Source of the DNA: Escherichia coli
GTDB taxonomy: Bacteria > Pseudomonadota > Gammaproteobacteria > Enterobacterales > Enterobacteriaceae
Assembly: GCF_011045215.1 (NCBI RefSeq)
Contig: NZ_CP049201.1
Direction: 5' to 3' (one strand)
DNA length: 64,000 nucleotides
Shown: piece by piece, positions 1 through 64,000 of the stretch
Layout of the letters: the number at the start of each line of letters is the position of its first letter
Position numbering within the stretch: the first letter of the stretch is position 1
Notes under the pieces: generated by a model
Seen by the model: the letters and a program-made list of their open reading frames with translations, nothing else
The model's database searches: none
Told to the model about the DNA's origin: nothing
Made by a program: the position numbers and the translations under genes

Positions 1-936
1 CTCCCGTACCCCGAAGCCCCGTGTGATAAAGCGCACTTCCGCCCCCGCTTTCAGCAATACCGGTCGGCAGGGCAGCGTTATCGTCATCTGACGCCCCGCT
101 TTCTGCACCCGCTTTACCTTCGACTGTGCACAATGTTCTGCCGTGCCCTGGTCTGGCTGGGTGAAGGGATGACGCTTGTCTGTGGACTCCACATCCACTT
201 TAAGTTCACGCGTGCGACCATCAGACGGAGTAAAGTACCTGACACCAACCTTTCCCCCTTTTCCGCCTCCGGATGCCCCCTGCCGATCGCCCTCCCGGTA
301 ATCCCAGTCTGACACCATATCCGGTGTGATAGTCATCACAGGGGCATCCCTGCCTCCGGTACTCTGCGACGCACCATACTCCAGAAATAACCAGTAACCG
401 TTCGTCGGTTTACTGGTGGCACCGTACATCCCTGCAAGCCGGGAAAGCAGGGACGCATCCGACTCAGATGACTGCATCACCCACGGAATACGAATTTCCT
501 CCAGTACCGGAGATACCCGCGCCACCAGATTATTTTCAGTGGCGATCGTTTTTACCAGGTCACCCAGCGTGACATCGCTGAAGGCGCGGGTTTTCAGTGC
601 AGTCACATCTGCACCATGCCTGGACGCATTCATGGGGGCTGCGGTGGCATAAATGGTGATCCGGCGGGGAGGGCCACCGCTTGCCACCTGACAGACAGTA
701 AAGCTACCCTTATTCACCAGACGTCCGTTAAACCCCAGCCCCAGCGTTAATACTGCGCCTTTCGGTGGCAATGCCAGCGTTTCACTGAACAGCGTTATCA
801 TTAACTCATCAGCCCGCTTTGTGGCAGCACCATTATCGGTATAACGCAGTTCAGCCAGTCCGCGTTTTATTGCTTTCGTGATATCCTCGCCTTCCACCGT
901 CAGACTGAAATCCGGCTGATATTCATTCAGTCCCAT
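1..936 (-). CDS. Tail protein D-like (P2 gpD family), partial; C-terminus beyond window
   Basis: Minus frame open from ATG at 936 to window edge (MGLNEYQPDFSLTVEGEDIT...); follows U and X as in P2/phiCTX tail clusters. Confidence 0.55.
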   Translation of the reverse strand, partial: MGLNEYQPDFSLTVEGEDITKAIKRGLAELRYTDNGAATKRADELMITLFSETLALPPKGAVLTLGLGFNGRLVNKGSFTVCQVASGGPPRRITIYATAAPMNASRHGADVTALKTRAFSDVTLGDLVKTIATENNLVARVSPVLEEIRIPWVMQSSESDASLLSRLAGMYGATSKPTNGYWLFLEYGASQSTGGRDAPVMTITPDMVSDWDYREGDRQGASGGGKGGKVGVRYFTPSDGRTRELKVDVESTDKRHPFTQPDQGTAEHCAQSKVKRVQKAGRQMTITLPCRPVLLKAGAEVRFITRGFGVRE

Positions 937-1145
937 AACTGAAACGTCTCCTTCTCTTCCGGCTCATATGTCCAGTCCGGTAACACAATTTCCACCCCGG
1001 ACGGATACACCGGACCAAGGTCAGCCAGCCCGGGATTGGCTTCCAGTACCGCCGCCAGTGACTGGTTGAGCCCGGCGCTGCCGTAGTGTCTCTGACAGAT
1101 ATCATCCAGCATATCGCCGTCAGTGGTCCGCCAGTTTTTCGCCAT
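927..1145 (-). CDS. Tail protein X (LysM-like, P2 gpX family)
   Basis: 72 aa; ...AVLEANPGLADLGPVYPSGVEIVLPD... resembles P2 gpX; sits between U and D. Confidence 0.65.
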   Translation of the reverse strand: MAKNWRTTDGDMLDDICQRHYGSAGLNQSLAAVLEANPGLADLGPVYPSGVEIVLPDWTYEPEEKETFQLWD

Positions 1146-1614
1146 AGTATTTCAGCTCCAGTGTGAACGTTTTGTTTTTCGGCGCACCGCCGGGAAGAAA
1201 GGACGTGGTGTTATCTGAATAGGCGGTTACAACAAAATACCCCATCACATCCCCCGTCCCGGAAACCAGCAGATGCGGCGCAGGATTTTTATCCACCATC
1301 TGAACCAGCGTATCAAGGGCATCCATCCCCACACCGTCACGAAATCCCGCATGAACCATCCCTTCAAGGCTTATCGTTCTGGCCCCCTTACCGGTATACT
1401 GCAGCAGATCATTTTTTCCGATTAACTGCTGCTCATCCCATCGCCATTCCATGGTGCGCTTCATGGCGTTATACGCCGCTGAATCAATACTGAACTCAAA
1501 CTCACCAAACGACAGCATGACCCGCGAGGCCACATCGGTTAATGAACCAATCCTGTCCCATGCCCTGCGCTCAATCATGTTTGCGCCAAAGCCAACAAAA
1601 TCCACCATCATCAC
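1120..1614 (-). CDS. Tail protein U (P2 gpU family)
   Basis: 164 aa starting MMM..., gpU-like; immediately downstream of tape measure gene. Confidence 0.65.
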   Translation of the reverse strand: MMMVDFVGFGANMIERRAWDRIGSLTDVASRVMLSFGEFEFSIDSAAYNAMKRTMEWRWDEQQLIGKNDLLQYTGKGARTISLEGMVHAGFRDGVGMDALDTLVQMVDKNPAPHLLVSGTGDVMGYFVVTAYSDNTTSFLPGGAPKNKTFTLELKYYGEKLADH

Positions 1615-3266
1615 CCCCAGAATGCATAACTGTCGGTCATGCTGGCCCGCTGGCCAAAATCAATATCACCCAGATTTTTCGTCACCCTGTCTGCCAGCTG
1701 TCCGGCATCCTCGCCGGGCTTCTGGGTGAGGTTAAATTCAGCCCGTATCTGATACGTGGGTTTTACTTCCACCTGGCTGATACTGCCCGGAACGTAGTGA
1801 AGCGCAGAAAGAGGATCCGTTTTTTCCTGCCCCTGTTTTGTAGCGGGTGGGGTGTCATACTTCGCGAGGACATCAAGCGCTTTCTTTTCCCATCCGTCAA
1901 AGTCCGGATCGTCTTCTGGCCCCAGAAAAGGCTCGAGGGACGCCTCAAATTTTTTATCGTCATCACTCAGGAAACCGCGTGTGTCTGTATACGCCTTCAC
2001 AACCTGCTTCGTCAGATCGGGATTTTTTTTAAGCTGATCATCAAACCATTTATCCTGCCCGTTCCTCTTCGCCACTGCCCTTGCCAGCTCTGGCGAGCCT
2101 GTTTTTGCCAGATATTCCAGCACCTCACGCCGGTCACTCCGTGGATCTTCAGCCAGCCCCCACTCGATGGCCTTTTCAGTGAGCCCGGCAATGACTTTTC
2201 CAAAATTCCACGCCCAGGCCGTCACCTTGATCAACATCGGCAGCGCGTCCTCTCTGATAAATGTATTGATTTTTTCCAGCCCGCCGTTTTTAAACCAGTC
2301 CGCCAGGTCGTCCGTGACCTGCTGAATATTCGGTGCCAGCTCTTTCCCCAGCTGTCCACAGATTTCATCAATGGACGAACCCAGAACACCGGTGAGGTTT
2401 GAGACGGCGATATGTCCCCGGACGGCACCATCCGCCCCTTCCCTGGTCACCAGGTTATAGCGCTTCTGCTCCTCAATAAGCTCCCGGTAAGTTTTTCCTG
2501 ACAGACGCATCCAGGTCAGGATCTTATTACCCTCACCACCAAACAATGCATCCGCCATCCCGGCAGCCTTTTGTTCATCCTTCACCTGCAGCAATCGGTC
2601 AAAAAGAAATTCAACCTGCTCCTGGTTGTTTTTTCCCGCCATCGCCCCGGCTTTCAGCCCCAGCGCCCCGAAGACCTGCTGTATGGCACCTTTATCCGAT
2701 GCGCCATTATCATCATCAAAAACCTTGTTGCGGTACTCCTCAAACAGATCCCCGAAGTTTTCCCCGTTCAGCCCCATCTGCTTACCCAGCGAATCCCACG
2801 CTGCATACGTCTCATAATCCACACCGTAACTCCGGGCTATCCCTGCCCGCTCTGCAGTTTCACTGTTCCGGCTAAATGCTGCACCGGCAGCGCCTGCCAG
2901 TGTCAGTCCTGCCCCGACCGAAAGCCCTAACCCCGCTTTCAGAGCGGTCTTTCCACGCCCTTTCCAGCGTTCCAGACGTTCCGCACGTGCCAGCTTACGG
3001 TTAAATTTATCCTGCTCTCCGGTGGCATCATGAATTTTTTTGCCCAGCTTTTCATACTGCTTTCGCAGTTCAGTAATATCCTGCCCTGCCAGTACGCCAG
3101 CCTGAATTTTTCGTTTCAGTACATCCTGCTGGCGAGTCAGGCGAGCCACTTCCTGCGTTGCCCCTGATAATCCGTGCTTCAGTCCATCAACCGATTTTTT
3201 CCACGACGGATCTATCGTGCCGCCGATCCTGATATTCGCTTTCAGGTTATCGCCCACCGTTGCCAT
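1611..3266 (-). CDS. Tail tape measure protein
   Basis: 551 aa, coiled-coil N-terminus and Gly/Ala-rich hydrophobic segment; follows E/E' chaperone gene. Confidence 0.8.
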   Translation of the reverse strand: MATVGDNLKANIRIGGTIDPSWKKSVDGLKHGLSGATQEVARLTRQQDVLKRKIQAGVLAGQDITELRKQYEKLGKKIHDATGEQDKFNRKLARAERLERWKGRGKTALKAGLGLSVGAGLTLAGAAGAAFSRNSETAERAGIARSYGVDYETYAAWDSLGKQMGLNGENFGDLFEEYRNKVFDDDNGASDKGAIQQVFGALGLKAGAMAGKNNQEQVEFLFDRLLQVKDEQKAAGMADALFGGEGNKILTWMRLSGKTYRELIEEQKRYNLVTREGADGAVRGHIAVSNLTGVLGSSIDEICGQLGKELAPNIQQVTDDLADWFKNGGLEKINTFIREDALPMLIKVTAWAWNFGKVIAGLTEKAIEWGLAEDPRSDRREVLEYLAKTGSPELARAVAKRNGQDKWFDDQLKKNPDLTKQVVKAYTDTRGFLSDDDKKFEASLEPFLGPEDDPDFDGWEKKALDVLAKYDTPPATKQGQEKTDPLSALHYVPGSISQVEVKPTYQIRAEFNLTQKPGEDAGQLADRVTKNLGDIDFGQRASMTDSYAFWG

Positions 3267-3427
3267 AACGTCGCCGCCTCTCTTCCGATTCCTCCAGCAT
3301 CATTGACACAAAATCTGCATACGGCAGCGCCATCACATCTCCGGGAGACCACCCGAACCAGGCACCGGCGCGCCGTATCGCTGTCAGGATGCTGTCTTCT
3401 TCCGCCTGACCGGCGGCAGCAAAAAAA
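3247..3427 (-). other. Predicted -1 programmed frameshift extension (E+E')
   Basis: Coding-strand T TTT TTG at 3427-3421; -1 frame stays open 59 codons to a stop at 3249-3247, overlapping the tape measure start. Confidence 0.55.
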
Positions 3428-3686
3428 CATTAAACTGCCGCTCCAGGGCCAGGTAATCACACGCTTCCATATTCATCATGTCCGCCGCATCCATTCCGCA
3501 CAGGCCGGCTATCATATCCAGATCGGCTTCTGCTTCCGGCTTGGTACTCCGGCGATGTAACAGACGATCGCGGACGGTGGGTGCACGCATGGTGACATGC
3601 GAGATTGTCTGACCTGACGCAGTGACATACGGCACGGATAACACAATCTCCACGCTGCTGCAGGGAATACTGTTTATCTCTGGCAT
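3384..3686 (-). CDS. Tail assembly chaperone E (P2 gpE-like)
   Basis: 100 aa ORF between tube and tape measure genes; slippery heptamer near its 3' end. Confidence 0.6.
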   Translation of the reverse strand: MPEINSIPCSSVEIVLSVPYVTASGQTISHVTMRAPTVRDRLLHRRSTKPEAEADLDMIAGLCGMDAADMMNMEACDYLALERQFNVFLLPPVRRKKTAS

Positions 3687-3746
3687 ATTGATTTCCTCTT
3701 AAAAAGAAAAGGCGGCCTGAACCGCCTGAATGACCACTTCTCCGGA

Positions 3747-4265
3747 TCACACCCGGATAATTTTTTTCAGATCCGACAGCACATTCACACCGTTAATGCG
3801 CCGTACAAACTGCTCCGGAATAATGCAGATGGTCTCCAGTCCATCGACAGCCTGGCGGTAATAACTCAGTGACATTTCCACCGACACCGCTGCTTCTGCC
3901 TGCGAGGTGGACGGACGCGCATCCGGCGTGATACTGGTGATCATCCCCTGAAGGGTTTCCACCAGACCGCTTGTTGCACCGCCCACCTGATACGCCTGAC
4001 GGACAACAATTTCTGGCGAATAAATCCCTGCCTGCAATCCCAGCAGAGTCAGTATGGCCACGTCGTATCCGTAAATTTTAAACGAGCAGGTCAGCGCCTC
4101 CATACCGTCATCCACTGACACCGGCGCATCCATCGCACCGGTTTTGATGTCCACCTTCGTGATATTGATGGCCGGAGGCGTGTACTCATGTGCCCCCTGA
4201 AGGCGAATACCACCCGGCAGAAAGAGCGCCCATGCCCGTAGCAGTTTTTTTTCGCACGACATCAT
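3747..4265 (-). CDS. Tail tube protein (P2 FII-like)
   Basis: 172 aa, same length and position as P2 FII downstream of sheath. Confidence 0.75.
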   Translation of the reverse strand: MMSCEKKLLRAWALFLPGGIRLQGAHEYTPPAINITKVDIKTGAMDAPVSVDDGMEALTCSFKIYGYDVAILTLLGLQAGIYSPEIVVRQAYQVGGATSGLVETLQGMITSITPDARPSTSQAEAAVSVEMSLSYYRQAVDGLETICIIPEQFVRRINGVNVLSDLKKIIRV

Positions 4266-5737
4266 ACTGTCAGTTCCTCCTGTGCCAGTTTATTGTTGAT
4301 CATTGTACGCAGCGTCAGGCGTTCCAGTGGTGACTTCGGCCCGAAGTCATAGTCGATATACAACTGCCCGGCAGCCAGGGTTTCTGCTGTATTCAGTTCG
4401 TCGTTCAGCCATGCGCTACCACCGTGGATCGCGCCCAGATTTTTAAGCTGGCGCATGTAGGCATTAATACTGCCGAGAATATCGTCCGCAACATCCCGAT
4501 CAATCGGACGGTCAACATAAGGCAACATGGATTCCTGAACACTGTCTTCAATCACATCAGCCGTACGGCGCACGGACTCAAAGCGCAACTGGCTATGAGA
4601 TGTGCACAGGCGGTTACCCCAGTGTTTAAAACCGTCATGACGAATAATGGTGGAGATGTTTTCCATGTTCAGCAGATTTGCCGTGCAGTTCTGCTCCCCG
4701 AGAATAAATGTATCCACCTGCTCAAGACCGGTGATATTCATCACGTCCTGATTTGATTTGGACCACCACCATCCTTTTTCATAATCAATACGGGCACGCA
4801 GTCCGGCAGCGCGTGCCGAATACGGGCGAAACACTGTTTGTCCGCTGTCATCCGTCACCGACACGCGCGGACGAAGCAGTTCAACACGCCCACCAAATAA
4901 CGTCCGGCGCTGAACCACATCCTGCGGCGTTACCATTGAGGGGGAGTCAATATAGGCAACAGCCCGCAGTTTCGCGGCATACGTTTCCAGCGCCTTTGCC
5001 ACACCATCATCCTCGCTGTAGCCAGTGGCGACAAGAATACGCGGCTGGTAGCCTGTTACGCCTTTGCTCTTCGTCAGAGCTTCCATGGCCTTAATCACTG
5101 CGGCACGCTGTTCTGCCTCCTTCGCTTTCGGTTTGCTTTCCGCACGTACCACAATCACCAGCGCACCGGTCTGGTCAAAAATATCACGCAGGGCAGGATA
5201 CAGCGTTCCGGAAGCCCCCAGCTTTCCGGCCTGCGTGAGTGCCCCCGCCACCACCACCGGCGTATTAACCGGAAATGCCTCATCCTCACCGCCGGACAAC
5301 GTCAGGGTAAAGGGAGATACCACTCCTTCCCCGACAGAATCTGCATTCAGCATGCTGGTATCGGCCATCACCGGTGAATCCTCCAGCGCATTCACAACCT
5401 CCTTCACACGTGACGCAGTGGCATTCGTCTCACCATGTTCATCTGTGCCCAGTGTGATCGTCAGGGTGTTTCCCTCCAGAGCCGCGGTTGTCTCTGCGTT
5501 TTGCTGCGTGCTTCCGTTGGCCACAACTGAAATCTCATTGCCGGACCGCCCGGCTTTTTTCGCTGTAAAATCCAGCGCGGAACTCAACAACCATGATCCG
5601 GCAGTACCGGAAGCACACACACCGCCGGAGGCGTCCGGCGCTGTCCCCACGAGGCCAATCACTGCCGTGGAGACGGTCTGCACGGCCACCGTGCCTGTCG
5701 TCAGTTCAATGGTTTCCACACCATGTAGTCCGGACAT
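4262..5737 (-). CDS. Contractile tail sheath protein (P2 FI-like)
   Basis: N-terminus MSGLHGVETIEL...VSTAVIGLVGTA and C-terminus ...LYIDYDFGP...LTLR resemble P2 FI; ORF track start 5824 is probably an upstream extension. Confidence 0.85.
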   Translation of the reverse strand: MSGLHGVETIELTTGTVAVQTVSTAVIGLVGTAPDASGGVCASGTAGSWLLSSALDFTAKKAGRSGNEISVVANGSTQQNAETTAALEGNTLTITLGTDEHGETNATASRVKEVVNALEDSPVMADTSMLNADSVGEGVVSPFTLTLSGGEDEAFPVNTPVVVAGALTQAGKLGASGTLYPALRDIFDQTGALVIVVRAESKPKAKEAEQRAAVIKAMEALTKSKGVTGYQPRILVATGYSEDDGVAKALETYAAKLRAVAYIDSPSMVTPQDVVQRRTLFGGRVELLRPRVSVTDDSGQTVFRPYSARAAGLRARIDYEKGWWWSKSNQDVMNITGLEQVDTFILGEQNCTANLLNMENISTIIRHDGFKHWGNRLCTSHSQLRFESVRRTADVIEDSVQESMLPYVDRPIDRDVADDILGSINAYMRQLKNLGAIHGGSAWLNDELNTAETLAAGQLYIDYDFGPKSPLERLTLRTMINNKLAQEELTV

Positions 5738-5792
5738 ACATTTCTCCCATAAAAAAACCGCCCCTGAGGCGGTCAGTTGATTTACTTCTTTT

Positions 5793-6338
5793 TCAGGTGT
5801 TTTGTGGAGGTACTGGCCACTCAATGGCGTTATATGAGGTTTTATCAGTGATGGTGCTGAAATCCATCGCCTGCAGCGATTTCGCGTAAATGCGGTACGC
5901 TTTCAGCTTTTCCCTGTCCTCGTCGCTGATTAATCCCAGCAACAGGTCTTTTTCCCATTCGCTGGTCATTATACTGACCTGTTTTAACAGGGCATCACGC
6001 TCGTCTTCCGCTTTAAGTTTGTAGTCGAAAACAAATTCATCATTGCGGTAAAACCAGTAGCCTGATGCTTCAATGCGACGATTAGCGGTAATATCCGGCA
6101 ACTCAATCACGCTTTTATTTTCCGGGCAGATTGAGGTGATGTCTTTTCCGACCCAGACCACTTCGCCAGTTTCAACATAAATAACTTTCAGGGTGTCTGG
6201 TAGAAATTTTTCCTGGGCTTCGTGCCATTCCTGTCCATCATCTGAGAACAGCCACAATAAAAATTTATGCTGTCGCGCCAGCTGGTATTGCTCAATTGTT
6301 TTAGGGTTTTGTACCGTAATATTTTTTAAGTGCATCAT
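5793..6338 (-). CDS. Tail fiber assembly protein (Tfa/gpG-like)
   Basis: 181 aa directly downstream of tail fiber gene; C-terminal ...IEWPVPP typical of Tfa chaperones. Confidence 0.6.
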   Translation of the reverse strand: MMHLKNITVQNPKTIEQYQLARQHKFLLWLFSDDGQEWHEAQEKFLPDTLKVIYVETGEVVWVGKDITSICPENKSVIELPDITANRRIEASGYWFYRNDEFVFDYKLKAEDERDALLKQVSIMTSEWEKDLLLGLISDEDREKLKAYRIYAKSLQAMDFSTITDKTSYNAIEWPVPPQNT

Positions 6339-6340
6339 GA

Positions 6341-7714
6341 TTACAAACTCGCTACATTTCTCCAGACGCCATTAATCAGAACCTGCACCGGGCGTGCATT
6401 GGCCCAGTCCACACTTTCACCGCCATCAACACCACTCAGTAAATGACCTGATGGCGCATTTCCCCCGCGTCCAATACCAATGGCGCTTCCCAGACGTACA
6501 TCCTGCACGCCGCCTGTTTTGGTCTGATAGCGGGCATCAAAGTTTCCGTAGTTTGATGGAGTTATCTGCCCATTTACAGCGAATGTGACGCTACCGTCTG
6601 TATTTCTCTGACTGTAGAAATGCCAGCCGGAATCATCACCAAGCTCTGCAACTACAGGTCTGGATGGATTACCCCATAAATTAAACCCTACGTTCTTCGT
6701 GGAGCTGTTGGAGCTGGATAGCGTGAATTTTTTACTATCCCCGGCCTGAACGTTTTTAAAAGCAATAGCAACTCCATTCTGAAAGCGAAATACGCGCTGA
6801 TTATTAGCATAAACATCCAGAATGCCGTCGCCGTTTTGTTTTATACCTGTATCGTTATCACCGAGAGTAATAGAATTACCACCCAATGCGTTATTCGTAC
6901 CAAGCGCCAGCCCACCATCAATTTTTGCACCGTGGCTGACTGATATAGCGCCTGTTCTCAGATTTATAGCAAATGGCCTTAATGGGCCGATATCACCGTT
7001 TTCGCCCCGTCCTTCAGACGTCGGGATAAAATGAAGATATTCTTCCGAACGACGAAAAATCAGGCCAAAAGCATCGTCGAAAATTCGCAGCGCATTCACC
7101 GTGCCAATTTTCAGCTCCCCGGTCATGGTGTCACCACCGCGCTGAACGGCATTTTTCGCTTTATCCACCGTAGGTTTTAATCCGAGGTTATCAACCGCTT
7201 CATCTTTATCTTCCACATCGGCAAGATTCTCGCCGATGCGCAGATAGCGTTTATCTCCGGCCTCCTGCGTGATAATCGCCCTGTGAGGATCCACCTCCAG
7301 CGTCACACTCTGTGTATGTGTAAGCGCAAGAACCAGTGTCAGTATCACCTCCTTGATAACGGAATCCGTCTGTGCCGGTAAATACGTATCCGGATAACGA
7401 CCATACGCAATCAGCGTGCCACGGCGACTCACCATCCCCAGCTCGCGCAGGGTCTTTCCCGGGTATGACTGACAGTCAATGACAATATCCCCGCTGATAA
7501 AACCTTCGTCCACCACGCCGCCTGAAAAGGGCTCCCGACCAAACTCACCACACAACATGACCATCGCCGCCATCTCATCCGGCGTTGAGGGCAGTGTTTT
7601 CCCGCCCCCGTCACCAATCATCACCTGACTGATGGTCACCACCTCACCGGCATGATATGCAGCTTCAATTTCGGCTGCCCCGGCTGTTGTCAAAACTAGT
7701 CCATGCATACCCAC
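6341..7714 (-). CDS. Tail fiber protein (P2 gpH-like N-terminus)
   Basis: 457 aa; conserved gpH-type N-terminal domain, Gly/Asn-rich distal part. Confidence 0.75.
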   Translation of the reverse strand: MGMHGLVLTTAGAAEIEAAYHAGEVVTISQVMIGDGGGKTLPSTPDEMAAMVMLCGEFGREPFSGGVVDEGFISGDIVIDCQSYPGKTLRELGMVSRRGTLIAYGRYPDTYLPAQTDSVIKEVILTLVLALTHTQSVTLEVDPHRAIITQEAGDKRYLRIGENLADVEDKDEAVDNLGLKPTVDKAKNAVQRGGDTMTGELKIGTVNALRIFDDAFGLIFRRSEEYLHFIPTSEGRGENGDIGPLRPFAINLRTGAISVSHGAKIDGGLALGTNNALGGNSITLGDNDTGIKQNGDGILDVYANNQRVFRFQNGVAIAFKNVQAGDSKKFTLSSSNSSTKNVGFNLWGNPSRPVVAELGDDSGWHFYSQRNTDGSVTFAVNGQITPSNYGNFDARYQTKTGGVQDVRLGSAIGIGRGGNAPSGHLLSGVDGGESVDWANARPVQVLINGVWRNVASL

Positions 7715-7717
7715 AAC

Positions 7718-8299
7718 TCACTCCACCCACTCATCCCGGATACCCCGGGTATCATCAGCACTGATACCACTGACTTTTTCTGTTGCCATCACATAACCGT
7801 AACCAAAAATACGCCCCCTGCTGTTTCCGTAAAGATGAACACTGAACCAGCTGCGCAGATTTTTGGCACGGAGCACCGCATGCTTCAGATCCTGATAGTC
7901 ATTCATCTGTACCGGTAAATCCTTCTGCTCCACATTCAACCGGAAGGTATAGGGTTCACCTGGTGGCGTCTGCTCATACCACTCCACAATCTGTGACCGG
8001 AACGGGCTGTCTGTCAGTGATTCGTTCAGAGCGGCTTTTGTTCCCCGGTGACGATGGATATAAGCGGCACGTTTTATCGCCGCTCTTTTTTCCGCCTCCG
8101 TCCAGTGTTCATTCCAGGCGTCCACCGACATTTCCCAGGCCAGCCATGGCAGCAATTCCGTCGGACATAAATCGGGATTTTTTACATAGCGGATCAGACA
8201 GACCGCGATTTCCGCCAGCATATCACCGGCGGTACTGTCCACCACCCGCTCTGCCCGGCTGGCGCTGACAGGAAGTATGCTTCTGATGATGTCATTCAT
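7718..8299 (-). CDS. Baseplate/tail formation protein I
   Basis: 193 aa between J and tail fiber, as in P2. Confidence 0.65.
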   Translation of the reverse strand: MNDIIRSILPVSASRAERVVDSTAGDMLAEIAVCLIRYVKNPDLCPTELLPWLAWEMSVDAWNEHWTEAEKRAAIKRAAYIHRHRGTKAALNESLTDSPFRSQIVEWYEQTPPGEPYTFRLNVEQKDLPVQMNDYQDLKHAVLRAKNLRSWFSVHLYGNSRGRIFGYGYVMATEKVSGISADDTRGIRDEWVE

Positions 8300-9206
8300 C
8301 GGTTGCCTCCACCTTGTTCAGTGTGACTGAGCGACACCATGGAGCCTGTCCCATCGCCGGAACAATATCACTGGCCGGCGATTTCAGTGCCACCGTAATC
8401 ACCCCCGTCTGATGCAGGGCTCCGTCCATACCGGAGCAGGACGCCACAGAACCAATCCGGTGAACACTGTCAGTGTATGTCTGCAGCGCCTGACGGGCAT
8501 TTTTCATCACCAGTTCACCATCCAGCCCGTAGGGAATATGAATATCTGCAACCACATCGTAGAGAATAATTTCTGCCGCACGGACACTGACAAAATCCGT
8601 CAGAGGTCGAATTTCATCATCATTGACTGACGCTGCCACCTTATCCAGCAGGGGTTGCGATGCCGTACCGTTTCCGGTTCGCGATAACACATAAAGAAAA
8701 ACACGCCCTTCCTGTGAATGCGTTTCCGGCCCGTAGGCTTTCACATCCAGCACATCAGGATCAGCACTCTGTGCAAAATAATGGTAAGCATTTTTCGCAC
8801 CGGCTGTACTGAGTCGCGCCCACGACAACTGAATACGCTCACGAAAGGCATCATCCCCTTCATACACCGCCGGTGTGGGCGGGATAGTGCTGTCATCTGC
8901 CGGAGTAATCACCAGACGTTGCACCTGAAAATTCGCACCAATCTGATCCAGATCGTTCCTGCGGGCACTGGCAAGCAGTACAGCCCGGACTGCATCATTG
9001 ACCTGCTGGCGCATCAGCGCCACCCGAAAAGCAAGCGCCTCCGCCCATTTATACGCCGGATCTGATTCCACCAGGGCCGAAAACAACGTGTCCAGTTCCT
9101 GATATTTCGCCACTATCTGAGTGACCAGCACAGCGGTGTCCGGCACCTCCACCGCATCCGGTACAGGTATCGCGGACAAATCAATAATGGCCTGAGACGT
9201 TGTCAA
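8292..9206 (-). CDS. Baseplate assembly protein J
   Basis: 304 aa, gpJ-like, between W and I. Confidence 0.8.
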   Translation of the reverse strand: MTTSQAIIDLSAIPVPDAVEVPDTAVLVTQIVAKYQELDTLFSALVESDPAYKWAEALAFRVALMRQQVNDAVRAVLLASARRNDLDQIGANFQVQRLVITPADDSTIPPTPAVYEGDDAFRERIQLSWARLSTAGAKNAYHYFAQSADPDVLDVKAYGPETHSQEGRVFLYVLSRTGNGTASQPLLDKVAASVNDDEIRPLTDFVSVRAAEIILYDVVADIHIPYGLDGELVMKNARQALQTYTDSVHRIGSVASCSGMDGALHQTGVITVALKSPASDIVPAMGQAPWCRSVTLNKVEATDE

Positions 9207-9537
9207 TTCTGATTTCCTCCAGACGAATTGTTTCCTGTGTTTCGTTATTCACGCCCAAAAGCGTCAACATGACATTTCCCTCACCGCCGAAGCTCACCTC
9301 CACACGGCGGATCGTCAGTCTCGGTTCCCAGCGTTCAAGAGCGGTAACCGTCTCACGGACAATCCTCACCCGTGTGAAATCATCCTGCGGGTTATCAAGC
9401 AGACTGAACAACCTGCTGCCGTATTCCCTGAGAAGTACCCGGCTGCCGACTGGTGTTGACAAAATATCGGTGACGGACTGACGCAGATGTTCGTTACCGT
9501 GCAGATATCTGCCGGTGGCGGAATCAATACCAATCAT
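9181..9537 (-). CDS. Baseplate protein W (GPW/gp25 family)
   Basis: about 118 aa from MIGIDSATGRY...; between V and J. Confidence 0.7.
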   Translation of the reverse strand: MIGIDSATGRYLHGNEHLRQSVTDILSTPVGSRVLLREYGSRLFSLLDNPQDDFTRVRIVRETVTALERWEPRLTIRRVEVSFGGEGNVMLTLLGVNNETQETIRLEEIRIDNVSGHY

Positions 9538-9571
9538 GAAATTTTTCCGAAAAAAAACGCCGGTGCGGCGT

Positions 9572-10195
9572 TCACATTTCCTGGTTAGGTTTACGGGTGG
9601 TTCCCCCGCTGTCGCCAGGGTGATCATGAGTATTATAAATTTCGCGAATTTTACTCATGCTGCCGGTTTTATCGGTGATCTCCTGTGAGGCACCGATATT
9701 GCCCAGAACCTGCGTATCGGCATTAATCTTCGTTTCTCCCTGCACAGTCAGGGTATCCGTGATTTCCACCGGACCGTCCAGCGTTCCCCTGCCGGTGATT
9801 TTATAGCTGCCGCTTTCAGCCAGCGTGATGGACAGGGCATTGGCTTTACGGTCGTAACGGATTTCCGTTCCGGTATCAAACAAAATAACATGCTCGTGTT
9901 CACTGCCCGCCGGTACAGGAATGGCGTCAATATTCGCCCCCGGATACACACGACCGTTACGCAGATCGCCCGCCTCCGATATCACCGTGACCGCATCTCC
10001 TGGTGCCGGGTAATTACTGACCTGCATGTAACGCCCGGACTGCATCTGAATCCAGGGCAACGGCGGCGAAAGCACATCTCCGATATCCACCCGAACCATC
10101 ACCGGGTTACCCGGGATCACCTCTTCCACCACGCCGCGACGGATCATGTCCGCCACCCTGCGGCGTAACTCTGCCACTTCATCCGCCAGACTCAT
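9572..10195 (-). CDS. Baseplate spike/assembly protein V
   Basis: Start MSLADEVAELRRRVADMIRRG... resembles P2 gpV N-terminus; ORF track 5' extension to 10354 unlikely to be coding. Confidence 0.75.
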   Translation of the reverse strand: MSLADEVAELRRRVADMIRRGVVEEVIPGNPVMVRVDIGDVLSPPLPWIQMQSGRYMQVSNYPAPGDAVTVISEAGDLRNGRVYPGANIDAIPVPAGSEHEHVILFDTGTEIRYDRKANALSITLAESGSYKITGRGTLDGPVEITDTLTVQGETKINADTQVLGNIGASQEITDKTGSMSKIREIYNTHDHPGDSGGTTRKPNQEM

Positions 10196-10711
10196 CGCCG
10201 GTGCCCTCCGCTTTCCAGATAAGACGATAATCCTGCACATGCTTTTTACCGGTTTCCGGTACTTTACCCAGCCAGACTTCCTGTAACGGCACACCTGCCG
10301 GAGCCGCAAACGGATCTTCGCCGACCGGAATGTCCTGTTCAAAAGAGAAAGCAAACAAACAAGATAATAAGTTGAATTTAAAGGAATAAAAAAGGCATCA
10401 TTTTTGCTTTTGGTACAAATTCTAGTCCGTATAAACGCGGAAAAATCCGCTAAATTAAGATAAAAAAGATGCTTAGATAGTTACTATGTTTAGCTTCATG
10501 GCTACGGGGAGTAAGTTTGCTCTTTGCTTAATCTCGGTTATGGAAATCCCCATATCGGCATCATGCCCACCAGCGTGACGCATTTTTTTTAATTTCGCGG
10601 GTATAAAAATTTGACGAGGCGGGCGGTCCCATAAGCAATGGGGTGTAGGGATTCCGATCCCCCTGGGGGGGGTATTAAACACCCACCCTATTTAAATACC
10701 GTCTTTTTTGT

Positions 10712-10757
10712 CACTGTGTGTCACTGGTTGTCACTCTCCGTCACGGTATGCCACCAT
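10712..10757. repeat. Clustered GTCAC(T) direct repeats
   Basis: tgtcactgtgtgtcactggttgtcactctccgtcacgg: four copies within 46 bp in a noncoding stretch between tail and island. Confidence 0.6.
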
Positions 10758-10760
10758 AAG

Positions 10761-11075
10761 TTAACGTCGTAACCGCTCCGGCTTCTTCCAGTGGTAAGTA
10801 ATTTTTTCTTTCTCCTGGTACATCTGCACGCGGCGACGGTATGACAACATCTCCAGAACTCTGGTGCGTATATTGCGCATATCCACGCCGTTAAGCTCAA
10901 TACCGTCACGGCGCATCACCTCAGCCACCACACGCGCGTAATTTTCGGCTATCACGCTGTCCGGCTGCGTGGCCTCCTGTTTGCCTGCTGGTGGTCTGAT
11001 TCCGGCAGCACGGCGAATCATTTTGAGCATTTCGGCTTCGGTCATTGTCATGGCCTCCGTGGTGATGGAAAACAA
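10761..11075 (-). CDS. Hypothetical protein
   Basis: 104 aa ORF (probable start MTMTEAEMLKMI...) just downstream of island terS; no family recognised. Confidence 0.4.
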   Translation of the reverse strand: MFSITTEAMTMTEAEMLKMIRRAAGIRPPAGKQEATQPDSVIAENYARVVAEVMRRDGIELNGVDMRNIRTRVLEMLSYRRRVQMYQEKEKITYHWKKPERLRR

Positions 11076-11084
11076 TGCCGTAAT

Positions 11085-11310
11085 TGTGGCGGGTCCTTCC
11101 TGGAAAATGAAACACCGGGGGTGGCCATACGCGCAATTCTTAACTGTTTATGAAAATTTTTCGGGAAAAGTCAGATCCGTTCTTCTTCTCTGTAACTCAT
11201 TGTTTAATGGTAAAATCATCAAAAAAAGAAAGGATCTGGCAGTGGTCATTCTGGGCCCAAAATGACGTTATCAGATCCTTTCTCAGTTTTGTTCAATAAT
11301 TGCGCGGTTG
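11085..11310 (+). other. cos-like site, inverted copy (cosQ-cosN-cosB-like)
   Basis: Plus strand GGGTCCTTCCTGG..GAAACACCGGGGGTGGCCATACGCGC..TTTATGAAAATTTTTCGGG..CCGTTCTTCTTC aligns with phage lambda cos as I recall it; opposite orientation to the other two cos sites. Confidence 0.55.
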
Positions 11311-11895
11311 TCACTCAGCTCTCTGTTGCCGTAACTTCTCCGGCACGTTTCCGGTTGTTTCCATCAGATAATCTTCCAGAATGCGGGGCAGGTTATCGGC
11401 AGTTTTAGCGCACGCATTACAGGCGCGTGCTGTTTCCCTCCTCAGGCCATCGATCATTGCCGGAGTCATCGCGGGAAACTGCCTTTGCATCGTAAGGGGC
11501 AAGCTATTCATGATGGTTGAAATCTGTTGCGCCAGTTTAGACAGTGCATACATACAAAAGCCGGTATCTATAACCTCTCCTGTCTCCCTGGCGTTCTTCA
11601 GTTCCTGCCCGTCAGCCTGTGCTTTAGTGAGACGGTATCGTTCGTACTCTGTTGTGCCTGGCTGTAAATCTGATTCACCAACGGCACGTAAATCATCAAG
11701 CTCACTGCGGAGTTTTTCTTTTTCGATCTCCTTCTCCCTCTGTACATACCATTCGATCACCTGTGAAGAGTCGAAAGTCACCTCCATACCTTTTCCGCCA
11801 CCAGATACATGGGGGAGCCCTTGCATCTGCCAACGTTCAATTGTGCGCGGATCAACACCGAAAATCTCTGCCAGTCTCTTTTTGTTAACATTCAT
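11311..11895 (-). CDS. Terminase small subunit (lambda Nu1-like)
   Basis: MNVNKKRLAEIFGVDPRTIERWQMQGLP...GGGKG...LQPGTTEYERYRL... closely resembles lambda Nu1 throughout. Confidence 0.85.
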   Translation of the reverse strand: MNVNKKRLAEIFGVDPRTIERWQMQGLPHVSGGGKGMEVTFDSSQVIEWYVQREKEIEKEKLRSELDDLRAVGESDLQPGTTEYERYRLTKAQADGQELKNARETGEVIDTGFCMYALSKLAQQISTIMNSLPLTMQRQFPAMTPAMIDGLRRETARACNACAKTADNLPRILEDYLMETTGNVPEKLRQQRAE

Positions 11896-12130
11896 TTATC
11901 AAATCCTCATCAAAAACCACCTCCGACATGAAACGCCTGAAAAACGGGATTTTCCGGCGTTATGGTGTCGTATGTTTATTATAGTTAATTTAAATAAAAA
12001 CATAATGTTACATGCAAGAAGTACCGACATGCTTTTTCCCTGAAAAATTTTCATAAATAGTGAAAATCTGCGCGTCTGCCGCCCCGCGGTGTTTCTGATT
12101 CTGGAAAGGACCCGTGAAAATTGGGGCGAT
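11896..12130 (-). other. cos site of island (cosQ-cosN-cosB)
   Basis: Minus strand ACGGGTCCTTTCC..GAAACACCGC GGGGCGGCAGAC GCGCAG..CTATTTATGAAAATTTTTCAGG about 190 nt upstream of terS start, matching lambda cos geometry. Confidence 0.6.
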
Positions 12131-12194
12131 CACCACCGTTCCGGATACAAAAAAAATCGCGAGACCTTGCCAGCCTCGCGAACGTTCATTTCAG

Positions 12195-12620
12195 TTACTT
12201 AACAGACAGCAACAGCTTTTCATCTTCGGTCAGTCCGGCGTTGCCATCACCGGCTGCTGGCCCAACACATTTCGGGCTGTGCTTTTCCATGTACGCTTCA
12301 AACAGAAAAGCCGTTTTCTTTTCCTGCATCATTGCCTGGGCATCCACGGCAGCCAGTAACGTTTGTGCATAGGTTACTGTCATTACTTCAGAACCACACT
12401 CAATCAGCTTACTGGTGAACTCAGGGTATTTTGATGCCAGCGGTAACGCCTTGATACCCTCTATGCGCTGTTTATCACTCTCAGCCTTTGCAGTAAGCAC
12501 CGTTCGGGCTTCTGTCAGTGATGCGCCATTATTTGCGAGATTTTCCGCAAGCGTCGGGTATTTCTGCGCCTCAGGCAGTGCCATGATCAATGCTCTGGTT
12601 GAATTTGCTTTCTCAGTCAT
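12195..12620 (-). CDS. Scaffolding protein (Nu3-like)
   Basis: 141 aa; ALPEAQKYPTLAENL.../ALPLASKYPEFTSKL... repeats resemble the C-terminal repeat region of the prophage C protein (24914-26395). Confidence 0.5.
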   Translation of the reverse strand: MTEKANSTRALIMALPEAQKYPTLAENLANNGASLTEARTVLTAKAESDKQRIEGIKALPLASKYPEFTSKLIECGSEVMTVTYAQTLLAAVDAQAMMQEKKTAFLFEAYMEKHSPKCVGPAAGDGNAGLTEDEKLLLSVK

Positions 12621-12634
12621 AAATCACCACAAAA

Positions 12635-12964
12635 TTATTGCCCTAAAGGCTGCACGGAAATACCGGAACCAACAAAAGACGACACTTTTTTCTCGAACGT
12701 GTCCGCTGTATCAGGCCAGTTAATTTCATCGATATTAAAAACCCCGCACTTATAAACCTGTGCGCGGTTTTTTGTGGCCGTGTTAATGTCCGATATGGTC
12801 AGATACACCGCCTTACCGGGTGTACCGTCCCACTCAACCATCAGGCCCGCGCCGTTCTGCATCAGCGGAGTTCTCGCTTTAATTTCTCCGGCACTGGCAA
12901 AACAGGCCAGCGTGCTGACCAGTTCCTGCGTGCCGGAAAGGAATTGCGTGTAAGGTGTTGGCAT
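12635..12964 (-). CDS. Head decoration protein (lambda gpD-like), divergent second copy
   Basis: 109 aa; TPLM...GLMVEWDG...VYKCGVF...WPD...GSGISV pattern matches gpD. Confidence 0.75.
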   Translation of the reverse strand: MPTPYTQFLSGTQELVSTLACFASAGEIKARTPLMQNGAGLMVEWDGTPGKAVYLTISDINTATKNRAQVYKCGVFNIDEINWPDTADTFEKKVSSFVGSGISVQPLGQ

Positions 12965-12974
12965 ACGATCCCCT

Positions 12975-14030
12975 TTATTTCACTTCGACGGTAACAAAGC
13001 GACCAATATCCACGGGTACTGGCTGCGGGGCGCTGTGCGTCTGCACGTATTCAATCGCCGGATCGCCCGGTACGATATAATTTTTCGGGTAGTACATCCC
13101 CTCAGAAAATCCCTCGCGTGCCGCGTCCTGATCCATGATGGCACCATAAGCAACAAGGCCTTTATTTTCGGTATTGCCGAAAACCATCATGTTTTGTTTC
13201 AGGAAATATTGCTGCTGCCCGTTTTCGTCGTCATAACGACCGGAATAAACCACGATCGCCACATCACCGAGATACCCCTTGAAGCTGACAACGCCGCCCA
13301 AATCTTTTAGCGCAAGTTCAAGTGACGAGTTTGAACCGCGACGCGTGTCCATTAGTTCGCGGAATCGACGGAACGAGCGCAAAATACGCCAGGCTTCGCC
13401 ACCCATGACGATAATATTTACCGTACCTTCGGAAAAATCAGCGTAAGCCTCAATGTCGCTTATCGGATCAAACGTTTCGGCATCCTGTTTTGACCATTCT
13501 TTCCCGCCAGCCTGCGTAATATGATTGGTTTCGGGTAATCCCCAGTCAATTTCATAACGCTCAATGCCTTCGCCCTCAATAACGTTACGGCCTGTTGTGA
13601 TGGCATTGACCGCCAGCCATTCAACACGCGCTTTGATGGCAGCAAGCTGTTTTTTCTGGCTGTCGTGAACCATTTTTACGCGGCGTAGTGCCGGGGAAGA
13701 CTGACCATTGCCGATCTGTTCTCCAGGCATGCGCATGATTGTTTTGGTGGGATCAATAACGTGTTTGGGCTTCATATAACCCGGCGTGAACGTGTTCGTT
13801 GTGAAACCTTTGTCACGCATAACCTGGCTGCCTGACATTGGAGAACAAAACGGACTCATGACCACGTTTTCAATATCCAGCGTATCAAGTGCAATATCTC
13901 TGGTGCTGAAAGTAGCGACGTTCGGAAAGAACAACGTAGTAAAGAGTGGATTAAATTTAAATTCCGGCACATCTTCGCGCCCGATATTTTTCAGTAGCGT
14001 TGGTGTGCTTACCAGTTGCGGCGCTGTCAT
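12975..14030 (-). CDS. Major capsid protein (lambda gpE-like), divergent second copy
   Basis: 351 aa; TPGYMKPKH, NITQAGGKEWSKQDAETFDP, DTRRGSNSSLELALKDLG motifs shared with lambda E and the prophage E at 23439-24467. Confidence 0.85.
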   Translation of the reverse strand: MTAPQLVSTPTLLKNIGREDVPEFKFNPLFTTLFFPNVATFSTRDIALDTLDIENVVMSPFCSPMSGSQVMRDKGFTTNTFTPGYMKPKHVIDPTKTIMRMPGEQIGNGQSSPALRRVKMVHDSQKKQLAAIKARVEWLAVNAITTGRNVIEGEGIERYEIDWGLPETNHITQAGGKEWSKQDAETFDPISDIEAYADFSEGTVNIIVMGGEAWRILRSFRRFRELMDTRRGSNSSLELALKDLGGVVSFKGYLGDVAIVVYSGRYDDENGQQQYFLKQNMMVFGNTENKGLVAYGAIMDQDAAREGFSEGMYYPKNYIVPGDPAIEYVQTHSAPQPVPVDIGRFVTVEVK

Positions 14031-14236
14031 TACTCACCCCCATGAGGCTGATTCATACCAAGCGCAGCGCGTAAATGGCTGCGTACCATCCAGCCGACTG
14101 ACGGCTTCACCAGGCACAACGGATCAAGGCCGATTTTTTTTCCTGCCTCTGCGTTCTCCTCAAAGCGCGCATTAAGTGCGGCGATAATATCGGGGCTGAT
14201 GTACACGGATACACCGCCCGGCTTCTGTGTTCCCAT
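14030..14236 (-). CDS. Hypothetical protein
   Basis: Small ORF immediately upstream of island capsid gene; no family recognised. Confidence 0.3.
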   Translation of the reverse strand: MGTQKPGGVSVYISPDIIAALNARFEENAEAGKKIGLDPLCLVKPSVGWMVRSHLRAALGMNQPHGGE

Positions 14237-14494
14237 AAATGAGATTCCTCTTTGACTAAAAAACAAACATAACGAAAAGTCATGTCATGATTTTAATTAT
14301 CGTTGCACTTTTTGCAATATAATTGACTATTGTTGCGAATAATGAAATCATTATGTCGTGGTTTTAATCCTTGTACCACAGAGTTGTTTAGCATTAATCA
14401 CGTTAGCGGCGTGAAATCCCCCGGAACCTCATCCCGGGGGATTTTTTTGCGCACAAAAAAGCCGGGAAAAATCCCGGCTTCTGTCACTCGTTGC

Positions 14495-14917
14495 TTAAAA
14501 CGGTATTTCATCCCCGTACGGATCATCATTTCCCGCCTGTTGTTTTGCTCTGCTCAGTGCATCAGTAGCCTGCCCCTGTTGGCCTTTTTTGCCGCCCGGT
14601 CGCGCCGTTCTGGCACTGATTACACTGTCTGCGATAACCTGCCAGCTCTGCCGCGTTTCGCCGTTCTGGCCTGTCCACTGGCTTACCTGCATGTTACCCG
14701 CCACGCTCACCAGTTCGCCTTTGCGGTGTTTTGCCAGTGCGTCGGCCTGTCTGCCAAACGCCAGGACGGATAACCACATCGTCGCCGTTCCGTCATCTGC
14801 CTGGCTGCACGGCAGGGGAACCGCCATACTCGCCATCGCCATTTGTGTTCCCTTGCTGGTGGTCTTTAACTGCGGGTCAGCCACCAGCCGCCCGTAAGCT
14901 GCTATCTGTGCTGTCAT
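14495..14917 (-). CDS. ssb: Single-stranded DNA-binding protein
   Basis: 140 aa with Gly/Gln-rich linker and acidic C-terminal tip ...DDPYGDEIPF typical of SSB. Confidence 0.7.
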   Translation of the reverse strand: MTAQIAAYGRLVADPQLKTTSKGTQMAMASMAVPLPCSQADDGTATMWLSVLAFGRQADALAKHRKGELVSVAGNMQVSQWTGQNGETRQSWQVIADSVISARTARPGGKKGQQGQATDALSRAKQQAGNDDPYGDEIPF

Positions 14918-15165
14918 GCTGTCTGCTCTCCGGTTTTAACGTTGATGGTTGTCACCTGTTCCGCTTCGGCAATCTCCCGCTCTGTCAGCGTGGCAAAGTT
15001 TGCCGCCGCTGTGGTCATGAATGCGCTTATCAGTTCGGGATGTGCTTTTGCGTATCCTTCTCCGGCATGGCGGTCTATTGTTCTGATTGCCACCTTTAAG
15101 GCGTGCTCTGTCATGTCTAACGCTTTATATTTTGGCGCTGTCTTATCTCTGGTTTTTTTGGTCAT
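14914..15165 (-). CDS. Hypothetical protein
   Basis: 83 aa ORF between replication gene/iterons and ssb. Confidence 0.4.
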   Translation of the reverse strand: MTKKTRDKTAPKYKALDMTEHALKVAIRTIDRHAGEGYAKAHPELISAFMTTAAANFATLTEREIAEAEQVTTINVKTGEQTA

Positions 15166-15188
15166 TTCTCACTATTCCCCACTTTTTC

Positions 15189-15367
15189 GCCTCACTTTTT
15201 AAGCTCCCAACATGATTTCCAACCTTGTTTTTTTGTGATTCTAATATGTTGTTTTTCAATGTGTTTTTTATTCCTCACTTTTGAGCCTATATACAGGTTG
15301 AAAAGTGAGGGGCGCGGTTGCTTTTTGTTCAGTTTCTGCTATCCCCTCACTTTTGTGCCTCACTTTT
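15189..15367. repeat. Iteron cluster (putative island replication origin)
   Basis: CCTCACTTTT at 15189, 15273, 15345, 15358 plus inverted copy AAAAGTGAGG at 15301, directly 3' of helicase-primase gene. Confidence 0.55.
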
Positions 15368-16782
15368 TACAGTGGGCGCACATCATCACCGTCAATAGTG
15401 ATAACGCCGTCTCTTTCCAGCTTGTACAGCCAGCGCCGAAAGTTTTTCATCTCATACCCCAGCTTTTTCATATCATCACGCAATAACGGGATAGTGCATT
15501 TATCGCCGCGCTGTGTGCGTGAACGGATACAGCCCCATAGCGCGGCGTGATTCTCCGTCTTGTTTCCGGCCTCCTCAATGCGCTCCAGTTCAACAGGTGG
15601 GCGCGGCTTATCCACTACCACCAGCGACGTGATTAACTCCTTGTCAGCGTCGATAAAAAGCTCCACCACGCGTAAATCGTATGCGGCCTCTTTCAGTTCC
15701 TCTGCGTCCTTCATTTTGGTGCAGGAGATAACCAGGGCTTCACTGTCTGCACCTTCCCGGCGAATACGGTATTCAGCGTCCAGAGATGCACGAAATGCAC
15801 TGGAACCACGCGCCCCCTTTGTTTCATCCTTGCCGGAATGGTGAACCACCAGTACCGTGGCCCCTGTGCGTCGTTTCAGTTCGTCACATCCACGGATAAA
15901 CGCCCCCATATCCCGCGCGTCATTTTCATCATTACCGCCAAAACACCGCGCCAGCGTATCCAGAATAATCATGCGTACCGGTTTACCCGTTTCCCTTTCA
16001 ACCTGGCGGGAAGCGATGACCATTTCATCAATATCAAACTGTGCTGCCGGAAAAATCGGGCGGTTTACCAGGTACAGATTTTTCACCCGTTCATCATTAA
16101 CGATTTCCCATGCTTTGATACGACGAGGGACACCAATGCCACCTTCACCGACGACATACATCACCGAACCATGCGCCACCCTGCGGCCTCCCCAGTGGCG
16201 ACCCGTGGCAACATGACACGCCCAGGAACACGCGAGGAATGATTTATAGGAACCGCTCGCGCCGTATGTGCTGCACAACGAATTAGCCGGAATCACGCCC
16301 TTAACGACATAATCAAGCTGTGTGTCGTACCCTGCAGATCCAATACTCATTGGTAGCGTGGTTTTTCGCTGGTCGTTTTTTTCTTCCTCCGGTATCTCTC
16401 CGGACCGTCTTTTCTGGCGCTCTCGTTCCAGATATTCGCGCCACCCCTCCCGCTTCTGGCTGTGCATTCCCTCAGGGTAATAATTCGCATCCCGTACACC
16501 TGCCGCTGCCAGCTTTTGCCCGATGGCATTAATATTTGACGGCTTGATGTGGCCTGCCTTGTACAGCCGGACACAATAGCGACCATCGTCGATAATTTTC
16601 AGGTCAGCCAGTTCGTCAAGATGGCTGTCTCCAAGCCATACAGGCGGAACATTGTCGCCAGCAAGTCGCCCGTCCTGCTCCTGCCATTGTTTCGCGTGCG
16701 CCCAGGCATCACTACCCGCAAAAATAATGACTTCGGTCATTTTGTCGTGCGGCTGTTTTTTTAAGTTCGGTGCCAGTTTCAT
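15367..16782 (-). CDS. Replication protein, RepA-like helicase/primase (AAA_25-type P-loop NTPase)
   Basis: 471 aa; Walker A GASGSYKS, Walker B RMIILDTLARCF, ...VLVVHHSGKDE...; N-terminal extra domain. Confidence 0.7.
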   Translation of the reverse strand: MKLAPNLKKQPHDKMTEVIIFAGSDAWAHAKQWQEQDGRLAGDNVPPVWLGDSHLDELADLKIIDDGRYCVRLYKAGHIKPSNINAIGQKLAAAGVRDANYYPEGMHSQKREGWREYLERERQKRRSGEIPEEEKNDQRKTTLPMSIGSAGYDTQLDYVVKGVIPANSLCSTYGASGSYKSFLACSWACHVATGRHWGGRRVAHGSVMYVVGEGGIGVPRRIKAWEIVNDERVKNLYLVNRPIFPAAQFDIDEMVIASRQVERETGKPVRMIILDTLARCFGGNDENDARDMGAFIRGCDELKRRTGATVLVVHHSGKDETKGARGSSAFRASLDAEYRIRREGADSEALVISCTKMKDAEELKEAAYDLRVVELFIDADKELITSLVVVDKPRPPVELERIEEAGNKTENHAALWGCIRSRTQRGDKCTIPLLRDDMKKLGYEMKNFRRWLYKLERDGVITIDGDDVRPL

Positions 16783-17078
16783 TTTTTACCCCTGAATGCG
16801 TTAATCATGTTTTTCATTTTCTGAATGTTCGCCCGTGCCTTTGCGTTGCTGGTGGGCTGTTTGCATGGCGTGGCCTGTATCAGTGAAAAATCACGCCGGA
16901 ACTGATAAACAGGCATCACGCAGTCATAGCCGTACCCATCACGGCGGTAAGTAACGCACCGTCCCGCCACGCTTTTAATCGTTACCGTGCCGCCGTAGTT
17001 ATCCCGGAAAATATCGCCGGGGCGGATTTCAGGCCGAGCGGGGCCGCTGGCAGTAAAGCCAGAAATTTTCTGTTTCAT
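16779..17078 (-). CDS. Hypothetical protein
   Basis: 99 aa ORF, start overlaps helicase-primase gene. Confidence 0.4.
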   Translation of the reverse strand: MKQKISGFTASGPARPEIRPGDIFRDNYGGTVTIKSVAGRCVTYRRDGYGYDCVMPVYQFRRDFSLIQATPCKQPTSNAKARANIQKMKNMINAFRGKK

Positions 17079-17094
17079 GGTTTTTATTCCTCTG

Positions 17095-17294
17095 CGCGGG
17101 TCTTGTTGTGTATTTCCATAACCGCGTTTAATTCATCAATAACCGGGGTTAACAGAGTGCTGAAAGCAGAAAATAAATCCCCCCCCCTGTTCGGCATGAA
17201 CTTCGGTTAATTTAATTAATACCGCTTTCATTTCCAGTGCCCGGTTTAATGCATTCTCAGAATGAATAAGAACATCGAAAGGGATTTTATCCAT
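17095..17294 (-). pseudogene. Small ORF interrupted at G9 homopolymer (frameshift or phase-variable)
   Basis: ATG at 17294 reads MDKIPFDVLIHSENALNRALEMKAVLIKLTEVHAEQGGG then poor frame; with G8 it continues ...DLFSAFSTLLTPVIDELNAVMEIHNKTRAEE to a stop 5 nt before next gene. Confidence 0.35.
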
Positions 17295-17753
17295 GGCTTA
17301 CATCCTCCGGGAATTTTCTTCTGTAACGCGCCTCTGCAACATATTCCGCATAGTCCGACGCAATATTGAGAATCTCCACACCCTCTGACCTGTAGCCACT
17401 GGTACTGATAAGAAAAAATGCGGCTTTCATCATGTCGGCAACGCATAACAACGCATCGCCTGTATGTTCCGGTGCGCCATCAAATTCCTGTTTCAGGGCA
17501 TTAAAACGATCATCACGCATAACCCCCCCCCATTTTCACAATCAGTAATCAGGATGGCTTTAGCCTCATTCAGTGCCATATCAGCACTAAATTGCATAAC
17601 AGCCAGTGAGTGAGGAACGAAATCCCCGGCATATTCTGTTTCGCTGGTGGCGTGCTTATGTGCCCTGTCCGCGATAACAGAAATATCAATCAGCGCGTGC
17701 ATCAGCGTTTTGATGGCTTCGGCGGCTGCGTCCTGACGGGTGTTATTGCACAT
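17287..17753 (-). pseudogene. Gene split by G9 homopolymer (86-aa + 77-aa ORFs; fuse with G10)
   Basis: ORF 17493-17753 ends ...CENGGGLCVMIVLMP; one extra G in the tract at 17523-17531 gives ...GGGVMRDDRFNALKQEF... continuous with ORF 17287-17520. Confidence 0.4.
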
Positions 17754-17949
17754 GGCGCACCTCCTGACGAATACGGGCGGCGAATACCATCACGCAGCCA
17801 TCAGGAGATTGCTGACGCGCTTCCTGTTCGTTGGTGGCCTCAATGGTAATCACGCGCGGTTGTGCCGTGCTCAGGGCGATAAAACGCCAGATGTATTTAT
17901 TCAGGTTGTGCGAGTCCCGCCCTTGCGGGTGTGTGGTATGATTTAACAT
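17743..17949 (-). CDS. Small protein, first gene of leftward island operon (Cro-like position)
   Basis: 68 codons (MLNHTTHPQGRD...RHVQ) with RBS GAGGT; divergent from RHH gene across operator region; not in ORF track as a separate ORF. Confidence 0.4.
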   Translation of the reverse strand: MLNHTTHPQGRDSHNLNKYIWRFIALSTAQPRVITIEATNEQEARQQSPDGCVMVFAARIRQEVRHVQ

Positions 17950-18088
17950 AGCTACCTCGATAATCTTGCTATCGTTGGTGGTTAGACGCCCTGCATGTGT
18001 ACCACCACTGCGGGGCGTTGCGTTTTTTGATGTGCACGTGTTAAGGTGTACACCTAACGAACCAAAACATAACGCCATAGGTGTACAC
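17950..18088. promoter_or_regulatory. Divergent promoter/operator region of island
   Basis: Perfect palindrome GGTGTACACC at 18045-18054 and GGTGTACAC at 18080-18088 just before the RHH start; CACGTG at 18033. Confidence 0.5.
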
Positions 18089-18283
18089 ATGTCAACAGTT
18101 ATTAAGCGCGATAAAAAACAAAAAGGCACAGGAAAGGCCCCACCATTCCATATGCGTATAGTCCCTGAATTGAAGGAGCAGTTTGATAACGAAGCCAGTA
18201 ACGATGGAGTAAGTCTTGCCAACTGGCTTAAAGAGTTAGGGCGCAAAGAACTGCTACGGCGCGGAATTGAACCAAAGGGATAA
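18089..18283 (+). CDS. Ribbon-helix-helix-like DNA-binding protein (putative island repressor or antitoxin)
   Basis: 64 aa from MSTVIKRDKKQKG...; basic N-terminus, start right after operator palindromes. Confidence 0.45.
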   Translation: MSTVIKRDKKQKGTGKAPPFHMRIVPELKEQFDNEASNDGVSLANWLKELGRKELLRRGIEPKG

Positions 18284-18292
18284 CTATCACTA

Positions 18293-18823
18293 ATGTCGCA
18301 ACCAGAGGAGTTGCGACTCCGAAGATTACATAGGAAATTAATGATTATGGGATTCGTCATTTTCATTGCGATCGTAATTTTATCCATTTACGTTCTTACC
18401 AAATTATTTATTTCAGAAAATTCACACGACAAAATTAGAGCCGAGGCATCCAGAAGAATTGCACAAGAAGAGGCCGAACGGGCTAAGTTGTATGAAGAGA
18501 GAAAGGAATCATCTGATAATCCTGTTAATAAACAAAAACGAATAACAACACACGAAGATCATTTTTATATGGATATTCATGGTGGTCACAAATATATATG
18601 TGTTGATGCTAAGTTAGTTTTTGAATATGCAAATTTAAAACACAACTATTTTCTTCACGCCTCTCACTATTTCCCTGAGTTAGAGTATGTTTATGGAAAA
18701 AACGAACATGGGAAAATAGTTAGAGTAGATTTGTACGATAAAAAAATTCAAGCTATTAACCCCGATACTGGCGAAAAAATACCTGGTGTGAGACGTTATC
18801 TACGACAGCACAAGATAAAATAG
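18293..18823 (+). CDS. Hypothetical membrane-anchored protein (AT-rich cargo gene)
   Basis: 176 aa; N-terminal TM helix MIMGFVIFIAIVILSIYVLTKLF; markedly AT-rich; followed by hairpin+T-run terminators. Confidence 0.45.
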   Translation: MSQPEELRLRRLHRKLMIMGFVIFIAIVILSIYVLTKLFISENSHDKIRAEASRRIAQEEAERAKLYEERKESSDNPVNKQKRITTHEDHFYMDIHGGHKYICVDAKLVFEYANLKHNYFLHASHYFPELEYVYGKNEHGKIVRVDLYDKKIQAINPDTGEKIPGVRRYLRQHKIK

Positions 18824-19238
18824 CCCACCGGAATTTTTTTCCGGTTACGCTTTGCCCACCAGCCGCAAATGTGGCATTGTTGGCTATGCTCATGCGTTGG
18901 GGATAACGCGCAATTAGTGTTGAAGGGCCACCGTAGCGGGTGGCCTTTGTTTTGCCTGTTATCCGGCAATTGTGGCGCTTCGCCACACGGTTGATATAAT
19001 CCTCCTGCACAGATTCATTTTTTGCGCAGCAGGTTAATTGTTCGCAAGGGCGCTCCGGCAACTGGGCGCTTTTTGTTTTTACCCACCAGCACAATAAAAA
19101 TCTTCATTTTCCATTTTTGCAAAATTTCATGCTTTCCGGACGACTGGCCATATGTCATTTTTTAGCAGAAGATTTTGCCTTGCTGGTGGGTAGCTTCCCG
19201 GTTAACACGATGTACCGTATAATCAGCACCGCACGCGG

Positions 19239-19820
19239 TTACTGAATACGCTCACCAAAGTAAAACTCAGGCTGATATTCACGTATCAGCCTTTTTTCTT
19301 CTTCCTCCAGCTCACGCTTTTTGCGCTTACATGCCTGTAGTTCCCTCCCCTTCTCGCTGGCACTTATCTGGTATTGCTCTTTGCGACGGGAAAAATCCTG
19401 TAATGCGCCCCACGGGATACCATAAGCCCCCGTTTTTCTGATACCCGGTATCACATTTCTGAATACCCAGTTACTGAAACGATGGGCGAACGTGCCAGGA
19501 GTAGCAGCTTTTCGACTTCTGGCAATCAGCTTGTAAAAACCAGATTCAGAAACGACGCTATGATTTGGATTTCCGCGAATACCGTAAGTTAAAGTTACGG
19601 TATTACTTTCATCATCATCCAGAGCTTGCAACGCCATGCGTGAATTAGTCAGTTCCAGCGCAGCGCAGACATCCTTTGCAACAAACCACGGATCGCCGTT
19701 CAGATACACCACGCGAACGTTCACACTATCAAAGCGCAGAACGACCAGATCACGAATATCACAGAATTTTTTCACTGGACGTGCGTCACCCTTGCCAGTC
19801 ACGGCAATATTTTTATTCAT
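19239..19820 (-). CDS. Bro-N domain protein (putative antirepressor)
   Basis: 193 aa; N-terminal ...GDPWFVAKDVCAALEL... Bro-N-like; coiled-coil C-terminus. Confidence 0.55.
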   Translation of the reverse strand: MNKNIAVTGKGDARPVKKFCDIRDLVVLRFDSVNVRVVYLNGDPWFVAKDVCAALELTNSRMALQALDDDESNTVTLTYGIRGNPNHSVVSESGFYKLIARSRKAATPGTFAHRFSNWVFRNVIPGIRKTGAYGIPWGALQDFSRRKEQYQISASEKGRELQACKRKKRELEEEEKRLIREYQPEFYFGERIQ

Positions 19821-19870
19821 CGCTTTTTACCTCACATACAAAAAACCCCGCATTGCGCGGGGTATATCAA

Positions 19871-20080
19871 TCATTGACGATATTCATTAGCTTGTTTTCG
19901 TTGTCTTTCCAGCCACGATGCAACATCATCACGATGCCATGCGTTGCGTCGCCCAATCTTAAAGGGGCGTGGAAATTTATTTTTTTCATCATTCATGAAA
20001 GCGTAAAATGCACTCATTGCACCGTAGCGAAGCTCTGCCATCACGTCTTTGGTAAATAGAATATTGCCGTTAGTGCTCAT
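19871..20080 (-). CDS. AlpA-family transcriptional regulator/excisionase-like
   Basis: 69 aa, ...RRNAWHRDDVASWLE... typical AlpA/Xis HTH; immediately downstream of P4-type int. Confidence 0.75.
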   Translation of the reverse strand: MSTNGNILFTKDVMAELRYGAMSAFYAFMNDEKNKFPRPFKIGRRNAWHRDDVASWLERQRKQANEYRQ

Positions 20081-20086
20081 ATTGCC

Positions 20087-21319
20087 TCACATATTCACTA
20101 CTTTTAGCCCCTGATGACCACCAGAACGACGGATAATTCCCTTTCTGGCATCATCAACAAAATCACCAATCCATTGCATCATGATCTTACGTTGCTCAAA
20201 ATATTTTGAGCGATTATAAATATCACGAATAGCATCGCCGCTTTTATGGGCTAATGCTGCCTCAATAACATCTGGGTTAAACCCTTCTTCGTTGAGTAAC
20301 GTACTCCACATAGCCCGGAATCCGTGGGCAGTTGCAATACCATAAAATTGTCCATCTTTGAAACACTTATGACGCAACACGCTTGATATAGCTTTCCCCG
20401 GATTCTTTGGAGAAAAAAATATATAGCTACCACATTTTATTTTATTCATTTCATTTAAAATATCCACGGCTTGCCGTGAAAGCGGAACTACGTGTTCACG
20501 TCCACACTTCATTCTTTCAGGGGGAATTGTCCAGATACAATTTTCTAAATCAATTTCCTCCCATTTTGCCTCCCTTGCTTCACATGGTCGTACCATAGTG
20601 AAAATCTGGAACAAAAGAGAGCATCTTATAGAGATATTACTTGTAGTATCCCACCAGTTCAAAAATTCTGATAACAGTTCAACTGGTAATGCCTTTAATG
20701 GGGTATGTTTTTTTGTTGCAAATGCATTTCTTATTGTTGATAGCGGGTTATTTTTAATTACTCCAGAGTTAACACAGTAATTCATTATTTCATTAATTTT
20801 TGAAATAATTTTATCCAATACAGAATTACGATCAGAAAATTGATTAAGCAATGGTATGACCACAGGCGCGGTCATATCATGTATGTACACATTTCCAAAT
20901 ACAGGGATTATATGTCTGTTCAATAACTCTTCTATTGTCTGTAAAGTCGACAGTCGCAAATCACCTTTTTTCTTAAAATTAAACCATTCAATTGCAATAG
21001 CACCAAACGTCTGTAAGTGCTTTCTTTTAGCCTCGAGTCGTTTTTCTGCCCGGTATGATAACGGATCTATATCCCGTGCCAACAATCTGCGCAGATTATC
21101 GCGTTCTTCTCTGGCTTCAACCAGCGTGAAATCGGGGTATCGCCCTATAGTGTATGTTTGCCGCTTCTTCGTAAAAGGTTGTACATAACGAAAACGCCAC
21201 GATTTACTACCGGCTTTTGACACATAAAGCAAAAGCCCAAACCCATCATATAGAGCGTAATCTTTCTCTCGTGGCCTGGCGCTTTTTACCTCTGATGCAG
21301 TAAGAGGCTTCACCGACAT
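20087..21319 (-). CDS. Tyrosine integrase, P4/CP4-57 type
   Basis: N-terminus MSVKPLTASEVKSARPREKDYALYDGFGLLLYVSKAGSKSWRFRY typical of P4-like integrases; C-terminal catalytic domain ...AHGFRAMWSTLLNE... Confidence 0.9.
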   Translation of the reverse strand: MSVKPLTASEVKSARPREKDYALYDGFGLLLYVSKAGSKSWRFRYVQPFTKKRQTYTIGRYPDFTLVEAREERDNLRRLLARDIDPLSYRAEKRLEAKRKHLQTFGAIAIEWFNFKKKGDLRLSTLQTIEELLNRHIIPVFGNVYIHDMTAPVVIPLLNQFSDRNSVLDKIISKINEIMNYCVNSGVIKNNPLSTIRNAFATKKHTPLKALPVELLSEFLNWWDTTSNISIRCSLLFQIFTMVRPCEAREAKWEEIDLENCIWTIPPERMKCGREHVVPLSRQAVDILNEMNKIKCGSYIFFSPKNPGKAISSVLRHKCFKDGQFYGIATAHGFRAMWSTLLNEEGFNPDVIEAALAHKSGDAIRDIYNRSKYFEQRKIMMQWIGDFVDDARKGIIRRSGGHQGLKVVNM

Positions 21320-21433
21320 ACAAGCACTCCAATACAAATTTTTTCTAGTCCATGCGCTGGTTCCTTTTGCCAGAATACTGGCGATAAAAAAGCGAAAAAC
21401 AAGGAACAATGCACACAATGAAAAAACCGCAAC

Positions 21434-21898
21434 TTATTGAATAAGAAGAAAAACAAAAAGAAACGGTAACGAAAGATAATGATTGCATAGTCCAAAAGAG
21501 ACACGGAAAACGATGTAGTCGTCCAGCAGTCGGTCGAAGGTATCCACCTCAGCATCAATAAAAACCGCCGGATCAACGTTATCCAGCCCGAACGTGGCTC
21601 CATCAATCCAGTCAGATAAATCCATTGCCAGACAGCGGGCAAATATCTGCGGTTTTGGCACGTTTTCCGTCTTTCCGGCCCGATCAGTCACCACAAACAG
21701 ATCGCATTTCAGCGTGACCCGTGTCTGCCCGTCGGCAAACTGAGCCTTGTCCCAGCCGGGTACATCCACAAACACGGCAGGCGTCACCAGTTGCGTCACT
21801 TTTTCCGGGTACTCATCGGCATCTTCCACCCAGGGAATTTGTTTCAGACTGTCAATCACTGCCTGATGCCAGGTTCCCATCATCAATGGTTCCATCAT
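21434..21898 (-). CDS. Putative tail-completion/head-tail adaptor-like protein, C-terminus atypical at island junction
   Basis: 154 aa after Z-like gene; last about 20 residues (LCNHYLSLPFLFVFLLIQ) are low-complexity and read into the A-rich junction next to island int. Confidence 0.4.
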   Translation of the reverse strand: MMEPLMMGTWHQAVIDSLKQIPWVEDADEYPEKVTQLVTPAVFVDVPGWDKAQFADGQTRVTLKCDLFVVTDRAGKTENVPKPQIFARCLAMDLSDWIDGATFGLDNVDPAVFIDAEVDTFDRLLDDYIVFRVSFGLCNHYLSLPFLFVFLLIQ

Positions 21899-22617
21899 TC
21901 CATCCCCTTAAATACCCGGAATTTCAGTTCATGCTCAAAATTTTTCAGGATCAGTGCTTCCGCATCAGGGAAAACAAAATCCTCTATACGGTTCAGCATG
22001 GCTTCATAAATATCAATTTCCGCTTCGCGCACCCTTCGTCGTCCGGATGCCTGCCGGACCAGTACCGTCTTACGTCGTGAAATGCGTCCGCGCCGGTTTT
22101 CAGACTCAAACTCATTAACAAAAGCCTCGTCACCTGACCAGGTGGTGACCGGTATTGCCTCCCCGGCGGGCTTAAAACGTATCTCCGGCGCTTTCCTGCG
22201 ACGGGAAGCCGGTGCAAAACGCCCCCGTTCATCACGCAGCTGATGGCGTTCACCGCGTCGCCCCCCACTGATGCGTCCGCGCAGATCACGCACTTTGATG
22301 GCGTTCAGGCCGAACCACACCTTTACCTCATCAAACTCATCGCCATTTCGACGAATGATAAAAGCATTCAGGACACGTTTTTTGATCATTTTCTGGCTGC
22401 GTGGCGCAACCTGTTTTTTAAACTCTGCCATGGCCTTCATCCGCAGTGCGGACGCGGCTCTTTTCAGCGCCACGCCCCAGGCTTTACGGATCTGGCTTTT
22501 TGAACCACCCAGTTTAGCGATAATTTTCAGCACATCATCCTCGTCAATATCGACGACGAGGTTTCGTGCCAGCCGTCGCTGCCGGACAGTGCTTCGTTCA
22601 TGCTCTCTGACTGTCAT
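21895..22617 (-). CDS. Head-tail joining/virion morphogenesis protein (gpZ-like position)
   Basis: About 240 aa basic protein following FII-like gene. Confidence 0.45.
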   Translation of the reverse strand: MTVREHERSTVRQRRLARNLVVDIDEDDVLKIIAKLGGSKSQIRKAWGVALKRAASALRMKAMAEFKKQVAPRSQKMIKKRVLNAFIIRRNGDEFDEVKVWFGLNAIKVRDLRGRISGGRRGERHQLRDERGRFAPASRRRKAPEIRFKPAGEAIPVTTWSGDEAFVNEFESENRRGRISRRKTVLVRQASGRRRVREAEIDIYEAMLNRIEDFVFPDAEALILKNFEHELKFRVFKGME

Positions 22618-23005
22618 AACGTTTACTCGGTCGGACAGGGGCGGCGGGTGTACTTCTTCCGGGTTCTCCCCGCGCAAGAGTAATGGTAATCACACCATGA
22701 CCCGCAGTGCCTGACTCATCCCAGCCAGGATCGACCACCTGGTAGGGTTCGCCGTGGATCATGACCCTGTCATATTTTTTCAGTCCGGCAACCCATGCGC
22801 TCCGGGTAAATAACACCGGTGCAGTATCACGAATTTCGCCGCTGCCAGTGTTCATCCCGGTGTTATCTGCCGGGGCATCAAAAACAGCACGGATTTTTCT
22901 TTCCGTGCCGCCCGGATATATGCTGATTTCCGTCCCCATCGTATCCAGGATGATGTCATCCGCATCACTCATGGCCTGATCGAACAGATTATCGGACATC
23001 ATCAC
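22598..23005 (-). CDS. Head-tail connector protein (lambda FII-like)
   Basis: N-terminus MMMSDNLFDQA... resembles gpFII; follows FI-like gene. Confidence 0.55.
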   Translation of the reverse strand: MMMSDNLFDQAMSDADDIILDTMGTEISIYPGGTERKIRAVFDAPADNTGMNTGSGEIRDTAPVLFTRSAWVAGLKKYDRVMIHGEPYQVVDPGWDESGTAGHGVITITLARGEPGRSTPAAPVRPSKRYDSQRA

Positions 23006-23388
23006 TCCCGGATTTTTTCTGCCAGACCATCCGCCAGCAACGCAGGAACTGTGGCTTCATTAACCAGCACAACACTGGAGGCCCGGGCGAACATCAACAT
23101 TTTGCCCGTCACCGCATCACGGGACGGCATATGTGCCGTTTTCAGCATGCGCACCCGAACGAGTCCCCGCTCAGAATACACCTCATTACGGGCATCCCCT
23201 CCGGATGCATCACGCTGTTCATCATGCACATCATCCTGTTCTGTCCCTTCCCCATCGAATCCGGCGGCCTCCTCTTCCCATTCCGCCAGGCGCTGTTCAA
23301 GATCGGCTTTTGAACCTGAAATATCTGCTTCACGCCCCAGAATCTCTGCCAGCTCCTGCAGGCGTTCAGTCATCTGCTCTTTTGTCAT
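23002..23388 (-). CDS. DNA packaging protein (lambda FI-like)
   Basis: Start MTKEQMTERLQELAE...; acidic linker; position after E as in lambda. Confidence 0.6.
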   Translation of the reverse strand: MTKEQMTERLQELAEILGREADISGSKADLEQRLAEWEEEAAGFDGEGTEQDDVHDEQRDASGGDARNEVYSERGLVRVRMLKTAHMPSRDAVTGKMLMFARASSVVLVNEATVPALLADGLAEKIRE

Positions 23389-23438
23389 CACATTTCTCCC
23401 GTGCGATAAAGAAAAAGGCGGGAATATCCCGCCTGACC

Positions 23439-24467
23439 TTATTTCACCTGAACCACCACAAACGCGTCCGGATCCGGCAACACCATCAACGGCGCAGACT
23501 GCGTCATGGTATATTCGCACCCCGGGTCCCCCACCTCTAACCAGTGTTTCGGATAACGAATTGCAGAGGTGATCCCTTCACTCAGCGCCTGGTTATCCTG
23601 GATTGCGCCATAACAACGGACACCCTCCACCTGAGTGTTTCCAAGAATCAGTGTGCCTTCCGGCAGATAACGCTGCTCATCCCCGTTTTCATCAACATAC
23701 GTTGTTTTCGCCACCATGATGGCCAGATCACCGTAATAACCTTTAAAAGAAACCACGGAACCCAGATCTTTCAGCGCGGTTTCCAGTTCAGATTTTGAGC
23801 CACGGCGGGTATCCAGTTTTTCACGAAACAGCTTAAAACCGTTCAGCATACGCCAGACAGTACCGTCCATAATCGCAATATTGATGGTACCGGAAGCAAA
23901 ATCGCAGTACGCATCCAGATCATGCGTCGGATCAAAGGTGTCAGCATTCTGTTTTGACCATTCGCGTCCCCCTGCCTGCGTTATGTTATTGGCGGCAGAA
24001 CGTCCAAAATCCACTTCCACCGTCTCAAACTGTTCACCGCTCATGGTGTACTTACCCTGCAGAACAGCGCTGACCGCCTGCATTTCTTCCACCTGCACAA
24101 TCGCCTGCTCTTCCTGTTTCAGGTTATCAGTCAGAATACGCAGGCGACGGTAGGCCGGGTCATTAAGACGGGCCGGATCTTCCCCCGGAAGACGCTCCAC
24201 CGCCTGCTGATAATCCAGCCGGTGTTTTGGTTTAACATAGCCGGGGCGTAACACGCGGGTTTCACCACCACGACTGCGCAGTACCTTACCTGACACAACC
24301 GGAGACACATATGCCGCAACCGGTGTTTTTCCGGTGATTTTATCCAGCATCACTTCCTGAGTATGGAAAGTGACCGTACGACGAAAAAACAGCTCCAGAA
24401 ACAGCGCACGGAATTTCACTTTCTGCTCGGTGTAGCCGAGCAACTGACGCGTGGTAAATAACCCCAT
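23439..24467 (-). CDS. Major capsid protein (lambda gpE-like)
   Basis: ...AAYVSPVVSGKVLRSRGG...PGYVKPKH...VQVEEMQAVSAVLQGKYTMSGE...DTRRGSKSELETALKDLG very close to lambda E as recalled. Confidence 0.9.
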   Translation of the reverse strand: MGLFTTRQLLGYTEQKVKFRALFLELFFRRTVTFHTQEVMLDKITGKTPVAAYVSPVVSGKVLRSRGGETRVLRPGYVKPKHRLDYQQAVERLPGEDPARLNDPAYRRLRILTDNLKQEEQAIVQVEEMQAVSAVLQGKYTMSGEQFETVEVDFGRSAANNITQAGGREWSKQNADTFDPTHDLDAYCDFASGTINIAIMDGTVWRMLNGFKLFREKLDTRRGSKSELETALKDLGSVVSFKGYYGDLAIMVAKTTYVDENGDEQRYLPEGTLILGNTQVEGVRCYGAIQDNQALSEGITSAIRYPKHWLEVGDPGCEYTMTQSAPLMVLPDPDAFVVVQVK

Positions 24468-24537
24468 AATTGACTTTCCTTTAAAAACACAAACGAACCG
24501 CATCACGACCCGTTTTTTTCAGTTAATCACTTCACCA

Positions 24538-24903
24538 TCAGGCGTGGCTGATGGCACTTCCCACAAACGCGTTGGCTTTTTTCACCGCATCCACCGAATC
24601 CGGCCAGACCAGCGATTCGGTGGCAAACGTACCGCTTTTGTAGTACGTCAGTGTGGGCTCGGTCCCGGCCAGCGCCAGTGCCAGTACCCCCACAGCCGTT
24701 CCGGCTTTCTGACCATCCCATGCCACCAGTTTTCCGCTGGCGTCATCCAGCATCAGTGGCGTCAGTGAAGGCGTGGCAACACTGATACCGCTGGTACCTG
24801 TTGCGGTATACACCGGATCGCTTCCGGCAAAAATGCGCCCGTCCGCACGCTTTTCTGTGGTGGTTTTAATCATTTTCTCAGTCTCCTGATTTATCTGAAT
24901 CAC
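24538..24903 (-). CDS. Head decoration protein (lambda gpD-like)
   Basis: ...TPLMLDDASGKLVAWDG...YYKSGTFATESLVWPD...GSAISHA matches gpD. Confidence 0.85.
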   Translation of the reverse strand: MIQINQETEKMIKTTTEKRADGRIFAGSDPVYTATGTSGISVATPSLTPLMLDDASGKLVAWDGQKAGTAVGVLALALAGTEPTLTYYKSGTFATESLVWPDSVDAVKKANAFVGSAISHA

Positions 24904-24913
24904 GGATCCCCGC

Positions 24914-26395
24914 TTACGGCATACTCATCAGCAGTTCTTCTTCCCCGTTCCCGGCAGTTCCGCCACCGGAAACGGCACTGGCGGCATGCTGTGCCATGAA
25001 GCGCTCAAAAAGTGTTACCTGTGACGGTTGCGATACTGATGGCGCAGCTGCCAGCAGTGTTTTCGCCTGGTCCACTGTCATTCCCGGCTGTTCAGCCAGC
25101 GCCTGTGCCAGTTTTTCGCGTCCTTTTGCTTCCGGAAGTGCCATTATCTGCTCGCCGGTACTTGCCGCACCGGTTGCCGGTGCCGCTGCCAGTAACATTT
25201 TCGCCTGTTCCACCGTCATTCCCGGCTGTTCAGCCAGCGTCCGTGCCAGTTGTTCACGCCCTTTTGCTTCCGGAAGTGCCACAATCTGATCGCCAGTACT
25301 GTCAGTACCGGCAACCGGTGCCGCTGCCAGTAACGTTTTCGCCTGCTCAACTGACATTCCCTGCTGACCTGCCAGCATCTGCGCCAGTTTTTCGCGTCCT
25401 TTCGCCTCCTGACAATTCAGGATCCCCATCACGCGCTGATTTTCCTGGGACACCGCTTCAGCAACGGTGAGATTTTTTGTTGTCATCGTATTCTCCTGTG
25501 TAACAGAGTCGTTCAGAGCAGAAACCATTACATCAACGGCATCTGCAGCATTAATCAGTTGATCAGCCAGGCCTGTATCAATGCCTGCCTGACCGTCATA
25601 AACGGCAGCCTCGGTATTCATCACCACCTCTGAACTCAGCCCCGTATAAAGTGCCACCTTGTCGACAAACATCCGGCGGGCCTCATCAATACGGCGCTGA
25701 AAATCCGCACGCACACCTGTCGGCAACGCCTGAATACTGTTGCCGTCAACCTTGTGCTGCCCGGAGTAAATCAGCGTGATATCCACCCCTTCCTGTGCCA
25801 GTTGTTTCTCATAACTGATGTGCGCCATCATCACACCAATCGAACCAATTTTTGCCGTCTGCGTGACCAGCCGACGCGTACAGGCTGCCGCCAGCAACAT
25901 GGCGGCTGAACAGGCCATGTCATTACACAGCGCCCACACGGGCTTCTGTTCCCGCAGACGGTAAATCATGTCAGCACAGTCAAACGCCCCGGCAGCCTGA
26001 CCGCCAGGACTGTCGATATCCAGCAAAATACCGCGCACATCCGGATCATTCACCGCCAGCTGAAGACGGGCGGTAAGACCGTCATAGCCTGTCATGCCAG
26101 AGTAAGGCCTCAGGGTACCCATTTTATGTACCAGCGTGCCGCTCACCGGCAGAATGGCGATGCCATTTTTCACCTGATAGCATTTTTCAGGACGCCGGCC
26201 ACCAGACATATAGTCCGCCACCGCCAGTTGCATACCGTCGGCATCAAGCTGAACATCCAGTTGCGGAACGGAAAGACTGCCCGCCCCCATCTCCTTACCC
26301 AGCGCGCAAAAGAAAACCCGCGCATAGGCGGGTTCCAGTAAAAGCGGTTCATTAAATGCCATGGCGGCAATATGCGATAAATTACGACGCATCAC
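24914..26395 (-). CDS. Head maturation protease/scaffold (lambda gpC-Nu3-like, S49 peptidase family)
   Basis: 493 aa; SppA/ClpP-like core ...GILLDIDSPGGQAAG...; C-terminal repeated scaffold-like segment. Confidence 0.85.
   Translation of the reverse strand: MMRRNLSHIAAMAFNEPLLLEPAYARVFFCALGKEMGAGSLSVPQLDVQLDADGMQLAVADYMSGGRRPEKCYQVKNGIAILPVSGTLVHKMGTLRPYSGMTGYDGLTARLQLAVNDPDVRGILLDIDSPGGQAAGAFDCADMIYRLREQKPVWALCNDMACSAAMLLAAACTRRLVTQTAKIGSIGVMMAHISYEKQLAQEGVDITLIYSGQHKVDGNSIQALPTGVRADFQRRIDEARRMFVDKVALYTGLSSEVVMNTEAAVYDGQAGIDTGLADQLINAADAVDVMVSALNDSVTQENTMTTKNLTVAEAVSQENQRVMGILNCQEAKGREKLAQMLAGQQGMSVEQAKTLLAAAPVAGTDSTGDQIVALPEAKGREQLARTLAEQPGMTVEQAKMLLAAAPATGAASTGEQIMALPEAKGREKLAQALAEQPGMTVDQAKTLLAAAPSVSQPSQVTLFERFMAQHAASAVSGGGTAGNGEEELLMSMP
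25030..25390 (-). repeat. Three in-frame tandem repeats of about 108 bp within the protease/scaffold gene
   Basis: Protein repeats ...GMTVEQAKxLLAAAP...TGxQIxALPEAKGREKLAxxLAEQP... x3; DNA repeats read directly. Confidence 0.6.
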
Positions 26396-27953
26396 CTTTT
26401 TCTCCCGTTGTCTGACGGATCTGCTGCTGAAACGCGTCCTTTATCCAGACCGGACGCGGAAGACCGGCAGCCTGTCGCTCCTGAGTTTCCCGTAGCTGCT
26501 GGCGGAAAATCTCCTGATAGTCATCCCCCATCAGGGCCAGCTCTTTCTCGTATGTACTCAGGCCGCCTTCAATGCGCATCACCGCTTCCTGCACTTCCTT
26601 AAGGCCATCAATCGCCATACGACCGGCACCAATCCACTCGGCACGGCACCACCCGGAACGGGCCTCCCAGAATGAGAAACGGGATTTCGGCGGACGGATC
26701 ACACCACGAATAAGGGCTTCCTCCAGCCAGCAGGCAAACATCTGTGACGCCAGGCGACTGGCCACAAATTTTCGTTTTCCCATAAAATACCGCCACGACT
26801 CATTGGCGGATGCCCTGGCACTGGAATAACTGACCTGTGAATAATCACGGGAAAGCTGCTCATAGGACACGCCCAGTCCGGCAGCTATGTAACGTAACAG
26901 CGCCTTTTCCAGTTCAGAAAAACCATTATCCGCATTCTGGGCTGTCTGCAGATTCAGTGAATCTCCCGGGTAAAGATGCGGAATACGGACCCCGCCCAGT
27001 TTTACCGTATTGGTGGCGTAATAACGCGCGTAGCCTTTCATGATGGTGTTCAGGGGATTTTTACCTCCATCTCCCACTCCGGCGATATATTCAAACGCTT
27101 TTTCCGAATCCAGTGTGGATTCAATCGTCGCGGCGTACATCGCCCGCACCACCGCCGACTGCAGTTGCGTGGCCTGCAGTGTGTCGAGCATCTTGAGACG
27201 CTCCATGACGGAATAAAACTGGTTGGCCCCGCGCGTCTGCCCGTCTTCCTGTGGCTGAAACACATGGATCATTCCCGGTCTCCCGGAAGGCAGTGTTGCC
27301 GTAATTCGTGTCCATTTACTGACACCGTAGCCGGGCCAGCCATCATCCTGAACATGGTAGGCCAGCGCTTTTCCGTGTCGGTTTATTTCCACCCCGGCAC
27401 GCATAAAACGATCGCCGGTACCATAACCGGGTGTACTGACACGCTTCGGGCTGATGGTTTTGAATTTCGTCCGGAATAATGACGTGGATTCCGCATCCCA
27501 TACGGGCTGGACAAAAATTTCACCGTTAAACGTATGGACCCCCACCCCTTCACGAATGAATTCGGTAAACGAACGACGTCCTTCCACATCCATCGTACCA
27601 AACACCGGATCGCAGTATTCCATCCACGCAGCCTCAACATCTTCAATAAAAGCATGTGAATCTGCTTCCGACATCCCCAGCCAGCGCCAGTTGGGACGGT
27701 AACTCAGACGAAACATGTGCCCGACAATATGATCCTTATGAATTTCCACTGCATTCGATGCAATACCGTTGTTACGGACCAGATCATCCGCGCGGGCGTT
27801 ACCCAGATGAATGGAAGGTAAGAGCGCCACGTCGGCACTTTCCGGTGCAGGCAGCCATTCTGCCATTTGCCCACCGAACCCGGAACCACCACCAGAATAT
27901 CCCATGCTTTGCCGTAAAGGCTGCCCATGAATATCCACCAGTTCCCCGTTCAC
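26382..27953 (-). CDS. Portal protein (lambda gpB-like)
   Basis: 523 aa, position between W and C. Confidence 0.9.
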   Translation of the reverse strand: MNGELVDIHGQPLRQSMGYSGGGSGFGGQMAEWLPAPESADVALLPSIHLGNARADDLVRNNGIASNAVEIHKDHIVGHMFRLSYRPNWRWLGMSEADSHAFIEDVEAAWMEYCDPVFGTMDVEGRRSFTEFIREGVGVHTFNGEIFVQPVWDAESTSLFRTKFKTISPKRVSTPGYGTGDRFMRAGVEINRHGKALAYHVQDDGWPGYGVSKWTRITATLPSGRPGMIHVFQPQEDGQTRGANQFYSVMERLKMLDTLQATQLQSAVVRAMYAATIESTLDSEKAFEYIAGVGDGGKNPLNTIMKGYARYYATNTVKLGGVRIPHLYPGDSLNLQTAQNADNGFSELEKALLRYIAAGLGVSYEQLSRDYSQVSYSSARASANESWRYFMGKRKFVASRLASQMFACWLEEALIRGVIRPPKSRFSFWEARSGWCRAEWIGAGRMAIDGLKEVQEAVMRIEGGLSTYEKELALMGDDYQEIFRQQLRETQERQAAGLPRPVWIKDAFQQQIRQTTGEKGDAS

Positions 27954-28159
27954 AGCCCCACTCCTGCCGGGCCACGACGCCGTCCGGATACACCCAGCGC
28001 ACTTTCCAGCTCTTCAATATACTGACGCAGTTCACCAATCGTCGCACGCGAATACTGAACCTGCCGTCCGTTCCTGCCGACAGAAACCACAGCACGCCCG
28101 ATCATCAGTTCATGTAATGCCCGACGCGCCTCGCAAAGCATTTCATGCGTATAAACCAT
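27950..28159 (-). CDS. Head-tail joining protein W (lambda gpW-like)
   Basis: 69 aa; ...EARRALHELMIGRAVVSVGRNGRQVQYSRATIGELRQYIEELE...RRRGPAG matches gpW. Confidence 0.8.
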   Translation of the reverse strand: MVYTHEMLCEARRALHELMIGRAVVSVGRNGRQVQYSRATIGELRQYIEELESALGVSGRRRGPAGVGL

Positions 28160-28162
28160 CCT

Positions 28163-30115
28163 TTATCCTCCACTCAGTGCAGCCGCGATCTCTTCCATGC
28201 TCATATCATCCTCATCCTGCTCATCTCTTCGTGCCCTCGCCAGCGCTTCAAGGTCCAGTTGCCACCGCTGTACCGAAACGCGCAGGGCGGCATAAGCATA
28301 TACCAGGCAGTCGAGGGCTTCGTTGCGTCGCCCTTTTTTATCCCACAGCAGTTTCACCCTGCCGTTAACCACCTTTTCCACCAGTTCTTCCGCTACGATT
28401 TGACGCGCCTCTTCTTCCGAAAAAATGTCCGGGTTATCCGGAAAACGGAAGGTATACGGGGCTGCTTCACTTGCAGAAACCACCGGCAGGGCAAAACGCG
28501 CATACAGCATTTCCTTGACGGTATCGGAGCCCACCTCACACAAAAACACACCACGCTGGTTGCGCTTTTTGGGCATGGTGATCACCGGCTTGCCATACAC
28601 CGATGCCCCTTTTATGGGAAGCACAAAAAAAGTGCCGTGTTTCCTGGAACGCTGATACACAATGTCCTGGTCGATACCACCGGTATCCCAGCAGACGCGG
28701 GAAATGGAAATTTCAGTACCGTCAGCATGGCGGTATTTTTTCCGGATCACCGCATCAACACGTTTAAGGGTGTCCTCGTCCTCCGGTCGCCCCATGATAA
28801 TTTGCTTGTCAATCAGAAAGGCTTCTTCGCCGGGAGCCCAGCCCCAGACATAAATTTCATAGCGATCTTTCTGGGAGTCGATCCCGGCAGTCAGGTAAAC
28901 CACCCGCAGGGGAACCTGCGCATCATAGTGGCAGACTTTTTCCAGCAACAACTCAAAGCTCAGTTTTTCTGCCACGGCCTCTTCATAGGGCTCCCCGAGC
29001 GTGGTGTTAATAAACGTCTTGACACCGTTCGGATCCTTCAGCGCATCCAGCCAGTCATAAACAATCTGTACCCAGGTGGTGAACGGACTGTACGCTGTCC
29101 ACACGTGGTACGTGATTGAGCGCGGTGGCGGCATCTCCTCATCACCGGCGCTGTAAAATGCCAGGCCGTCACGCGTCCACATCCCGGTATTGTCACAAAT
29201 CCAGCGCCCGTCGGTCTGGTCAAGCTCCGACTGCCGGATCACACAGCCATTATGTTCACACAGGTAATACACCGTTTCCGGTTTACCCTTCTCCCATTTC
29301 AGGCCAAAGGTTGTCGCATCATCGCCAAACTTAAGATACTGGGCTTCACCACAATGAGGGCATGGCACATAAAACCGCATAAAATGTGCAGATTCGTTCG
29401 CGGCTTTTTCAATCTGACAGGAACCTTTAATTTTTGGCGTTGAGCCGCGTATGGATTTAGGCCATACCGAACCTTCGATACGTTTATCGCCAAGCAGCGT
29501 TGGCGAGCCTTCCTTTTCCACATCCGGTTCAAACGAGGAGAGTTCGTCATAGCAGACCACATCCACTGATTTTTCACGGTAGTTTTTAGCAGCGGCACCC
29601 CCCAGGCACCAGAACCCCACGCCGGAGGAGAAACGCTTCAGGGTGAGTGTGTTGTCACGATGTTTTCTGCCCAGCCATGGCGATAACGCTTTAAGGCTGG
29701 GGACATCCCGGAGCGTTGCTTCCACATGCGCTTTCATAAAATCTTCAGCTGCGGAATCTGTCGGCTGGAAGAGCAGGCTGTTACGGGATTTATGCTCAAT
29801 AAAATACCCGACCACGCCCAGCAGCATTTTGGTGTAACCCACACGCGCCGATTTAATCAGATTAACAGTGCGGATCCTGTCGTGCCCCATGCTGTTCATA
29901 ATGGCGACCTGGAACGGCAGTGTTTTCCATTCCCCATCACCGTATGACGATTCTTTAGGCAGATAATAATTTTGATCAGCCCATTCAACTGCCGTCATCG
30001 GTACAACCCTGACCAGAGGCTGCAGCGCAACTGAAACAGCAGCCATCATATTATTCAGCTGTAGTTCGGATATATTCATCGAGTAACTCCGGCAATTTAT
30101 CCCCTGTCCGCGCAC
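28163..30115 (-). CDS. Terminase large subunit (lambda gpA-like)
   Basis: 650 aa; ATPase and nuclease domains, lambda-A length, overlaps terS end. Confidence 0.92.
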   Translation of the reverse strand: MRGQGINCRSYSMNISELQLNNMMAAVSVALQPLVRVVPMTAVEWADQNYYLPKESSYGDGEWKTLPFQVAIMNSMGHDRIRTVNLIKSARVGYTKMLLGVVGYFIEHKSRNSLLFQPTDSAAEDFMKAHVEATLRDVPSLKALSPWLGRKHRDNTLTLKRFSSGVGFWCLGGAAAKNYREKSVDVVCYDELSSFEPDVEKEGSPTLLGDKRIEGSVWPKSIRGSTPKIKGSCQIEKAANESAHFMRFYVPCPHCGEAQYLKFGDDATTFGLKWEKGKPETVYYLCEHNGCVIRQSELDQTDGRWICDNTGMWTRDGLAFYSAGDEEMPPPRSITYHVWTAYSPFTTWVQIVYDWLDALKDPNGVKTFINTTLGEPYEEAVAEKLSFELLLEKVCHYDAQVPLRVVYLTAGIDSQKDRYEIYVWGWAPGEEAFLIDKQIIMGRPEDEDTLKRVDAVIRKKYRHADGTEISISRVCWDTGGIDQDIVYQRSRKHGTFFVLPIKGASVYGKPVITMPKKRNQRGVFLCEVGSDTVKEMLYARFALPVVSASEAAPYTFRFPDNPDIFSEEEARQIVAEELVEKVVNGRVKLLWDKKGRRNEALDCLVYAYAALRVSVQRWQLDLEALARARRDEQDEDDMSMEEIAAALSGG

Positions 30116-30560
30116 ACTGATTCGCGCCTTTTGCGATAAGGGTTTTCAGATAATCGATATGACGCGGGGTTAAATCCGGGAACTGTCGCTGCATGGATAA
30201 AGGAATGGAATCAAGCGTACTGGACAATGCCATCGCCAGTTTGCTGAGAGCGAAAACGCAGAACCCAGAATCAATGAGCTTGCCTTCGGTTACCTGATTT
30301 TTTAATTGCTGTGCTATTGCCTGTTCTTCAGTCAATTTCCATCTGGCGATAAGTAATTTTTCTTCGTAATCGCTATTTCCATCGTCATCAGTATCGCTTC
30401 TTCCTTTGCGTTTAAGGTATGAAATATAAAAATATCGCCAGGCATCAATATCGTATTCACCACGCTTTCGATTTTTTGGCGCTCCCGGGTGCTTCTGAAG
30501 ATCCCGCAACCAGCGTTCAGTTATACCAAGATGCTCGGCTACCTCCGCCTGCGTTGCCAT
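30051..30560 (-). CDS. Terminase small subunit (Nu1-like C-terminal half, divergent N-terminal HTH)
   Basis: 169 aa; C-terminal ...GKLIDSGFCVFALSKL...LSMQRQFPDLTPRHIDYL... similar to island TerS and lambda Nu1. Confidence 0.8.
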   Translation of the reverse strand: MATQAEVAEHLGITERWLRDLQKHPGAPKNRKRGEYDIDAWRYFYISYLKRKGRSDTDDDGNSDYEEKLLIARWKLTEEQAIAQQLKNQVTEGKLIDSGFCVFALSKLAMALSSTLDSIPLSMQRQFPDLTPRHIDYLKTLIAKGANQCARTGDKLPELLDEYIRTTAE

Positions 30561-30790
30561 ACACCCTCTTTAGCTGTTCACTTTACACTCAACTCCGTTT
30601 TTGCCGCTATTTTCCCACAAACTGGTCGGACTTCCGGTTTTCTTGATAACTAAAAACAATATAATCAATTGGTTAGATAATTAAAAAACCGGAAGTGGAA
30701 CTCGAAAAATTTTCATAAATAGCGCGTTTTTGCGCGTCCTACGACCCCCGGTGTTTCAGATTCCGGAAAGGACCCGCGCAAATGAGAGCA
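30561..30790 (-). other. cos site of prophage (cosQ-cosN-cosB)
   Basis: Minus strand GGGTCCTTTCCGGAATCTGAAACACCG GGGGTCGTAGGA CGCGCAAAAACGCGCTATTTATGAAAATTTTTCG, about 180 nt upstream of terS. Confidence 0.6.
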
Positions 30791-31421
30791 TTTATCATTA
30801 ACATTTACAGATAAGATGACGTACATCATTGCAACGCCATTCAGCCATATACCTGTGGCATTCGTTGTTGCACTCCGTAACCCTGCGACTAAAGTTGAAA
30901 GCATGGCCATCTTTTGCCACCGGCAAATCTTCAATGGATTTCCCCTGCCGGTTTTTTATTTTCGTCGATGCATAACATTGCATTTACATCAATACCGTCT
31001 ATTGTCATAAGTATGTTGTACCGATGCTCGGGTGATATTGGCGGTCTTCGCCAGCCGGTTCTGTGTAGCTGCTCCCTGTGACCGGTTTTTTATTTCTCAC
31101 ATTATCGCAGCCCCTCACTGAAGGGCTGCTGTAATGCCTGTTACTCACAAATCAAACGAACATGCTGACCACTCATTTCAATGCGTAAGTATTGTGGCTT
31201 GCCGTCAATCAACGCGGTGATTAACTTGTCACCTGTAGGTTTCCACATAATTTTCTCCTGTTTTAATGCCCCTTGCCGCCGGGCAGTTGATCAAAGTTCA
31301 TCTTGATTCGACAAGATTTAGAATGAATAAGATAAAATTGGCACAAGCAGCAGAATTTCATGCTTTCTGGACGCTGGCGCACCCTTCATTTTTCAGCAAA
31401 ATATTCTGCTCTTACAGGCGA

Positions 31422-31577
31422 TCAGTTCTGCATACACTGCCGAACACCGTCGACAATTTCACAGACCTGAGAAGCTGTATCGAAAAGCTGGCGCGCCTTA
31501 TCCAGGCTGACGCACCCCACCAATAAAAAAGGCACCAGTATCGCTACCAGTGCCCATTTCGCCGCCGTTCGCGGCAT
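31422..31577 (-). CDS. Small lipoprotein (possible o-spanin or moron)
   Basis: 51 aa; signal peptide with lipobox LLVGC; last gene of lysis region. Confidence 0.35.
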   Translation of the reverse strand: MPRTAAKWALVAILVPFLLVGCVSLDKARQLFDTASQVCEIVDGVRQCMQN

Positions 31578-31873
31578 TCTGTGTGTCCAGTGTTTTCGGC
31601 TCATGTCACCACCACCTGACCGCACTAACCAACTGTGCAATACCATACAAACACAAGCAAAACGCTCCAGCCTTGATTAACCAGGCGGTAGCTACACTGA
31701 TTTCGCTCGTCACCGGAGCTTTCAGTTCAGGGCCGTTTTTCATTGTCAACCTCAGCAGTATTCTTTTATACTTTCCCACGAGGATTTTTTCCGTATTCAC
31801 TGAGCACAATTTCCTTTTCATCGCGTGATAACTAAAAACCCCGGACTGTTCCAGCAGCCGGGGTTTTATTTTT

Positions 31874-32155
31874 TTATTTACTGGTATGAGTGCGGCATCG
31901 GGCTATTTCATTCCGGGCCTTACTGTCACCGCGACAGATGCAACGCACCGTATCGCCGTTCAGTGTGGTAATGTAAGCCTCATCCTCTTTTTCTACCGGA
32001 ATACATGGAATATCCCCGCCCCGGCAATACTCAATTTTTGCAGCAAGATGAGTGTCACGCGGATAGAACTCCAGACGATACATATCCCCCAGGACATGCA
32101 CTTCCTCAACCTGACGGCCATCTTTAGTTACCGTTATTTTTTTCAGTGCGTACAT
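31874..32155 (-). CDS. Hypothetical Cys-rich protein
   Basis: 93 aa from MYALKKITVTKDG... with GGAGG RBS; several Cys pairs; downstream of endolysin. Confidence 0.35.
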   Translation of the reverse strand: MYALKKITVTKDGRQVEEVHVLGDMYRLEFYPRDTHLAAKIEYCRGGDIPCIPVEKEDEAYITTLNGDTVRCICRGDSKARNEIARCRTHTSK

Positions 32156-32222
32156 ACGTACCTCCGTTCTTTCGTTTTTTGAGTAATAAAAAAGGCCGCC
32201 ACAGCGACCTTTGCCAGTACGT

Positions 32223-32789
32223 TTACAAACCAACGCGCGCTTTCATCCAGCCATAGACAAACGACTCATTGGCCTCGCGTTTCTCTGCCAGCTCCAGATA
32301 ACGCTCGCCCTGCGTACAGTTCAGGGCTTTCACCAGTACCAGTTCACCATCCCTGCTGCGATTTTTCAGATATGCCCGTAACGCATTAAGAGTACGCGGT
32401 CCGATGCGTCCATCTGCATCCATATCCGGATAGAGTTTCCCGCGCAGGTTAAAAACATTCAGCCAGCGCTGAAGCATTCTGGACGCCACGGCTGGTCCCA
32501 TGTTCACGCCCGTGTCGCACAACTCTGCGGCAATATCCGGAGACAGATTCTCAACCTGGTCGAATCGTGGTCCGTACCAGTAGTCCGCCTCGAGTATTTC
32601 CAGCGCCTGCCCACGCGTCAGGTCACGCATATCGCCCTGATAACCGTGTGCACGGGCAACTTTTTCAGTGATGCCCCATTTAGTCGGACCACCTTTATCA
32701 TCCGGGTGATTGACGTAACCGCCCTCTTTTCCCAGAATTTCGTCAAAAATTTCATCTTTCGACTTCATATCAGCGCCTTCGTAATACAA
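32223..32789 (-). CDS. Endolysin (GH108-like muramidase with peptidoglycan-binding domain)
   Basis: 188 aa; ...EGGYVNHPDDKGGPTKWGIT... typical GH108 N-terminus; follows holin-like genes. Confidence 0.75.
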   Translation of the reverse strand: MYYEGADMKSKDEIFDEILGKEGGYVNHPDDKGGPTKWGITEKVARAHGYQGDMRDLTRGQALEILEADYWYGPRFDQVENLSPDIAAELCDTGVNMGPAVASRMLQRWLNVFNLRGKLYPDMDADGRIGPRTLNALRAYLKNRSRDGELVLVKALNCTQGERYLELAEKREANESFVYGWMKARVGL

Positions 32790-33060
32790 GGATTTTTGAT
32801 ACGTTCCCGCGTGCTCGTATCACCAGCACGCAGAACACCAGGTTAATCAGGACGACCAGCCAGTTACCGGGTGGAAAGCGACCACACAGATAACAAAGCG
32901 GCGCAAAGGCATAAAGCAGCATCAGCAGCCAGGCCAGCCACGACATCAGCGGTTTATGTCTCGACTCACCACGACGATAAAAAAAGAGCGTCAGCACGAT
33001 AACCGTGCTTAACACCACATTCAGTAATCCGGGAAGGTTACTTAACATTACCGCCTCCAC
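32770..33060 (-). CDS. Holin/antiholin-like membrane protein
   Basis: 96 aa with 2-3 predicted TM helices, immediately upstream of endolysin. Confidence 0.5.
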   Translation of the reverse strand: MEAVMLSNLPGLLNVVLSTVIVLTLFFYRRGESRHKPLMSWLAWLLMLLYAFAPLCYLCGRFPPGNWLVVLINLVFCVLVIRARGNVSKILVLRRR

Positions 33061-33427
33061 CCCGCAGACGGGAGAACAGCCCGGATACCAGCGATGCGAT
33101 ATCCTGCTGGTGGATGAATGAGAGAATCTTCACTGACACCACCGATACCAGTACCGCACAAAGCGCGTCGAGAGATGTGCTGTGGAGATTCAGTTTTTCA
33201 ACCAGGTAAGACGCCATCACATCCGCCCCCAGCACGCCAACAATGAACGACACCAGAAAATGCGCTGCCACACGCCAGACAGAAATCTTCTGTGGTATCG
33301 TGGCCACAAACAGCGCCCCTGCGAATGCACCAAACACAATCCCGAAATCCGTTCCGGTAAACAGCCCGAATACCGTCGCCCCGCCGAGCGCCGCAGCCGT
33401 GCCGGAACCGGATAAGGGTTCAGACAT
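33038..33427 (-). CDS. Putative holin
   Basis: About 130 aa from MSEPLSGSG...; Gly/Ala-rich TM helices; ORF track start 33640 probably over-extended. Confidence 0.5.
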   Translation of the reverse strand: MSEPLSGSGTAAALGGATVFGLFTGTDFGIVFGAFAGALFVATIPQKISVWRVAAHFLVSFIVGVLGADVMASYLVEKLNLHSTSLDALCAVLVSVVSVKILSFIHQQDIASLVSGLFSRLRGGGGNVK

Positions 33428-33896
33428 ACTTTTTCTCCTGTAAATAAAAAAGGGCCGCTGTCGGCCCGTAAAAAAACACCCCGTCAAAGGCACCCGCAGA
33501 TGCCTTTTGTGTGGTGTTATCTGGTGTTTTCTGATGTGGTGTGTGCAGGACACAGATGTGAAAAAGGTCCGCCGGTACGAACCCTGTGTATGGATAAAAA
33601 AATGCCCGTCATGAGACGGGCTAACGCATTCATCATGCAAGAGTTAAGCAGGATTACCTGTATCGAATTATCGGTATCAGAATGAGTCGTCAACCTGCAA
33701 CGCAATTCTGACGAATCGTAGACCCCGGTTCAGGCGACGACTCATTCTGATAACGCATACCATTAACAATGTAAAAAACACAGCACTGAAACTGTAACCG
33801 GCCAGGCATTACAGAATGAAGAAAATAAAGTGTCCGCAACCAGATTCTTCACGAAAATTCGTCAGTGCTGATAAAGCTATGACTCATCAGTTTTAC

Positions 33897-33972
33897 TGGA
33901 GAACGGTGGCGGGAATCGAACCCACATCATCAGCCTGGAAAGCTGAGGTAATAGCCATTATACGATACCCGC
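33897..33972 (-). tRNA. tRNA-Gly(UCC)-like sequence, acceptor stem imperfect (possible pseudo-tRNA)
   Basis: Minus strand GCGGGTATCGTATAATGGCTATTACCTCAGCTTTCCAGGCTGATGATGTGGGTTCGATTCCCGCCACCGTTCTCCA: D-, anticodon- and T-arms like E. coli glyT, but 3' acceptor strand CACCGTTC does not pair with 5' GCGGGTA. Confidence 0.5.
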
Positions 33973-34190
33973 ATACTGTGCTGGCTTCCGGAATCACACG
34001 AATTACCGGGAAAGCCAGCACTGGTCTTTCCGGTGGCAAGCAACACCCCTGTGAACATAAAGACAACCACCTTCCGGACCAGTCAGAATACTAACGACAG
34101 TTTTTCAGACATCAAAAATATATTTGGTGTTCAGTTTTAAATATGTGTATACATCTGTATCAGAAATATACAACTTATATCATCACTGAA

Positions 34191-35237
34191 TTAAAAATCT
34201 TTCGTTATTTCTCTGACCGTCTGATTAAAACGTTCCTCTTCCAGTTCCACGCCAATCGCCCTGCGTCCCAGCAACAGTGCCGCTTTTATCGTGGAACCTG
34301 ACCCCATAAAAAAATCTGCGACCAAATCGCCTGGACGGCTGCTGGCAGTAATTATCTGACGCAACATATCCGCCGGTTTTTCACAGGGATGTTTGCCCGG
34401 ATAATACTGCACGGGCTTGTGCGTCCAGACATCCGTATAAGGAACGACAGCCGATACGGAAAAATAACGCCGCAGTGATTTGTATTCCTCCAGCAGGCTG
34501 ACATATTGCCGGTTCAGTTCGCTGTATGTGCTGACCAGCTGGTGATGTGGCTGCTCCAGTTCACCGCGCTGGTGTTTTTCTGCCGCCACACGTGCAAACA
34601 GCGCCTGCAGTTTACTGTAATCGGCCTCATTCGGTAACTGCCACTGACTGGTACCAAACCAGTGCGAAACCATGTTTTTCTTTCCGGTGGCTTCAGCTAT
34701 CTGTTTTGACGTTATCCCCAGTGATTCACGCGCATCACGGAAGTAAGAAATCAGCGGGGCCATCACGTGCTGTTTAAGCTCGCGCCCCTTTGCCGCATAG
34801 CCGTCATTTTTTGGCTGGTATGGCCCCTGATAATGTTCAGCAAACAGAATGCGCTCTGTTGCCGGGAAATACGCCCGCAGGCTTTCCTTGTTGCACCCGT
34901 TCCAGCGTCCGGACGGCTTCGCCCAGATAATGTGGTTCAGCACATTAAAGCGCTCACGCATCATGATTTCGGTGTCAGATGCCAGGCGATGACCACAGAA
35001 CAGGTAAAGACTTCCGGCAGGCTTCAGTACCCGCCAGAACTGCGCCAGACATCGGTCCAGCCATTGCAGGTAATCATCGTCGCCCTTCCACTGGTTATCC
35101 CAGCCCTCGGGCTTCACTTTAAAGTATGGCGGGTCTGTGACTATCAGATCGACAGAGTTTTCCGGTAATGTCCGGATAAATTCCAGGCAATCCGCGTTGA
35201 TTAACTCACAACTGGATATTTTTACAGTATTAGCCAT
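34191..35237 (-). CDS. DNA methyltransferase (DPPY motif; N6-adenine or N4-cytosine), orphan
   Basis: 348 aa; IVTDPPYF near N-terminus and FMGSGST near C-terminus; no adjacent restriction endonuclease gene. Confidence 0.85.
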   Translation of the reverse strand: MANTVKISSCELINADCLEFIRTLPENSVDLIVTDPPYFKVKPEGWDNQWKGDDDYLQWLDRCLAQFWRVLKPAGSLYLFCGHRLASDTEIMMRERFNVLNHIIWAKPSGRWNGCNKESLRAYFPATERILFAEHYQGPYQPKNDGYAAKGRELKQHVMAPLISYFRDARESLGITSKQIAEATGKKNMVSHWFGTSQWQLPNEADYSKLQALFARVAAEKHQRGELEQPHHQLVSTYSELNRQYVSLLEEYKSLRRYFSVSAVVPYTDVWTHKPVQYYPGKHPCEKPADMLRQIITASSRPGDLVADFFMGSGSTIKAALLLGRRAIGVELEEERFNQTVREITKDF

Positions 35238-35387
35238 AGATCAATAAGCACTTCTCTGATAGGCTCATACCGCTTTTGCGCAAAGCAGATGGGCCTGAGG
35301 TTTGCTTGTGACCCCAACGCATGAGCAGATGGCTGGCAGGTGCCGCTAACACCCACCAGCCGCCCATTACCACAAATTAAAAAGCCT

Positions 35388-35585
35388 TCACTGCGAAAGG
35401 CGTCTGTAACAACCGAACTGATAATCTGCCAGACCCGCCATAACAAGCTGGGTCAGTATTAACTGGCAGCGTTCGCGTGAAAGGTAAGTATTCTGCGCAA
35501 TTTCCCCGACGGTCGCCGGTTCGGTGACGCTTAATTCATTAAACACCACTCTGGCGGTTTTGGTCATATCCTGCTGTTTTAGCAT
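35388..35585 (-). CDS. Hypothetical small protein
   Basis: About 65 aa from MLKQQDMTKTARVV...; ORF track 139-aa version likely over-extended. Confidence 0.3.
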   Translation of the reverse strand: MLKQQDMTKTARVVFNELSVTEPATVGEIAQNTYLSRERCQLILTQLVMAGLADYQFGCYRRLSQ

Positions 35586-35902
35586 GTCTTTTTCCCTATT
35601 CCGGTTAACGTGACATACCAATAACTCTTGTCTGAAAAGCCAGCAAGCTGAAAAACCGGTATTCGTAACCACCAGCGCGTTTAACGTACTGCACCACTTT
35701 TCGGGCACAAAAAACCCGCCTAACGGCGAGCTTAAGCTGTGTAGCGAAGTAACCACTCTTAACACACTAAGCGAAAAAATGCGGACCGCGTTAGTGATTT
35801 TTAGCAAGTTTTGCTTTATTTTTCCTACGTACAGTAAAAATAAGAAATCAATTCCAGCCAGGCTGGCTGAGTTAACACAGGTCTTAGAATGAGGGAACTT
35901 CT

Positions 35903-36913
35903 TTGTACGAAATACATTACGACGTTGAGTCTGAACAGCAAGCTTTTGAATTACTTGAACGTTACCTAAACGGACAAGCTTTACCCGAAAAAATTAGTTT
36001 CAATGGTTGGCCAAGTCTAACCATCAGGTTGACTGGTGAAAAATTCAACAAATCACTCACACCTTCAGTTATGAAAGGATTTGTTGAAATGCAATCGCAA
36101 CTCAATAAGTCTTATGCGCTAGCAAAGTTCGGAACTCCTGATGTCCGCAGGCTAACAAAAGAAGAACTTGATGCTTTAGAAATTGAAGTTACAGTAGAGC
36201 AAGGTTCATCTCTTGTAGAGATTAACATTGATGGCTTCCTAAGCAAGCTTACGCACGAACTGGTAGGGAAAATGAACGCCACAGAGATTGTATTTACGGT
36301 TCTCGGTGCTGCCGTTATATGGGGCGGTGTAACCGTCTTCAAACGCTATCTGGATAACCGTAAAGATACTCGGTTGGCTGAAATTGCTAAAGAAGGCGAC
36401 AAAGAACACCTACGCGCAATGCAAGTGATGACACAGGAGGAAACAAAACGCCTCCAAATCATCTCAGAAATGGTGGCTAAAAAACCTCTACTCGACAATA
36501 TGGATCGAATGTCTTATGACGCTAAAACCACCATGGTTAAATCTTTCGTGCGTTCAGATTCAGCAGAAATTGACGGTGTCACAATAGATTCAGAAACGGC
36601 AAAAGAGCTAGTAACAAATGCTCGTCGACGCTCAGTTGAAATGAGAATAGACGGTATATACCGTATCGAAGAAGTGAATAATACCGACCCCGAAAGCTTC
36701 AAAGTTAAGGTTCGAAAGGTCGATTCTGATCAACGTTTGACCTGCGTTGTTCAGGATATATTCCTTGATGAATCAGGGAACAAAGAAGCCTTACAGCGAG
36801 CTGAATGGGAAAGAAAGCCTGTGCATTTAAGCATCAATGCCAAACACATTGATGGAGATATCAAGTCCGCCGTAATTTTACATGTGAAAGATGTTGAAGA
36901 TAAGCCCGAGTAA
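35903..36913 (+). CDS. Hypothetical protein, reverse-oriented AT-rich moron downstream of Q
   Basis: 336 aa, opposite strand to all flanking late genes, one central hydrophobic segment (IVFTVLGAAVIWGGVTVF), low GC; no family recognised. Confidence 0.5.
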   Translation: MYEIHYDVESEQQAFELLERYLNGQALPEKISFNGWPSLTIRLTGEKFNKSLTPSVMKGFVEMQSQLNKSYALAKFGTPDVRRLTKEELDALEIEVTVEQGSSLVEINIDGFLSKLTHELVGKMNATEIVFTVLGAAVIWGGVTVFKRYLDNRKDTRLAEIAKEGDKEHLRAMQVMTQEETKRLQIISEMVAKKPLLDNMDRMSYDAKTTMVKSFVRSDSAEIDGVTIDSETAKELVTNARRRSVEMRIDGIYRIEEVNNTDPESFKVKVRKVDSDQRLTCVVQDIFLDESGNKEALQRAEWERKPVHLSINAKHIDGDIKSAVILHVKDVEDKPE

Positions 36914-36928
36914 TCGGGCTGTCTGGTT

Positions 36929-37318
36929 TCAAGATTCCACTTCGGCATCCATTTCTAAACTTACATCCAACATACTCAGGCAACCGTCGATAAACCCTTC
37001 AGCCATCTGTATCTCTATACGTATCAATTTCTCATCCTTCCAACGCGCCTTTGCAATCTTGCGCTTGGATATCCTGTATAAATAATGTGCCACAAGAAGC
37101 GAATGCTCATAAGGCCTTTTTTGCTTTAAACAAGCAAGACAACCTTCAATAATTAATGCGTCACTATCTGAACAAGCCAGGCGTTTCTTACTGGTATAGG
37201 GCAGAAGTCCCTTAAACCCGGCAGCTATAGGTGAATAGTCCACACCCGAGCTATCACTAGCCGCCCATGCCCCCCAACGCTCAAGAACCATCTGAATATC
37301 ACGCGCCATCGTTACCAC
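36929..37318 (-). CDS. Antitermination protein Q-like
   Basis: 129 aa immediately upstream of late/lysis region and downstream of RusA, Cys-containing; lambdoid Q position. Confidence 0.6.
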   Translation of the reverse strand: MVTMARDIQMVLERWGAWAASDSSGVDYSPIAAGFKGLLPYTSKKRLACSDSDALIIEGCLACLKQKRPYEHSLLVAHYLYRISKRKIAKARWKDEKLIRIEIQMAEGFIDGCLSMLDVSLEMDAEVES

Positions 37319-37670
37319 CTGTAATTTCGTAAATCTTCACACCCAGCCGACCACCAGGTACGCGCTGACCGCGCACAATATTAATTTCATCAAACTGCTC
37401 GTCGTCGATAAGCAACCCCGCATGTGTCAGTGCATCCAGTGGTGCTTTCAGAATATTGTCCAGGTCACGACGGCGCTTATCCGGTGGCTCTGCAGTAATT
37501 TTTATTGCCAGCCTTCCGGACAGATTTAATTTCAGCCGCTGCTGGCGAACAATGAGCGCCACATCACGGCGATAACGCTCACCGGCTTTTGATACAAAAT
37601 ATGTGCTGCCACGACGTCGCCAGTAGGTGTTTACCGTCGGCGGGTAAGGCAAAACAAACTCTATACGCAT
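37299..37670 (-). CDS. rusA: Holliday junction resolvase RusA
   Basis: 123 aa; MRIEFVLPYPPTVNTYW...DLDNILKAPLDALTHAGLLIDD typical RusA. Confidence 0.85.
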   Translation of the reverse strand: MRIEFVLPYPPTVNTYWRRRGSTYFVSKAGERYRRDVALIVRQQRLKLNLSGRLAIKITAEPPDKRRRDLDNILKAPLDALTHAGLLIDDEQFDEINIVRGQRVPGGRLGVKIYEITGGNDGA

Positions 37671-37682
37671 CAGTAACCTCTT

Positions 37683-38732
37683 TTACCCGAGCACGCCGGT
37701 TGCAAAGGCGTGATCAAGAAAACGAAAAATTAAATCAACCTGGGAACCATGCTTTTCTTCGAACGCCAGCGGATCCGCATGAAGTTCGTTGTGATGTTCC
37801 CGGCATAACGGTAGCGTGAAAATATCGTGGGATTTTGTTCCCATTCCGCCCTGACCATGACCAATCAGGTGATGGGGATCGTCGGCTGGCTTACCACAGC
37901 ACGCACACGGCTGTGTCTTTACCCAGCGTGTATATTTCTCATTTATCCAACGGCGACGTTTAGGTCGCTTCATGAAAGATTCCGGAGACTCCGGATCTAC
38001 GGCAATGCTGACCACCGTCTTTTCCTGTGGTGCGTTCTGTTGCTGGTGGGCGTGAGGTGGTAGCGCAATATTTTTTGTGCGCTGCTTCAGTATGCTGGTA
38101 GCTGTCTGCTCTCCCGGTACGATGTCGCTTTCGCGGTATACTGAGTGGATTTTTTCACCCGGAAGCTTCAGGATTCGACGCGCCATATTTTCGGTCATGG
38201 CATCCACTACATCATTTACAGCAGCCCAGCAGTACAGTTCAGCCAGCGATAATTCCCGCTCCTGTGTACCGCTTATTGCGTGACGTATGACGTCAATCAT
38301 CCAGGCTGTCAGATTTTGTTGAGCAAGCTGCCCGAGTGATTCGGAGGTCTGGTCACGCAGCTGGTTGTCGCAGTGCCAGCACAACACCATCGCGCCGGTG
38401 CCGTAACGATGTATGACGGTTTCACTGTGATGATAGTCACCATGAGGCCACTGGCAGGATTTGACATGACGCAACAGCCAGTCAGACAGTGCGCCAGCGC
38501 CGCCAGCAGCACGAATCACCCGCTCATCGCTGAAAAATGGCAGTAATGATTTATCTTCCGCCAGCGGCTGGCGAACAGCAGGAACAACTCCGAACGGCAG
38601 ACCGCGCATGCTTTTCGGTTCCGGTTCCACCAGCACTCGAGGGTTATGAAATACCTGCATGGATTCACGACCAGGCTTAAGGACCACCAGCCCGAGTTCC
38701 GGTACCGGAACAGGTCGAAGTAATACCCGCAC
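37683..38732 (-). CDS. DUF968-like phage protein with C-terminal Cys/His motif
   Basis: 349 aa; C-terminal ...TQPCACCGKPADDPHHLIGHG...CREHHNELH HNH/zinc-binding-like. Confidence 0.55.
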   Translation of the reverse strand: MRVLLRPVPVPELGLVVLKPGRESMQVFHNPRVLVEPEPKSMRGLPFGVVPAVRQPLAEDKSLLPFFSDERVIRAAGGAGALSDWLLRHVKSCQWPHGDYHHSETVIHRYGTGAMVLCWHCDNQLRDQTSESLGQLAQQNLTAWMIDVIRHAISGTQERELSLAELYCWAAVNDVVDAMTENMARRILKLPGEKIHSVYRESDIVPGEQTATSILKQRTKNIALPPHAHQQQNAPQEKTVVSIAVDPESPESFMKRPKRRRWINEKYTRWVKTQPCACCGKPADDPHHLIGHGQGGMGTKSHDIFTLPLCREHHNELHADPLAFEEKHGSQVDLIFRFLDHAFATGVLG

Positions 38733-38733
38733 G

Positions 38734-39006
38734 TTACCTCCAGATGCGTTGCTGGAATGTGCGGGATGGACGCGGTGGGCGTTCGGAATAAGGGAGCCTG
38801 ACTGAAATTATCCAGTGTCGGAAGTCAGGGCTGAGGTCTTTCTGAAACTCGTACCCACGTCTGCGGTAGTTCTGTATCAGCCATTCGGCCTGTTCTTCAG
38901 TGCAGGGGTCATGCTGATACCAGTCATATTTGAATGTGTGAGAACGCCGCCCGTATCTGCTGGCAGGGGCGGCATCAGAATTGTTAATTTTCTTGTAATG
39001 CACCAC
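38734..39006 (-). CDS. Hypothetical protein
   Basis: 90 aa ORF in nin-like region. Confidence 0.35.
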   Translation of the reverse strand: MVHYKKINNSDAAPASRYGRRSHTFKYDWYQHDPCTEEQAEWLIQNYRRRGYEFQKDLSPDFRHWIISVRLPYSERPPRPSRTFQQRIWR

Positions 39007-39492
39007 TACTATCCTCGTAATGGTGCGACAGACGCCAGTTGTTCAGGCTGGCTTTAACTACAACATTATAATCTAGTCTTTCTTAATGCTGAAGTGACTG
39101 ACCGAATCCGCATGTGATTCTTTGGTGATCAGAATAACATCGGATGGCAATGGCATTACGATAAACTCACCATTCTCAAGAACTATTACTTCATAATTAC
39201 CTGGTATAGAAAGCGCAGCAATTAATTCCTTATCGTTCATAACCAAAATCCCGTGAACTTTAAACACCTCCCCTTAAGGGGACCATCCTTCTTCTCCCTG
39301 CGCGCCAATCAAGTAATGAGATTCTATTTCCCCCGTAATTAGCCTCAAGAACAACAAATCACAAAAACACAAAAAGCCTGTTTGATTAAAAATAATCGTA
39401 ACAAAAAACCCGCCGAAGCGGGTTAAGTGCGGGTGCGTTGAGGATGCCTGACACATCAGAGGTGGCGAGGGATTTCTCCCCCGCCAGGTCTC

Positions 39493-39648
39493 TTACTCCT
39501 CAGATTCGTAAGCTGTGAAGACAGCGACCTCCGTCTGGCCGGTTCGGATTCGTACCTCGCAGAGGTCTTTCCTCATTACCAGTGCCGTCACTATGACGGT
39601 TAAACAGATGACGATCAGGGCGATTAACATCGCCTTTTGCTGCTTCAT
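39493..39648 (-). CDS. hok: Hok/Gef family type I toxin
   Basis: MKQQKAMLIALIVICLTVIVTALVMRKDLCEVRIRTGQTEVAVFTAYESEE; upstream in-frame mok-like extension and hairpin-rich leader. Confidence 0.8.
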   Translation of the reverse strand: MKQQKAMLIALIVICLTVIVTALVMRKDLCEVRIRTGQTEVAVFTAYESEE

Positions 39649-40102
39649 AGCCTGCTTCTCCTTGCCTTTCGGCACGTAAGAGGCTAACCTACGTTTGTGT
39701 AGCATAGATTGGGCCTCAGATTAATGTTAAGCGTCTTGCCGGACGCGTAATGTTAACTGGGGCTTTTCTCTGTCTGCCTTACAGTGGCATGCCCGAGGCA
39801 GACAGCCTCAGGCACCCGCAACAATCTTACCGACACCGATAAGAAAACGCTATTTTTTATTGCCAGAACCTTCTGCCCAGGCTAATGTATCCGCGTCAGA
39901 ACGGCGCAATGCGCTCGCCTGAGATACGTTTACTTGTCATTGGTGGCAACAGATAACGGCAATTGTTGTTTCTGTTTGTTTCCTTCAAAAACCCCGGACC
40001 ATCAATCCGGGGTTTTTGTTTGTTATCCCCAGCGGCAAATCGAATACACCATCAGCGCCACCGCCATCGCAATTCCTGCCGTTGTGAATGCTTCAGGCCA
40101 GG

Positions 40103-40465
40103 TCATCGTAAAATATCCTCCACGCTTATCAGTCCGTTTCGCTCCAGGTAGTCCATCACCTTATCCGGCAGTTTGCAGTCCGGCTTCGCTTTCCTCAGTT
40201 GCCAGGTTAACTGCTTTACCTGCATGGTTAACTCGTCGACCAGACGCTGATACCCCACTGGTTTGTATTCATAAAATTTACCAACTGGCGCTGCTGCCAG
40301 CGATTGCAGTGCAATTTCCAGAACAGCAATATCCATCTTATATGCGCGAATGAGGTCATGGTCGATTGTACCTGGTATGCACAGTCTCTGTGATTCAATA
40401 GTCTCCTCTGCGTGGGCTATTAACTGCTCTTTGGTAAACCGTTCTTCTTTGGTCAAAGTCGCCAT
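40103..40465 (-). CDS. Hypothetical protein
   Basis: 120 aa ORF. Confidence 0.4.
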
Positions 40466-41088
40466 TTTATTCTTCCTCTTCGTCTTTTATTTCGTGATAT
40501 GAGTAATTGCAGTGATTAAAGAAAACATCAATTGCCTCGTTTTCTATTTCCTCAGGAATCGCGTCATCATCCACTTCAAATACATCTTCACGCACGCCAC
40601 CAACAATCCTCGTTTCGATAACTATTTTGAATTTTCGCATTGTCTTACCACCATTTCTGGCAGTCTCCTGATGTTCTGAGGGTGCAGAAATCCCTCCGGT
40701 TAAGGATTTTATTTTCGATAATAATATTGGTTATTCTGGTCTGGTTTTTGTCGCCCTGCGTATCCGCGCTTTCACATTGCGCTCAATCTGAATTAGCTTT
40801 TCTATATTTTTACGTCTTTCCCGTTCCTCCTGACGCAATTGTTTTACATCATCTGCCAGTCTGGTTTCTCTTTTCGCCACAGAGAGCATCCAGTCAAATG
40901 GCTCCACAACTGCACCGCAGATTTTACAACGGACCTGACGCTCTTTTTCATCAACCCTGACAGAGGCGTGATGGCAATATGGTTTCTCCGATGACTCATA
41001 AAGAAAATTAACCTGATTACGTGGGTCATCCTCTTTTACCGGAAATAAAACAATATTACTTAACTCATCTTCTGGTTTTATTTCCACG

Positions 41089-41418
41089 TCACTCTCCTTT
41101 GATGCGAATACCTGCCACACGTAGTGCATGCTCCAAATCAGCCAGATAAAGCCAGCGTCCATGCTCTCTGGGCATCATGACATATTGCTCATCGGCATTT
41201 ATCGGATGACCCCTTCGAAGGTCATAGCAAGTCGGTAACTGCACTGTCCTTGCTTCCAGCTCTGCAATGCGTTTATCTCTGGCTTCCAGTTCGTCCAGTA
41301 ACGCCAGCACAACCTGCGGTGTGACTTTCATGCGAAACGCCAGCAGTTTCTGAGGTGTGGACACTGTTTTTATTGCCTCTGCCACATCACGCAACGCCTG
41401 GTTGTTAATCTGATTCAC
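41089..41418 (-). CDS. Hypothetical protein
   Basis: 109 aa ORF, coiled-coil segment. Confidence 0.4.
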   Translation of the reverse strand: MNQINNQALRDVAEAIKTVSTPQKLLAFRMKVTPQVVLALLDELEARDKRIAELEARTVQLPTCYDLRRGHPINADEQYVMMPREHGRWLYLADLEHALRVAGIRIKGE

Positions 41419-41756
41419 TGCATCACCTCACGATTCCTCAACCAGATACAAACCGGTCCATCCTCGGTGTCATGAATGGAGCCAATAAACCAGCCCTCAC
41501 CCTCTGGTCGTTCAGGTTCCCATGCGGAAATATCGGGACCATCTGCATCCGGGTTAAAATCATCTTCATCCATACTGCGAATAGTCCACTGAAGATTATT
41601 TACCTTCATCCAGGCGTTAAATTCTTCCGTCGAAATATACTCCCGGCCATCACAAAATTTTTCATATTCAGGATGCGTCCAGCAGCCATATTCATCACGT
41701 TCTACCGGCAGTTCTTTGATTTCAATCAAAACATTAACTCCATTAAGATAATGCAA
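41415..41756 (-). CDS. Hypothetical protein
   Basis: 113 aa acidic ORF. Confidence 0.4.
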   Translation of the reverse strand: MHYLNGVNVLIEIKELPVERDEYGCWTHPEYEKFCDGREYISTEEFNAWMKVNNLQWTIRSMDEDDFNPDADGPDISAWEPERPEGEGWFIGSIHDTEDGPVCIWLRNREVMQ

Positions 41757-41921
41757 AACAAATTAACCACACCACGACAACCGATGCTATTAACACCCTG
41801 ATTGCAAACAGCGGGCTGATATGTCGAAAAGGATTTTCCCAGATAATAAAAGCCGCTGCCAGAAATGCACTGATAAGTAAAACAATAACAAACAGCTCAA
41901 TTTTGATTATCCAGAACATAT

Positions 41922-42212
41922 TCACTGCATCGCCTTCTGTAAAATAACCGCATGCCCCAGCTTCTCCGCCAGCGCCAGTTCTGCCTTAGCACCCGCCGAC
42001 CGCTGCCAGCCATTCAGCATGTAAATCGCATCCACGCAACGTATCATCGCCATGCAGATATCCATGTACTGCGACTGAGTCAGTCCGTCCGGAAGTACTG
42101 CCGGGTTTAAGACGGTATGCCCTTCCCGTTTCAGTTCCTCTTCCGCTTTGTGAAACGCCTCACGGTTGAAGTTTTCATGGCCAGTCATCGGCCCTGCGAC
42201 ATAAACCTTCAT
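41922..42212 (-). CDS. DUF4406-like protein (nucleoside 2-deoxyribosyltransferase-like fold)
   Basis: 96 aa; MKVYVAGPMTG...N...A pattern. Confidence 0.55.
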   Translation of the reverse strand: MKVYVAGPMTGHENFNREAFHKAEEELKREGHTVLNPAVLPDGLTQSQYMDICMAMIRCVDAIYMLNGWQRSAGAKAELALAEKLGHAVILQKAMQ

Positions 42213-42658
42213 ATCGTTTTTACTGTCCCTTTATTGTCCCTGTAAAACATCAAAACCCGCTGCATAACATCGCTATTCCGGCACTCACGACAGATTATGT
42301 TCTGACGCCTGTCATAGCGGCGTATTTCTCCATCTGGTAATGAATAAATCAGGTCTGGGTCGCTCTTTTTCTTCGCTCTGTTTTTCTTCACTCCCCCTTT
42401 CGCGATCTTTTGGTGAGCCCTTTCCCAGTCCCTGTGCGCCTGCTCAGACGGAAATACCCCGTAGTCAGAGTTGTACACCTCACCGCTGGCAGCAAGCTCT
42501 CTGGATAAGCGACCGGTAGTGACTCTGCTGACACCCGTTTTATCTGCCAACTGCTGATGTGTTTCTCGCCCACTCTGGCGTACGAGCTCCACAATGCGCG
42601 CCTTCACTTCTTCCCGTTGTTCGTGTGTGAAAGGTTTTGCCATAAGCGCCTCCGGCAA
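42209..42658 (-). CDS. Hypothetical protein
   Basis: 149 aa ORF. Confidence 0.4.
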   Translation of the reverse strand: MPEALMAKPFTHEQREEVKARIVELVRQSGRETHQQLADKTGVSRVTTGRLSRELAASGEVYNSDYGVFPSEQAHRDWERAHQKIAKGGVKKNRAKKKSDPDLIYSLPDGEIRRYDRRQNIICRECRNSDVMQRVLMFYRDNKGTVKTI

Positions 42659-43429
42659 TCACTTTTCTGATGCAACACGGCGGGAAGAATCAGTCATCTG
42701 CCGGAAAATATCCCGGTGCTTGTTCAGCTCCCGCAGCGCAGCGCAGACACGTTCCCACTTCCGGATATGACTTTTTGCCCGGCGCAGTTCACGGTTTGCC
42801 ATATGTAGCGATGGCAGCATTACATAGTCGGTATGTTTTTCGGTGAACAATGGCAGTGACTGCACAATATCCGCCACCGTTTCTGTTTTAATTTCTTCCT
42901 GTGTTGCAACCTCCTGTACTGGTAACGCAACCCCCGCTGGCTGAGGAAAGGCTTTACCATCAGTTTCCGCTACCGATGCGGCTTTCAGTTCTGCTGGTAA
43001 ATTCTCGCCTGGCATGCAGTAACGAAATTTACCGTTCTGATTAACGCGTGCCAGTCGCCCTGTTGAGGTTACTACCGCCAGCGTGGAAGCAACCTTGCGA
43101 ATGCTGACACCGAACTTACCCGCCAGTTCCTCACACGTTTTAGCCCCCTCCTGGCCGATAAACTCAATCATCATGTCAGCGGTAACTTTTTGTTCGCCCA
43201 CCCCGGTTAGCACATCCGGTGCTTCAGATTGTACTGGCTGCTCTTCGGTTACCCCGGATTCACCTTCGCCAGCCAGAAACCAGGTGTGGCCAGTTTTATC
43301 AACGACGCCATTTCTTTTGAGTTCCCACAGCTCGTTCAGAACTTCTTCACGACTGATTTCAAGTCGTGCGACCAGTTCCACCGACGTGGCTTTTCCCATT
43401 GCTTTCAGTGCATCAAAAACGGTCTCCAT
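42659..43429 (-). CDS. Hypothetical protein
   Basis: 256 aa ORF downstream of DnaC-like gene. Confidence 0.4.
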
Positions 43430-43468
43430 TAAAATTTCCTCCCGGTAAAATTATTTCTCAATTCCTGG

Positions 43469-44197
43469 CTAACCAACATTTGAACGCCAGCTCTCCCAGT
43501 TAAAATTCACCCAGCGACCACCGTTCATGGTCATGCGGTCCATCACGCGCTCGCCAAGCAGCGTATTCATTGCCGTATGGTTCAGGTTCGTCAGCATCCC
43601 GACGCTGTGCATCGAGGCTGTTCTGCGATCGACTATCTGGTTCAGTGTGACCTGTTCGTTACGCGTATCCCGCTGCATACCAATTTCATCCAGGACAAGC
43701 AGGTCAACTTCACACAACCCCTGCAAAAATTTTTCGCCCGAGTTTTTGTTGTCGTAGTTGCCGTGTAACGCCAGCATCACATCCGCCACCGTCACCACAA
43801 TCACGCTGCGACCTTTCGCCAGAAGATGGTTGCCAATGGCTGCTGCCAGATGATTCTTTCCGGTACCCGGCTTACCGCTGAACACGAAATTTGTGCATCC
43901 GGTCATCATTTCTTCCGCGATGGATTTTGCCTGGCTCAGCGCGTGGCGTTGGCCATCGTTCTTCACCTGGTAATTCGCAAACGAACACTTCTGGTGCAAC
44001 AGTTGGATACCGGAACGCTTCATAATTTTCTCCACCCGGATCTGGCGATTCTGGCGGTTAATTTCCTCACTACGCTTTCGCCCTTCTGCAAGCTGCCACT
44101 CTCGCCACTCGTCCACTGTCCGGTACGGCGCGGTTACATGCTGCGGGGCCAGCTTACGGATACGCTCAAGAACACCACCTGCCGCAATATTTTTCAT
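43469..44197 (-). CDS. DnaC-like helicase loader (IstB-like ATPase)
   Basis: 242 aa; Walker A GKPGTGKNHLAAAIG, Walker B LLVLDEIG. Confidence 0.8.
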   Translation of the reverse strand: MKNIAAGGVLERIRKLAPQHVTAPYRTVDEWREWQLAEGRKRSEEINRQNRQIRVEKIMKRSGIQLLHQKCSFANYQVKNDGQRHALSQAKSIAEEMMTGCTNFVFSGKPGTGKNHLAAAIGNHLLAKGRSVIVVTVADVMLALHGNYDNKNSGEKFLQGLCEVDLLVLDEIGMQRDTRNEQVTLNQIVDRRTASMHSVGMLTNLNHTAMNTLLGERVMDRMTMNGGRWVNFNWESWRSNVG

Positions 44198-44203
44198 AAC
44201 CCG

Positions 44204-45313
44204 TTACCCCCTGAATCCCGGCGGAATTTCGGTATCCGGTTCAGAAATATGATTCACACAACGCTGGTTGTTCGTGCCGCTTACCGGGAGCAACCAGGGG
44301 TTTTCAAAATTCCGGTCCGGTCCAAAAAACGTCGTCGCTCGCTGAACAAATTCCGTTCCCGCTTTCCCGGTCGCCGCCAGGTATCTCGCGTAACGCCTCA
44401 CACCATCCAGCATGGTCTCTGGTGGCACCCCCTCGCGCAATCTGGCCTTCCAGGCACTGAATGCGGATTTCTTCGGGTTTGCCCCGGCACGCAACGGGTA
44501 TTCCCGCCAGACCTGTTCGAACACATCCGGATAATCCACTCGTCCCACAGGCCGCCCGGTGTTTTCCGGGACTACCCGATCGGCTTCCCGCTGAATGGCG
44601 GAATCGGCTTCAGGCTGCTGCAGTTGGTGTGATTGCTCCGACCCTGCGGTCATCACCTGCTGCACAGCGCCCGAATCGGTTTTCAGCGCATACGCCGAAT
44701 CGGCTTCCGGTGTCGTGCCTGCTGGCTGACCAGAATTTACGGTCTGAACATCCCCTGCCTGGTTCGTGGTGTTTTTTTCGCCATGAGCTATAGTGTTTTT
44801 GTCCTGTTCTTTCTCCTGCTCCTGTTCCTGTTCTTGGCTTCGAAGCCCCTTAAAAGCCCCTTCGAAGCCCCTTACCGAATTTCGGCTATTATTCCGCCTC
44901 ACATCCAGATGGAAATCCGTTTTATATCTGTCGTAAAACGCTGACAGAAAAGCGTTTTCAGGTAATGATGCATACTCATTCCTGACACCTGCACAACGGT
45001 TATCGCCAGGCTTCAACGTTTCCCCAACCTGCCAGGCTGCCATTTCATGGACCCAGACCATCTCGGCATCATGGTCATAGCTACAAAAACCAGCTTCAAC
45101 AGCCCTTTTAAGCCCCTTTGAAGCCCCTTCCAGACCAAGCCCGGTTTCATGAGCAAGGTATAAAACTGGCAGGTAATACAAACCCAGCATATTTGCGTGA
45201 GGGGATGTCATCAGGTAAAAAGCAACAACTTGCGCTTCTGCACCCGCCTTTCTAAGTTCTCTCCCCGTTTCTCCCAGCCAGAATCGCGGAGAAACTTTTG
45301 CGTAATCACGCAT
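44204..45313 (-). CDS. Replication initiator/replisome organizer (lambda O-like role) with internal iterons
   Basis: About 369 aa from MRDYAKVSPRFW...; central low-complexity QEQEQEQEK linker; iterons inside coding sequence. Confidence 0.6.
   Translation of the reverse strand: MRDYAKVSPRFWLGETGRELRKAGAEAQVVAFYLMTSPHANMLGLYYLPVLYLAHETGLGLEGASKGLKRAVEAGFCSYDHDAEMVWVHEMAAWQVGETLKPGDNRCAGVRNEYASLPENAFLSAFYDRYKTDFHLDVRRNNSRNSVRGFEGAFKGLRSQEQEQEQEKEQDKNTIAHGEKNTTNQAGDVQTVNSGQPAGTTPEADSAYALKTDSGAVQQVMTAGSEQSHQLQQPEADSAIQREADRVVPENTGRPVGRVDYPDVFEQVWREYPLRAGANPKKSAFSAWKARLREGVPPETMLDGVRRYARYLAATGKAGTEFVQRATTFFGPDRNFENPWLLPVSGTNNQRCVNHISEPDTEIPPGFRG
44838..45135. repeat. Two clusters of AAGCCCCTT iterons inside the replication initiator gene (putative ori)
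   Basis: cgAAGCCCCTTaaAAGCCCCTTcgAAGCCCCTT at 44838-44876 and agCCCTTTTAAGCCCCTTTGAAGCCCCTT at 45100-45135. Confidence 0.55.
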
Positions 45314-45530
45314 GGCTACCTCATCTGGTGCCGAACCTTCCTCCGGATATAATCTGTGGTTCCCAATCGACAGAACCAGAGGAGGTTCGACATGTATTTT
45401 TTGAAAAGCCTTTATCAGGCTCATGTATTAAATGTTGCAGCAACAAACCGCTGGTGTAACAGCCCCGAAATGCTCCCGGATTACAGAGCCTGGCTGCGCG
45501 CCGAAACATACCTTCGTCTCGACATATTGA

Positions 45531-46040
45531 TTAGCGAACTTCAAAAAGAGACTGCATCCATTCATAACCTTCAGGGTATCGACGCTGTTCGCATTCTGGT
45601 ATCGCGCCATAGTGCTCTCTCAATAATTGAAGTGCGTCATCTCTCTTTTTCTGAACTGATTTTCTTGCTTCAACCAGCTCTGGAATCAGCGAATATCCCA
45701 CCGAAAGTGATCCAATACCCACCTCATGTTGACGAGCAGTTACAAGATGTGCCATACAACCAGCGTGCTGGATTGACTCCCTGCTCAGAGGCTGAATGGG
45801 ATCACTCTCTGCTGAAGAAATACCAAGATTTGTATAATCCTCAATAAGCCCGGCACACGCTTCTGCATCAGCCAGCTTTATTCTGGTTTCCTTGCGCTGC
45901 TCTCTGGCTGACAAACGCCAGAGCAGCGCATTAGCTTTATGTATCAACCACTCTGCCAGCTCCACATCAGATAAACCGCCACGCCAGATGTGCGGACTGT
46001 TTTCGTAAACGCTCAGTGTCAATTTTTTGTCATTACTCAT
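45531..46040 (-). CDS. Hypothetical protein
   Basis: About 169 aa from MSNDKKLTLSVYE... Confidence 0.4.
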   Translation of the reverse strand: MSNDKKLTLSVYENSPHIWRGGLSDVELAEWLIHKANALLWRLSAREQRKETRIKLADAEACAGLIEDYTNLGISSAESDPIQPLSRESIQHAGCMAHLVTARQHEVGIGSLSVGYSLIPELVEARKSVQKKRDDALQLLREHYGAIPECEQRRYPEGYEWMQSLFEVR

Positions 46041-46053
46041 ATTTATTACCCAA

Positions 46054-46479
46054 TTAATGCACAGCCAGAGTGTTTCCTGCCGGGCCACCACGATTCATCT
46101 GATCGAACAGAACGATCGCTGATGCAACGAAATCATCAATATCTTTCACCAGCCGTTCCTTCGTCTCTACCAACTCCCGAAAATAAGCGGAACTGTGGCT
46201 GCGCATTCGGGCCACCAGCGGAGGCGGCATTGCTTTTTCGATCGCTGGTAACAACGCCTGAATTTTTTTAACCGCATCAGGGGTGTCTTTATCCAGCCAA
46301 CGGAAAATTTTCTGGGTATTACGAGCCAGCGCTTCCGGATGCCTGTCGTCATATAGCTCCGGGAACGTCATACCCAGCTCAAAATAAGCCTGGGTTATTT
46401 CAGCTGCCGGAACTTTTTCACCGTCCGGATGCGCCCAGGCATTCATCGCCATACGGATGTGTTCATGCTTGATTTTCAT
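46054..46479 (-). CDS. YdaT-like protein (Rac-type)
   Basis: 141 aa MKIKHEHIRMAMNAWAHPDGEK...; follows Cro-like gene as ydaT follows ydaS in Rac (from memory). Confidence 0.5.
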   Translation of the reverse strand: MKIKHEHIRMAMNAWAHPDGEKVPAAEITQAYFELGMTFPELYDDRHPEALARNTQKIFRWLDKDTPDAVKKIQALLPAIEKAMPPPLVARMRSHSSAYFRELVETKERLVKDIDDFVASAIVLFDQMNRGGPAGNTLAVH

Positions 46480-46738
46480 GAATCAACTCCGGTGTATTTG
46501 GTGTGTTAGCCTTATCTCCAGCAGGCAACCCGTCAGTTGGATTCGGGTATAAATCTGGTCGCAATTCATGAGGAGTCACCCCAGTTGCAATATAAATTTG
46601 ACGAACCCGTTCCCCCGTCGGAACTCGACCATTGTATTCATTTGCCCATTTGTGTATTTGAGATGGCCAAGCCCCTATTGCACGCCCTAGTGGACGAATA
46701 CCACCAGCAATCTTTATTGCTTTGTCCAATGCTGTCAT
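46463..46738 (-). CDS. YdaS/Cro-like HTH regulator
   Basis: 91 aa, first gene of rightward early operon, divergent from repressor gene. Confidence 0.55.
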   Translation of the reverse strand: MTALDKAIKIAGGIRPLGRAIGAWPSQIHKWANEYNGRVPTGERVRQIYIATGVTPHELRPDLYPNPTDGLPAGDKANTPNTPELIHENQA

Positions 46739-46841
46739 ACAACCTCCAGTTCAACTAATCATAACAATTGTTCACTTAAAACGAACATAAGTCAACACCT
46801 CGAGGAATTGTTAGTGTTCACTGAACGGTTATAATTGCTAA
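46739..46841. promoter_or_regulatory. Immunity-region divergent promoter/operators
   Basis: Palindrome GTTCACTGAAC and related TTGTTCACTT half-sites between divergent repressor and cro-like genes. Confidence 0.45.
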
Positions 46842-47231
46842 ATGGACATGAGAAAAAAGCAATACGACACCCCGCTAGCAGAAAGGTTAGATGCGATCTC
46901 TCAACAGCATCATTTAAGTGGTTCAGATTTAGCGCGTATCGCTGGTGTAGGTCGTTCATCAGTCAACGCATGGAAAAAAAGAGGAACAATCAGTAAAGAT
47001 TCCGCAGCCAAAATTGCAGAAGCCACAAACGTTTCCCTTTCTTGGCTACTGACAGGGAAAGAAGAGACAAATAGAGAAGCGCTTGATGATGACGAGAAGG
47101 CCCTGCTTGATGTTTACAGAAACCTGCCACCTGTAGAACGTAGAAATATGCTGGCAGCTTTTCAAATGCGACTTCAAAAACTGACCGAATTTTACTCAGA
47201 ATACGTCGACCCAATAACACGACAAAAATAA
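46842..47231 (+). CDS. Prophage repressor, HTH (RacR-like; no S24 peptidase domain)
   Basis: 129 aa; N-terminal HTH ...LSGSDLARIAGVGRSSVNAWKK... Confidence 0.6.
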   Translation: MDMRKKQYDTPLAERLDAISQQHHLSGSDLARIAGVGRSSVNAWKKRGTISKDSAAKIAEATNVSLSWLLTGKEETNREALDDDEKALLDVYRNLPPVERRNMLAAFQMRLQKLTEFYSEYVDPITRQK

Positions 47232-47399
47232 TTCTTTATTTTACAGAATCATACCGCCGCAAGGCGGTTTTTTTTACCTTTTACGTATTCATAATGTTGA
47301 CTTTTGTTCACCCAAAGAGAACAATGTATTCCATCAAAGCACAACGGTGCGACAGGTCTTAGTTCCGCTACCCCGGCGTTAAGGGGAAATGAGGTCAAC

Positions 47400-47555
47400 A
47401 TGGATACTATCGATCTTGGCAACAACGAATCTCTGGTATACGGCGTGTTCCCCAACCAGGACGGCACGTTCACCGCCATGACGTATACCAAAAGCAAAAC
47501 GTTTAAAACCGAATCTGGCGCGCGTCGCTGGCTGGAAAGAAACTCAGGTGAGTGA
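47400..47555 (+). CDS. YdaF-like small protein
   Basis: 51 aa MDTIDLGNNESLVYGVFPNQDGTFTAM... with good RBS. Confidence 0.45.
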   Translation: MDTIDLGNNESLVYGVFPNQDGTFTAMTYTKSKTFKTESGARRWLERNSGE

Positions 47556-47556
47556 T

Positions 47557-47685
47557 ATGGATTTCGACACAATCATGGAAAAGGCTTACGAAGAATACTT
47601 CGAAGGCCTTGCCGAAGGCGAAGAAGCTCTCAGCTTCAGCGAATTTAAACAGGCGCTTTCCAGTTCGGTAAAATCTAACGGCTGA
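47557..47685 (+). CDS. YdaG-like small protein
   Basis: 42 aa MDFDTIMEKAYEEYFEGLAEGEE...; below ORF-track length cutoff, read directly. Confidence 0.35.
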   Translation: MDFDTIMEKAYEEYFEGLAEGEEALSFSEFKQALSSSVKSNG

Positions 47686-47714
47686 TAAGCGAAGCGGCAC
47701 CGCGAGGAATCAGT

Positions 47715-47933
47715 ATGCAGAAACGAGAACCCCTCATCATCGCACCAGACTATACCGATGATGAACTTTATGAGTGGATGCGCGGGAAGATACGCGCCAT
47801 TAATGACCTGAAGCAGGCCACTGACCACAAAGAGCGCCTCTCTGAAACACTGACGTCAGTGACGCAGGATATTATCGCTCTGGCAAAAAGCGCGGCATTA
47901 AACGTTTCGCGACCGGTAAAAACAACTGACTAA
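47715..47933 (+). CDS. Hypothetical protein
   Basis: 72 aa ORF. Confidence 0.4.
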   Translation: MQKREPLIIAPDYTDDELYEWMRGKIRAINDLKQATDHKERLSETLTSVTQDIIALAKSAALNVSRPVKTTD

Positions 47934-48102
47934 TGAGGTTAACCATGAATGAGGCAGAACTGAGACACGTTATAGCATTGCTTCTGGAAGATGCAAAACG
48001 TCTACATGAACTGGAACCAAATGCAGGCACAGGGGCCCGTATTTTGTTAGCAAAAAAATGTCTTGCTTCACAAGTGGTAAAAGCAACTGAACAGCGAGGT
48101 TA

Positions 48103-48741
48103 ATGATGGAATTTAAAGATTTACCGCTATCAATCCAGGGGATTGCAGCACACACACTACGTCAACGTCTGAACGAAGCTATGGCTGAATCTGCAACGAA
48201 AGAAACCATTGATAACATGGCTCGTAATGTGCACGATGCGTTTACCGGATTGTATTTCTGTGCGTCTGTAAATAAACACGACCCAGAGAGTGTGGCAAAG
48301 AAAATTGCAGAAACGACAGTGCAAAACATCAATACGAAACCAACCGAAGACGAAATTGACCAGCCTGCCAGTGAACAAAAGAAAGAAAAATCGCCATATG
48401 CGGGGAACATGTTTGTTTATGACAAACTTATCCGAATTCGTGGCGAAATTCCGACTGAATACCTGGCAAAAATTCACCAGGCATTACTTAAAAATCTGGA
48501 AACGGAAGTATTTGATGGCAACACCAACGGCTCCTTCGTGGTGTCAGCCCTCACAAAAGAATGGGATACAGATAATCGCCGGAATGTTGCTACATGGTTA
48601 TTCAGCAACAAAGCTGCTGCCCTGGAAGCTGCGGCCTGTATTTGCGACCTGCTAAGGACAGACCGCAAATACAACCTGGATGTGTATAGCTATATTTATG
48701 CTGAACACTATCCACTCTGGATTGACTGGTTTAAAGGGTAA
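48103..48741 (+). CDS. Hypothetical protein
   Basis: 212 aa ORF in leftward early region. Confidence 0.45.
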   Translation: MMEFKDLPLSIQGIAAHTLRQRLNEAMAESATKETIDNMARNVHDAFTGLYFCASVNKHDPESVAKKIAETTVQNINTKPTEDEIDQPASEQKKEKSPYAGNMFVYDKLIRIRGEIPTEYLAKIHQALLKNLETEVFDGNTNGSFVVSALTKEWDTDNRRNVATWLFSNKAAALEAAACICDLLRTDRKYNLDVYSYIYAEHYPLWIDWFKG

Positions 48742-49983
48742 CACCTGCGGGACCGAGCCGACCAGCACCACGATTATTTTATCCTCCATTAAGGGGTGAA
48801 TTAAAAATGGAGACCAACACGCTGCTACGTGTGGTCGTGCGCCGGACACGGATAACCTTCCGGCATGCTCTTTAACAATCTGGATATCCACAACAGCAAT
48901 AACCTACGGATTGCTGCTCAATGCTCTACCTATCTCTTCTTCAGATGGGGGCGGTATATAGTCATCATTGCGTTCAAATTTAAAGCGCGAATCACATTTC
49001 AGGCATTTAGAAATATGGAACTTATCATGCTCACCAATTTCAACAGGTTGAAGTATTGCTATTACACCATGCTGATAGCAATTGGGACAGGCATAGTGAA
49101 AACATGTGTCTTCTTCGTCGAGGCTGTTCCTGAAAGCATAGACAAAATGCCCAAAACCAGTTTTGTGTATCGTATAGCATTCAAGTTTTCGATTACGCTC
49201 GTCAATTTCATGACATTTTTACTTAAGCAAGAGTATTTCCTCGTACTGAAGCGCGAGCGTTTTCGCTAGCTCTGCGTTCTGTATTTGTAAGTCTGCCAGT
49301 TGGCGACGCATTTCGTAGACAGCCTTTTCACGTTCAGATTGGCTTTTTGCATCAAGTATTACCTGTAATAAATCAATCGAGACTTTAATTGCCGTTATTG
49401 ATGAAGTTATTCCAGATAGCATTCTTAACTCTCTTTGTTGTTGGGGTATCCGGATTATACAAAATTCTTGTTGTTGGGGAACAACAGGAACCACCTCGCC
49501 TGATGTGGTTAAAAGCAGGCACACAACACGAAAGCGCACGGCGAAGGTTTCTTTTCCTTAGAAGGCTTGTCGTTAGATTTCTTCGGCCGTGCGCTTCCGG
49601 TTGTGGCAATCCGCGAAATGGCGCGGCGGTAAGTATGGCGGGGTTATCCTTACCCCCACTGGTAGCACCGGGTTGTCAGGTTGACCATACGCTTAAGTGA
49701 CAACCCCGCTACAACATCTCCATGTTGAGGCTTGTGTGAGACCTTTGGCGGCATCAGTTTAATTGCTGGCTGATGTCCGCCCTTTTTAAAGTGAATTTTG
49801 TGATGTGGTGAATGCGGCTAAGCGCACGCGGAACAGTTAAAAGACCATTTGTTCTCCGTATCAATACTTATGGGTAGGTACTTGCAGGCGGGTCCCTGTA
49901 TTCCGGCGTTAATTGTTAACTGGTTAACGTCACCTGGAGGCACCAGGCACCGCATCACAAAATTCATTGTTGAGGACGCGATA

Positions 49984-50172
49984 ATGGAAACGTTATTACT
50001 CAATTCCACTACGCCTGAGACTCGTTTTGAAATTGGCGTTATCACTGGCGATAAAAACTTTATTGAGGATGCCATTAATCAGATAAAGCATGAGCCAGAT
50101 TCATCAAATGAGATATGCATTGCTTCAATGCTGGCCCGTTTACGCCCGACGCAAAAAGGATGCTGGCAATGA
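49984..50172 (+). CDS. Hypothetical protein
   Basis: About 62 aa from METLLLNSTTPE... Confidence 0.35.
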   Translation: METLLLNSTTPETRFEIGVITGDKNFIEDAINQIKHEPDSSNEICIASMLARLRPTQKGCWQ

Positions 50173-50372
50173 ATACCACATTTGCACTTGTTCTGACGGT
50201 TTTTCTTGTTTCCGGTGAACCAGTTGACATGGTTATTGGCGTATACAGCTCAATGAAAGAATGCATGGCTGCCGCAGATGAACAGAAAATTCCCGGTAAC
50301 TGTTATCCGGTCGATAAAGTTATTCACCAGGATAATAACGAAATCCCGGCAGGACTTAAAACAGCGCCGTAA
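50169..50372 (+). CDS. Hypothetical small secreted/membrane protein
   Basis: About 67 aa from MNTTFALVLTVFLVSG... signal-peptide-like. Confidence 0.4.
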   Translation: MNTTFALVLTVFLVSGEPVDMVIGVYSSMKECMAAADEQKIPGNCYPVDKVIHQDNNEIPAGLKTAP

Positions 50373-50449
50373 TTGATATTCGGTTTCATTTTTATATGTC
50401 AGCAATGACAGGGATTTGTTCACCCTTAAATCTGTAATGAGGTTTATCA

Positions 50450-52885
50450 ATGAGCACTGATAAAGAAGAATTTGCATTATATTGTGAAGCAAAAAATGAC
50501 AAAGTCAGAAAACGCCTTGGAATTAAAGGTGGTTTTTACTGGACTACAGCAAAAAAATTATCTGTTGCCATCTCCCGCTGCATTACCGCAATGGATGACA
50601 ACGATTATGATGAAGACGACTTTAAAAAACCCGTCCGCGTCCATTTACCCGTTGTGAATGACCTTCCACCTGAAGGCGTGTTTGATACTGAATTCTGTAA
50701 CCGTTACGAAAAAGGCGGGGAAGATGGCATCACAATGGTATTTATCGCGCCCTCACCCTCTGCGCAGGACAAACCAGCCAACATTGACAATACCAACGTC
50801 AACGGCGAAGACATGACTGAGATTGAGGAGAACATGCTCCTGCCGGTTTCAGGTCAGATTCTGCCTGTTCGATGGCTGGCACAGCACGGCAGCAAAAAAC
50901 CGATCACACACGTTTCGCGGGACGAACTGCGCGCATTACATAACGCACAGGATGAAAAACTTCCCGCCGTTACCGCGCTGGCTATCTCAAATAAAGCAGC
51001 GCAACTCGAACCGCTGGAGATTCGCGATCTCCACAAACTGGTGCGAGACACTGACAAAGTTTTCCCCGCCCCCGTAAATTCGGACCTGGGACTGATAACC
51101 TCTTTTATCGAAGCATACCTAGACGCCGACTACACCGATCGCGGTCTGCTGACAAAAGAGTGGATGAAAGGAAATCGTGTTTCGCGTATCACCCGTACGG
51201 CTTCCGGTGCAAATGCCGGTGGCGGGAACAAAACCGATCGCAATCCGAATTTAGTACACACCTTCGATACGCTGGATGTGGAGATTGCAACAGCCACACT
51301 TCCGATGGATTTTAATATTTATGAAATTCCGGGCAGCGTTTATCGTCGCGCAAAAGAAATCGTCCTGAAAAGAGAAAGTCCGTTCAAAGAATGGTCCGCA
51401 GCACTTCGCGCAACCCCGGGTATTCTGGATTATTCCCGCGCCGCTATTTTTGCACTTATCCGGAGCGCTCACCCTGAGTTTTATCACTACCCGGGACGCC
51501 TTCAGGGGTATATCAACGCCCACTTAACGGAGACTGATCACGAGAACCCCAGCAAGGAAACTCTCACTGCTGCACGACATACACCGGAAAAAGACATCCT
51601 GGAAGAAGTTAACCGCGAACTGGCTGCTGAACGCGAAACAGAAGAAGAAAAAAATAATGAGGAAAAATCACAACCGTCTGACGCAATGGCAGATGAACAG
51701 GCAACGACTGAAGCAATGGGACAGGATACAACTGAATATCGCCAGGACACACAATCGCTGGATACTCAGGCACAGATAAATCCGGTTAATCAGGTAAAAG
51801 TTACCGCTGACGAAGTAAACAAAATTATGCAGGCAGCCAATATCAACCAGCCTGATGCCGACAAAATACTGGCAGTCCATCGCGGTGAATTCGTTGACGG
51901 AATTAGCGACCCGAATGATCCGAAATGGGTTAAGGGGATTGAAACCCGCGATTCTGTGAACCAGAACCAGCCCGAATCGGAACAAAACAGCCAAAATGCG
52001 TTACAAAACGAGCCAGAAACGAAACAGCCTGAACCAGAAGAGCAACAAGAACCGGAAAAAGTCTGCACCGCCTGCGGTCAGACCGGCGGCGGCAACTGTC
52101 CTGACTGTGGCGCGGTGATGGGCGACGCAACATACCAGGAAACATTCGATGAAAAAAATCAGGCTGAAGTTCAGGAAGATGATCCGGAGGAAATGGAAGG
52201 CGCTGAACATCCGAACAATGAGAATGCTGGTAACGATCAGTATCACGCCAGCGATAGTGAAACTGGCGAGGCGACAGATCCCTTAATTAATGTGAACGGT
52301 CATCACGAAATCACATCCACCAGCAGTACGTGTGACCATCTAATGATCGACCTTGAAACCATGGGAAAAAATCCTGATGCCCCGATTATCTCAATAGGTG
52401 CAATATTTTTCGATCCGCAAACCGGAGATATGGGACCGGAATTTAGTAAGACTATAGATCTGGAAACAGCTGGCGGAGTCATTGATCGTGACACCATTAA
52501 ATGGTGGCTTAAGCAATCACGCGAGGCGCAATCTGCCATTCTGACCGATGAAATCCCGTTAGATGATGCACTGTTGCAATTGCGGGAATTTATCGACGAA
52601 AACTCCGGCGAATTTTTTGTTCGTGTCTGGGGAAATGGAGCCAGCTTCGACAACGTAATTTTACGCCGTTCATATGAACGGCAGGGGATCCCCTGCCCGT
52701 GGCGTTACTACAACGATCGCGATGTACGCACAATTCTTGAACTGGGAAAAGCCATAGACTTCGATGCCAGAACGGCTATTCCATTCGAAGGCGTACCCCA
52801 CAATGCGCTGGACGATGCCCGTCACCAGGCAAAACAAGTTTCAGCTATCTGGCAAAACCTGATCCCGAGTCAGGCTGATTTTTAA
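50450..52885 (+). CDS. RecE-like protein with C-terminal DEDDh (DnaQ-type) 3'-5' exonuclease domain
   Basis: 811 aa; N-terminal two-thirds resemble Rac RecE non-catalytic region (recollection); C-terminus has IDLETMG, GNGASFDN, HNALDDARH exonuclease motifs. Confidence 0.65.
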   Translation: MSTDKEEFALYCEAKNDKVRKRLGIKGGFYWTTAKKLSVAISRCITAMDDNDYDEDDFKKPVRVHLPVVNDLPPEGVFDTEFCNRYEKGGEDGITMVFIAPSPSAQDKPANIDNTNVNGEDMTEIEENMLLPVSGQILPVRWLAQHGSKKPITHVSRDELRALHNAQDEKLPAVTALAISNKAAQLEPLEIRDLHKLVRDTDKVFPAPVNSDLGLITSFIEAYLDADYTDRGLLTKEWMKGNRVSRITRTASGANAGGGNKTDRNPNLVHTFDTLDVEIATATLPMDFNIYEIPGSVYRRAKEIVLKRESPFKEWSAALRATPGILDYSRAAIFALIRSAHPEFYHYPGRLQGYINAHLTETDHENPSKETLTAARHTPEKDILEEVNRELAAERETEEEKNNEEKSQPSDAMADEQATTEAMGQDTTEYRQDTQSLDTQAQINPVNQVKVTADEVNKIMQAANINQPDADKILAVHRGEFVDGISDPNDPKWVKGIETRDSVNQNQPESEQNSQNALQNEPETKQPEPEEQQEPEKVCTACGQTGGGNCPDCGAVMGDATYQETFDEKNQAEVQEDDPEEMEGAEHPNNENAGNDQYHASDSETGEATDPLINVNGHHEITSTSSTCDHLMIDLETMGKNPDAPIISIGAIFFDPQTGDMGPEFSKTIDLETAGGVIDRDTIKWWLKQSREAQSAILTDEIPLDDALLQLREFIDENSGEFFVRVWGNGASFDNVILRRSYERQGIPCPWRYYNDRDVRTILELGKAIDFDARTAIPFEGVPHNALDDARHQAKQVSAIWQNLIPSQADF

Positions 52886-52949
52886 TGTTCAACCCCGGTC
52901 GTCGCCCACTAGCTATAGTGGTGGCGACCATGATTAGCGAACGACGCTC

Positions 52950-53198
52950 ATGGCAAGACTTATTCTGCTCACTGAGTGGGCAAAAGAGGAATTCAGCGAT
53001 CCGGTCCCTACTCCGGGCACGTTAAGTAAATACGCTAAAGCCGGAATGATATTTCCTCTCCCCAAAAAAGTTGGAAGACACTGGCGAGTGGATCCACGAG
53101 CTCGCTTTGTCGGAATGGTAAACAAGCCGGAGGTGATCGCCACAGATCACCCTGCTTTGAAGAGGATACTGGAAGATGGCGCGCCCGCGAAAATATAA
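52950..53198 (+). CDS. Excisionase-like protein
   Basis: 82 aa directly upstream of and overlapping int. Confidence 0.6.
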   Translation: MARLILLTEWAKEEFSDPVPTPGTLSKYAKAGMIFPLPKKVGRHWRVDPRARFVGMVNKPEVIATDHPALKRILEDGAPAKI

Positions 53199-54306
53199 AA
53201 CCGAAGTTCCGGGACTATCTCCGTATTTTGACAAAAGAAATAACAAAGTTTACTGGCGTTACAGGCATCCCATAACAGGCAAAAATCACGGTCTCGGCAG
53301 TATTGACCAGAAACTGGCAGAAACTATTGCAGCAGAAGCGAACAGCCGTCTTGCCAGGCAGCAAATGGAACAAATGCTCAGTCTGCAGGAGAAAATTATT
53401 AATGATACCGGCGGTTCATCAACCGTTTCCATTTTTCTGAATAATTACAGAAAAATTCAACAGGAAAGATATGAAAACGGAGAGATCAAACTCAACACGC
53501 TGAAACAAAAAGCGGCCCCTCTCAGGGTATTTGATGAACGTTTTGGCACCAGACCGTTAGATGCCATAACTGTAAAAGATGTGGTATCGGTGCTGGAAGA
53601 GTACAAGGCCAGAGGACATAACAGAATGGGGCAAATTTTCAGGAAGGTACTGATCGATGTTTTCCGGGAAGCTCAGCAAACAGGCGATGTTCCGCCAGGC
53701 TTTAACCCTGCAGAATCGGCAAAAAAACCGCAGGTGCGGATATCAAGACAGCGACTGACTTTTGATGAGTGGATGATGATTTATAACGCAGCGGAAAAGG
53801 ATGGTTACTTTTTACAGCGCGGCATGCTGCTGGCACTGATGACAGGCCAGCGCCTTTCAGATATTTGCAAAATGCAATTTTCGGATATCCGGGATGGTTA
53901 TCTTCATGTCGAACAGCAAAAAACAGGAACCCGGATTGCCATCCCTCTTGCTCTGCGTTGCAATAAATTAAATCTCACCCTGGATGATGTGGTGTCATCC
54001 TGTCGCGATTGCGTTCTTAGTCCGTGGCTATTGCACCACCATCATGCGAAAGGGACAGCCAAGCGCGGCGGGATGGTTAAGCCAGCAACGTTAACAGTTG
54101 CATTTAAAAAAGCGCGGGATTCTGTGGATTACAACTGGCGTGCTAATGGCACCCCACCCTCTTTCCATGAGCAGAGATCTTTATCAGAGCGATTGTTCAG
54201 AGAGCAGGGAATTGATACCCAAATTTTGCTGGGTCATTCGAATCAAAAAATGACCGATATTTACAACGATGCACGCGGCAAGGAGTGGAAAAAACTGGTC
54301 ATTTGA
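53176..54306 (+). CDS. Tyrosine integrase, lambda type
   Basis: 376 aa; MARPRKYKTEVPGLSPY... N-terminal arm-binding domain; catalytic ...LLGHSNQKMTDIY...; last prophage gene before ompW. Confidence 0.9.
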   Translation: MARPRKYKTEVPGLSPYFDKRNNKVYWRYRHPITGKNHGLGSIDQKLAETIAAEANSRLARQQMEQMLSLQEKIINDTGGSSTVSIFLNNYRKIQQERYENGEIKLNTLKQKAAPLRVFDERFGTRPLDAITVKDVVSVLEEYKARGHNRMGQIFRKVLIDVFREAQQTGDVPPGFNPAESAKKPQVRISRQRLTFDEWMMIYNAAEKDGYFLQRGMLLALMTGQRLSDICKMQFSDIRDGYLHVEQQKTGTRIAIPLALRCNKLNLTLDDVVSSCRDCVLSPWLLHHHHAKGTAKRGGMVKPATLTVAFKKARDSVDYNWRANGTPPSFHEQRSLSERLFREQGIDTQILLGHSNQKMTDIYNDARGKEWKKLVI

Positions 54307-54351
54307 TGACCAGTTTTGCAGAGGAGTTTTGCAGAGATTTTGCAGAGAAAA
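54307..54351. repeat. Three TTTTGCAGAG direct repeats at prophage-chromosome junction (att region?)
   Basis: agTTTTGCAGAGgagTTTTGCAGAGatTTTGCAGAGaaaa between int stop and ompW stop. Confidence 0.45.
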
Positions 54352-54990
54352 TTAAAAGCGGTACCCGGCAGAGAACATAAACACCCACGGATCCAGTCGT
54401 ACCGCGTCTTTCACGGGTGTTCCGTTAGATTTATAGCTGGCTGTGGTATCGATATCCATGTACCACACTGACATGTTAACCAACCAGTCACGGTTAATCA
54501 GATAATCAACCCCCACCTGCCCGGCAGCTCCCCAGGAATCTTTCAGACTGAGATCGGAAAGCCCCGCCTCTTTGCCATGATCGTTAAATCCATTATCAAA
54601 GAAGGTGGTGTAGTTAATACCTGCCCCAACATAAGGACGGAATTTGCTGCTGGCATCACCAAAATACCACTGCGCCATCAGTGTTGGCGGCAGATGATGA
54701 ACGGTTGCAATATCGCCGGTCGCCCGGGTGCCGATTTTATGGCGGAACGGCGTCGCTGCCAGTAATTCCACACCAATGTTGTCGGTCGCCATATAAGTAA
54801 ACGTCAGGCCCAGTTGAGTGTTATTGGTCACGCTGAATCCACCCAGACTTCCTAACGTACCACCAGCACCTTCTGTTGGACGTACGGTTGCAGAACCTGC
54901 ACGCATAAAAAATTCGCCTGCTTCATGCGCAAAGGCACTGCCAGAGAGAAGAGTTGTTACTGCCAAAGCCGCCACTGTTAACTTTTTCAT
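54352..54990 (-). CDS. ompW: Outer membrane protein W
   Basis: 212 aa; MKKLTVAALAVTTLLSGSAFA signal peptide; ...SAGYRF C-terminus. Confidence 0.95.
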   Translation of the reverse strand: MKKLTVAALAVTTLLSGSAFAHEAGEFFMRAGSATVRPTEGAGGTLGSLGGFSVTNNTQLGLTFTYMATDNIGVELLAATPFRHKIGTRATGDIATVHHLPPTLMAQWYFGDASSKFRPYVGAGINYTTFFDNGFNDHGKEAGLSDLSLKDSWGAAGQVGVDYLINRDWLVNMSVWYMDIDTTASYKSNGTPVKDAVRLDPWVFMFSAGYRF

Positions 54991-55346
54991 ATCCGCTCCG
55001 TCGTTATGGTTATAAAAACGTGACGAATATACCTACATTGGAGTAACAAATGATCCTACATAGATCACATTACATATGATAATTCACCATTTATTGATCT
55101 GGATTAATTTAGAAGTTGCATTGAGAATCCTGGTTAACGTGATTTAAATCAATTTTTAAATATTTTCGCTACGCAAATATTAACTCGTTCGCCACTTGCC
55201 GCGGTTTGCCCACGCCTGAAGGCCAGCAATTACCTCCGCTTTACAAAGATATGCTTTTCCATACAAGACCTGATGCTGCCACCCGAGGCTTAACCAGGGT
55301 ACAATTGCCCGCTAATTAACACCTGCATAAAACTCAAGGAGAGTGC

Positions 55347-56090
55347 ATGTCTATCACGGCGCAGTCCGTATACCGTGACACCGGAAATTTCTTCCGTAAT
55401 CAATTTATGACCATTCTGTTGGTATCGTTGCTATGTGCGTTTATCACAGTGGTGTTAGGGCATGTTTTCTCACCCAGTGATGCACAGCTTGCGCAGCTCA
55501 ATGACGGCGTGCCCGTTAGCGGCAGTAGTGGGTTGTTCGACCTGGTTCAGAATATGTCACCGGAACAGCAACAAATTTTGCTGCAGGCTTCAGCGGCGTC
55601 CACTTTTTCAGGATTAATCGGTAACGCCATTCTCGCCGGAGGCGTAATATTAATTATCCAGCTGGTGTCTGCGGGTCAGAGAGTCAGTGCGCTGCGAGCT
55701 ATTGGTGCCAGTGCGCCGATATTGCCAAAGTTATTTATTCTGATTTTTCTGACTACCCTTTTAGTACAGATTGGCATCATGCTGGTGGTCGTTCCGGGAA
55801 TTATCATGGCCATATTACTGGCCCTGGCACCGGTGATGTTGGTACAGGACAAAATGGGCGTTTTTGCCTCGATGCGTAGCAGTATGCGGCTGACTTGGGC
55901 GAATATGCGTCTGGTGGCACCCGCAGTACTGAGCTGGTTGCTGGCAAAAACACTGTTGCTGCTTTTTGCCTCTTCTTTTGCCGCATTAACCCCGGAAATT
56001 GGTGCCGTACTGGCGAACACCTTGAGCAACCTGATTTCAGCCATATTGCTCATCTATCTGTTCCGCCTGTATATGTTGATTCGCCAATAA
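55347..56090 (+). CDS. yciC: Inner membrane protein YciC
   Basis: 247 aa multi-TM protein; K-12 synteny. Confidence 0.9.
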
Positions 56091-56119
56091 CCTTAAGCAT
56101 TTGATTACGGAATCGTAAA

Positions 56120-56659
56120 ATGAAGCAGTTTCTTGATTTTTTACCGCTGGTTGTCTTTTTCGCGTTTTACAAGATTTATGACATCTATGCGGCTACTGCG
56201 GCGCTGATCGTCGCCACGGCGATTGTGCTTATCTATAGCTGGGTTCGCTTTCGTAAGGTTGAGAAGATGGCCCTGATCACTTTTGTTCTGGTGGTCGTCT
56301 TCGGTGGCTTGACGCTGTTCTTCCACAATGATGAGTTTATAAAATGGAAGGTTACTGTCATTTATGCCCTGTTTGCGGGTGCCCTGTTAGTCAGCCAATG
56401 GGTGATGAAAAAGCCGCTAATTCAGCGGATGCTGGGTAAAGAACTCACGCTGCCGCAACCGGTATGGTCGAAGCTGAATCTGGCCTGGGCTGTTTTCTTT
56501 ATCCTTTGCGGTCTGGCAAACATCTACATCGCATTCTGGCTGCCGCAAAATATTTGGGTCAACTTTAAAGTCTTTGGCCTGACCGCCCTTACCTTAATCT
56601 TCACATTGTTAAGCGGTATCTATATCTACCGCCACATGCCGCAGGAAGATAAATCCTAA
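56120..56659 (+). CDS. yciB: Inner membrane protein YciB (septation protein A family)
   Basis: 179 aa; synteny yciC-yciB-yciA. Confidence 0.9.
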
Positions 56660-56763
56660 CCAGACTGCCAGTCCTTCGGGGCTGGCGCTGTATCTCCTCT
56701 GTTCTCCTCAGGAAAATCATAGTAGCATCGCGCCTGTGATTTTCCTTTTAAGTCGGTTTTACC

Positions 56764-57162
56764 ATGTCTACAACACATAACGTCCCTCAGGGCGATCTTG
56801 TTTTACGTACTTTAGCCATGCCCGCCGATACCAATGCCAATGGTGACATCTTTGGTGGTTGGTTAATGTCACAAATGGATATTGGCGGCGCTATTCTGGC
56901 GAAAGAAATTGCCCACGGTCGCGTAGTGACTGTGCGGGTTGAAGGAATGACTTTCTTACGGCCGGTTGCGGTCGGCGATGTGGTGTGCTGCTATGCACGC
57001 TGTGTCCAGAAAGGGACGACATCGGTCAGCATTAATATTGAAGTGTGGGTGAAAAAAGTAGCGTCTGAACCAATCGGGCAACGCTATAAAGCGACAGAAG
57101 CATTATTTAAGTATGTCGCGGTTGATCCTGAAGGAAAACCTCGCGCCTTACCTGTTGAGTAA
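56764..57162 (+). CDS. yciA: Acyl-CoA thioesterase YciA
   Basis: 132 aa hotdog-fold thioesterase; synteny. Confidence 0.9.
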   Translation: MSTTHNVPQGDLVLRTLAMPADTNANGDIFGGWLMSQMDIGGAILAKEIAHGRVVTVRVEGMTFLRPVAVGDVVCCYARCVQKGTTSVSINIEVWVKKVASEPIGQRYKATEALFKYVAVDPEGKPRALPVE

Positions 57163-57201
57163 TAGTCAAAAGCCTCCGGTCGGAGGCTTTTGACTTTCTG
57201 C

Positions 57202-57921
57202 TTACTGAATTTCGGTGGTGCCGTTAATTTTAAACAGGATATTCACCACAATCCCACTGCCTGGCTTACCCGGCTCATAACGCCATCTGCGCATCGCATT
57301 TTTCACCTCACGCTCAAACATGTTCGCAGGCTTGGCTGAGAGGATTTGTACGTTATCCACGCGACCATCCGGCGTGACGTCAAATTTAACTTTAACCTGC
57401 CCTTCAATGCGCAATGCCTGTGCTCGTGCCGGATACTGCGGCTGATTACGGCTTAATGCGCGTGGTCCTGAAGCCACACTGGTAACCGGCTTGCTGGTTG
57501 CAGCCGTTGCTGTACTTGATGTCGGGCGTGCCGGTGTCGTATTTTCAAACGGTGATGCCGGACGCGACTCTACGGGTTTGACATCGCGTTTTGGCTGCTC
57601 CTGTACCTTTTTCACCGGCTTCGGTTTTGGCTTAGGTTTCGGCTTCGGCTTTTCAATGACCACCGGTGCTTCTTTTGGCGGTTCAGGAATCGGCTCAGGT
57701 TCCGGTTCTGGCTCTACCACCGGCTCCGGTGGCGGCTGAACGGCTTGTGGCGGTTCGAGATCAGCAGGCGCAACCATCGTGACAGAAATCGGCTGCGCAG
57801 GCGCAGGTAGTTCAATAACCTGATGTACCGAGGTATAGAGCAGACCCGCCACAACAGCACCATGAATGCAGACCGAAAGTAACGTCGGCCAGGGGAAGCG
57901 GCGAGGTAAATCAAGGGTCAT
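57202..57921 (-). CDS. tonB: TonB energy transducer
   Basis: [21 protein letters not shown]...; (EP)n and (KP)n repeats; 239 aa from internal Met of ORF-track ORF. Confidence 0.95.
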
Positions 57922-58144
57922 TGAAGTCATAATCATTTCAGTAGAAAAACCAGGTCTCGATTTTAAATGCAAATAGCAATCATATTCAATAAGGCAAGAC
58001 GATCAGGATCAGTGAAAATGTCATTTTTGGCGTAATTGACCTTACTTTATGCATGGTCTTAACAAAGACATCATCTTTCCGTTGCAGATCTTCGCCCTTT
58101 CAAATAACGTACTTTACAACTTTCCCGAACAAGGAGTTGTGCCC

Positions 58145-58441
58145 GTGTTGTATGTTATTTACGCTCAAGACAAAGCTGATAGCCTCGAAAAACGCCTTTC
58201 CGTTCGTCCGGCACATTTAGCACGTTTACAGTTACTGCATGATGAAGGTCGTTTGTTGACAGCTGGTCCAATGCCAGCGGTAGACAGTAACGATCCAGGG
58301 GCTGCGGGATTTACTGGCTCAACCGTTATTGCTGAATTTGAATCGCTGGAAGCAGCTCAGGCCTGGGCCGATGCTGACCCGTACGTAGCGGCAGGAGTCT
58401 ATGAACACGTTTCAGTGAAACCATTTAAGAAAGTGTTCTGA
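58145..58441 (+). CDS. yciI: YciI-like protein
   Basis: 98 aa from GTG 58145 preceded by AAGGAG; synteny between tonB and kch. Confidence 0.8.
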
Positions 58442-58741
58442 GTAGAGATCCAATATTTAAGGGCACGGTTTTTGCAACCGTGTTCTTGTTTGGCCTTTCC
58501 TTATAGGTCGGTCATTGCATTCACCACCACAAGCAGATAATAACTTTATCTGTATTTCTTTATATGATGTGAGCATGTTCAGGAAAAATGCCCTTTCCTG
58601 ACGCAGAGTTGCTCACTCAAAACCTTTGATTACTGCAGATAAAGTCATCTACTATTGTTTAACACATTCACGTGTCGCATGTATGTTCAGAAAATGTGCA
58701 CGTTAAGATAATTAAACAAAATTGTGGTTACAGAGGTATCA

Positions 58742-59995
58742 GTGAGTCACTGGGCTACATTCAAACAAACAGCAACAAATTTATGGGTGACCCTACGGCA
58801 CGACATTCTCGCGCTGGCCGTCTTTTTAAATGGGTTGCTTATTTTTAAAACAATCTATGGTATGTCGGTCAATTTGCTTGATATTTTCCATATCAAAGCA
58901 TTTTCAGAGTTGGATCTCTCCTTGCTGGCAAACGCCCCACTATTTATGCTCGGCGTCTTTCTTGTCCTGAACTCCATTGGCTTACTGTTCCGGGCAAAGC
59001 TCGCATGGGCAATCAGTATCATTTTGTTGTTGATAGCGCTAATTTACACCCTGCATTTTTATCCCTGGCTGAAATTTAGTATTGGATTTTGCATTTTTAC
59101 GCTGGTGTTTTTACTGATACTGCGCAAAGACTTCTCCCACAGTAGCGCCGCAGCCGGGACAATTTTTGCATTTATTAGTTTCACGACATTACTGTTTTAC
59201 TCAACCTACGGTGCGCTTTATTTAAGCGAAGGTTTTAATCCGCGAATAGAAAGTTTGATGACCGCGTTCTATTTTTCGATAGAAACCATGTCAACCGTCG
59301 GCTATGGAGATATTGTCCCTGTTTCTGAATCAGCACGATTGTTCACTATTTCGGTCATTATTTCCGGCATTACCGTTTTTGCCACATCTATGACCTCAAT
59401 TTTTGGTCCGCTTATCCGCGGGGGATTCAACAAACTTGTAAAAGGAAACAATCATACAATGCATCGTAAAGATCATTTTATTGTTTGCGGACATTCGATT
59501 CTCGCTATCAATACGATCCTGCAACTGAATCAACGCGGACAAAACGTAACGGTTATCAGCAACTTGCCTGAAGATGATATCAAGCAACTTGAGCAACGCT
59601 TAGGCGATAACGCTGATGTTATCCCCGGTGACAGTAATGACAGTTCAGTATTAAAGAAAGCGGGAATCGATCGTTGCCGGGCCATTCTGGCGCTGAGTGA
59701 TAACGATGCAGATAACGCGTTTGTTGTACTCTCGGCAAAAGATATGAGCAGTGATGTCAAAACAGTTCTCGCCGTCAGTGATAGCAAAAACCTGAATAAG
59801 ATTAAGATGGTACATCCGGATATCATTCTCTCACCGCAACTGTTTGGCAGCGAAATTCTGGCGCGAGTTTTAAATGGTGAAGAGATTAATAATGATATGC
59901 TCGTTTCAATGTTGTTGAACTCAGGTCATGGTATTTTCAGCGATAACGATGAACAAGAAACGAAAGCTGACAGTAAAGAATCGGCGCAAAAATAG
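58742..59995 (+). CDS. kch: Voltage-gated potassium channel Kch
   Basis: 417 aa from GTG (MSHWATFKQT...); selectivity filter TVGYGD; RCK domain. Confidence 0.9.
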   Translation: MSHWATFKQTATNLWVTLRHDILALAVFLNGLLIFKTIYGMSVNLLDIFHIKAFSELDLSLLANAPLFMLGVFLVLNSIGLLFRAKLAWAISIILLLIALIYTLHFYPWLKFSIGFCIFTLVFLLILRKDFSHSSAAAGTIFAFISFTTLLFYSTYGALYLSEGFNPRIESLMTAFYFSIETMSTVGYGDIVPVSESARLFTISVIISGITVFATSMTSIFGPLIRGGFNKLVKGNNHTMHRKDHFIVCGHSILAINTILQLNQRGQNVTVISNLPEDDIKQLEQRLGDNADVIPGDSNDSSVLKKAGIDRCRAILALSDNDADNAFVVLSAKDMSSDVKTVLAVSDSKNLNKIKMVHPDIILSPQLFGSEILARVLNGEEINNDMLVSMLLNSGHGIFSDNDEQETKADSKESAQK

Positions 59996-60049
59996 AGTTT
60001 AAAGACGGAAGAGTAAACTTATTGGGCACCGCAATGGTGCCCAGTACAT

Positions 60050-60223
60050 TTAGATATTGTAGATCGCAAACAATAACGAGTTACGCTGTTTGTTTAGAAT
60101 GCACTTCCTGATGCTGTGGATACGCATATTTCGGCGCGATTGCCCCTCAAGCCAACGCGATTTACGTCGGCTAGCCTGACGCTGCATGCGCCAGCGCCCC
60201 ACTTCCGTTCTACTCCGCTTCAT
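60050..60223 (-). CDS. yciY: Small protein YciY-like
   Basis: 57 aa MKRSRTEVGRWRMQRQASRRK... between kch and clsA; assignment from memory. Confidence 0.4.
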   Translation of the reverse strand: MKRSRTEVGRWRMQRQASRRKSRWLEGQSRRNMRIHSIRKCILNKQRNSLLFAIYNI

Positions 60224-60365
60224 GTTAACTACTCTATGCAATAACAGAATGGTCATTATACCCCCGCCCCCGACGCTGACCAGTGGTTTTCCCGCGTTTT
60301 TATTTGCCAGATGAATCCATATGCGTAAACTCATAACAATGCGCTTTCAAAAGGATTTCTAATCT

Positions 60366-62190
<1,825 letters not shown>

Positions 62191-62242
62191 ATAATCACTT
62201 TCGGCGTGAAAAAGGGCTGACAACTGTCAGCCCTTTTTGTGT

Positions 62243-63247
62243 TTAAAGCGGATCGACTTTCAGGCAAGAAACGGCGTGTCTGAAACTCCCCTCCAGCACA
62301 GGACGTGTTTTGGCACACTCCGGACCGGCAATCGGGCAACGGGTACGGAAAACACAACCGGAAGGCGGGTTGATCGGCGACGGTAATTCTCCTTCCAGTA
62401 ACTGGATGGTTTTGTTCTTCTCCAGATCCGGATCAGGTATGGGGACTGCCGACATCAATGCCCTGGTGTAAGGATGTAGTGGATTGTGGTAGACCTCATC
62501 ATAGGTCCCCAGTTCTACCGCATGGCCGAGATACATCACTAACACACGATCGGAAATGTGTTTTACCACGGCCAGGTCGTGAGCGATAAAAATTAATGAC
62601 AATCCCATCTCACGTTGTAACTGCTGGAGCAGGTTGACCACCTGCGCCTGAATTGACACGTCCAGCGCCGACACCGGCTCATCACAGATAATCAGCTTCG
62701 GTTCAAGAATAAGAGCACGAGCAATCCCGATACGCTGGCACTGCCCACCGGAGAACTCATGCGGATAGCGGTTAATCAGGTTAGGCAATAACCCGACTTT
62801 CAGCATCATCGCCTTCACGCGCTCGCGAACTTCCTGGCGTGACATTTTCGGATGATAGGTACGCAGCGGTTCAGCGATAATCTCGCCGATGGTCATACGC
62901 GGGTTTAGCGATGCCAACGGATCCTGGAAAATCATCTGAATATCACTGCGAACGGCACGCCATTCATCGGGCTTCATGCCCAGCAACTCTTTACCTAACC
63001 AGGCAACATGACCGTCGGTCGCCTTGACCAAACCGATGATGGCGCGAGCAAAGGTGGACTTACCGCATCCCGATTCCCCTACCACACCTAATGTTTCCCC
63101 TTCATACAGGCGAAGAGTTACACCATCGACGGCTTTGAGAGTTTTCGGCGGTTGCCAGAACCACTGTTTGCCATCTTTGATTTCAAAGTGCACTTTCAGA
63201 TCGGCGATTTCGAGGAGGACTTTTCTTCCTTCGGTTACAGCATTCAT
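62243..63247 (-). CDS. oppF: Oligopeptide ABC transporter ATP-binding protein OppF
   Basis: 334 aa; Walker A GESGCGKST, signature LSGGQ, Walker B IICDE. Confidence 0.95.
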   Translation of the reverse strand: MNAVTEGRKVLLEIADLKVHFEIKDGKQWFWQPPKTLKAVDGVTLRLYEGETLGVVGESGCGKSTFARAIIGLVKATDGHVAWLGKELLGMKPDEWRAVRSDIQMIFQDPLASLNPRMTIGEIIAEPLRTYHPKMSRQEVRERVKAMMLKVGLLPNLINRYPHEFSGGQCQRIGIARALILEPKLIICDEPVSALDVSIQAQVVNLLQQLQREMGLSLIFIAHDLAVVKHISDRVLVMYLGHAVELGTYDEVYHNPLHPYTRALMSAVPIPDPDLEKNKTIQLLEGELPSPINPPSGCVFRTRCPIAGPECAKTRPVLEGSFRHAVSCLKVDPL

Positions 63248-64000
63248 AACAGTTCCTCCACCGGTTTAAAGCAAGCACGCAGACGGCCAGGCGTAAACTC
63301 TTCCAGCGGCGGTGCGCTACTACAAATTTCCATCGCATGCGGACAACGTGGCTGGAACGGGCAACCTTTCGGTAATCGCAGCAAGTTTGGCGGATTACCC
63401 GGGATGGTCAACATTGTTTCACCTTCCGCATCAAGACGCGGCACCGCGTTGAGCAAACCGATAGAATAAGGATGAACGGGTTGATAAAAGACATCGCGCG
63501 CATTGCCATATTCCATCGTGCGCCCGGCGTACATTACCAGCACTTTGTCGCAGATCCCCGCCACCACGCCAAGATCGTGGGTGATCATAATGATGGCGGT
63601 ATTAAATTCCCGCTTCAGTTCATTCAATAGCGTCATGATCTGCGCCTGTACGGTGACGTCCAGCGCAGTAGTGGGTTCATCTGCAATCAGCAGCTTAGGT
63701 CGACATAGCAATGCCATCGCAATCATGACTCGCTGACGCATGCCGCCAGAAAATTCGTGCGGGTACATTTTCATGCGTTTACGCGCTTCCGGCATTTTAA
63801 CCGCATCGAGCATCCGCACCGACTCTTCAAACGCCTCAGCTTTGCTCATGTTCTTATGCAGCCTCAGCACTTCCATCAACTGCTCACCGACGCGCATATA
63901 GGGATTCAACGAAGTCATTGGGTCCTGAAAAATCATTGAGATTTGTTCAGCGCGCAGTTTATTGAGTTCACGCTCTGGCAAATTGAGGATTTCACGCCCA
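63244..64000 (-). CDS. oppD: Oligopeptide ABC transporter ATP-binding protein OppD, partial (N-terminus beyond window)
   Basis: ABC ATPase C-terminal part (FSGGMRQR, LLIADEPTTALD); frame open to window edge. Confidence 0.9.
   Translation of the reverse strand, partial: GREILNLPERELNKLRAEQISMIFQDPMTSLNPYMRVGEQLMEVLRLHKNMSKAEAFEESVRMLDAVKMPEARKRMKMYPHEFSGGMRQRVMIAMALLCRPKLLIADEPTTALDVTVQAQIMTLLNELKREFNTAIIMITHDLGVVAGICDKVLVMYAGRTMEYGNARDVFYQPVHPYSIGLLNAVPRLDAEGETMLTIPGNPPNLLRLPKGCPFQPRCPHAMEICSSAPPLEEFTPGRLRACFKPVEELL

Follow-up and report, generated by a model that had tools for sequence, protein, structure and literature searches.

What is the function of four copies of GTCAC, set 10 bp apart in noncoding DNA between the last gene of a genomic island and a phage tail gene? 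The repeats lie in a 64,000-nucleotide stretch of Escherichia coli DNA (hereafter, the window). The original prediction offered three readings for them, namely integrase arm-type sites, iterons, or binding sites for a late-gene activator, and it added that the second boundary of the island may fall in the same region.

The repeats lie at the integrase-distal end of a helper-embedded PICI

Both junctions of the island were mapped by BLAST against the uninterrupted helper gene of a relative, L002. Window positions 10068 to 10346 align with L002 1 to 279, and 21490 to 22090 align with L002 270 to 870, which places the junctions at 10346/10347 on the left and 21489/21490 on the right, with a core overlap of ~10 bp. 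The att core reads CAAAAGA(G)A, and its second copy is at 21493 to 21499. The island splits a helper late gene (phrog_1072) that adjoins baseplate gene V of a P2-like tail module. In L002, this gene is intact (112 to 663) and abuts V, and the uninterrupted site (L002 1 to 663) lacks the stretch that carries the repeats. The predicted second boundary is therefore present, its junction 24 bp to the left of the point from which the original prediction counted 390 bp of noncoding DNA (10370 to 10760). That DNA is indeed noncoding, but the complete interval starts at 10347 and measures 414 bp (10347 to 10760), bounded by the island/helper junction and the stop codon of ORF94. We regard it as noncoding because in relatives an 8-bp indel and changes in G-run length disrupt the program-called ORFs 10473 to 10682 (minus strand) and 10638 to 10772 (plus strand).

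Island genes were called from Pfam domains and the annotation of the close relative L001. All are on the minus strand, as are both halves of the interrupted gene, so the insertion is co-oriented. The order runs from the integrase through AlpA, Bro-N, and a replication zone (DUF4222, an AAA_25 helicase of the RepA family, the origin, and SSB) to capsid E, decoration D, cos1, a Nu1 gene in the terS/Rpp position, cos2, and a last small ORF. With int and AlpA at one end, unidirectional genes, ordered Bro, replication, and late zones, and insertion into a helper gene, positions 10347 to 21489 are an 11.1-kb phage satellite, a phage-inducible chromosomal island (PICI) of the helper-embedded type (HE-PICI), and the 414-bp stretch is its integrase-distal end. 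The features used below are as follows.

10337 to 10346, no strand: helper-side copy of the att core, GTTCAAAAGA (BLAST against L002)
10347 to 10545, no strand: att arm of the island, AT-rich (33% GC) and integrase-specific, common to L001 and L002 only
10546 to 10663, no strand: Module A, with solitary copies near the ends of other PICIs (the yifB, hpt, and thiM islands)
10665 to 10672, no strand: G8 homopolymer, length among relatives 8, 6, and 4 to 5
10671 to 10709, no strand: AT-rich imperfect hairpin, GGTATTAAA..TTTAAATACC, then GTCTTTTTT; RNA fold not significant
10710 to 10754, plus strand: GTCAC array of 45 bp, GTCAC four times and GCCAC once, 10-bp period
10761 to 11045, minus strand: ORF94, the last gene of the island, phrog_1561 (function unknown), a narrow enterobacterial PICI family
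11082 to 11215, plus strand: cos2, lambda-like (cosQ/cosN/I1), in the opposite orientation to the operon
11311 to 11895, minus strand: Nu1-family small terminase subunit (Pfam PF07471, E 2e-68; PDB 6hn7/1j9i)
11985 to 12130, minus strand: cos1, a lambda-like cos element upstream of terS and in the same orientation
15177 to 15367, no strand: probable origin of the island replicon, CCTCACTTTT five times in two sets flanking an AT-rich gap
19871 to 20080: AlpA homolog, following the integrase
20087 to 21322, minus strand: tyrosine integrase (Arm-DNA-bind_3 and Phage_integrase; Pfam)
21490 to 21499, no strand: right junction, second core copy, GTCCAAAAGA (BLAST against L002)

Published HE-PICIs and EcCICFT073-type cos PICIs (PMC10111431, PMC6092414, PMC6739421) have the same gene order. 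The cos2 layout matches that of EcCICFT073 cos2 (PMC6092414). The Nu1-family gene occupies the place of Rpp in related PICIs and has a weak match to RppC (6hlk). The CCTCACTTTT repeats lie directly 3′ of the RepA-family helicase gene, and 15177 to 15367 is the probable replication origin of the island; PMC6092414 describes such an organization for Gram-negative PICIs. The HE-PICIs of Tommasini, Mageeney and Williams (2023; PMC10111431) share the co-oriented insertion into a helper late gene and, at similar distances, a candidate pair of att-arm motifs, and the phrog_1072 target gene may be a further HE-PICI insertion site. Sections and term searches of PMC10111431, PMC6092414, and PMC6739421 yielded no mention of a GTCAC array.

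The array is phased and unique in the window

The GTCAC(T) repeats had been placed at 10712 to 10757, ~2 nt away from the same array as we find it. Four perfect copies start at 10710, 10720, 10730, and 10740 on the plus strand, with a period of exactly 10 bp, and a fifth, degenerate copy (GCCAC) follows at 10750. On the minus strand, which is the operon strand of the island, the array reads GTGAC and begins 6 nt past the ORF94 stop. The word itself is not enriched in the window (105 occurrences vs 107 expected), and none of 100 shuffles gave three copies of GTCAC at 5- to 6-nt gaps. Only one site in the 64 kb has any 5-mer four times at 10 bp, the GTCAC array, and no such site arose in 300 first-order Markov simulations. 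Both its non-random occurrence and its uniqueness within the window count in favor of the initiator-binding proposal developed below.

The predicted T8 and G8 tracts are both present, at 10583 to 10590 and 10665 to 10672. The T8 tract is identical in the two closest relatives, L001 and L002; the G-run is a variable homopolymer (8 in the window, 6 in L001, and 4 in L002). Module A holds T8 along with a Chi site, GCTGGTGG (minus strand, 10567 to 10574). A promoter/terminator consensus scan returned one terminator-like site, a weak one on the plus strand at 10561 to 10588 that includes T8, and no sigma-70-like site between 10300 and 11350. Folding of both RNA strands gave no significant structure (z −0.6 to −1.2), an Rfam scan of 8000 to 13000 gave no match at E ≤ 1, a tRNA/tmRNA scan found none (Module A is faintly tRNA-like), and no sequence in the phage collection matched the region by megablast.

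The array is conserved independently of island machinery

Among 54 PICIs with an ORF94 homolog and enough downstream sequence, 16 carry the array, and ~70% of related PICIs are without it; at the phoQ-adjacent locus, one island has it and another does not. The array is absent from EcCICFT073, an island that transfers well without it. In a pattern scan of genome contigs, which was too loose, unrelated high-GC genomes were among the matches listed, and only E. albertii was useful. Together with ACCGTCTTTT, the last part of 10671 to 10709, the array is 90 to 96% identical across islands, and this block is kept in two flank contexts in which the outer flanks are unrelated and the adjoining ORF is 77 to 80% identical. 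The host islands are inserted in a prophage gene, terminase gpA, tRNA-Pro, yifB, the thiM side, and the phoQ side, and their integrases differ. They differ also in Rep type and origin repeats (CCTCACTTTT, CYCCCACTTTT, or TGCGGGTTAT; some have a DUF927 primase) and include both packaging types, Rpp/Nu1-cos and cf-PICI with HNH/TerS/TerL. Whole-unit indels yield 3, 4, or 5 copies, and the phase is exact in every variant. Because its presence is optional and independent of the int, rep, and packaging modules, the array is, by this comparison, an optional cargo-like module outside the integration, replication, and packaging machinery of the island. Its place at the PICI 3′ end is the reported location of accessory and immune cargo (PMC11364771).

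This distribution largely refutes the suggestion that the repeats are arm-type sites of the island integrase, or sites for AlpA (excisionase), within an attP intasome. The idea has a clear model, since the lambda Int arm-type consensus, C/AAGTCACTAT, also has GTCACT with 10-bp spacing, and sites P′1 to P′3 are tandem direct 10-bp units with GTCAC(T), as in the array. Furthermore, the island integrase has an arm-binding domain, and array and att junction share one intergenic stretch. However, lambda places the P′1 to P′3 sites no more than ~100 bp from the core and has such sites in the other arm too, whereas the array lies 363 bp from the core in the window (overall, 363 to ~700 bp from the junctions), persists across unrelated att sites and integrases, differs in presence between islands at the same phoQ-adjacent locus, and has no counterpart in the int-proximal arm. 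No GTCAC occurs between 19802 and 21687, around that arm, and there is no phased GTCAC pair elsewhere in the island, including int, the alpA promoter region, and the origin. The invariant A that follows GTCACT in strong lambda arm sites is also missing from the array. Against an arm-site role stands, moreover, a different co-oriented motif pair at the distances expected of HE-PICI arm sites (PMC10111431). This pair, TACAAATT..TTCTAGTCC, lies at 10414 to 10428 (TACAAATTCTAGTCC) and 21333 to 21351, ~81 and 149 bp from the core, and is likely the arm motif of the island integrase; its geometry resembles that reported in that paper, in which a doubled TGTATTGC lies ~81 bp and ~132 bp from the attP center. 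The published motif itself is only weakly present in the window island (TGTATTGG/TGTATGTC at 21315 to 21336). A further sequence, GATAAAAAAG at 10459 to 10468, is repeated in the int-proximal arm at 21383 to 21392. We judge a role as arm sites to be very unlikely.

Still less probable is that the array serves as iterons of the island's own replicon, in the manner of a second origin such as P4 crr/ori, or as an Ogr/Delta-type late promoter for V. The anatomy is iteron-like, as the original prediction had it, and P4 has two separated repeat clusters. The island replicon nevertheless has repeats of its own, CCTCACTTTT at 15177 to 15367, and such origin repeats vary with Rep type, whereas the array does not. 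As for a late-gene activator, V is downstream of the stretch on the late strand, but the stretch is island rather than helper DNA and contains no sigma-70 match or promoter-like site. A late promoter that depends on P2 Ogr or P4 Delta has a TGT-N12-ACA element ~55 bp upstream of the start, along with a −10 element; TGT-N12-ACA is absent from the stretch and from the whole of 8365 to 15353.

A more serious alternative, possible though rather unlikely, is that another island or host protein (AlpA, the ORF94 product, DUF4222, or an OmpR/PhoB-type regulator) binds the array and forms a phased nucleoprotein complex where the PICI backbone ends on its 3′ side; there it might regulate the adjoining accessory region or mark the end of the operon. 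Exact 10-bp phasing of four to five direct repeats is typical of cooperative binding, and the array is always found ~6 to 400 bp downstream of an ORF94 homolog. Even in the more diverged islands L249 and L253, GTGAC motifs in other arrangements lie downstream of that homolog. TGTCAC is in addition the half-site of Pho boxes, but in these the period is 11 bp and the spacer is AT-rich. Moreover, no protein family tracks the array when the 16 islands with it are compared with the 38 without it (the top matches are spurious ORFs over the repeats); L257 has an ORF94 that is 97% identical and no array; and the island has no other GTCAC cluster, whether at the alpA/int promoter region or elsewhere. 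ORF94 itself was rejected as the binder. Its sequence matches nothing in Pfam or the PDB, its family is narrow, with only 34 clusters when grouped at 50% identity, its AlphaFold model comprises three helices (pLDDT 72) with no recognizable DNA-binding fold, a Foldseek search gave nothing at E ≤ 0.001 (best 0.69), and HHalign detected no similarity to the N-domain of the phage initiators described next.

Phage initiator genes contain matching repeat clusters

Initiator genes of family phrog_3729 ("replisome organizer / O") contain clusters of 4 to 6 GTCAC copies, 10 to 11 bp apart. The O gene of vB_EcoS-689R5 (phrog_3729, E 2e-256) has two such clusters, of 4 and 5 copies at 10 to 11 bp, and an AT/purine-rich run comes after the second. 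At least four direct GTCAC copies with a 10- to 11-bp period were found at 10710 to 10754 of the window, at 2717 to 2752 and 2977 to 3022 of L415, at 1429 and 1688 of L421, and in 42 viral contigs. These 42 have the array inside or beside a homolog of the phrog_3729-type gene, down to ~30% identity, among 120 viral contigs that were retrieved by the bare pattern, so that some of the resemblance is due to the way they were chosen. Both clusters also occur in Pseudomonas phage phi1, which came from a protein-similarity search and not from the pattern. More distant initiator homologs (35 to 48% identity) lack GTCAC clusters. The initiator of the helper prophage in the window (44204 to 45424) is 91% identical to a GTCAC-type initiator in its C-terminal half and different in its N-terminal half, and its repeats are CTTCGAAGCCCCTTA, three and two copies at 11 bp. 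Because repeat type changes together with the N-terminal half while the C-terminal half stays the same, repeat type appears linked to the N-terminal domain. Of 5426 complete E. coli genomes, 2078 (38%) contain the N-terminal region of the GTCAC type. Isolated phages with a GTCAC-type initiator include Evi, Tritos, and vB_EcoS-689R5, and the N-terminal domain spans roughly residues 1 to 125.

The array shares with phrog_3729 origin iterons the 5-bp core, the 10(-11)-bp period, the 4 to 6 copies per cluster, and an adjacent AT-rich tract, and some PICI arrays have an exact 17-mer, TGTCACGGCGTGTCACT, in common with phage cluster 1. The two differ in that the iterons form two clusters inside the initiator gene, whereas the window array is a single intergenic cluster. 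Relative to repeat orientation, the phage origin has its AT-rich tract on one side and the PICI array on the other. The core is usually followed by T in the PICI array and by G in E. coli phage repeats. A tblastn search for the initiator N-domain found no homolog in the island, nor in the 7 further array-bearing PICI loci searched. Because it is intergenic and has no initiator in cis, the array would not itself belong to these origins and could at most be a mimic of one or a captured copy.

Capture may have left a sequence without present function, a phage-origin remnant or tandem duplication spread by a recombination-prone module between ORF94 and the variable 3′ end. PICIs are known to capture helper DNA (PMC10111431), the module is mosaic and varies by whole units, and most related islands manage without the array. 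Variation rates look similar at core and spacer positions. Over 16 distinct array variants, cores are not clearly less substituted (~4 vs 6 events), which we also count against initiator binding. On the other hand, the block retains its identity, well above that of the neighboring gene, although both flanks have been replaced, and it keeps its phase throughout and persists in many lineages and insertion sites. A functionless remnant thus seems unlikely to us.

The same repeats could act as RNA, because on the operon strand they would place four to five GUGAC motifs in the 3′ UTR, ahead of a terminator, as a protein-binding or antisense element that might, for example, pair with GUCAC repeats in the mRNA of a GTCAC-type initiator. 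The short distance from the ORF94 stop suits this reading, and the 17 nt that some arrays share with phage O genes would serve as an antisense match of that length. In relatives, a hairpin and a T-run follow the array on the operon strand (L004/L132 in type 1; a ATGACGTGGCCAACGTCAT-T6 hairpin in type 2), and some islands encode ProQ/FinO proteins. However, the hairpin of the window has no T-run after it on that strand, fold signal and Rfam match are both lacking, the exact 10-nt period has no obvious meaning for an RNA, and the orientation argument amounts to a coin flip. We consider an RNA role quite improbable.

A proposed binding array for phage initiators

The anatomy of four to five GTCAC copies on one helix face, which is that of phrog_3729 origin clusters, leads us to propose, tentatively, that the array is a binding array in trans for a phrog_3729 phage initiator. 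The idea is plausible, though we would stop short of calling it probable. The N-terminal DNA-binding domain of the initiator would bind the array, with one of two outcomes. Copies of the array on the amplified island could soak up the initiator and lower replication of that phage, an origin decoy that interferes with a helper or competitor; alternatively, the phage initiator could fire replication of the island, and the array would be a borrowed auxiliary origin. Such binding, with all that would follow from it, we infer from sequence comparison. There is precedent for a decoy, since copies of the lambda origin repeats at ectopic sites prevent the phage from replicating (PMC4488673, PMC3349717). 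In that "inhibition phenotype" of plasmids, initiator-binding repeats sit without an initiator on a non-phage replicon, and theta initiation by the cognate phage is blocked, as we suggest for the array. The lambda decoys are laboratory constructs, multicopy plasmids that bear palindromic repeats of 19 bp, and in one study oop RNA is required as well, whereas a decoy on the island would be natural, made of short direct repeats, and carried by a satellite.

Several observations count against initiator binding. The match consists of a 5-bp core, spacing, and copy number only. Because the helper prophage of the island has repeats of a different type, the array cannot act on that helper. Finally, the occurrence of GTCACT at 10 bp in lambda arm-type sites means that another class of protein could read the array.

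A broader version of the initiator-binding proposal, which we regard as somewhat doubtful, is that E. coli PICIs, including capsid-forming islands of the EDL933 type, carry a mimic of origin repeats from lambdoid phages of a widespread class as optional 3′ cargo without an initiator, to serve as a decoy once the satellite has amplified or to let a phage initiator replicate the satellite. As a possibility, palindrome units at the same position in array-less PICIs would be equivalent mimics for other phages. One such palindrome, ATCCCCCATTGGGGGAGG, bears a suggestive resemblance to a lambda O-type repeat, ATCCCTCAAATTGGGGGATT. Two related leads were rejected: palindromes of viral contigs, considered under a model of lambda-type O repeats, lie in noncoding DNA and not in O genes, and the 19 nt that a PICI palindrome has in common with L238 fall within a coding ORF and are probably a chance match.

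Even if the initiator-binding proposal is wrong, the stretch still comprises an att arm and the accessory end of an HE-PICI, and its repeats are not integrase sites, the island origin, or a tail-gene promoter. PICIs interfere with helper phages at the level of packaging, capsid size, and tail assembly, and carry protein-based defense systems at their ends. To our knowledge, the short repeats and palindromes that crowd the 3′ ends of enterobacterial PICIs have not been annotated by anyone, and the proposal, if true, would help explain them. It would then describe a DNA-only module directed against a phage replication initiator, and origin mimicry of this kind would be a new layer of satellite–phage conflict.

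A phased repeat array at the outer end of a helper-embedded satellite

Reading of positions 10000-11200 confirmed the GTCAC repeats of the original prediction and resolved them into a phased array with a period of 10 bp. GTCAC starts at 10710, 10720, 10730, and 10740, and GCCAC follows at 10750; the units are, in order, GTCACTGTGT, GTCACTGGTT, GTCACTCTCC, GTCACGGTAT, and GCCACC. The word itself shows no enrichment across the window (105 observed, 107 expected). Its phased arrangement does: the three-copy pattern arose in 0 of 100 shuffles, and the array is the sole instance in 64 kb of any 5-mer present four times at 10 bp (0 of 300 Markov simulations).

The array lies within an 11.1-kb island (10347-21489), whose limits were set by BLAST of both junctions against the uninterrupted helper gene, phrog_1072 (L002, a close island relative, 112-663). 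The island boundary suspected here was borne out, with the junction 24 bp to the left of where the original prediction began. The junctions overlap in a core of ~10 bp (GTTCAAAAGA on the left, GTCCAAAAGA on the right), and the split late gene and the island share one orientation, a layout termed helper-embedded PICI (HE-PICI) by Tommasini et al. (PMC10111431). Genes in this region are on the minus strand. Their order, taken from Pfam scans and from the nearest relative with annotation, E. coli SA53-3 (97.6% identity), is baseplate gene V, a 59-codon fragment of the helper gene, the noncoding stretch, a 94-codon ORF (ORF94), a Nu1-type small terminase, a hypothetical gene, head decoration D, capsid E, SSB, a RepA-family helicase, DUF4222, Icd-like, Bro-N, and AlpA genes, and a tyrosine integrase, followed by the remaining part of the split helper gene and lambda-like head genes. 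In strain TUM9812, the island end, from the base equivalent to 10347, adjoins a truncated terminase gpA gene. The island family is found with an identical terminal base in two helper late genes, phrog_1072 next to V (the window and L001, the other closest relative) and terminase gpA (L002). The L002 junction (8001 onward) is without the CAAAAGA core, and this insertion may represent a secondary site or a rearrangement.

Features of the island
10347-10545: outer piece of the noncoding stretch, 33% GC, common only to islands of the same insertion type
10546-10663: module A, holding T8 and a Chi site (minus strand, 10567-10574), also found alone near other PICI ends
10583-10590: T8, within module A, same length in the close relatives compared
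10664-10760: inner piece, with hairpin, T-run, and array
10665-10672: G8, run length 8, 6, and 4 across three close relatives
11082-11215, plus strand: cos2, lambda-like
11311-11895, minus strand: full Nu1-family TerS (Pfam E 2e-68), strongly similar to lambda Nu1 residues 1-98
11985-12130, minus strand: cos1, lambda-like
15177-15367: probable satellite origin, five CCTCACTTTT copies, split into two sets by an AT-rich gap, just 3′ of the gene for the RepA-family helicase

The stretch is a mosaic of three pieces, defined by the different points from which relatives match it. It is noncoding, and its mechanical ORFs are disrupted in relatives by an 8-bp indel and by changes in G-run length. The G run lies within a CCCCC(T)GGGGG palindrome. 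Its length is 8 in the window, 6 in L001, and 4-5 among other relatives, a spread more suggestive of slippage or sequencing variation than of a conserved signal.

The island belongs to a known kind, an HE-PICI with an EcCICFT073-like cos1-terS/Rpp-cos2 layout. Each cos element comprises cosQ GGGTCCT, a cosN-like segment, and an I1-like CTATTTATGAAAATTTTTC, and the two flank the small-terminase gene in inverted orientation, as in the experimentally studied cos1/rppA/cos2 of EcCICFT073 (L256 2529-3340). Related PICIs carry Rpp (144-153 aa) at that position, whereas the island and L001 carry a full TerS, which still weakly matches RppC (6hlk, E 0.002), consistent with Rpp being a TerS derivative. 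Chi (GCTGGTGG) occurs 21 times in the window against 2.0 expected, an approximately ten-fold enrichment; 10 sites lie inside the 11.1-kb satellite (10567-19189, both strands), and the helper late genes on either side of it have none. This enrichment may protect linear or rolling-circle DNA of the satellite from RecBCD.

The array is shared by PICIs with different insertion sites

Lambda Int arm sites contain GTCACT too, and arm-type sites were one identity originally proposed for the repeats. PICIs at tRNA-Pro (L003), yifB (L004), and the thiM/rcnR region (L005), one adjoining phoQ (L006, a capsid-forming PICI of the O157 type), and one at another site (L008) carry both the array and the ORF94 gene, with the array 363 bp up to roughly 500-700 bp from the island end. 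At the phoQ-adjacent locus, the EDL933-type island has the array and EcCICFT073 has none. Because the array is kept across such dissimilar insertion sites and the int-proximal arm of the island contains no GTCAC, we reject integrase sites. The island arms share another motif in the same orientation, TACAAATT(n)TTCTAGTCC, whose copies lie ~81 and 149 bp away from the core, a geometry close to the 81/132 bp reported for HE-PICI arm motifs; the published HE-PICI motif TGTATTGC is itself only weakly present.

PICIs were also retrieved via the ORF94 protein, a sampling unbiased as to the array. Among those with enough downstream sequence, 16 of 54 bear the array, and the other 38 have different short repeat or palindrome units at its position; in L257, ORF94 is 97% identical, yet the array is absent. 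No island protein family co-occurs with the array. ORF94 belongs to a narrow family (phrog_1561) of three predicted helices, with no fold match and no relation to the initiator N-domain. Between window-type and EDL933-type islands, block ACCGTCTTTT plus the array is 90-96% identical and ORF94 77-80%, and the outer flanks are unrelated. Copy number changes in whole units (3, 4, or 5) with phase kept throughout; in 16 distinct array sequences, core and spacer substitution events are about even (~4 and ~6), counts from which core-specific selection cannot be demonstrated. The array behaves as an optional module, and it sits at the PICI 3′ end, a reported place of accessory or immune cargo (PMC11364771).

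Array-less PICIs (L256 3655-3900, which is EcCICFT073; L249, L253, L257, L260, L271, and L303) carry, downstream of the ORF94 homologue, 1-5 units of TAACNNGTTGATATTYYCG followed by a palindrome of 12-19 bp, centred on CAAWWTTG and with arms that vary in a compensating manner (CTCAATTTTGAG, GCGCAAAATTGCGC, CCCCCATTGGGGG); TGGTSATAATSACCA palindromes also occur there, and Chi directly follows the 3′ palindrome units. The palindromes also form clusters in noncoding regions of other viral contigs (L417, L419), and some resemble lambda O repeats. In L253/L254 (6834-7226), PICIs without any capsid or packaging genes, the 3′ accessory region includes, just past the ORF94 homologue, a homologue of the lambda Q-type antiterminator (PF06530).

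Promoter, RNA, and own-origin functions

Searches of the stretch found neither a TGT-N12-ACA box of the P2 late-promoter type nor a sigma-70-like site, and a late promoter is therefore rejected. The suggested late-activator sites fail likewise, since the array-bearing sequence is island DNA, missing from the uninterrupted helper gene.

A known RNA is rejected as the identity of the stretch: it has no Rfam match, scans found no tRNA or tmRNA, and RNA fold z-scores are only -0.6 to -1.2. An RNA role of the array, as a 3′ UTR element, is nevertheless a minor possibility, because on the operon strand it begins 6 nt past the stop of ORF94 and, in related islands, is followed by a hairpin plus T-run.

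The repeats had also been proposed to be iterons. Their anatomy is indeed iteron-like, but the island's own probable origin repeats lie at 15177-15367, in sets on either side of an AT-rich gap, as PMC6092414 describes for the origins of PICIs. Among array-bearing islands, origin repeats differ with Rep type (CYCCCACTTTT; TGCGGGTTAT with a DUF927 primase), and the GTCAC array is unchanged across them. Since origin repeats track Rep and the array does not, we reject the array as the island's own origin.

Phage replication initiator genes contain similar clusters

Viral contigs were searched with the bare pattern of GTCAC four times at 10 bp. Two classes recurred among 120 sampled matches, PICI ends (17) and phage replication initiator genes (42), and many of the remainder look alike to these. 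The "DNA replication protein O" of Escherichia phage vB_EcoS-689R5 is phrog_3729 (E 2e-256), and its gene holds two clusters, one with four GTCAC copies (spacing 10, 10, and 11 bp) and one with five (10, 10, 11, and 10 bp) followed by GATAAAGATACAGATAAAGA. GTCAC arrays are kept in initiator homologues down to about 30% identity. Both clusters also occur in Pseudomonas phage phi1, which was identified from protein similarity alone, and such clusters are missing from three homologues that are more distant (35-48% identity). In lambda, origin repeats lie inside the O gene, and by analogy the in-gene clusters would be origin iterons of the phrog_3729 family. An exact 17-mer, TGTCACGGCGTGTCACT, is common to some PICI arrays and phage cluster 1.

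Replication features of the helper prophage
44204-45424, minus strand: initiator, a hybrid of the classic lambdoid kind
44838-44874 and 45105-45130: in-gene repeats CTTCGAAGCCCCTTA, three and two copies, 11-bp spacing

The C-terminal 200 residues of the helper initiator are 91% identical to a GTCAC-type (phrog_3729) protein, and its N-terminal half is unrelated, a hybrid in keeping with the classical arrangement, where origin specificity is determined by the N-terminal domain. Of 5426 complete E. coli genomes, 2078 contain the N-terminal region of the GTCAC type, and neither the island nor seven other array-bearing PICI loci encode a GTCAC-type initiator homologue.

A candidate binding site for phage initiators

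The best-supported reading, which we consider possible rather than probable, is that the array is a trans binding site of GTCAC-type phage initiators. Our confidence is limited because the match consists of a 5-bp core, spacing, and copy number; because the base after the core is mostly T in the array and mostly G in the E. coli phage repeats; because the AT-rich tract lies on the opposite side of the repeats from that in the phage origin; because the resemblance came from searching for the pattern itself; because the window's helper uses another repeat type; and because the word GTCACT is shared with lambda Int arm sites. A text search turned up no account of helper-type origin repeats on satellites, and the array was not mentioned in the searched sections, or found by term, in the HE-PICI and EcCICFT073 papers. 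On the trans-binding reading, a GTCAC-type phage initiator would bind the array in trans, and the array might then act as an initiator decoy, for which the blocking of lambda by ectopic lambda origin DNA (PMC4488673, PMC3349717) is a precedent, or alternatively as a borrowed origin.

Follow-up and report, generated by a model that had tools for sequence, protein, structure and literature searches.

In a phage, one cos site is followed by co-oriented terS and terL genes. The stretch of Escherichia coli DNA analysed here (64,000 nucleotides of contig NZ_CP049201.1, assembly GCF_011045215.1; hereafter, the window) contains, on the contrary, a satellite in which two cos sites converge on a lone terS, without terL. 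This raises the question of what the outer, inverted site is and what it does. An earlier note, made from the sequence alone, had offered three readings: a scar of recombination between two cos-containing genomes, an invertible packaging cassette, or a bidirectional packaging origin.

Anatomy of the inverted cos site

The window has three, and only three, occurrences of the core pattern GGGTCCTT-N40-55-TTTATGAAAATTTTTC (11091-11162 on the plus strand; 12042-12113 and 30704-30775 on the minus strand), and none of 100 shuffles gave a match. A cos-core profile search found all three copies (A, B and C, respectively) with E-values of 6e-22 to 3e-25. A repeat search paired 11077-11169 with 12035-12127 as inverted arms of 93 nt that are 75% complementary. 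Copy A was resolved by alignment with the reconstituted cos of lambda and of phage 21:

11091..11283, +: copy A, equivalent of cos2, a complete cos pointing at the 3' end of terS
11091-11098, +: cosQ
11118-11129, +: cosN position, 12 nt, GGGGTGGCCATA
11147-11162, +: I2
11172-11188, +: R3, CAGATCCGTTCTTCTTC
11193-11205, +: IHF-like site
11227-11238, +: R2
11272-11283, +: R1

Counted from position 1 of cosN, R3 lies at 55-71, I1 at 76-88, R2 at 110-121 and R1 at 155-166; the annotation of phage 21 gives, by the same count, 50-65, 74-86, 107-122 and 150-166. Copy A hence has cosQ, cosN and cosB in the lambda order and spacing, and both island sites reproduce the arrangement of the lambda and phage 21 cos. 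By analogy with its homologue in EcCICFT073, the only one for which this function has been demonstrated (PMC6092414), copy A would be nicked to cohesive ends and used in packaging. Motif count, profile and alignment thus agree with the earlier note that a third, inverted cos unit is present, and the subsite positions bear out that it points at the 3' end of terS, opposite to copy B. Relative to copy A, the terS stop codon (11311-11313) occupies the place of the TerS start codon in a phage. A 98-aa open reading frame crossing copy A (10969-11265, +) has a non-protein-like sequence and is antisense to conserved genes.

The R sites of copy A have the form CAGATCC.../GGATCTG. Its R3, R2 and R1 are identical to those of the cos of a lambdoid prophage of strain GE3 (L013), where the site precedes co-oriented TerS and TerL genes. 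Among 13 distinct sequences of this type, the spacers have diverged, but R3/R2/R1, I2 and cosQ are the same in all.

Copies B and C, the genes that they precede and the gene beside copy A are the following:

11920..12113, -: copy B, equivalent of cos1, a complete cos co-oriented with terS
12113-12106, -: copy B cosQ
12086-12075, -: copy B cosN, CGGGGCGGCAGA
12057-12042, -: copy B I2
12031-12016, -: copy B R3, phage-21-type
12010-11998, -: copy B IHF-like site
11974-11960, -: copy B R2
11933-11920, -: copy B R1
11311..11895, -: island terS, 194 aa, lambda Nu1/phage 21 gp1 family (phrog_57, E = 8e-63)
10761..11051, -: conserved gene of ~95 aa (phrog_1561), starting ~40 nt from the cosQ of copy A
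30630..30775, -: copy C, cos of the helper prophage, with a third cosB type (ACTTCCGGTTTT / AAAACCGGAAGT)
30051-30560, -: helper terS, downstream of copy C
28163-30115, -: helper terL, downstream of copy C

Copies B and C were likewise aligned with lambda and phage 21, and both contain the full set of cosQ, cosN position, I2, R3, IHF-like site, R2 and R1, spaced as in lambda. From cosN to the terS ATG, copy B has 192 nt, lambda 191 and phage 21 189, and copy B with terS reproduces the junction of cos and gene 1 in phage 21. The island TerS matches the lambda TerS structure (PDB 6hn7_B) with E = 5.6e-37. Its DNA-binding domain is identical to phage 21 gp1 at 41 of 60 positions and to the helper TerS at only 11 of 60. 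The C-terminal half, in contrast, shares 40 of 83 residues with the helper TerS and 30 of 83 with phage 21. As judged from these identities, the protein is a chimera, with a phage-21-like DNA-binding domain and a helper-like C-terminal half. Copy B and terS form a matched pair, since the R sites of copy B are, like this DNA-binding domain, of the phage 21 type. A 220-aa open reading frame antisense to terS (11381-12043, +) has a non-protein-like sequence and opposes a conserved gene.

The comparison of the three copies corrects two claims of the earlier note. The inverted repeats were put at about 230 bp; the real similarity extends over ~72-93 nt, from cosQ to I2, with 75-81% identity. Nor does the core of copy A resemble the prophage cos more than the island one: it shares 62 of 77 positions with B and 57 of 75 with C (9/13 and 7/12, respectively, over the 12-nt cosN). 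The proposed alignment of A against B and C therefore supports a similarity of the cores, but the cosB halves belong to different types; those of A and B are analogous in layout and identical at 89 of 163 positions (z = 3). All three copies, the helper's included, share one cosQ/cosN class, with flanks GAAACACCG and CGCGCA. In this class, the 12-nt cosN position is highly variable, with eight variants among the loci, and the three of the window (11118-11129, 12075-12086 and 30737-30748) all differ. Lambda-class islands, unlike this class, keep GGGCGGCGACCT invariant.

The satellite, its probable helper and its relatives

The ends of the satellite were placed with the aid of strain C5 (L011), whose prophage is 97% identical but lacks the 11.15 kb. 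The comparison with a prophage lacking the island, which had been proposed as a check, thus became possible and sets the junctions at 10348 and 21493.

10349..21501, -: whole satellite, ~11.15 kb
10340-10348 and 21493-21501: att core CAAAAGAGA, flanking the satellite
20087-21418, -: integrase
19871-20080, -: AlpA-like helix-turn-helix protein
19239-19820, -: Bro/anti-repressor
15367-16782, -: primase-helicase
14495-14917, -: SSB
12975-14030, -: major capsid protein, island late gene
12635-12964, -: head decoration protein, island late gene
12195-12620, -: Nu3/scaffold-like protein, 141 aa, island late gene upstream of cos1
12157..12181, -: terminator-like site from a consensus scan (10-bp stem, T8), between the scaffold-like gene and cos1

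The genes follow in the order integrase, AlpA-like protein, Bro/anti-repressor, Icd-like, DUF4222, primase-helicase, SSB and major capsid protein, then decoration, Nu3/scaffold-like, copy B, terS, copy A and the 95-aa gene. The AlpA-like call is based on the RefSeq label of a homologue ("helix-turn-helix transcriptional regulator") and on position, the protein having no match in PHROGs. Integrase, AlpA-like, Bro and primase genes, a size within ~10-15 kb, att cores and the lack of tail and lysis genes agree with a Gram-negative PICI. The empty site in C5 is a 183-aa gene (L011 2680-3231). This late gene (phrog_1072), between neck/tail-completion genes and baseplate V, is split by the satellite, and all satellite genes lie on the same strand as the prophage late genes. 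The host prophage is lambdoid and combines a lambda-like head with a P2-like tail. Hence, the satellite is probably a helper-embedded PICI, with the surrounding prophage as its probable helper. A junction artefact between satellite and prophage was ruled out as the origin of copy A, because the satellite ends at 10348, ~740 bp beyond it, and the 95-aa gene in between belongs to the island in all relatives.

The terminator-like site ahead of cos1 may mean that terS needs read-through or antitermination. No sigma-70-like promoter was found by scan in 10300-12700, a result that is uninformative for the promoters of terS and the 95-aa gene. The helper itself is a striking mosaic. Next to the head/P2-tail late module, which is 97% identical in the two strains, C5 has an early region with a Mu-like transposase (L011 14883-16077), and the window has lambdoid genes for lysis, a methyltransferase and O/P-like replication (31000-46500). 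Furthermore, three tandem 138-nt units occupy 25041-25454, with 100, 83 and 66% identity to the first; judging by the C5 annotation, they fall in the S49 protease gene of the helper. A 36-nt motif of these units recurs at 12349-12384, in the island Nu3/scaffold-like gene.

EcCICFT073 (Fillol-Salom et al. 2018 ISME J, PMC6092414; 2019 Mol Cell, PMC6739421) belongs to the same island family and has the same gene order. In NC_004431.1 (1376500-1390500), the major capsid, decoration and scaffold-like genes, arranged as in the window, are followed by cos(+), rppA, cos(-) and the 95-aa gene. The profile places one site upstream of rppA and co-oriented with it, and the other downstream, inverted, beside the 95-aa homologue. 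The cos.1 sequence and the delta-cos.2 primers from the literature correspond to this pair of sites. Because layout and mapping agree, copy B is equated with cos1 and copy A with cos2. In the window, too, two complete cos sites flank the specificity gene, the outer one beside the 95-aa gene. In both islands, cosQ/cosN is common, cosB differs, and the inner site matches the specificity protein. The 95-aa protein, 74% identical to its EcCICFT073 homologue and without a Pfam match, marks the cos2 side in all relatives.

The two islands differ in several respects. EcCICFT073 carries an Rpp, which acts through the helper TerS, whereas the central gene of the window is a full-length TerS with a phage-21-type DNA-binding domain, matching RppC only weakly (E = 0.002). 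The cosQ/cosN class of the window (GAAACACCG / GGGGT... / CGCGCA, with a variable 12-mer) is, unlike that of EcCICFT073, not lambda's. The cos2 R sites are of the CAGATCC type in the window and of the CCGGACAT type in EcCICFT073, the latter cosB looking, by inspection, like a near relative of that of the native 21-type helper. The window module is a TerS variant of the EcCICFT073-type dual-cos module, as in EcCIRM12579.

EcCIRM12579 and its relatives (O55:H7, O157:H7, Nissle 1917, ATCC 25922; PMC6092414 Table S1) also have cos1, terS and an inverted cos2, the latter with a CAGATCC-type cosB like copy A. Both of their sites, however, contain the lambda-class cosN (GGGCGGCGACCT) within 47 bp of perfect core identity, their TerS has a different DNA-binding domain paired with a type X cos1, and they are integrated in the chromosome (phoQ, yejO) rather than in a prophage. 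The helper-embedded PICIs described by Tommasini, Mageeney and Williams 2023 (PMC10111431) show the same four zones as the window satellite: integration, Bro, replication and late. That paper mentions a single shared cos-like segment, compared with two cos here. The phrog_1072 target, by baseplate V of a P2-like tail, is not among its listed lambda-cognate sites and may be a further target for such PICIs.

In total, 33 sources were surveyed: the window, 9 RefSeq loci and 23 IMG/VR loci. A convergent cos pair around terS, rpp or a terS-deleted remnant is present in the window and in 28 of the 32 related loci. In the remaining four, both sites are not in view, and no island had any other arrangement. 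Such islands occur in hundreds of O157, Nissle 1917 and ATCC 25922 genomes. The cosQ/cosN class, either lambda's GGGCGGCGACCT class or that of the window, is always common to the two sites of one island. The cosB type, by comparison, moves: type X is found at cos2 in L003 and L019 and at cos1, with a cognate TerS, in L008, L012, L018 and L021, and the 21-like type at cos1 in the window and at cos2 in L020. These distributions show cosB modules changing places between cos1 and cos2 from one island to another.

In the ProQ/PerC-type islands, an outer pair of decayed inverted cos remnants surrounds the complete inner pair (L014, about 2036-2108 (+) and 5599-5644 (-); L002, 13836-13887 (-); also L025), which suggests successive cassette insertions.

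Role of the second site

[quoted passage not shown] In EcCICFT073, either site cloned alone makes a plasmid transferable, deletion of cos1 lowers transfer, deletion of both abolishes it, and RppA directs recognition of the cos1 cosB (PMC6092414; PMC6739421). Deletion of cos2 raises lambda-mediated transfer (PMC6092414).

That copy A is the cos2 of a PICI of the EcCICFT073 family can be held with high confidence. As for function alone, the chance that such a cos2 serves as a second packaging start for a helper of another specificity seems about even. Taken as a whole, the reading of copy A as cos2, a second start for an other-class helper in a convergent dual-cos module, is the one preferred here, as somewhat more probable than its negation. 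Among the three earlier readings, the bidirectional packaging origin is best supported, as it matches cos1 and cos2 of EcCICFT073, both shown to mediate transfer (PMC6092414, PMC6739421). The subsite anatomy, the homology with cos1 and cos2, the correspondence of cosB type and TerS type and the inversions described below are observed directly. The use of cos2 in the island of the window, and the class of helper using it, we infer.

In the proposed mechanism, the island TerS would bind the phage-21-type R sites of cos1 and recruit the helper TerL through its helper-like C-terminal half. Island concatemers would be cut at cos1 and packaged in the terS direction. The cos2 site would suit the same kind of TerL, since its cosQ/cosN class is the same, and its cosB, with CAGATCC... 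R sites, would be recognised by the TerS of a different lambdoid phage class. Packaging from cos2, in the opposite direction on circular or concatemeric island DNA, would then give a second helper specificity. Because the sites converge at a distance of 0.95 kb, packaging begun at one would be truncated by a cut at the other, which would explain the competition revealed by cos2 deletion in EcCICFT073. Only one site is expected to be in use with a given helper, the use of both on one concatemer being mutually harmful.

Several points speak against this function of cos2. In EcCICFT073, the site reduced lambda transfer rather than helping it (PMC6092414), and copies A, B and C differ in their cosN 12-mers. 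Service to the resident helper was considered and rejected, as the cosB types differ (the helper has the third type). Among the O55/O157 genomes listed (a spread sample of ~430 with a homologous island), the only match to copy A at E <= 1e-8 was the island's own site; hence, no resident prophage with the cosB of copy A is present in them. None of the 23 IMG/VR matches, mostly island-sized (~4-15 kb), is a contig ending at cosN.

Copy A could instead be a cis element, either a decoy whose cosB soaks up helper TerS or terminase, or a terminator in which the R1-R2 palindrome and a U-run end terS transcription. The palindrome with its U7 lies directly after the terS stop, on the sense strand, and folds at -35.7 kcal/mol (z = -3.7), with none of 200 shuffles as stable. 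However, such a palindrome is inherent to a lambda-type cosB, and the EcCICFT073 cos2 has, by inspection, no comparable hairpin with U-run. For a decoy, the increased lambda-mediated transfer on cos2 deletion indicates that the site does compete for terminase (PMC6092414), but a decoy should match the cosB of the resident helper, and copy A does not. Moreover, cosQ, cosN and I2 would be needless for either role, yet they are conserved. This explanation is therefore considered unlikely.

Slightly less credit still is given to copy A as an inert relic, the scar of a captured or swapped cos-terS segment with no packaging role now. The cassette at 11088-12120 is 91% identical to L002, with homology ending at the outer cosQ edges. 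It behaves as a module exchanged between different island backbones, as a discrete unit left by such a swap would. The decayed outer pair of the ProQ/PerC-type islands shows that old sites can stay behind, and capture of helper genes by the late zone of PICIs has been described (PMC10111431). On the other hand, the site is complete in all relatives, its R3/R2/R1, I2 and cosQ do not vary despite diverging spacers, its cosQ-cosN class goes with that of cos1 in each island, and the EcCICFT073 homologue is functional (PMC6092414; PMC6739421). A recombination scar, as proposed in the earlier note, is hence not preferred as an explanation by itself, since every relative examined has the second site intact, with invariant R sites.

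Inversion of the terS segment

In a comparison with L002, the cassette (11088-12120) is reversed relative to the matching backbone segments of the island. Alignments among the related islands show at least four independent inversions, with breakpoints inside the cos-derived repeats:

Event 1: L014 and L016 standard, L002, L015 and L017 flipped; flanks homologous right up to the cos cores
Event 2: L018 against L008, L012 and L021; L018 4170-5110 corresponds to L008 9890-8950 reversed, both flanks direct
Event 3: L020, flipped, at another chromosomal site
Event 4: L025, flipped between the outer pair of decayed cos remnants (3.3 kb)

L018 and L021 have identical TerS and 95-aa proteins in cassettes of opposite orientation. 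Between them, the spacer on the cosQ side stays with the flank, while I2 and cosB move with terS, which places the crossover in ~30 bp centred on cosN. Elsewhere among the islands, the crossover points differ. In some islands, the cores of the two sites are identical over 47-72 bp, cosN included, which is the mark of gene conversion between them.

The flipped state was found in 5 of 1048 genomes with one junction query, specific to one cassette type. In the IMG/VR orientation sample, 15 loci had the standard orientation and 2 the inverted one, and a further 2 were inverted and had terS deleted. Most of terS is lost in three flipped islands (L017, L029, L032), which suggests a loss of function. 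In these and in the decayed island L009 (8961-9492), where most of terS is gone as well, both cos sites are retained ~530 bp apart. A second small terminase gene of the DUF1441 type (phrog_141) adjoins the flipped cassette upstream in 6 of the 7 flipped ProQ/PerC-type islands (L002 11010-11519, L015, L017, L029, L032 and L044, L025 being without it), compared with 0 of the 4 in standard orientation.

Very improbable is a programmed switch, in which the flip would set terS on or off relative to the late operon and change the cos site used: the recurrent events among collinear islands, the opposite orientations of L018 and L021 and the perfect core identities would suit it, but flipped islands are rare, the window has no gene for an invertase near the segment, and the crossover points vary, as homologous exchange would give, instead of falling in conserved short sites. 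In the window itself, a flip is unlikely because the cores are only 75-81% identical and the cosN 12-mers differ. The invertible cassette of the earlier note thus holds on an evolutionary scale, with both orientations in collinear relatives, and fails as a programmed device. The evidence argues for inverted cos cores as an occasional recombination substrate. Alongside the preferred role of cos2 as a second packaging start, gene conversion, rare inversions and whole-cassette exchange between backbones would be by-products of the inverted cores.

A further idea, as unlikely as the decoy or terminator, is that the convergent pair is itself a terminase-driven recombination module that shuffles packaging specificity. 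Where both sites have the same cosN (EcCICFT073, EcCIRM12579, L014, L018/L021), helper terminase cutting at both would free a ~0.95-kb cosB-terS-cosB fragment. With identical cohesive ends, it could re-anneal either way or be swapped with a fragment from a co-replicating island or phage. The crossover of L018/L021 near cosN fits this idea and, equally, short-homology recombination. If true, it would mean a cut-and-paste shuffling of the DNA-binding domain and cosB among satellites and helpers with no dedicated recombinase.

The text of the two EcCICFT073 papers makes no mention of inverted sites or of a flipping segment, and a search of article text in openly accessible journals returned nothing on inverted cos in satellites beyond these two. 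The arrangement is nevertheless already known from EcCICFT073, and the window is a TerS-encoding, helper-embedded example of it. What apparently goes beyond the earlier papers is the convergent layout in every related island with both sites in view, the shuffling of cosB types as modules while the cosQ/cosN class is coordinated within an island, and the recurrent inversions at the cos cores. For annotation, a terS between two cos sites inside a prophage should be taken as a warning of an embedded satellite, and not of a rearranged phage. The cosB modules of the two sites differ in specificity, and both specificities are those of real phages. The resulting testable model, one satellite with two terminase specificities, bears on satellite host range; such satellites also occur in O157:H7, Nissle 1917 and ATCC 25922.

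Follow-up and report, generated by a model that had tools for sequence, protein, structure and literature searches.

An EcCICFT073-type satellite island with capsid and packaging genes inside a late gene of an Escherichia coli prophage

The locus and its features

The window, a stretch of 64,000 nucleotides of Escherichia coli DNA (contig NZ_CP049201.1), contains a prophage whose head is lambda-type and whose tail is contractile. Besides the head genes of this prophage, a preliminary description had placed a second set of major capsid (E), decoration (D), scaffold and small terminase (TerS) genes at 11311-14030, and all four are found there on the minus strand. Their order (E, D, scaffold, cos, terS) was also described correctly, with a lambda-type cosQ-cosN-cosB at 12127-11917 on the minus strand. 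These genes, their surroundings and the prophage copies used for comparison are as follows.

12975..14030, minus: gpE-like major capsid protein, 351 aa (BLASTP, Pfam and PDB matches)
12635..12964, minus: gpD-like head decoration protein, 109 aa (Pfam HDPD, PHROG)
12195..12620, minus: Nu3-like scaffold domain, 141 aa, lacking a protease domain (phrog_1999; C-terminal end of phrog_53)
12157..12181, minus: intrinsic terminator (10-bp stem, 8 T) between the scaffold gene and cos1
11917..12127, minus: cos1 (cosQ-cosN-cosB), directly upstream of terS; predicted cohesive end GGGCGGCAGACG at 12084-12073
12035-12019, 11980-11961 and 11937-11917, minus: R3, R2 and R1 of the phage-21-type cosB of cos1 (repeat CATGTCGG)
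11311..11895, minus: full-length small terminase TerS, Nu1 family, 194 aa
11077..11287, plus: cos2 (cosQ, cosN, cosB); predicted cohesive end GGTGGCCATACG at 11120-11131
11169-11185, 11224-11243 and 11267-11287, plus: R3, inverted R2 and R1 of the lambda-architecture cosB of cos2 (repeat CAGATCC[G/T]TTCT)
23439..26395, minus: prophage E, D and C/Nu3 genes
28163..30560, minus: prophage TerL (650-aa ORF) and TerS (169 aa)
30580..30800, minus: prophage cos (cosQ, cosN, cosB); predicted cohesive end GGTCGTAGGACG at 30746-30735, cosB repeat ACTTCCGGTTT

The four genes and both cos sites belong to an 11,153-bp island, whose other parts and borders are listed below.

10349..21501, minus: satellite island, from int to the 104-aa ORF; all assigned genes on the minus strand, in the direction of the interrupted late operon
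10179..10348, minus: prophage segment abutting the terS-distal end of the island
10340..10348, no strand: attR (in island orientation), identity block CAAAAGAGA at the terS-distal end; the 9-mer is repeated at 21493-21501
10710..10744, plus: four GTCAC pentamers at exact 10-bp spacing
10761..11075, minus: 104-aa ORF (phrog_1561)
14030..14317, minus: small ORF before E, 78 aa as listed (phrog_3255)
14317-14290, minus: promoter-like site ahead of the capsid genes
14495..14917, minus: single-stranded DNA-binding protein (SSB)
15177..15369, no strand: iterons (CCTCACTTTT-type repeats) just 3′ of the replication gene
15367..16782, minus: RepA-like helicase, replication initiator (phrog_2850, phrog_906; relatives annotated as 'helicase RepA family protein')
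19239..19820, minus: Bro-N/anti-repressor family protein (PHROG)
19871..20080, minus: AlpA-type regulator/excisionase, 69 aa (helix-turn-helix regulator in the annotation of relatives)
20087..21319, minus: tyrosine integrase, 410 aa from MSVKPLT (phrog_1)
21493..21501, no strand: attL (in island orientation), identity block CAAAAGAGA, adjoining the integrase gene
21502..21898, minus: prophage segment abutting the int end; with the island in place, the reading frame runs on into island sequence for about 21 foreign codons before it stops

A Gram-negative PICI

The borders of the island are sharp. Joining 10348 to 21502 in silico rebuilds an empty site that is uninterrupted in E. coli C5 (99.9% identity over 948 nt, in one piece) and intact in 76 E. 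coli genomes. Within these borders lies a satellite gene set (int, alpA, Bro-N, RepA-like helicase, iterons, SSB, E, D, scaffold, cos and terS). It matches what is expected of PICIs (PMC6092414; SatelliteFinder, PMC10085698): a tyrosine integrase faces inward from one end between defined att sites; an AlpA-type regulator, recognized from the annotation of relatives and its identity to that of a sister island, stands beside int; a replicase is encoded with a putative origin immediately 3′; and a capsid-morphogenesis gene accompanies a small terminase with a cos site. The element is a fraction of the size of the helper genome, and no portal, protease, TerL, tail or lysis genes are present among its assigned ORFs (ORF list, PHROG). 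The iterons probably are the replication origin, as PICI origins occupy this position 3′ of the replication gene (PMC6092414). Neither Rfam nor ARAGORN finds an RNA gene in the island, and the P4-like markers sid, psu, delta, epsilon and an alpha-type primase-helicase have no assignment in the PHROGs or in the RefSeq annotation of near-identical islands. A scan of contigs across species with exact TerS peptide words, which are overly specific, returned 0 matches.

The closest model is EcCICFT073 (Fillol-Salom 2018, 2019; PMC6092414, PMC6739421), a Gram-negative PICI of likewise about 11 kb that is mobilized by lambdoid helpers via cos packaging. Both elements share the order int, alpA, replication gene, SSB, small ORF, E, D, scaffold-like gene, cos, packaging gene, second cos and last ORF; two cos sites have been reported for EcCICFT073. 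Orthologs are 64.5% (E, c1499), 47.7% (D, c1500), 70% (SSB) and 74.5% (last ORF) identical. In contrast, the integrases are unrelated (22%), EcCICFT073 is chromosomal whereas the present island lies inside a prophage, and the 194-aa TerS of the island is replaced in EcCICFT073 by RppA (144 aa, without the TerL-binding end; about 21% identity). The GTCAC array is kept in eight other islands with differing spacer bases. The island is a further example of a named and published class, the Gram-negative PICIs of the EcCICFT073 type, and we consider it likely that 11311-14030 forms the late (packaging and capsid) zone of this 11.15-kb element and works as proposed below.

Since these phage head and packaging homologs lie some 10 kb away from a complete head module, they could also have been left behind by a second prophage, or have arisen when the head module was duplicated locally and the copies then drifted apart. 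The copies are, as the preliminary description held, homologous and far from identical (pairwise BLASTP: E, 150/327 residues or 46%, E=1e-104; D, 26/73 or 36%, E=3e-12; scaffold against residues 365-490 of the 493-aa prophage C/Nu3, 46/134 or 34%, E=2e-10; TerS, 68/181 or 38%, E=1e-35), which excludes a recent duplication. The island is inserted precisely, a 9-bp identity block standing at its ends, and 76 genomes have the empty site. The satellite genes (alpA, an inward-facing int, an own replicon) come with the insertion, the genes are intact and under purifying selection, their order is unlike that of any lambda-type head module, and the same architecture is found at tRNA-Pro and other chromosomal sites. 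An origin as remnant or duplication is therefore highly improbable.

The presence of capsid, decoration, scaffold and terS genes might suggest a capsid-forming PICI (cf-PICI), an element that builds whole capsids itself, so that tails are all it steals. However, cf-PICIs are defined by portal, protease, connector, HNH and TerL genes (bioRxiv 10.1101/2022.09.08.507074; PMC10085698). The ORF list and PHROG assignments add HNH and head-tail connector genes to those absent from the island, so that its gene content contradicts this assignment, to which we give next to no credence.

The capsid genes

The E protein of the island carries a nearly complete Phage_cap_E domain (14-328 of 329) and matches the solved structure 3BQW (E=4e-152; structure residues 8-350), while its residues 22-350 match lambda gpE in 7VI9 (E=3e-89; structure residues 15-340). 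By homology, its HK97/gpE fold is complete; the preliminary description had raised an incomplete fold as an objection, and this is answered since 3BQW is the solved structure of an orthologous PICI capsid protein, namely c1499 of EcCICFT073. PHROG assignments agree with the Pfam family calls; the scaffold-like protein has no Pfam match. Among 50,697 phage records, no relative of island E exceeds 47% identity, while distinct PICIs share 57-65%. The E, D and scaffold genes are a satellite-specific lineage under purifying selection, the dN/dS values being 0.07-0.10 for E and 0.18-0.30 for the scaffold. They form a separate operon closed by a strong terminator, which is kept in the islands of SA53-3 and TUM1881.

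These genes could build a satellite-specific, possibly smaller, shell on the portal and protease of the helper, making the island an intermediate between classical and capsid-forming PICIs. Shell, scaffold and decoration are exactly the proteins that need a mutual fit, while portal, protease, TerL and connectors are missing; the strong selection on E, the lack of close phage relatives and the genes' own promoter-like site and terminator point the same way. SaPIbov5 offers a precedent, as its capsid homolog Ccm makes small capsids (cited in PMC6092414). Against this, deletion of the E or D ortholog in EcCICFT073 alters neither transfer nor interference and the packaged DNA is phage-sized (PMC6092414), and sister islands bear the terS cassette without E and D. 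We regard a partial capsid former as rather unlikely, though it would be compatible with the packaging account that we prefer. Because the EcCICFT073 deletions are silent and these sister islands lack E and D, the capsid genes are dispensable for the packaging step; capsid genes and packaging cassette are separable modules. Satellites encoding a major-capsid homolog are known from SaPIbov5 (Ccm) and from cf-PICIs (EcCIEDL933), but Ccm redirects capsid size and cf-PICIs carry a whole head and terminase set, whereas the present island has only shell, decoration and scaffold, and the orthologs of its capsid genes are not known to alter capsid size.

The small terminase and its cos sites

The TerS of the island contains an essentially full-length Phage_Nu1 domain (PF07471, 1-162 of 164, E=3e-68) and matches residues 1-98 of lambda TerS in 6HN7_B (E=6e-37), as well as 1J9I. 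It is closer to lambda Nu1 (51.7% over 180 aa) than is the prophage TerS, as had been claimed: the latter aligns with Nu1 only over its C-terminal 110-120 aa or so, with Phage_Nu1 restricted to residues 71-150 and a non-Nu1 domain at the N-terminus. The closest full-length phage relative of the island protein is that of PhiR5_1 (68.5%), and its dN/dS of 0.20-0.34 shows that the gene is under purifying selection.

The two halves of the protein have different affinities. Over its first 100 residues, it shares 75% identity with phage 21 gp1, including an identical recognition helix (RTIERWQ), while the C-terminal half is 50.7% identical to that of the prophage TerS, with a conserved LPxxLxxY motif, 60.8% to PhiR5_1, 36% to lambda and 38% to phage 21. 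The N-terminal 70 aa of the prophage TerL follow the same grouping (69% PhiR5_1, 60% lambda, 57% phage 21). In lambda-21 hybrid terminases (Frackman, Siegele and Feiss 1985, as relayed in PMC9026076), TerS chooses its cosB through the N-terminal half and its TerL through the C-terminal half. Those hybrids are laboratory constructs of two phages, whereas the island TerS is a natural domain mosaic in a satellite gene. Compatibility with the prophage TerL is plausible from these alignments, with C-terminal halves that are only 51% identical. The shared C-terminal half and the packaging-hijack arrangement of the preliminary description, a helper-like TerS end beside a private cos, are borne out element by element at the sequence level.

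The cosB of cos1 agrees with this division. Aligned to the annotated cosB of phage 21, the R3, R2 and R1 sites of cos1 stand at the phage-21 positions and have the phage-21 repeat CATGTCGG, unlike the cosB repeat of the prophage (ACTTCCGGTTT). The cosN sequences of island and prophage differ from that of lambda, and the lambda cohesive end GGGCGGCGACCT has only chance-level matches, at two mismatches, in the window. On the other side of terS, cos2 is inverted relative to cos1 and faces the 3′ end of the gene, so that terS is flanked by two inverted cos sites; the cassette is seen in both orientations in nature. A search for phages with a cos2-type or prophage-type cosB gave only a partial match, SerU-LTIIb. 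Terminase cutting and religation was considered as the cause of the inversion and rejected, as the two cosN differ; the breakpoints, which lie in an identical block between cosN and cosB, also rule it out. The cosB of cos2 is complete and of lambda architecture, yet cos2 has no part in the packaging account proposed here, which counts against that account.

In SaPIs of the pac type, a TerS homolog (TerS-S; Ubeda 2007, via PMC6739421) recognizes satellite DNA and uses the helper TerL, and we propose that the island TerS would function in the same way. SaPIs differ in that they are Gram-positive and headful (pac) elements with an unrelated TerS family, whereas the island is of the cos type and its TerS belongs to the Nu1 family. 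Nothing resembling Ppi, an inhibitor of the helper TerS, was identified in the island.

Instead of contacting TerL itself, the island TerS might act mainly as an Rpp does, with mixed oligomers of island and helper TerS blocking helper packaging and the helper TerS bridging to TerL. Its gene occupies the position of rppA in EcCICFT073 and in the TUM9812 sister island, the protein is 44% identical to the prophage TerS over 120 central and C-terminal residues that include the oligomerization region, and RppC weakly matches its DNA-binding domain (E=0.002). However, Rpp proteins are shorter, at 139-154 aa, and end before the last 30-40 residues, to which TerL binding is attributed (PMC9026076), while the island TerS has 194 aa, the whole Nu1 C-terminus and only about 21% identity to RppA. 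Furthermore, Rpp achieves its pairing with TerS in part through mimicry of the Nu1 DNA-binding domain (PMC6739421), and the prophage TerS has no Nu1-type N-terminal domain. Such poisoning seems to us improbable.

Residence in a late gene of the probable helper

The island splits a late gene of the prophage (phrog_1072) between the tail-completion and baseplate genes. It is co-oriented with this gene, which it disrupts with no replacement sequence in attP; this is the helper-embedded configuration published in 2023 (Tommasini, Mageeney and Williams; PMC10111431). The surrounding prophage is most likely the helper, though it may not be the sole one and may not even be functional. 11capE and its relatives (PMC10111431) likewise interrupt a late gene of their helper in the direction of that gene, provide no replacement sequence for it and have a four-zone organization, and the late-zone homologs of 11capE are 56.5% (E) and 52.7% (D) identical to those of the island. 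In contrast to the island, 11capE has no terS, and the two integrases are only 26.8% identical (92 bits, where the published clade cut-off is 400 bits). The doubled TGTATTGC arm motif, which the 11capE clade has at set distances on both sides of the attP core, is absent, with no TGTATTGC anywhere in the window. Among the sites listed in the part of PMC10111431 available, the contractile-tail-module gene targeted here does not occur, and its accessible att supplements contain no relevant match to the 9-mer or to related genome accessions, which is weak evidence. The island departs from the published helper-embedded cases in its integrase, in having a full-length TerS in place of an Rpp and in the position of terS between an inverted cos pair. 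The class, the location in a helper late gene, the second, inverted cos and the separability of the modules go beyond the preliminary description.

The integrase is 99.5% identical to that of a helper-embedded copy in SA53-3 and 94.6% to that of the TUM9812 sister island, whose AlpA is 100% identical. This sister island has CAGATGTG where CAAAAGAGA stands here, the arms being otherwise identical, and its target, in TUM9812 and AREA_492, is TerL rather than the phrog_1072 late gene; the TerL-site attB is absent from the present prophage. The island could represent an uncatalogued helper-embedded lineage with a retargeted attP and a packaging cassette matched to the helper. Its integrase clade would be unrelated to the published one and would target two late genes in the same prophage type, the target changing via three bases of the attP core. 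The cassette would hold an Rpp where the helper TerS is of the phage-21 type and a full mosaic TerS where it has a non-Nu1 DNA-binding domain. Lying between inverted cos sites of differing cosB specificities, the terS cassette may even act as a switch that reversibly changes the direction of packaging or the range of helpers. We offer this reading as a whole tentatively, at somewhat less than an even chance.

How the island may work

The homologies, island boundaries, cos anatomy and module distribution are observed; from sequence, we infer the binding, cutting and packaging steps, and hence the hijack itself. As long as it is embedded, the island interrupts a late gene of the helper, and its replication and transcription could follow passively from those of the helper late operon. 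Upon induction, Int and AlpA would excise it at CAAAAGAGA, restoring the helper gene, and the RepA-like helicase would replicate it from the iterons. For terS, the search revealed no sigma-70 promoter, and the gene stands behind a terminator, so that its expression may rely on antiterminated helper transcription. The island TerS would bind the phage-21-type cosB of cos1 through its phage-21-like winged-helix domain and, through its helper-like C-terminal half, recruit the helper TerL to cut the island cosN. Subsequently, island DNA would be packaged into particles built by the helper. Because the helper TerS differs in its DNA-binding domain and its cosB repeat, each TerS should select only its own DNA. 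The capsid genes would be a satellite-specific module beside this path.

Meaning for PICI biology

The island illustrates, in a natural setting, three points whose outlines were known before: satellites with their own capsid and terminase homologs, satellites inside a helper late operon, and the two-domain logic of lambda-type small terminases. What it adds is modest. Helper embedding arose in a second integrase lineage, and the switch to another target gene goes together with three altered bases in the attP core. One island backbone carries either an Rpp or a full TerS, a choice that tracks the TerS type of the helper in the two cases compared. The inverted cos pair, with a phage-21-type and a lambda-type cosB and found in both orientations, provides an anatomy for the published question of two cos sites in PICIs. 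Finally, the E, D and scaffold genes of PICIs are an old, conserved and satellite-specific lineage.

Divergent head and terminase genes

The preliminary description proposed that an island carries a second, divergent E/D/scaffold/TerS set. Four such genes lie at exactly the coordinates it gave, all on the minus strand; they are listed with the prophage genes used for comparison.

Island head and terminase genes and their prophage counterparts
12975-14030, minus strand, E-like capsid protein, 351 aa (Pfam Phage_cap_E)
12635-12964, minus strand, D-like decoration protein, 109 aa (Pfam HDPD)
12195-12620, minus strand, Nu3-like scaffold protein, 141 aa (match to prophage C/Nu3)
11311-11895, minus strand, TerS, 194 aa (Pfam Phage_Nu1, full length)
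23439-26395, prophage E, D and C/Nu3
30051-30560, prophage TerS

Island E shares 46% identity with prophage E over 327 residues (E=1e-104), island D 36% over 73 residues (E=3e-12) and island TerS 38% over 181 residues (E=1e-35), while the scaffold-like protein aligns with residues 365-490 of the 493-aa prophage C/Nu3 at 34% (E=2e-10). With identities of 34-46%, the copies are homologous yet divergent, as had been claimed, and not near-identical. Among PHROGs, the scaffold-like protein hits the C-terminal end of the head-protease family; a Pfam search assigned it to no family. Island E aligns along its whole length with the solved structures 3BQW and lambda gpE 7VI9, which speaks against an incomplete fold. 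The order E, D, scaffold, cos, terS is likewise as described, and the proposed packaging-hijack module is supported as far as sequence can reach.

A helper-embedded PICI

The E-to-terS genes form the end of a discrete element of 11,153 bp (10349-21501), in which all assigned genes are on the minus strand.

Other island features, in order
20087-21319, minus strand, integrase
19871-20080, minus strand, AlpA-type regulator
Bro-N protein, minus strand
15367-16782, minus strand, RepA-like helicase, followed by iterons
Remaining order: SSB, small ORF, E, D, scaffold-like gene, cos, terS and a last ORF of 104 aa

A 9-bp block, CAAAAGAGA, is present at both ends of the island, and joining position 10348 to 21502 yields a continuous 188-aa reading frame. 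The boundaries are real, because the joined site exists uninterrupted: the joined 948-nt sequence is one unbroken piece in E. coli C5 (99.9% identity), and the empty site is intact in 76 complete genomes. The target gene, phrog_1072, has the tail-completion (Neck1) gene on one side and baseplate gene V on the other; it loses 56 C-terminal codons, for which the island provides no replacement, and the island is co-oriented with the prophage late operon. Tommasini, Mageeney and Williams (PMC10111431) described helper-embedded PICIs with just this configuration, a co-oriented insertion into a late gene without replacement.

The best match of island E, 3BQW, is a structural-genomics entry titled 'putative capsid protein of prophage'; it aligns with island E across the same 344 residues as does c1499, the capsid homologue of CFT073, and judging by its size it is probably that CFT073 protein. 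The late zone of EcCICFT073, the model Gram-negative PICI, is orthologous to that of the island (E 64.5%, D 47.7%, scaffold-like ORF 29%, last ORF 74.5%, ORF preceding E 63%, SSB 70%). EcCICFT073 encodes the capsid homologue c1499 and the decoration homologue c1500 (PMC6092414), and SatelliteFinder counts five PICI core components: an integrase, an AlpA-type regulator, a primase-replicase, a capsid-morphogenesis gene and a small terminase (PMC10085698). On this orthology and these core components, the E-to-terS genes make up a late zone that is the hallmark of an already described class. The island itself is a helper-embedded PICI satellite; PICIs and the helper-embedded configuration have both been published.

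Near the terS end, four GTCAC pentamers with exact 10-bp spacing lie at 10710-10744, about 410 bp from cos2, the cos site beyond the terS 3′ end. The array is kept in eight other islands, in four of which the spacer bases differ, and this conservation suggests that it may be a phased protein-binding site.

The probable helper prophage

The surrounding prophage, the probable helper, pairs lambda-type packaging and head genes (TerS, TerL, W, portal, C/Nu3, D, E, FI and head closure) with a contractile tail (sheath, tube, baseplate V/W/J/I). Lambdoid early functions are present in the prophage within the window, and antiterminator Q is annotated in closely related prophages. The prophage also contains a sok antitoxin RNA (Rfam, 109 bits) and a weak tRNA-like Rfam match (36 bits) for which ARAGORN made no call, at 39643-39817 and 33902-33972. 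Its right end lies somewhere around 54-58 kb, with kch (voltage-gated potassium channel, 58724-59995) marking chromosomal DNA on the right; its left end lies beyond the window start. An empty-site copy of the late module in E. coli C5 (NZ_CP010122.1, 3564138-3605085), with a 100% identical TerS, has no lambdoid early genes after it but, no more than about 4 kb on, a Mu-type early region (repressor, Mu transposase, AAA ATPase); the locus is a striking mosaic or else a pair of adjacent prophages.

A full-length TerS and its probable cos site

Rpp, the packaging-redirecting protein of satellites, lacks the TerL-binding end and acts by pairing with the helper TerS (PMC6739421, PMC9026076). Both EcCICFT073 and the sister island of strain TUM9812 have rpp (144-146 aa) as the next gene after cos; here, a full-length Nu1-family TerS occupies this position according to Pfam. 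Residues 1-100 of this TerS are 75% identical to phage 21 gp1, 76% to PhiR5_1 and 64% to lambda Nu1, and its recognition helix, RTIERWQ, is identical in phage 21. To the N-terminal ~58 residues, where the DNA-binding domain lies, nothing in the helper TerS can be aligned, and the N-terminal domain of the latter is non-Nu1. The C-terminal half shares 50.7% identity with the helper TerS, 60.8% with PhiR5_1 and only 36-38% with lambda and phage 21. The N-terminus of the helper TerL (the Nu1-binding region in lambda) groups in the same way, its first 70 residues being 69% identical to PhiR5_1, 60% to lambda and 57% to phage 21.

Upstream of terS, cos1 (11917-12127, minus strand) consists of a lambda-type cosQ-cosN followed by R3, an inverted R2 and R1, which sit where phage 21 has them annotated and carry the phage-21 repeat CATGTCGG, whereas the helper cosB repeat is ACTTCCGGTTT. 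A phage-21-like TerS and cos1, set against a differing helper pair, therefore support a separate cognate pair of the island, in which the TerL-binding half would be of the helper type; island TerS would then bind cos1, and the recruited helper TerL would make the cut. A strong intrinsic terminator (12181-12157) lies between the scaffold gene and cos1, so that terS forms a separate transcription unit unless antiterminated, for example by helper late transcription.

An invertible double-cos cassette

On the far side of terS, cos2 (11077-11287, plus strand) has a complete lambda-architecture cosB, with a common repeat, CAGATCC[G/T]TTCT, in R3, inverted R2 and R1. The cosQ-cosN stretches on either side of terS (11077-12127) form an inverted repeat (93 nt, 75% complementary in this island), and their cosB regions differ in type: the one on the terS side is phage-21-type, the other of lambda architecture. 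EcCICFT073 was published with two cos sites, the reason for which was posed as a question (PMC6739421); one of them lies just past the rppA 3′ end, in the same position and inverted orientation as cos2.

Eleven terS-bearing loci were examined for the unit cosQN, cosB2, terS (reverse), cosB1 (reverse), cosQN (reverse); ten of them showed both cos sites. The island of E. coli IGC_RcoliRes_1.1 contains two small-terminase-family genes in opposite orientations, a 169-aa DUF1441-family protein and a Nu1-type TerS.

Three of the eleven loci (TUM1881, A36 and IGC) have the inner segment the other way round with respect to the rest of the island. Between SA53-3 and TUM1881, the exchange point falls within a ~33-bp identical block between cosN and cosB, so that each cosB is now with the other cosN. 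Its position in an identical block disfavours terminase cutting as the mechanism and points to recombination between the repeats as the probable cause of the flip.

The capsid trio

The E, D and scaffold-like genes form one unit, with a promoter-like site upstream (14317-14290) and the terminator before cos1. In E, dN/dS is 0.07-0.10, and in the scaffold gene it is 0.18-0.30. No phage E above 47% identity to island E was found among 50,697 phage records, and E identity between distinct PICIs is 57-65%; TerS, unlike E, has a phage relative at 68.5%. [quoted passage not shown]

In the loci compared, the packaging cassette does without the trio. In MB06102 and C5, the tRNA-Pro islands have the cos-terS-cos cassette and, in place of E, D and scaffold, cargo genes nearby: MB06102 carries an F4 fimbrial subunit, and C5 a PAAR protein, an S-type pyocin and the corresponding immunity protein. 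The A19 tRNA-Pro island also has the cassette without the trio, with no such cargo annotated within the 6.6-kb stretch examined. In TUM9812 and CFT073, the trio is present together with Rpp.

Integrase lineage and distribution

The integrase of 11capE, a published helper-embedded PICI, is 26.8% identical to the island integrase (92 bits, well under the survey's 400-bit threshold), and that of one tRNA-Pro PICI is 40% identical. The doubled TGTATTGC arm motif of published helper-embedded PICIs is absent from the window; their published sites that were examined all fall in genes cognate to those of lambda (A, B, C, E, J, L, T and V).

Parts of the island (10300-21500) are matched in 2,291 of 5,426 complete E. 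coli genomes and this terS in 23, with no island or terS match of at least 99%; the best are 95.0% for the island (SA53-3) and 96.6% for terS (MB06102). The island integrase occurs in only four of these genomes, at the phrog_1072 site in SA53-3 and CFIAFB20180511 and in the helper TerL gene in TUM9812 and AREA_492. The TUM9812 island (NZ_CP128926.1, 2824249-2834864) shares with this one the integrase (94.6%), an identical AlpA and the same attP arms, whereas its att core is CAGATGTG versus CAAAAGAG here. It has an RppA homologue (84%) in place of terS, and its helper TerS is phage-21-type (86%). These two cases would fit a packaging cassette matched to its helper.

Within a published class and configuration, the points of interest are a separate integrase lineage whose att core has been retargeted, a full mosaic TerS replacing Rpp and the inverted double-cos cassette, which occurs in both orientations.

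Follow-up and report, generated by a model that had tools for sequence, protein, structure and literature searches.

In the lambda paradigm of cos packaging, TerS reads the R sites of cosB and TerL cuts cosN (PMC9026076). Functional cos sites are known from E. coli PICIs; in these, cosQ and cosN resemble those of the helper while cosB differs (PMC6092414, PMC6739421, PMC9026076), and helper-embedded PICIs (HE-PICIs) that share cos with their helper have already been described (Tommasini, Mageeney & Williams 2023; PMC10111431). We analysed a 64,000-nt stretch of E. coli DNA (hereafter, the window), in which an island of this kind lies within a prophage and carries a terS gene bracketed by two cos sites.

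The island and its resident prophage

The borders of the island were set by BLAST against the uninterrupted prophage of E. coli C5. The features needed here are given below.

10349-21489, minus strand: satellite island (helper-embedded PICI), 11.14 kb
10337-10348: att core copy at the island end distal to int, GTTCAAAAGAGA; exact shared core CAAAAGAGA
21490-21501: att core copy at the int end, GTCCAAAAGAGA
21490-21898 (5' part) and about 10179-10348 (3' part), minus strand: interrupted prophage late gene (phrog_1072, function unknown)
12195-14030, minus strand: island capsid cluster, three homologues of helper head proteins
12975-14030, minus strand: island major capsid protein, 46% identical to the helper MCP
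12635-12964, minus strand: island decoration protein, 36% identical to the helper decoration protein
12195-12620, minus strand: island 141-aa scaffold-like protein, 34% identity to the C-terminal portion of the S49 protease/scaffold of the helper

The island genes run in the order int, AlpA-like, Bro/Ant, repressor-like, DUF4222, primase/helicase (RepA), SSB, major capsid, decoration, scaffold-like, cos1, terS, cos2 and a small phrog_1561 protein, all co-oriented with the late genes of the prophage. The integrase was assigned to phrog_1, the primase/helicase to phrog_2850/906, and the AlpA-like protein to phrog_66 (Pfam PF05930, E 6e-4); an SSB is present. Neither the ORF list nor PHROG scans nor the annotation that RefSeq gives to a 95%-identical copy revealed a terL, portal, tail or lysis gene in the island. 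Protease and head-tail connector genes were likewise not found in it, the head-related homologues being capsid, decoration, scaffold-like protein and TerS only. Presence of the capsid, decoration and scaffold-like genes without portal, protease and terL suggests that the island may remodel helper capsids. The 141-aa protein and a 104-aa island protein were considered as Rpp candidates and ruled out; PDB sequence searches with them gave nothing useful.

The split phrog_1072 gene, which is unbroken in strain C5, lies between a tail-completion/Neck1 gene and a baseplate V gene of a prophage that combines a lambda-like head with a P2-like contractile tail. The C5 prophage is about 96–99% identical to that of the window and has no island at this place; elsewhere in the C5 chromosome there is a related island, the cos1-terS-cos2 module of which is 93% identical. 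E. coli SA53-3 carries the same island at the same place, in a prophage with TerS and TerL of the phage-21 class. With its size in the 10–15 kb class, terminal integrase and AlpA, primase/helicase replication module, late zone, and co-oriented location inside a prophage late gene, the island is, by gene content and position, a Gram-negative PICI with four-zone organisation in the helper-embedded configuration, and the resident prophage is its likely helper. A Mu-like prophage was also considered for the window and is absent from it; C5 has a Mu-like element, with a repressor, a Ner-like protein, a MuA transposase and a MuB ATPase, about 2.5 kb upstream of the prophage cos (locus L009, 8600-12001).

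The HE-PICI attP motif TGTATTGCnnnnTGTATTGC is absent from the 64-kb window, and the att core CAAAAGAGA had no match in the att data of the HE-PICI paper, one supplementary file being covered in part. The sole two copies of TTCTAGTCC in the window, at 10420-10428 and 21343-21351, sit about 75–80 bp and about 140–150 bp inside the two island ends, a placement resembling the arm-site geometry reported for the HE-PICI attP, with a different sequence. Near the end distal to int, at 10708-10747, there are three to four tandem 10-bp units with GTCAC (TTGTCACTGTGTGTCACTGGTTGTCACTCTCCGTCACGG), which look like iterons or a binding-site array.

Three cos sites and their terminase genes

The window contains two island cos sites, of which cos2 was missing from the first-pass annotation, and one prophage cos.

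11896-12113, minus strand: cos1, complete lambda/21-type cos of the island, by alignment to the annotated phage 21 cos and lambda
12103-12113, minus strand: cos1 cosQ, GGGTCCTTTCC, with the overhang 18 nt downstream (lambda and phage 21: 19 nt)
12073-12084, minus strand: cos1 cosN, predicted 12-nt 5' overhang GGGCGGCAGACG, placed where the lambda and phage 21 left ends align
12042-12060, minus strand: cos1 spacer block between cosN and R3 (I2 region), CTATTTATGAAAATTTTTC
12019-12034, minus strand: cos1 cosB R3, AAGCATGTCGGTACTT, phage-21 type
11998-12010, minus strand: cos1 I1 (position of the IHF site)
11962-11977, minus strand: cos1 R2, inverted
11919-11935, minus strand: cos1 R1, CGTTTCATGTCGGAGGT
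12157-12181, minus strand: strong intrinsic-terminator-like hairpin, 10-bp stem and T8, between the capsid-gene cluster and cos1
11311-11895, minus strand: island terS, 194 aa
11091-11310, plus strand: cos2, second island cos, complete, convergent with cos1
11091-11100, plus strand: cos2 cosQ
11120-11131, plus strand: cos2 overhang, GGTGGCCATACG
11144-11162, plus strand: cos2 spacer block
11172-11185, plus strand: cos2 R3
11225-11238, plus strand: cos2 inverted R2
11272-11285, plus strand: cos2 R1
30561-30775, minus strand: prophage cos
30765-30775, minus strand: prophage cosQ, exact GGGTCCTTTCC
30735-30746, minus strand: prophage cosN overhang, GGTCGTAGGACG
30704-30722, minus strand: prophage spacer block, exact CTATTTATGAAAATTTTTC
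30685-30697, minus strand: prophage R3, CACTTCCGGTTTT
30663-30675 (bp 72-84), minus strand: perfect IHF consensus of the prophage cos
30629-30641, minus strand: prophage inverted R2
30051-30560, minus strand: prophage terS, 169 aa
28163-30115, minus strand: prophage terL ORF

The first-pass annotation had described an island cos homologous to and co-oriented with the prophage cos, each about 190 nt upstream of its own terS, and this description is borne out. From the first overhang base of cos1 to that of the prophage cos, which has the same orientation, the distance is 18,662 bp, and the terS start codon lies, counted from the first overhang base, at bp 190 in the island and bp 187 in the prophage (191 in lambda, 189 in phage 21). 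An ungapped 78-nt block extending from cosQ through cosN to the A/T-rich block is identical at 62 of 78 positions; the similarity takes in the G+C-rich cosQ and cosN flanks and is thus not just one of A/T-rich stretches. Over the next 143 nt, which hold cosB, 41 of 143 positions are identical, which is the random level. The two blocks listed earlier as shared are both exact, the 11-mer GGGTCCTTTCC at 12103-12113 and 30765-30775, weak when taken alone (0.94 matches with ≤1 mismatch expected by chance), and the 19-mer CTATTTATGAAAATTTTTC at 12042-12060 and 30704-30722, with a plus-strand copy at 11144-11162 carrying one mismatch (0 expected by chance); the 19-mer, however, is the spacer between cosN and R3 and not part of cosB as had been supposed. 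That the overhangs differ was rightly claimed, and we count 5 of 12 positions (GGGCGGCAGACG in cos1, GGTCGTAGGACG in the prophage), but the 12-mers first given for them were one base off the lambda register. A near-match, GGGGCCTTTCC, at 18131-18141 was at chance level and was discarded.

The anatomy of cos1 follows that of lambda/21-type sites throughout: R3, I1, inverted R2 and R1 succeed one another before the terS ATG at bp 190, and cosN has partial two-fold symmetry about positions 6|7. Using the cos subsites of the phage 21 GenBank annotation, with the alignment starting at the first overhang base, we found cos1 to be identical to phage 21 at 35/37 positions of the spacer (bp 13-49), 14/16 of R3, 11/13 of I1, 10/16 of R2 and 13/17 of R1; the R sites of the prophage cos and cos2 match phage 21 poorly. 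Judged by this anatomy, cos1 is a genuine packaging site of the lambda/phage-21 type. A search for a nearer phage source of the cos-terS segment, by megablast against phage records, gave only 73%-identical phage-21/lambda-type cos and Nu1 regions, and a scan for sigma-70 promoters around cos found none.

Each of the three local cos sites has R motifs at bp ~50-66, ~106-119 (inverted) and ~145-166; the third copy is weaker, and its orientation is direct in the two island sites and inverted in that of the prophage. The motif of cos1 is CATGTCGGTAC, that of the prophage cos CACTTCCGGTTTT and that of cos2 CAGATCCGTTCTTC, and an R-motif scan gave no cross-matches among the three sites. The cos2 type matches cosB and TerS of related prophages, not of the resident one; an example is the prophage hosting the SA53-3 island, with its GATCC-type cosB and matching TerS helix. 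Its two cos sites thus seem to provide the island with alternative handles for packaging, and cos2 probably lets helpers of that related kind, with their own TerS, package it. Together, cos1 and cos2 bracket terS as a 93-nt inverted repeat that is 75% complementary. The cos1-terS-cos2 module is kept in 26 complete E. coli genomes and several 10–13 kb IMG/VR contigs. In one IMG/VR relative (L017), the same cos-X-cos layout surrounds a true Rpp, which matches RppC with E 7e-34 and starts at bp 101, so that there are both an rpp and a terS version of the cassette. EcCICFT073 likewise has two cos sites (PMC6092414).

In the island TerS, the winged HTH and core at the N-terminus are of lambda/21 kind, and the C-terminal half is of a PICI-specific type, to which the TerS class of the resident prophage comes nearest. 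Its residues 1-98 match lambda Nu1 with E 6e-37, residues 1-100 are 68–85% identical to phage 21 gp1, and the recognition helix DPRTIERW is identical to that of gp1; the match to RppC is weak (E 2e-3) and confined to the winged HTH. Over residues 101-180, identity to the helper TerS is 55% and 40% in two 40-residue stretches, compared with 45–48% and 25–28% to 21 or lambda in the same stretches; the best phage matches of this C-terminal part belong to the class of the helper, and a tail of 12–14 aa at its end is PICI-specific. The PICI-type C-terminal half recurs, 72–82% identical, in an O104:H21 island with a different DNA-binding domain. We also surveyed 56 related cos sites, obtained from 46 loci of an IMG/VR scan with GAAACACCNNGGGNNNNNNNACGCGCA together with the window and three E. 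coli loci, and each R3 type was found to pair with one TerS recognition helix.

The window has a single terL, which belongs to the resident prophage. Between prophages, the TerS C-terminus and the TerL N-terminus are exchanged together as a module: TerL of the window (28163-30560) and of SA53-3 (L001, 39894-42330) are 96% identical after about residue 50 and 40% before it, and the SA53-3 prophage is of 21 type in both parts of the module. Since that prophage, with its phage-21-class TerS and TerL, hosts the same island, embedding needs no matching terminase class.

A proposed packaging route for the island and its alternatives

The reading that we favour, at a probability of roughly 0.7, is that cos1 serves as the main packaging site of the 11.14-kb PICI, where the island TerS binds and recruits the TerL of the helper. 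Upon helper induction, the island would excise, restoring the interrupted helper gene, and would replicate. Its TerS would bind the phage-21-type R sites of cos1 through the N-terminal winged-helix domain with the phage-21 recognition helix, and its C-terminal half would recruit the TerL of the helper, the island having no terL of its own. TerL would then nick cosN to give 12-nt 5' cohesive ends and package the island DNA into capsids possibly remodelled by the island capsid, decoration and scaffold homologues, to be completed by helper tails. Since the R motif of the helper TerS is another one, the island and helper TerS proteins are each expected to choose their own DNA alone, as is the case for lambda and phage 21. 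The helper TerS of this genome would be unable to read cos1 or cos2; in SA53-3, the helper's own terminase could use cos2.

The earlier suggestion that one terminase could cut both cos1 and the prophage cos is plausible as far as TerL is concerned, the nick-proximal bases being shared, whereas initiation at the island cos by the prophage's own TerS is unlikely. Were the island to remain unexcised, a helper terminase starting from the prophage cos would meet cos1 after 18.7 kb in the terminating orientation, and the resulting molecule would have non-complementary ends. Termination at cosQ in lambda depends on head filling, so cutting at cos1 in an unexcised island would probably be inefficient in full-size heads.

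Several observations count against the favoured route. The presumed TerL-binding half of the island TerS is only 40–55% identical to the helper TerS and bears the C-terminal extension of 12–14 aa, so that its pairing with the resident TerL is something we infer. That the SA53-3 copy of the island is embedded in a prophage of another terminase class counts against the route as well. The two E. coli PICIs with a TerS gene that were tested in 2018 were hardly mobilised, or not at all, by their resident prophages (PMC6092414). For the capsid genes, deletion of the EcCICFT073 capsid and decoration homologues c1499 and c1500 did not reduce transfer, c1499 being without phenotype according to the authors (PMC6092414).

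An alternative raised with the original description of the site is that the island cosN core is tuned to its own TerS and that the core sequence sets packaging specificity, as might be thought from two elements that each have their own TerS and differ at 5 of 12 core positions. The 56 surveyed sites make this very improbable. They contain 19 distinct cores, which re-assort freely with the cosB/TerS type: the island core GGGCGGCAGACG occurs with three cosB types, namely its own, the GATCC type and the CCATGTCCGG type (the latter two in L022 and L048), and the prophage core GGTCGTAGGACG occurs with two. Conversely, among near-identical islands with the same TerS helix and R3, those of the window and C5 have GGGCGGCAGACG, and those of SA53-3, L026 and L032 have GGTACGTGTACG. 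Between the C5 and window prophages, which are 96% identical around cos, TerL shows no difference beyond alignment column 60, but the two cognate cores are unlike at 3 of 12 positions. Given these findings, tuning of the core to TerS is unsupported. Variation in the overhang is limited to positions 3-9, with a mean entropy of 1.31 bits compared with 0.58 bits in the flanking columns left unfixed by the search pattern, and the bases next to the nicks are conserved. In 35 of 43 distinct related sites, position 4 is complementary to position 9 (C:G or A:T), a covariation that preserves two-fold symmetry about the overhang centre, as expected for a TerL dimer. In lambda, moreover, TerS binds the R sites and TerL nicks cosN (PMC9026076); changes in cosN are tolerated by lambda TerL, and it is the bases flanking the nicks that are conserved (PMC4669245). 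These comparisons indicate that the differing cosN interior is unconstrained or diversifying variation tolerated by TerL and no determinant of TerS specificity, and that packaging specificity resides in cosB. With 19 core types, two sites are expected to share a core in only about 8% of pairs. A bolder version, in which the overhang interior (positions 5-8, with 4 and 9 covarying) is under diversifying selection in this clade of lambda-like terminase systems and each co-resident cos element (helper cos, cos1 and cos2) has private sticky ends, we regard as quite doubtful. If it were true, satellite and helper genomes would be unable to anneal to each other, and packages spanning the cos sites of two elements, such as the 18.7-kb fragment from the prophage cos to cos1 with the island unexcised, could not cyclise; combined with the dual-specificity cos pair, this would amount to a previously unrecognised layer of satellite-helper packaging conflict.

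Two further readings concern the use of cos1 itself. It may be mainly a handle by which phages of phage-21 specificity package the island directly through their own TerS-TerL, with the resident prophage as a landing pad or a tail and induction helper and the island TerS acting chiefly to interfere, by sequestering TerL or forming mixed oligomers. Phages of phage-21 type, whose R3 core and recognition helix are those of cos1 and the island TerS, are common in E. coli; the EcCICFT073 helper has a 21-type TerS (PMC9026076), and prophages of two terminase classes are found to host the same island. We nevertheless consider this reading unlikely: the PICI-type C-terminal half of TerS is kept across islands with different DNA-binding domains (72–82% identical in the O104 island) and is unlike the 21 type (25–28% over residues 141-180), a pattern suggesting selection for a partner other than a 21-type TerL, and the window's only terL comes from the resident helper. 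The remaining reading, that the cos-terS segment is an inert relic of captured phage late genes with no use in packaging, would fit the capture of helper late genes by PICI late zones (PMC10111431) and the EcCICFT073 capsid homologues without phenotype (PMC6092414). It is highly unlikely in view of the intact terS ORF, the R3 and R1 sites that are identical in the islands of the window, C5, L011, L037 and L050 while the I1-R2 spacer varies, the recurrence of the module at many chromosomal sites, and the experimental requirement for the homologous EcCICFT073 cos sites in transfer (PMC6092414).

Comparison with described satellites and phages

The island departs from the characterised cases by its full-length TerS in place of Rpp, its complete cosB of phage-21 type, and a convergent cos2 whose cosB has another specificity. 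Compared with those of the EcCICFT073 type (Fillol-Salom 2018 and 2019; Murialdo & Feiss 2022), the island has the same size, the same int-alpA...primase...capsid/decoration...cos layout and two cos sites, and it shares with them a helper-like cosQ and nick-proximal cosN together with a cosB unlike that of the helper. It differs in having a full-length TerS of Nu1/gp1 type (194 aa) and no Rpp, a complete R3-I1-R2-R1 cosB where the EcCICFT073 type has R3 only, and terS at bp 190 where rpp lies about bp 100 from cosN. Neither an Rpp gene ~100 bp downstream of cosN nor the simple cosB of Rpp-type PICIs was found in the island. With a full-length TerS and a complete cosB in the island, the helper TerS is not expected to be necessary for it.

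The HE-PICI prototype, Eco567.11capE of E. coli NRG857c, is likewise an 11-kb PICI located in a prophage late gene and co-oriented with it, with Integration, Bro, Replication and Late zones, capsid and decoration genes of its own, and a cos that is homologous to that of its helper but differs in the cosN core (GGGCGTCAGGCG in 11capE, GGGCGGCGACCT in its helper). By contrast, the two integrases are only 27% identical, the doubled TGTATTGC attP motif that 11capE showed as a positive control does not occur in the window, and the island has as its target the phrog_1072 gene of a P2-like tail module. 11capE has no terS, and its lambda-type cosB is shared with its helper. Downstream of the 11capE cos (L056, 28060-28300) we observed the apparent beginning of a truncated ORF resembling Nu1.

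With phage 21 cos/gp1 and lambda cos/Nu1, the island has in common the order and spacing of the subsites, the R3 core, the TerS recognition helix and a terS at about bp 190. Its overhang differs from that of phage 21 at 4 of 12 positions and its cosQ-cosN spacing is 1 nt shorter; unlike in either phage, the C-terminal half of its TerS is of another type and no terL follows terS. Among the staphylococcal satellites, SaPI1 and SaPIbov1 (pac) have a TerS that redirects helper TerL, as the island TerS would do, and SaPIbov5 (cos) has a helper-like cos and a capsid homologue; the island differs from the SaPIs in joining both features, a cos-type TerS and its own cos. Capsid-forming PICIs (cf-PICIs) also have their own terS, capsid genes and cos, while the island is without terL, portal, protease and head-tail connector genes.

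The element type is therefore one already known, and current models stand, with none overturned. The variants found here are a full-length TerS together with a complete 21-type cosB, the dual-specificity cos pair, another integrase lineage and target gene, and a contractile-tail helper; helper-embedded PICIs now extend to this lineage and this kind of helper, and the cos-X-cos cassette can hold either rpp or terS. The set of related sites also offers a natural experiment on terminase specificity, in which the R3 type goes with the TerS recognition helix, the TerS C-terminus with the TerL N-terminus, and the cosN interior with neither. Whereas the characterised E. coli PICIs re-programme the helper TerS through Rpp, this island would be an example of a cos-type satellite that owns its packaging specificity outright, with a full TerS matched to a complete cosB.
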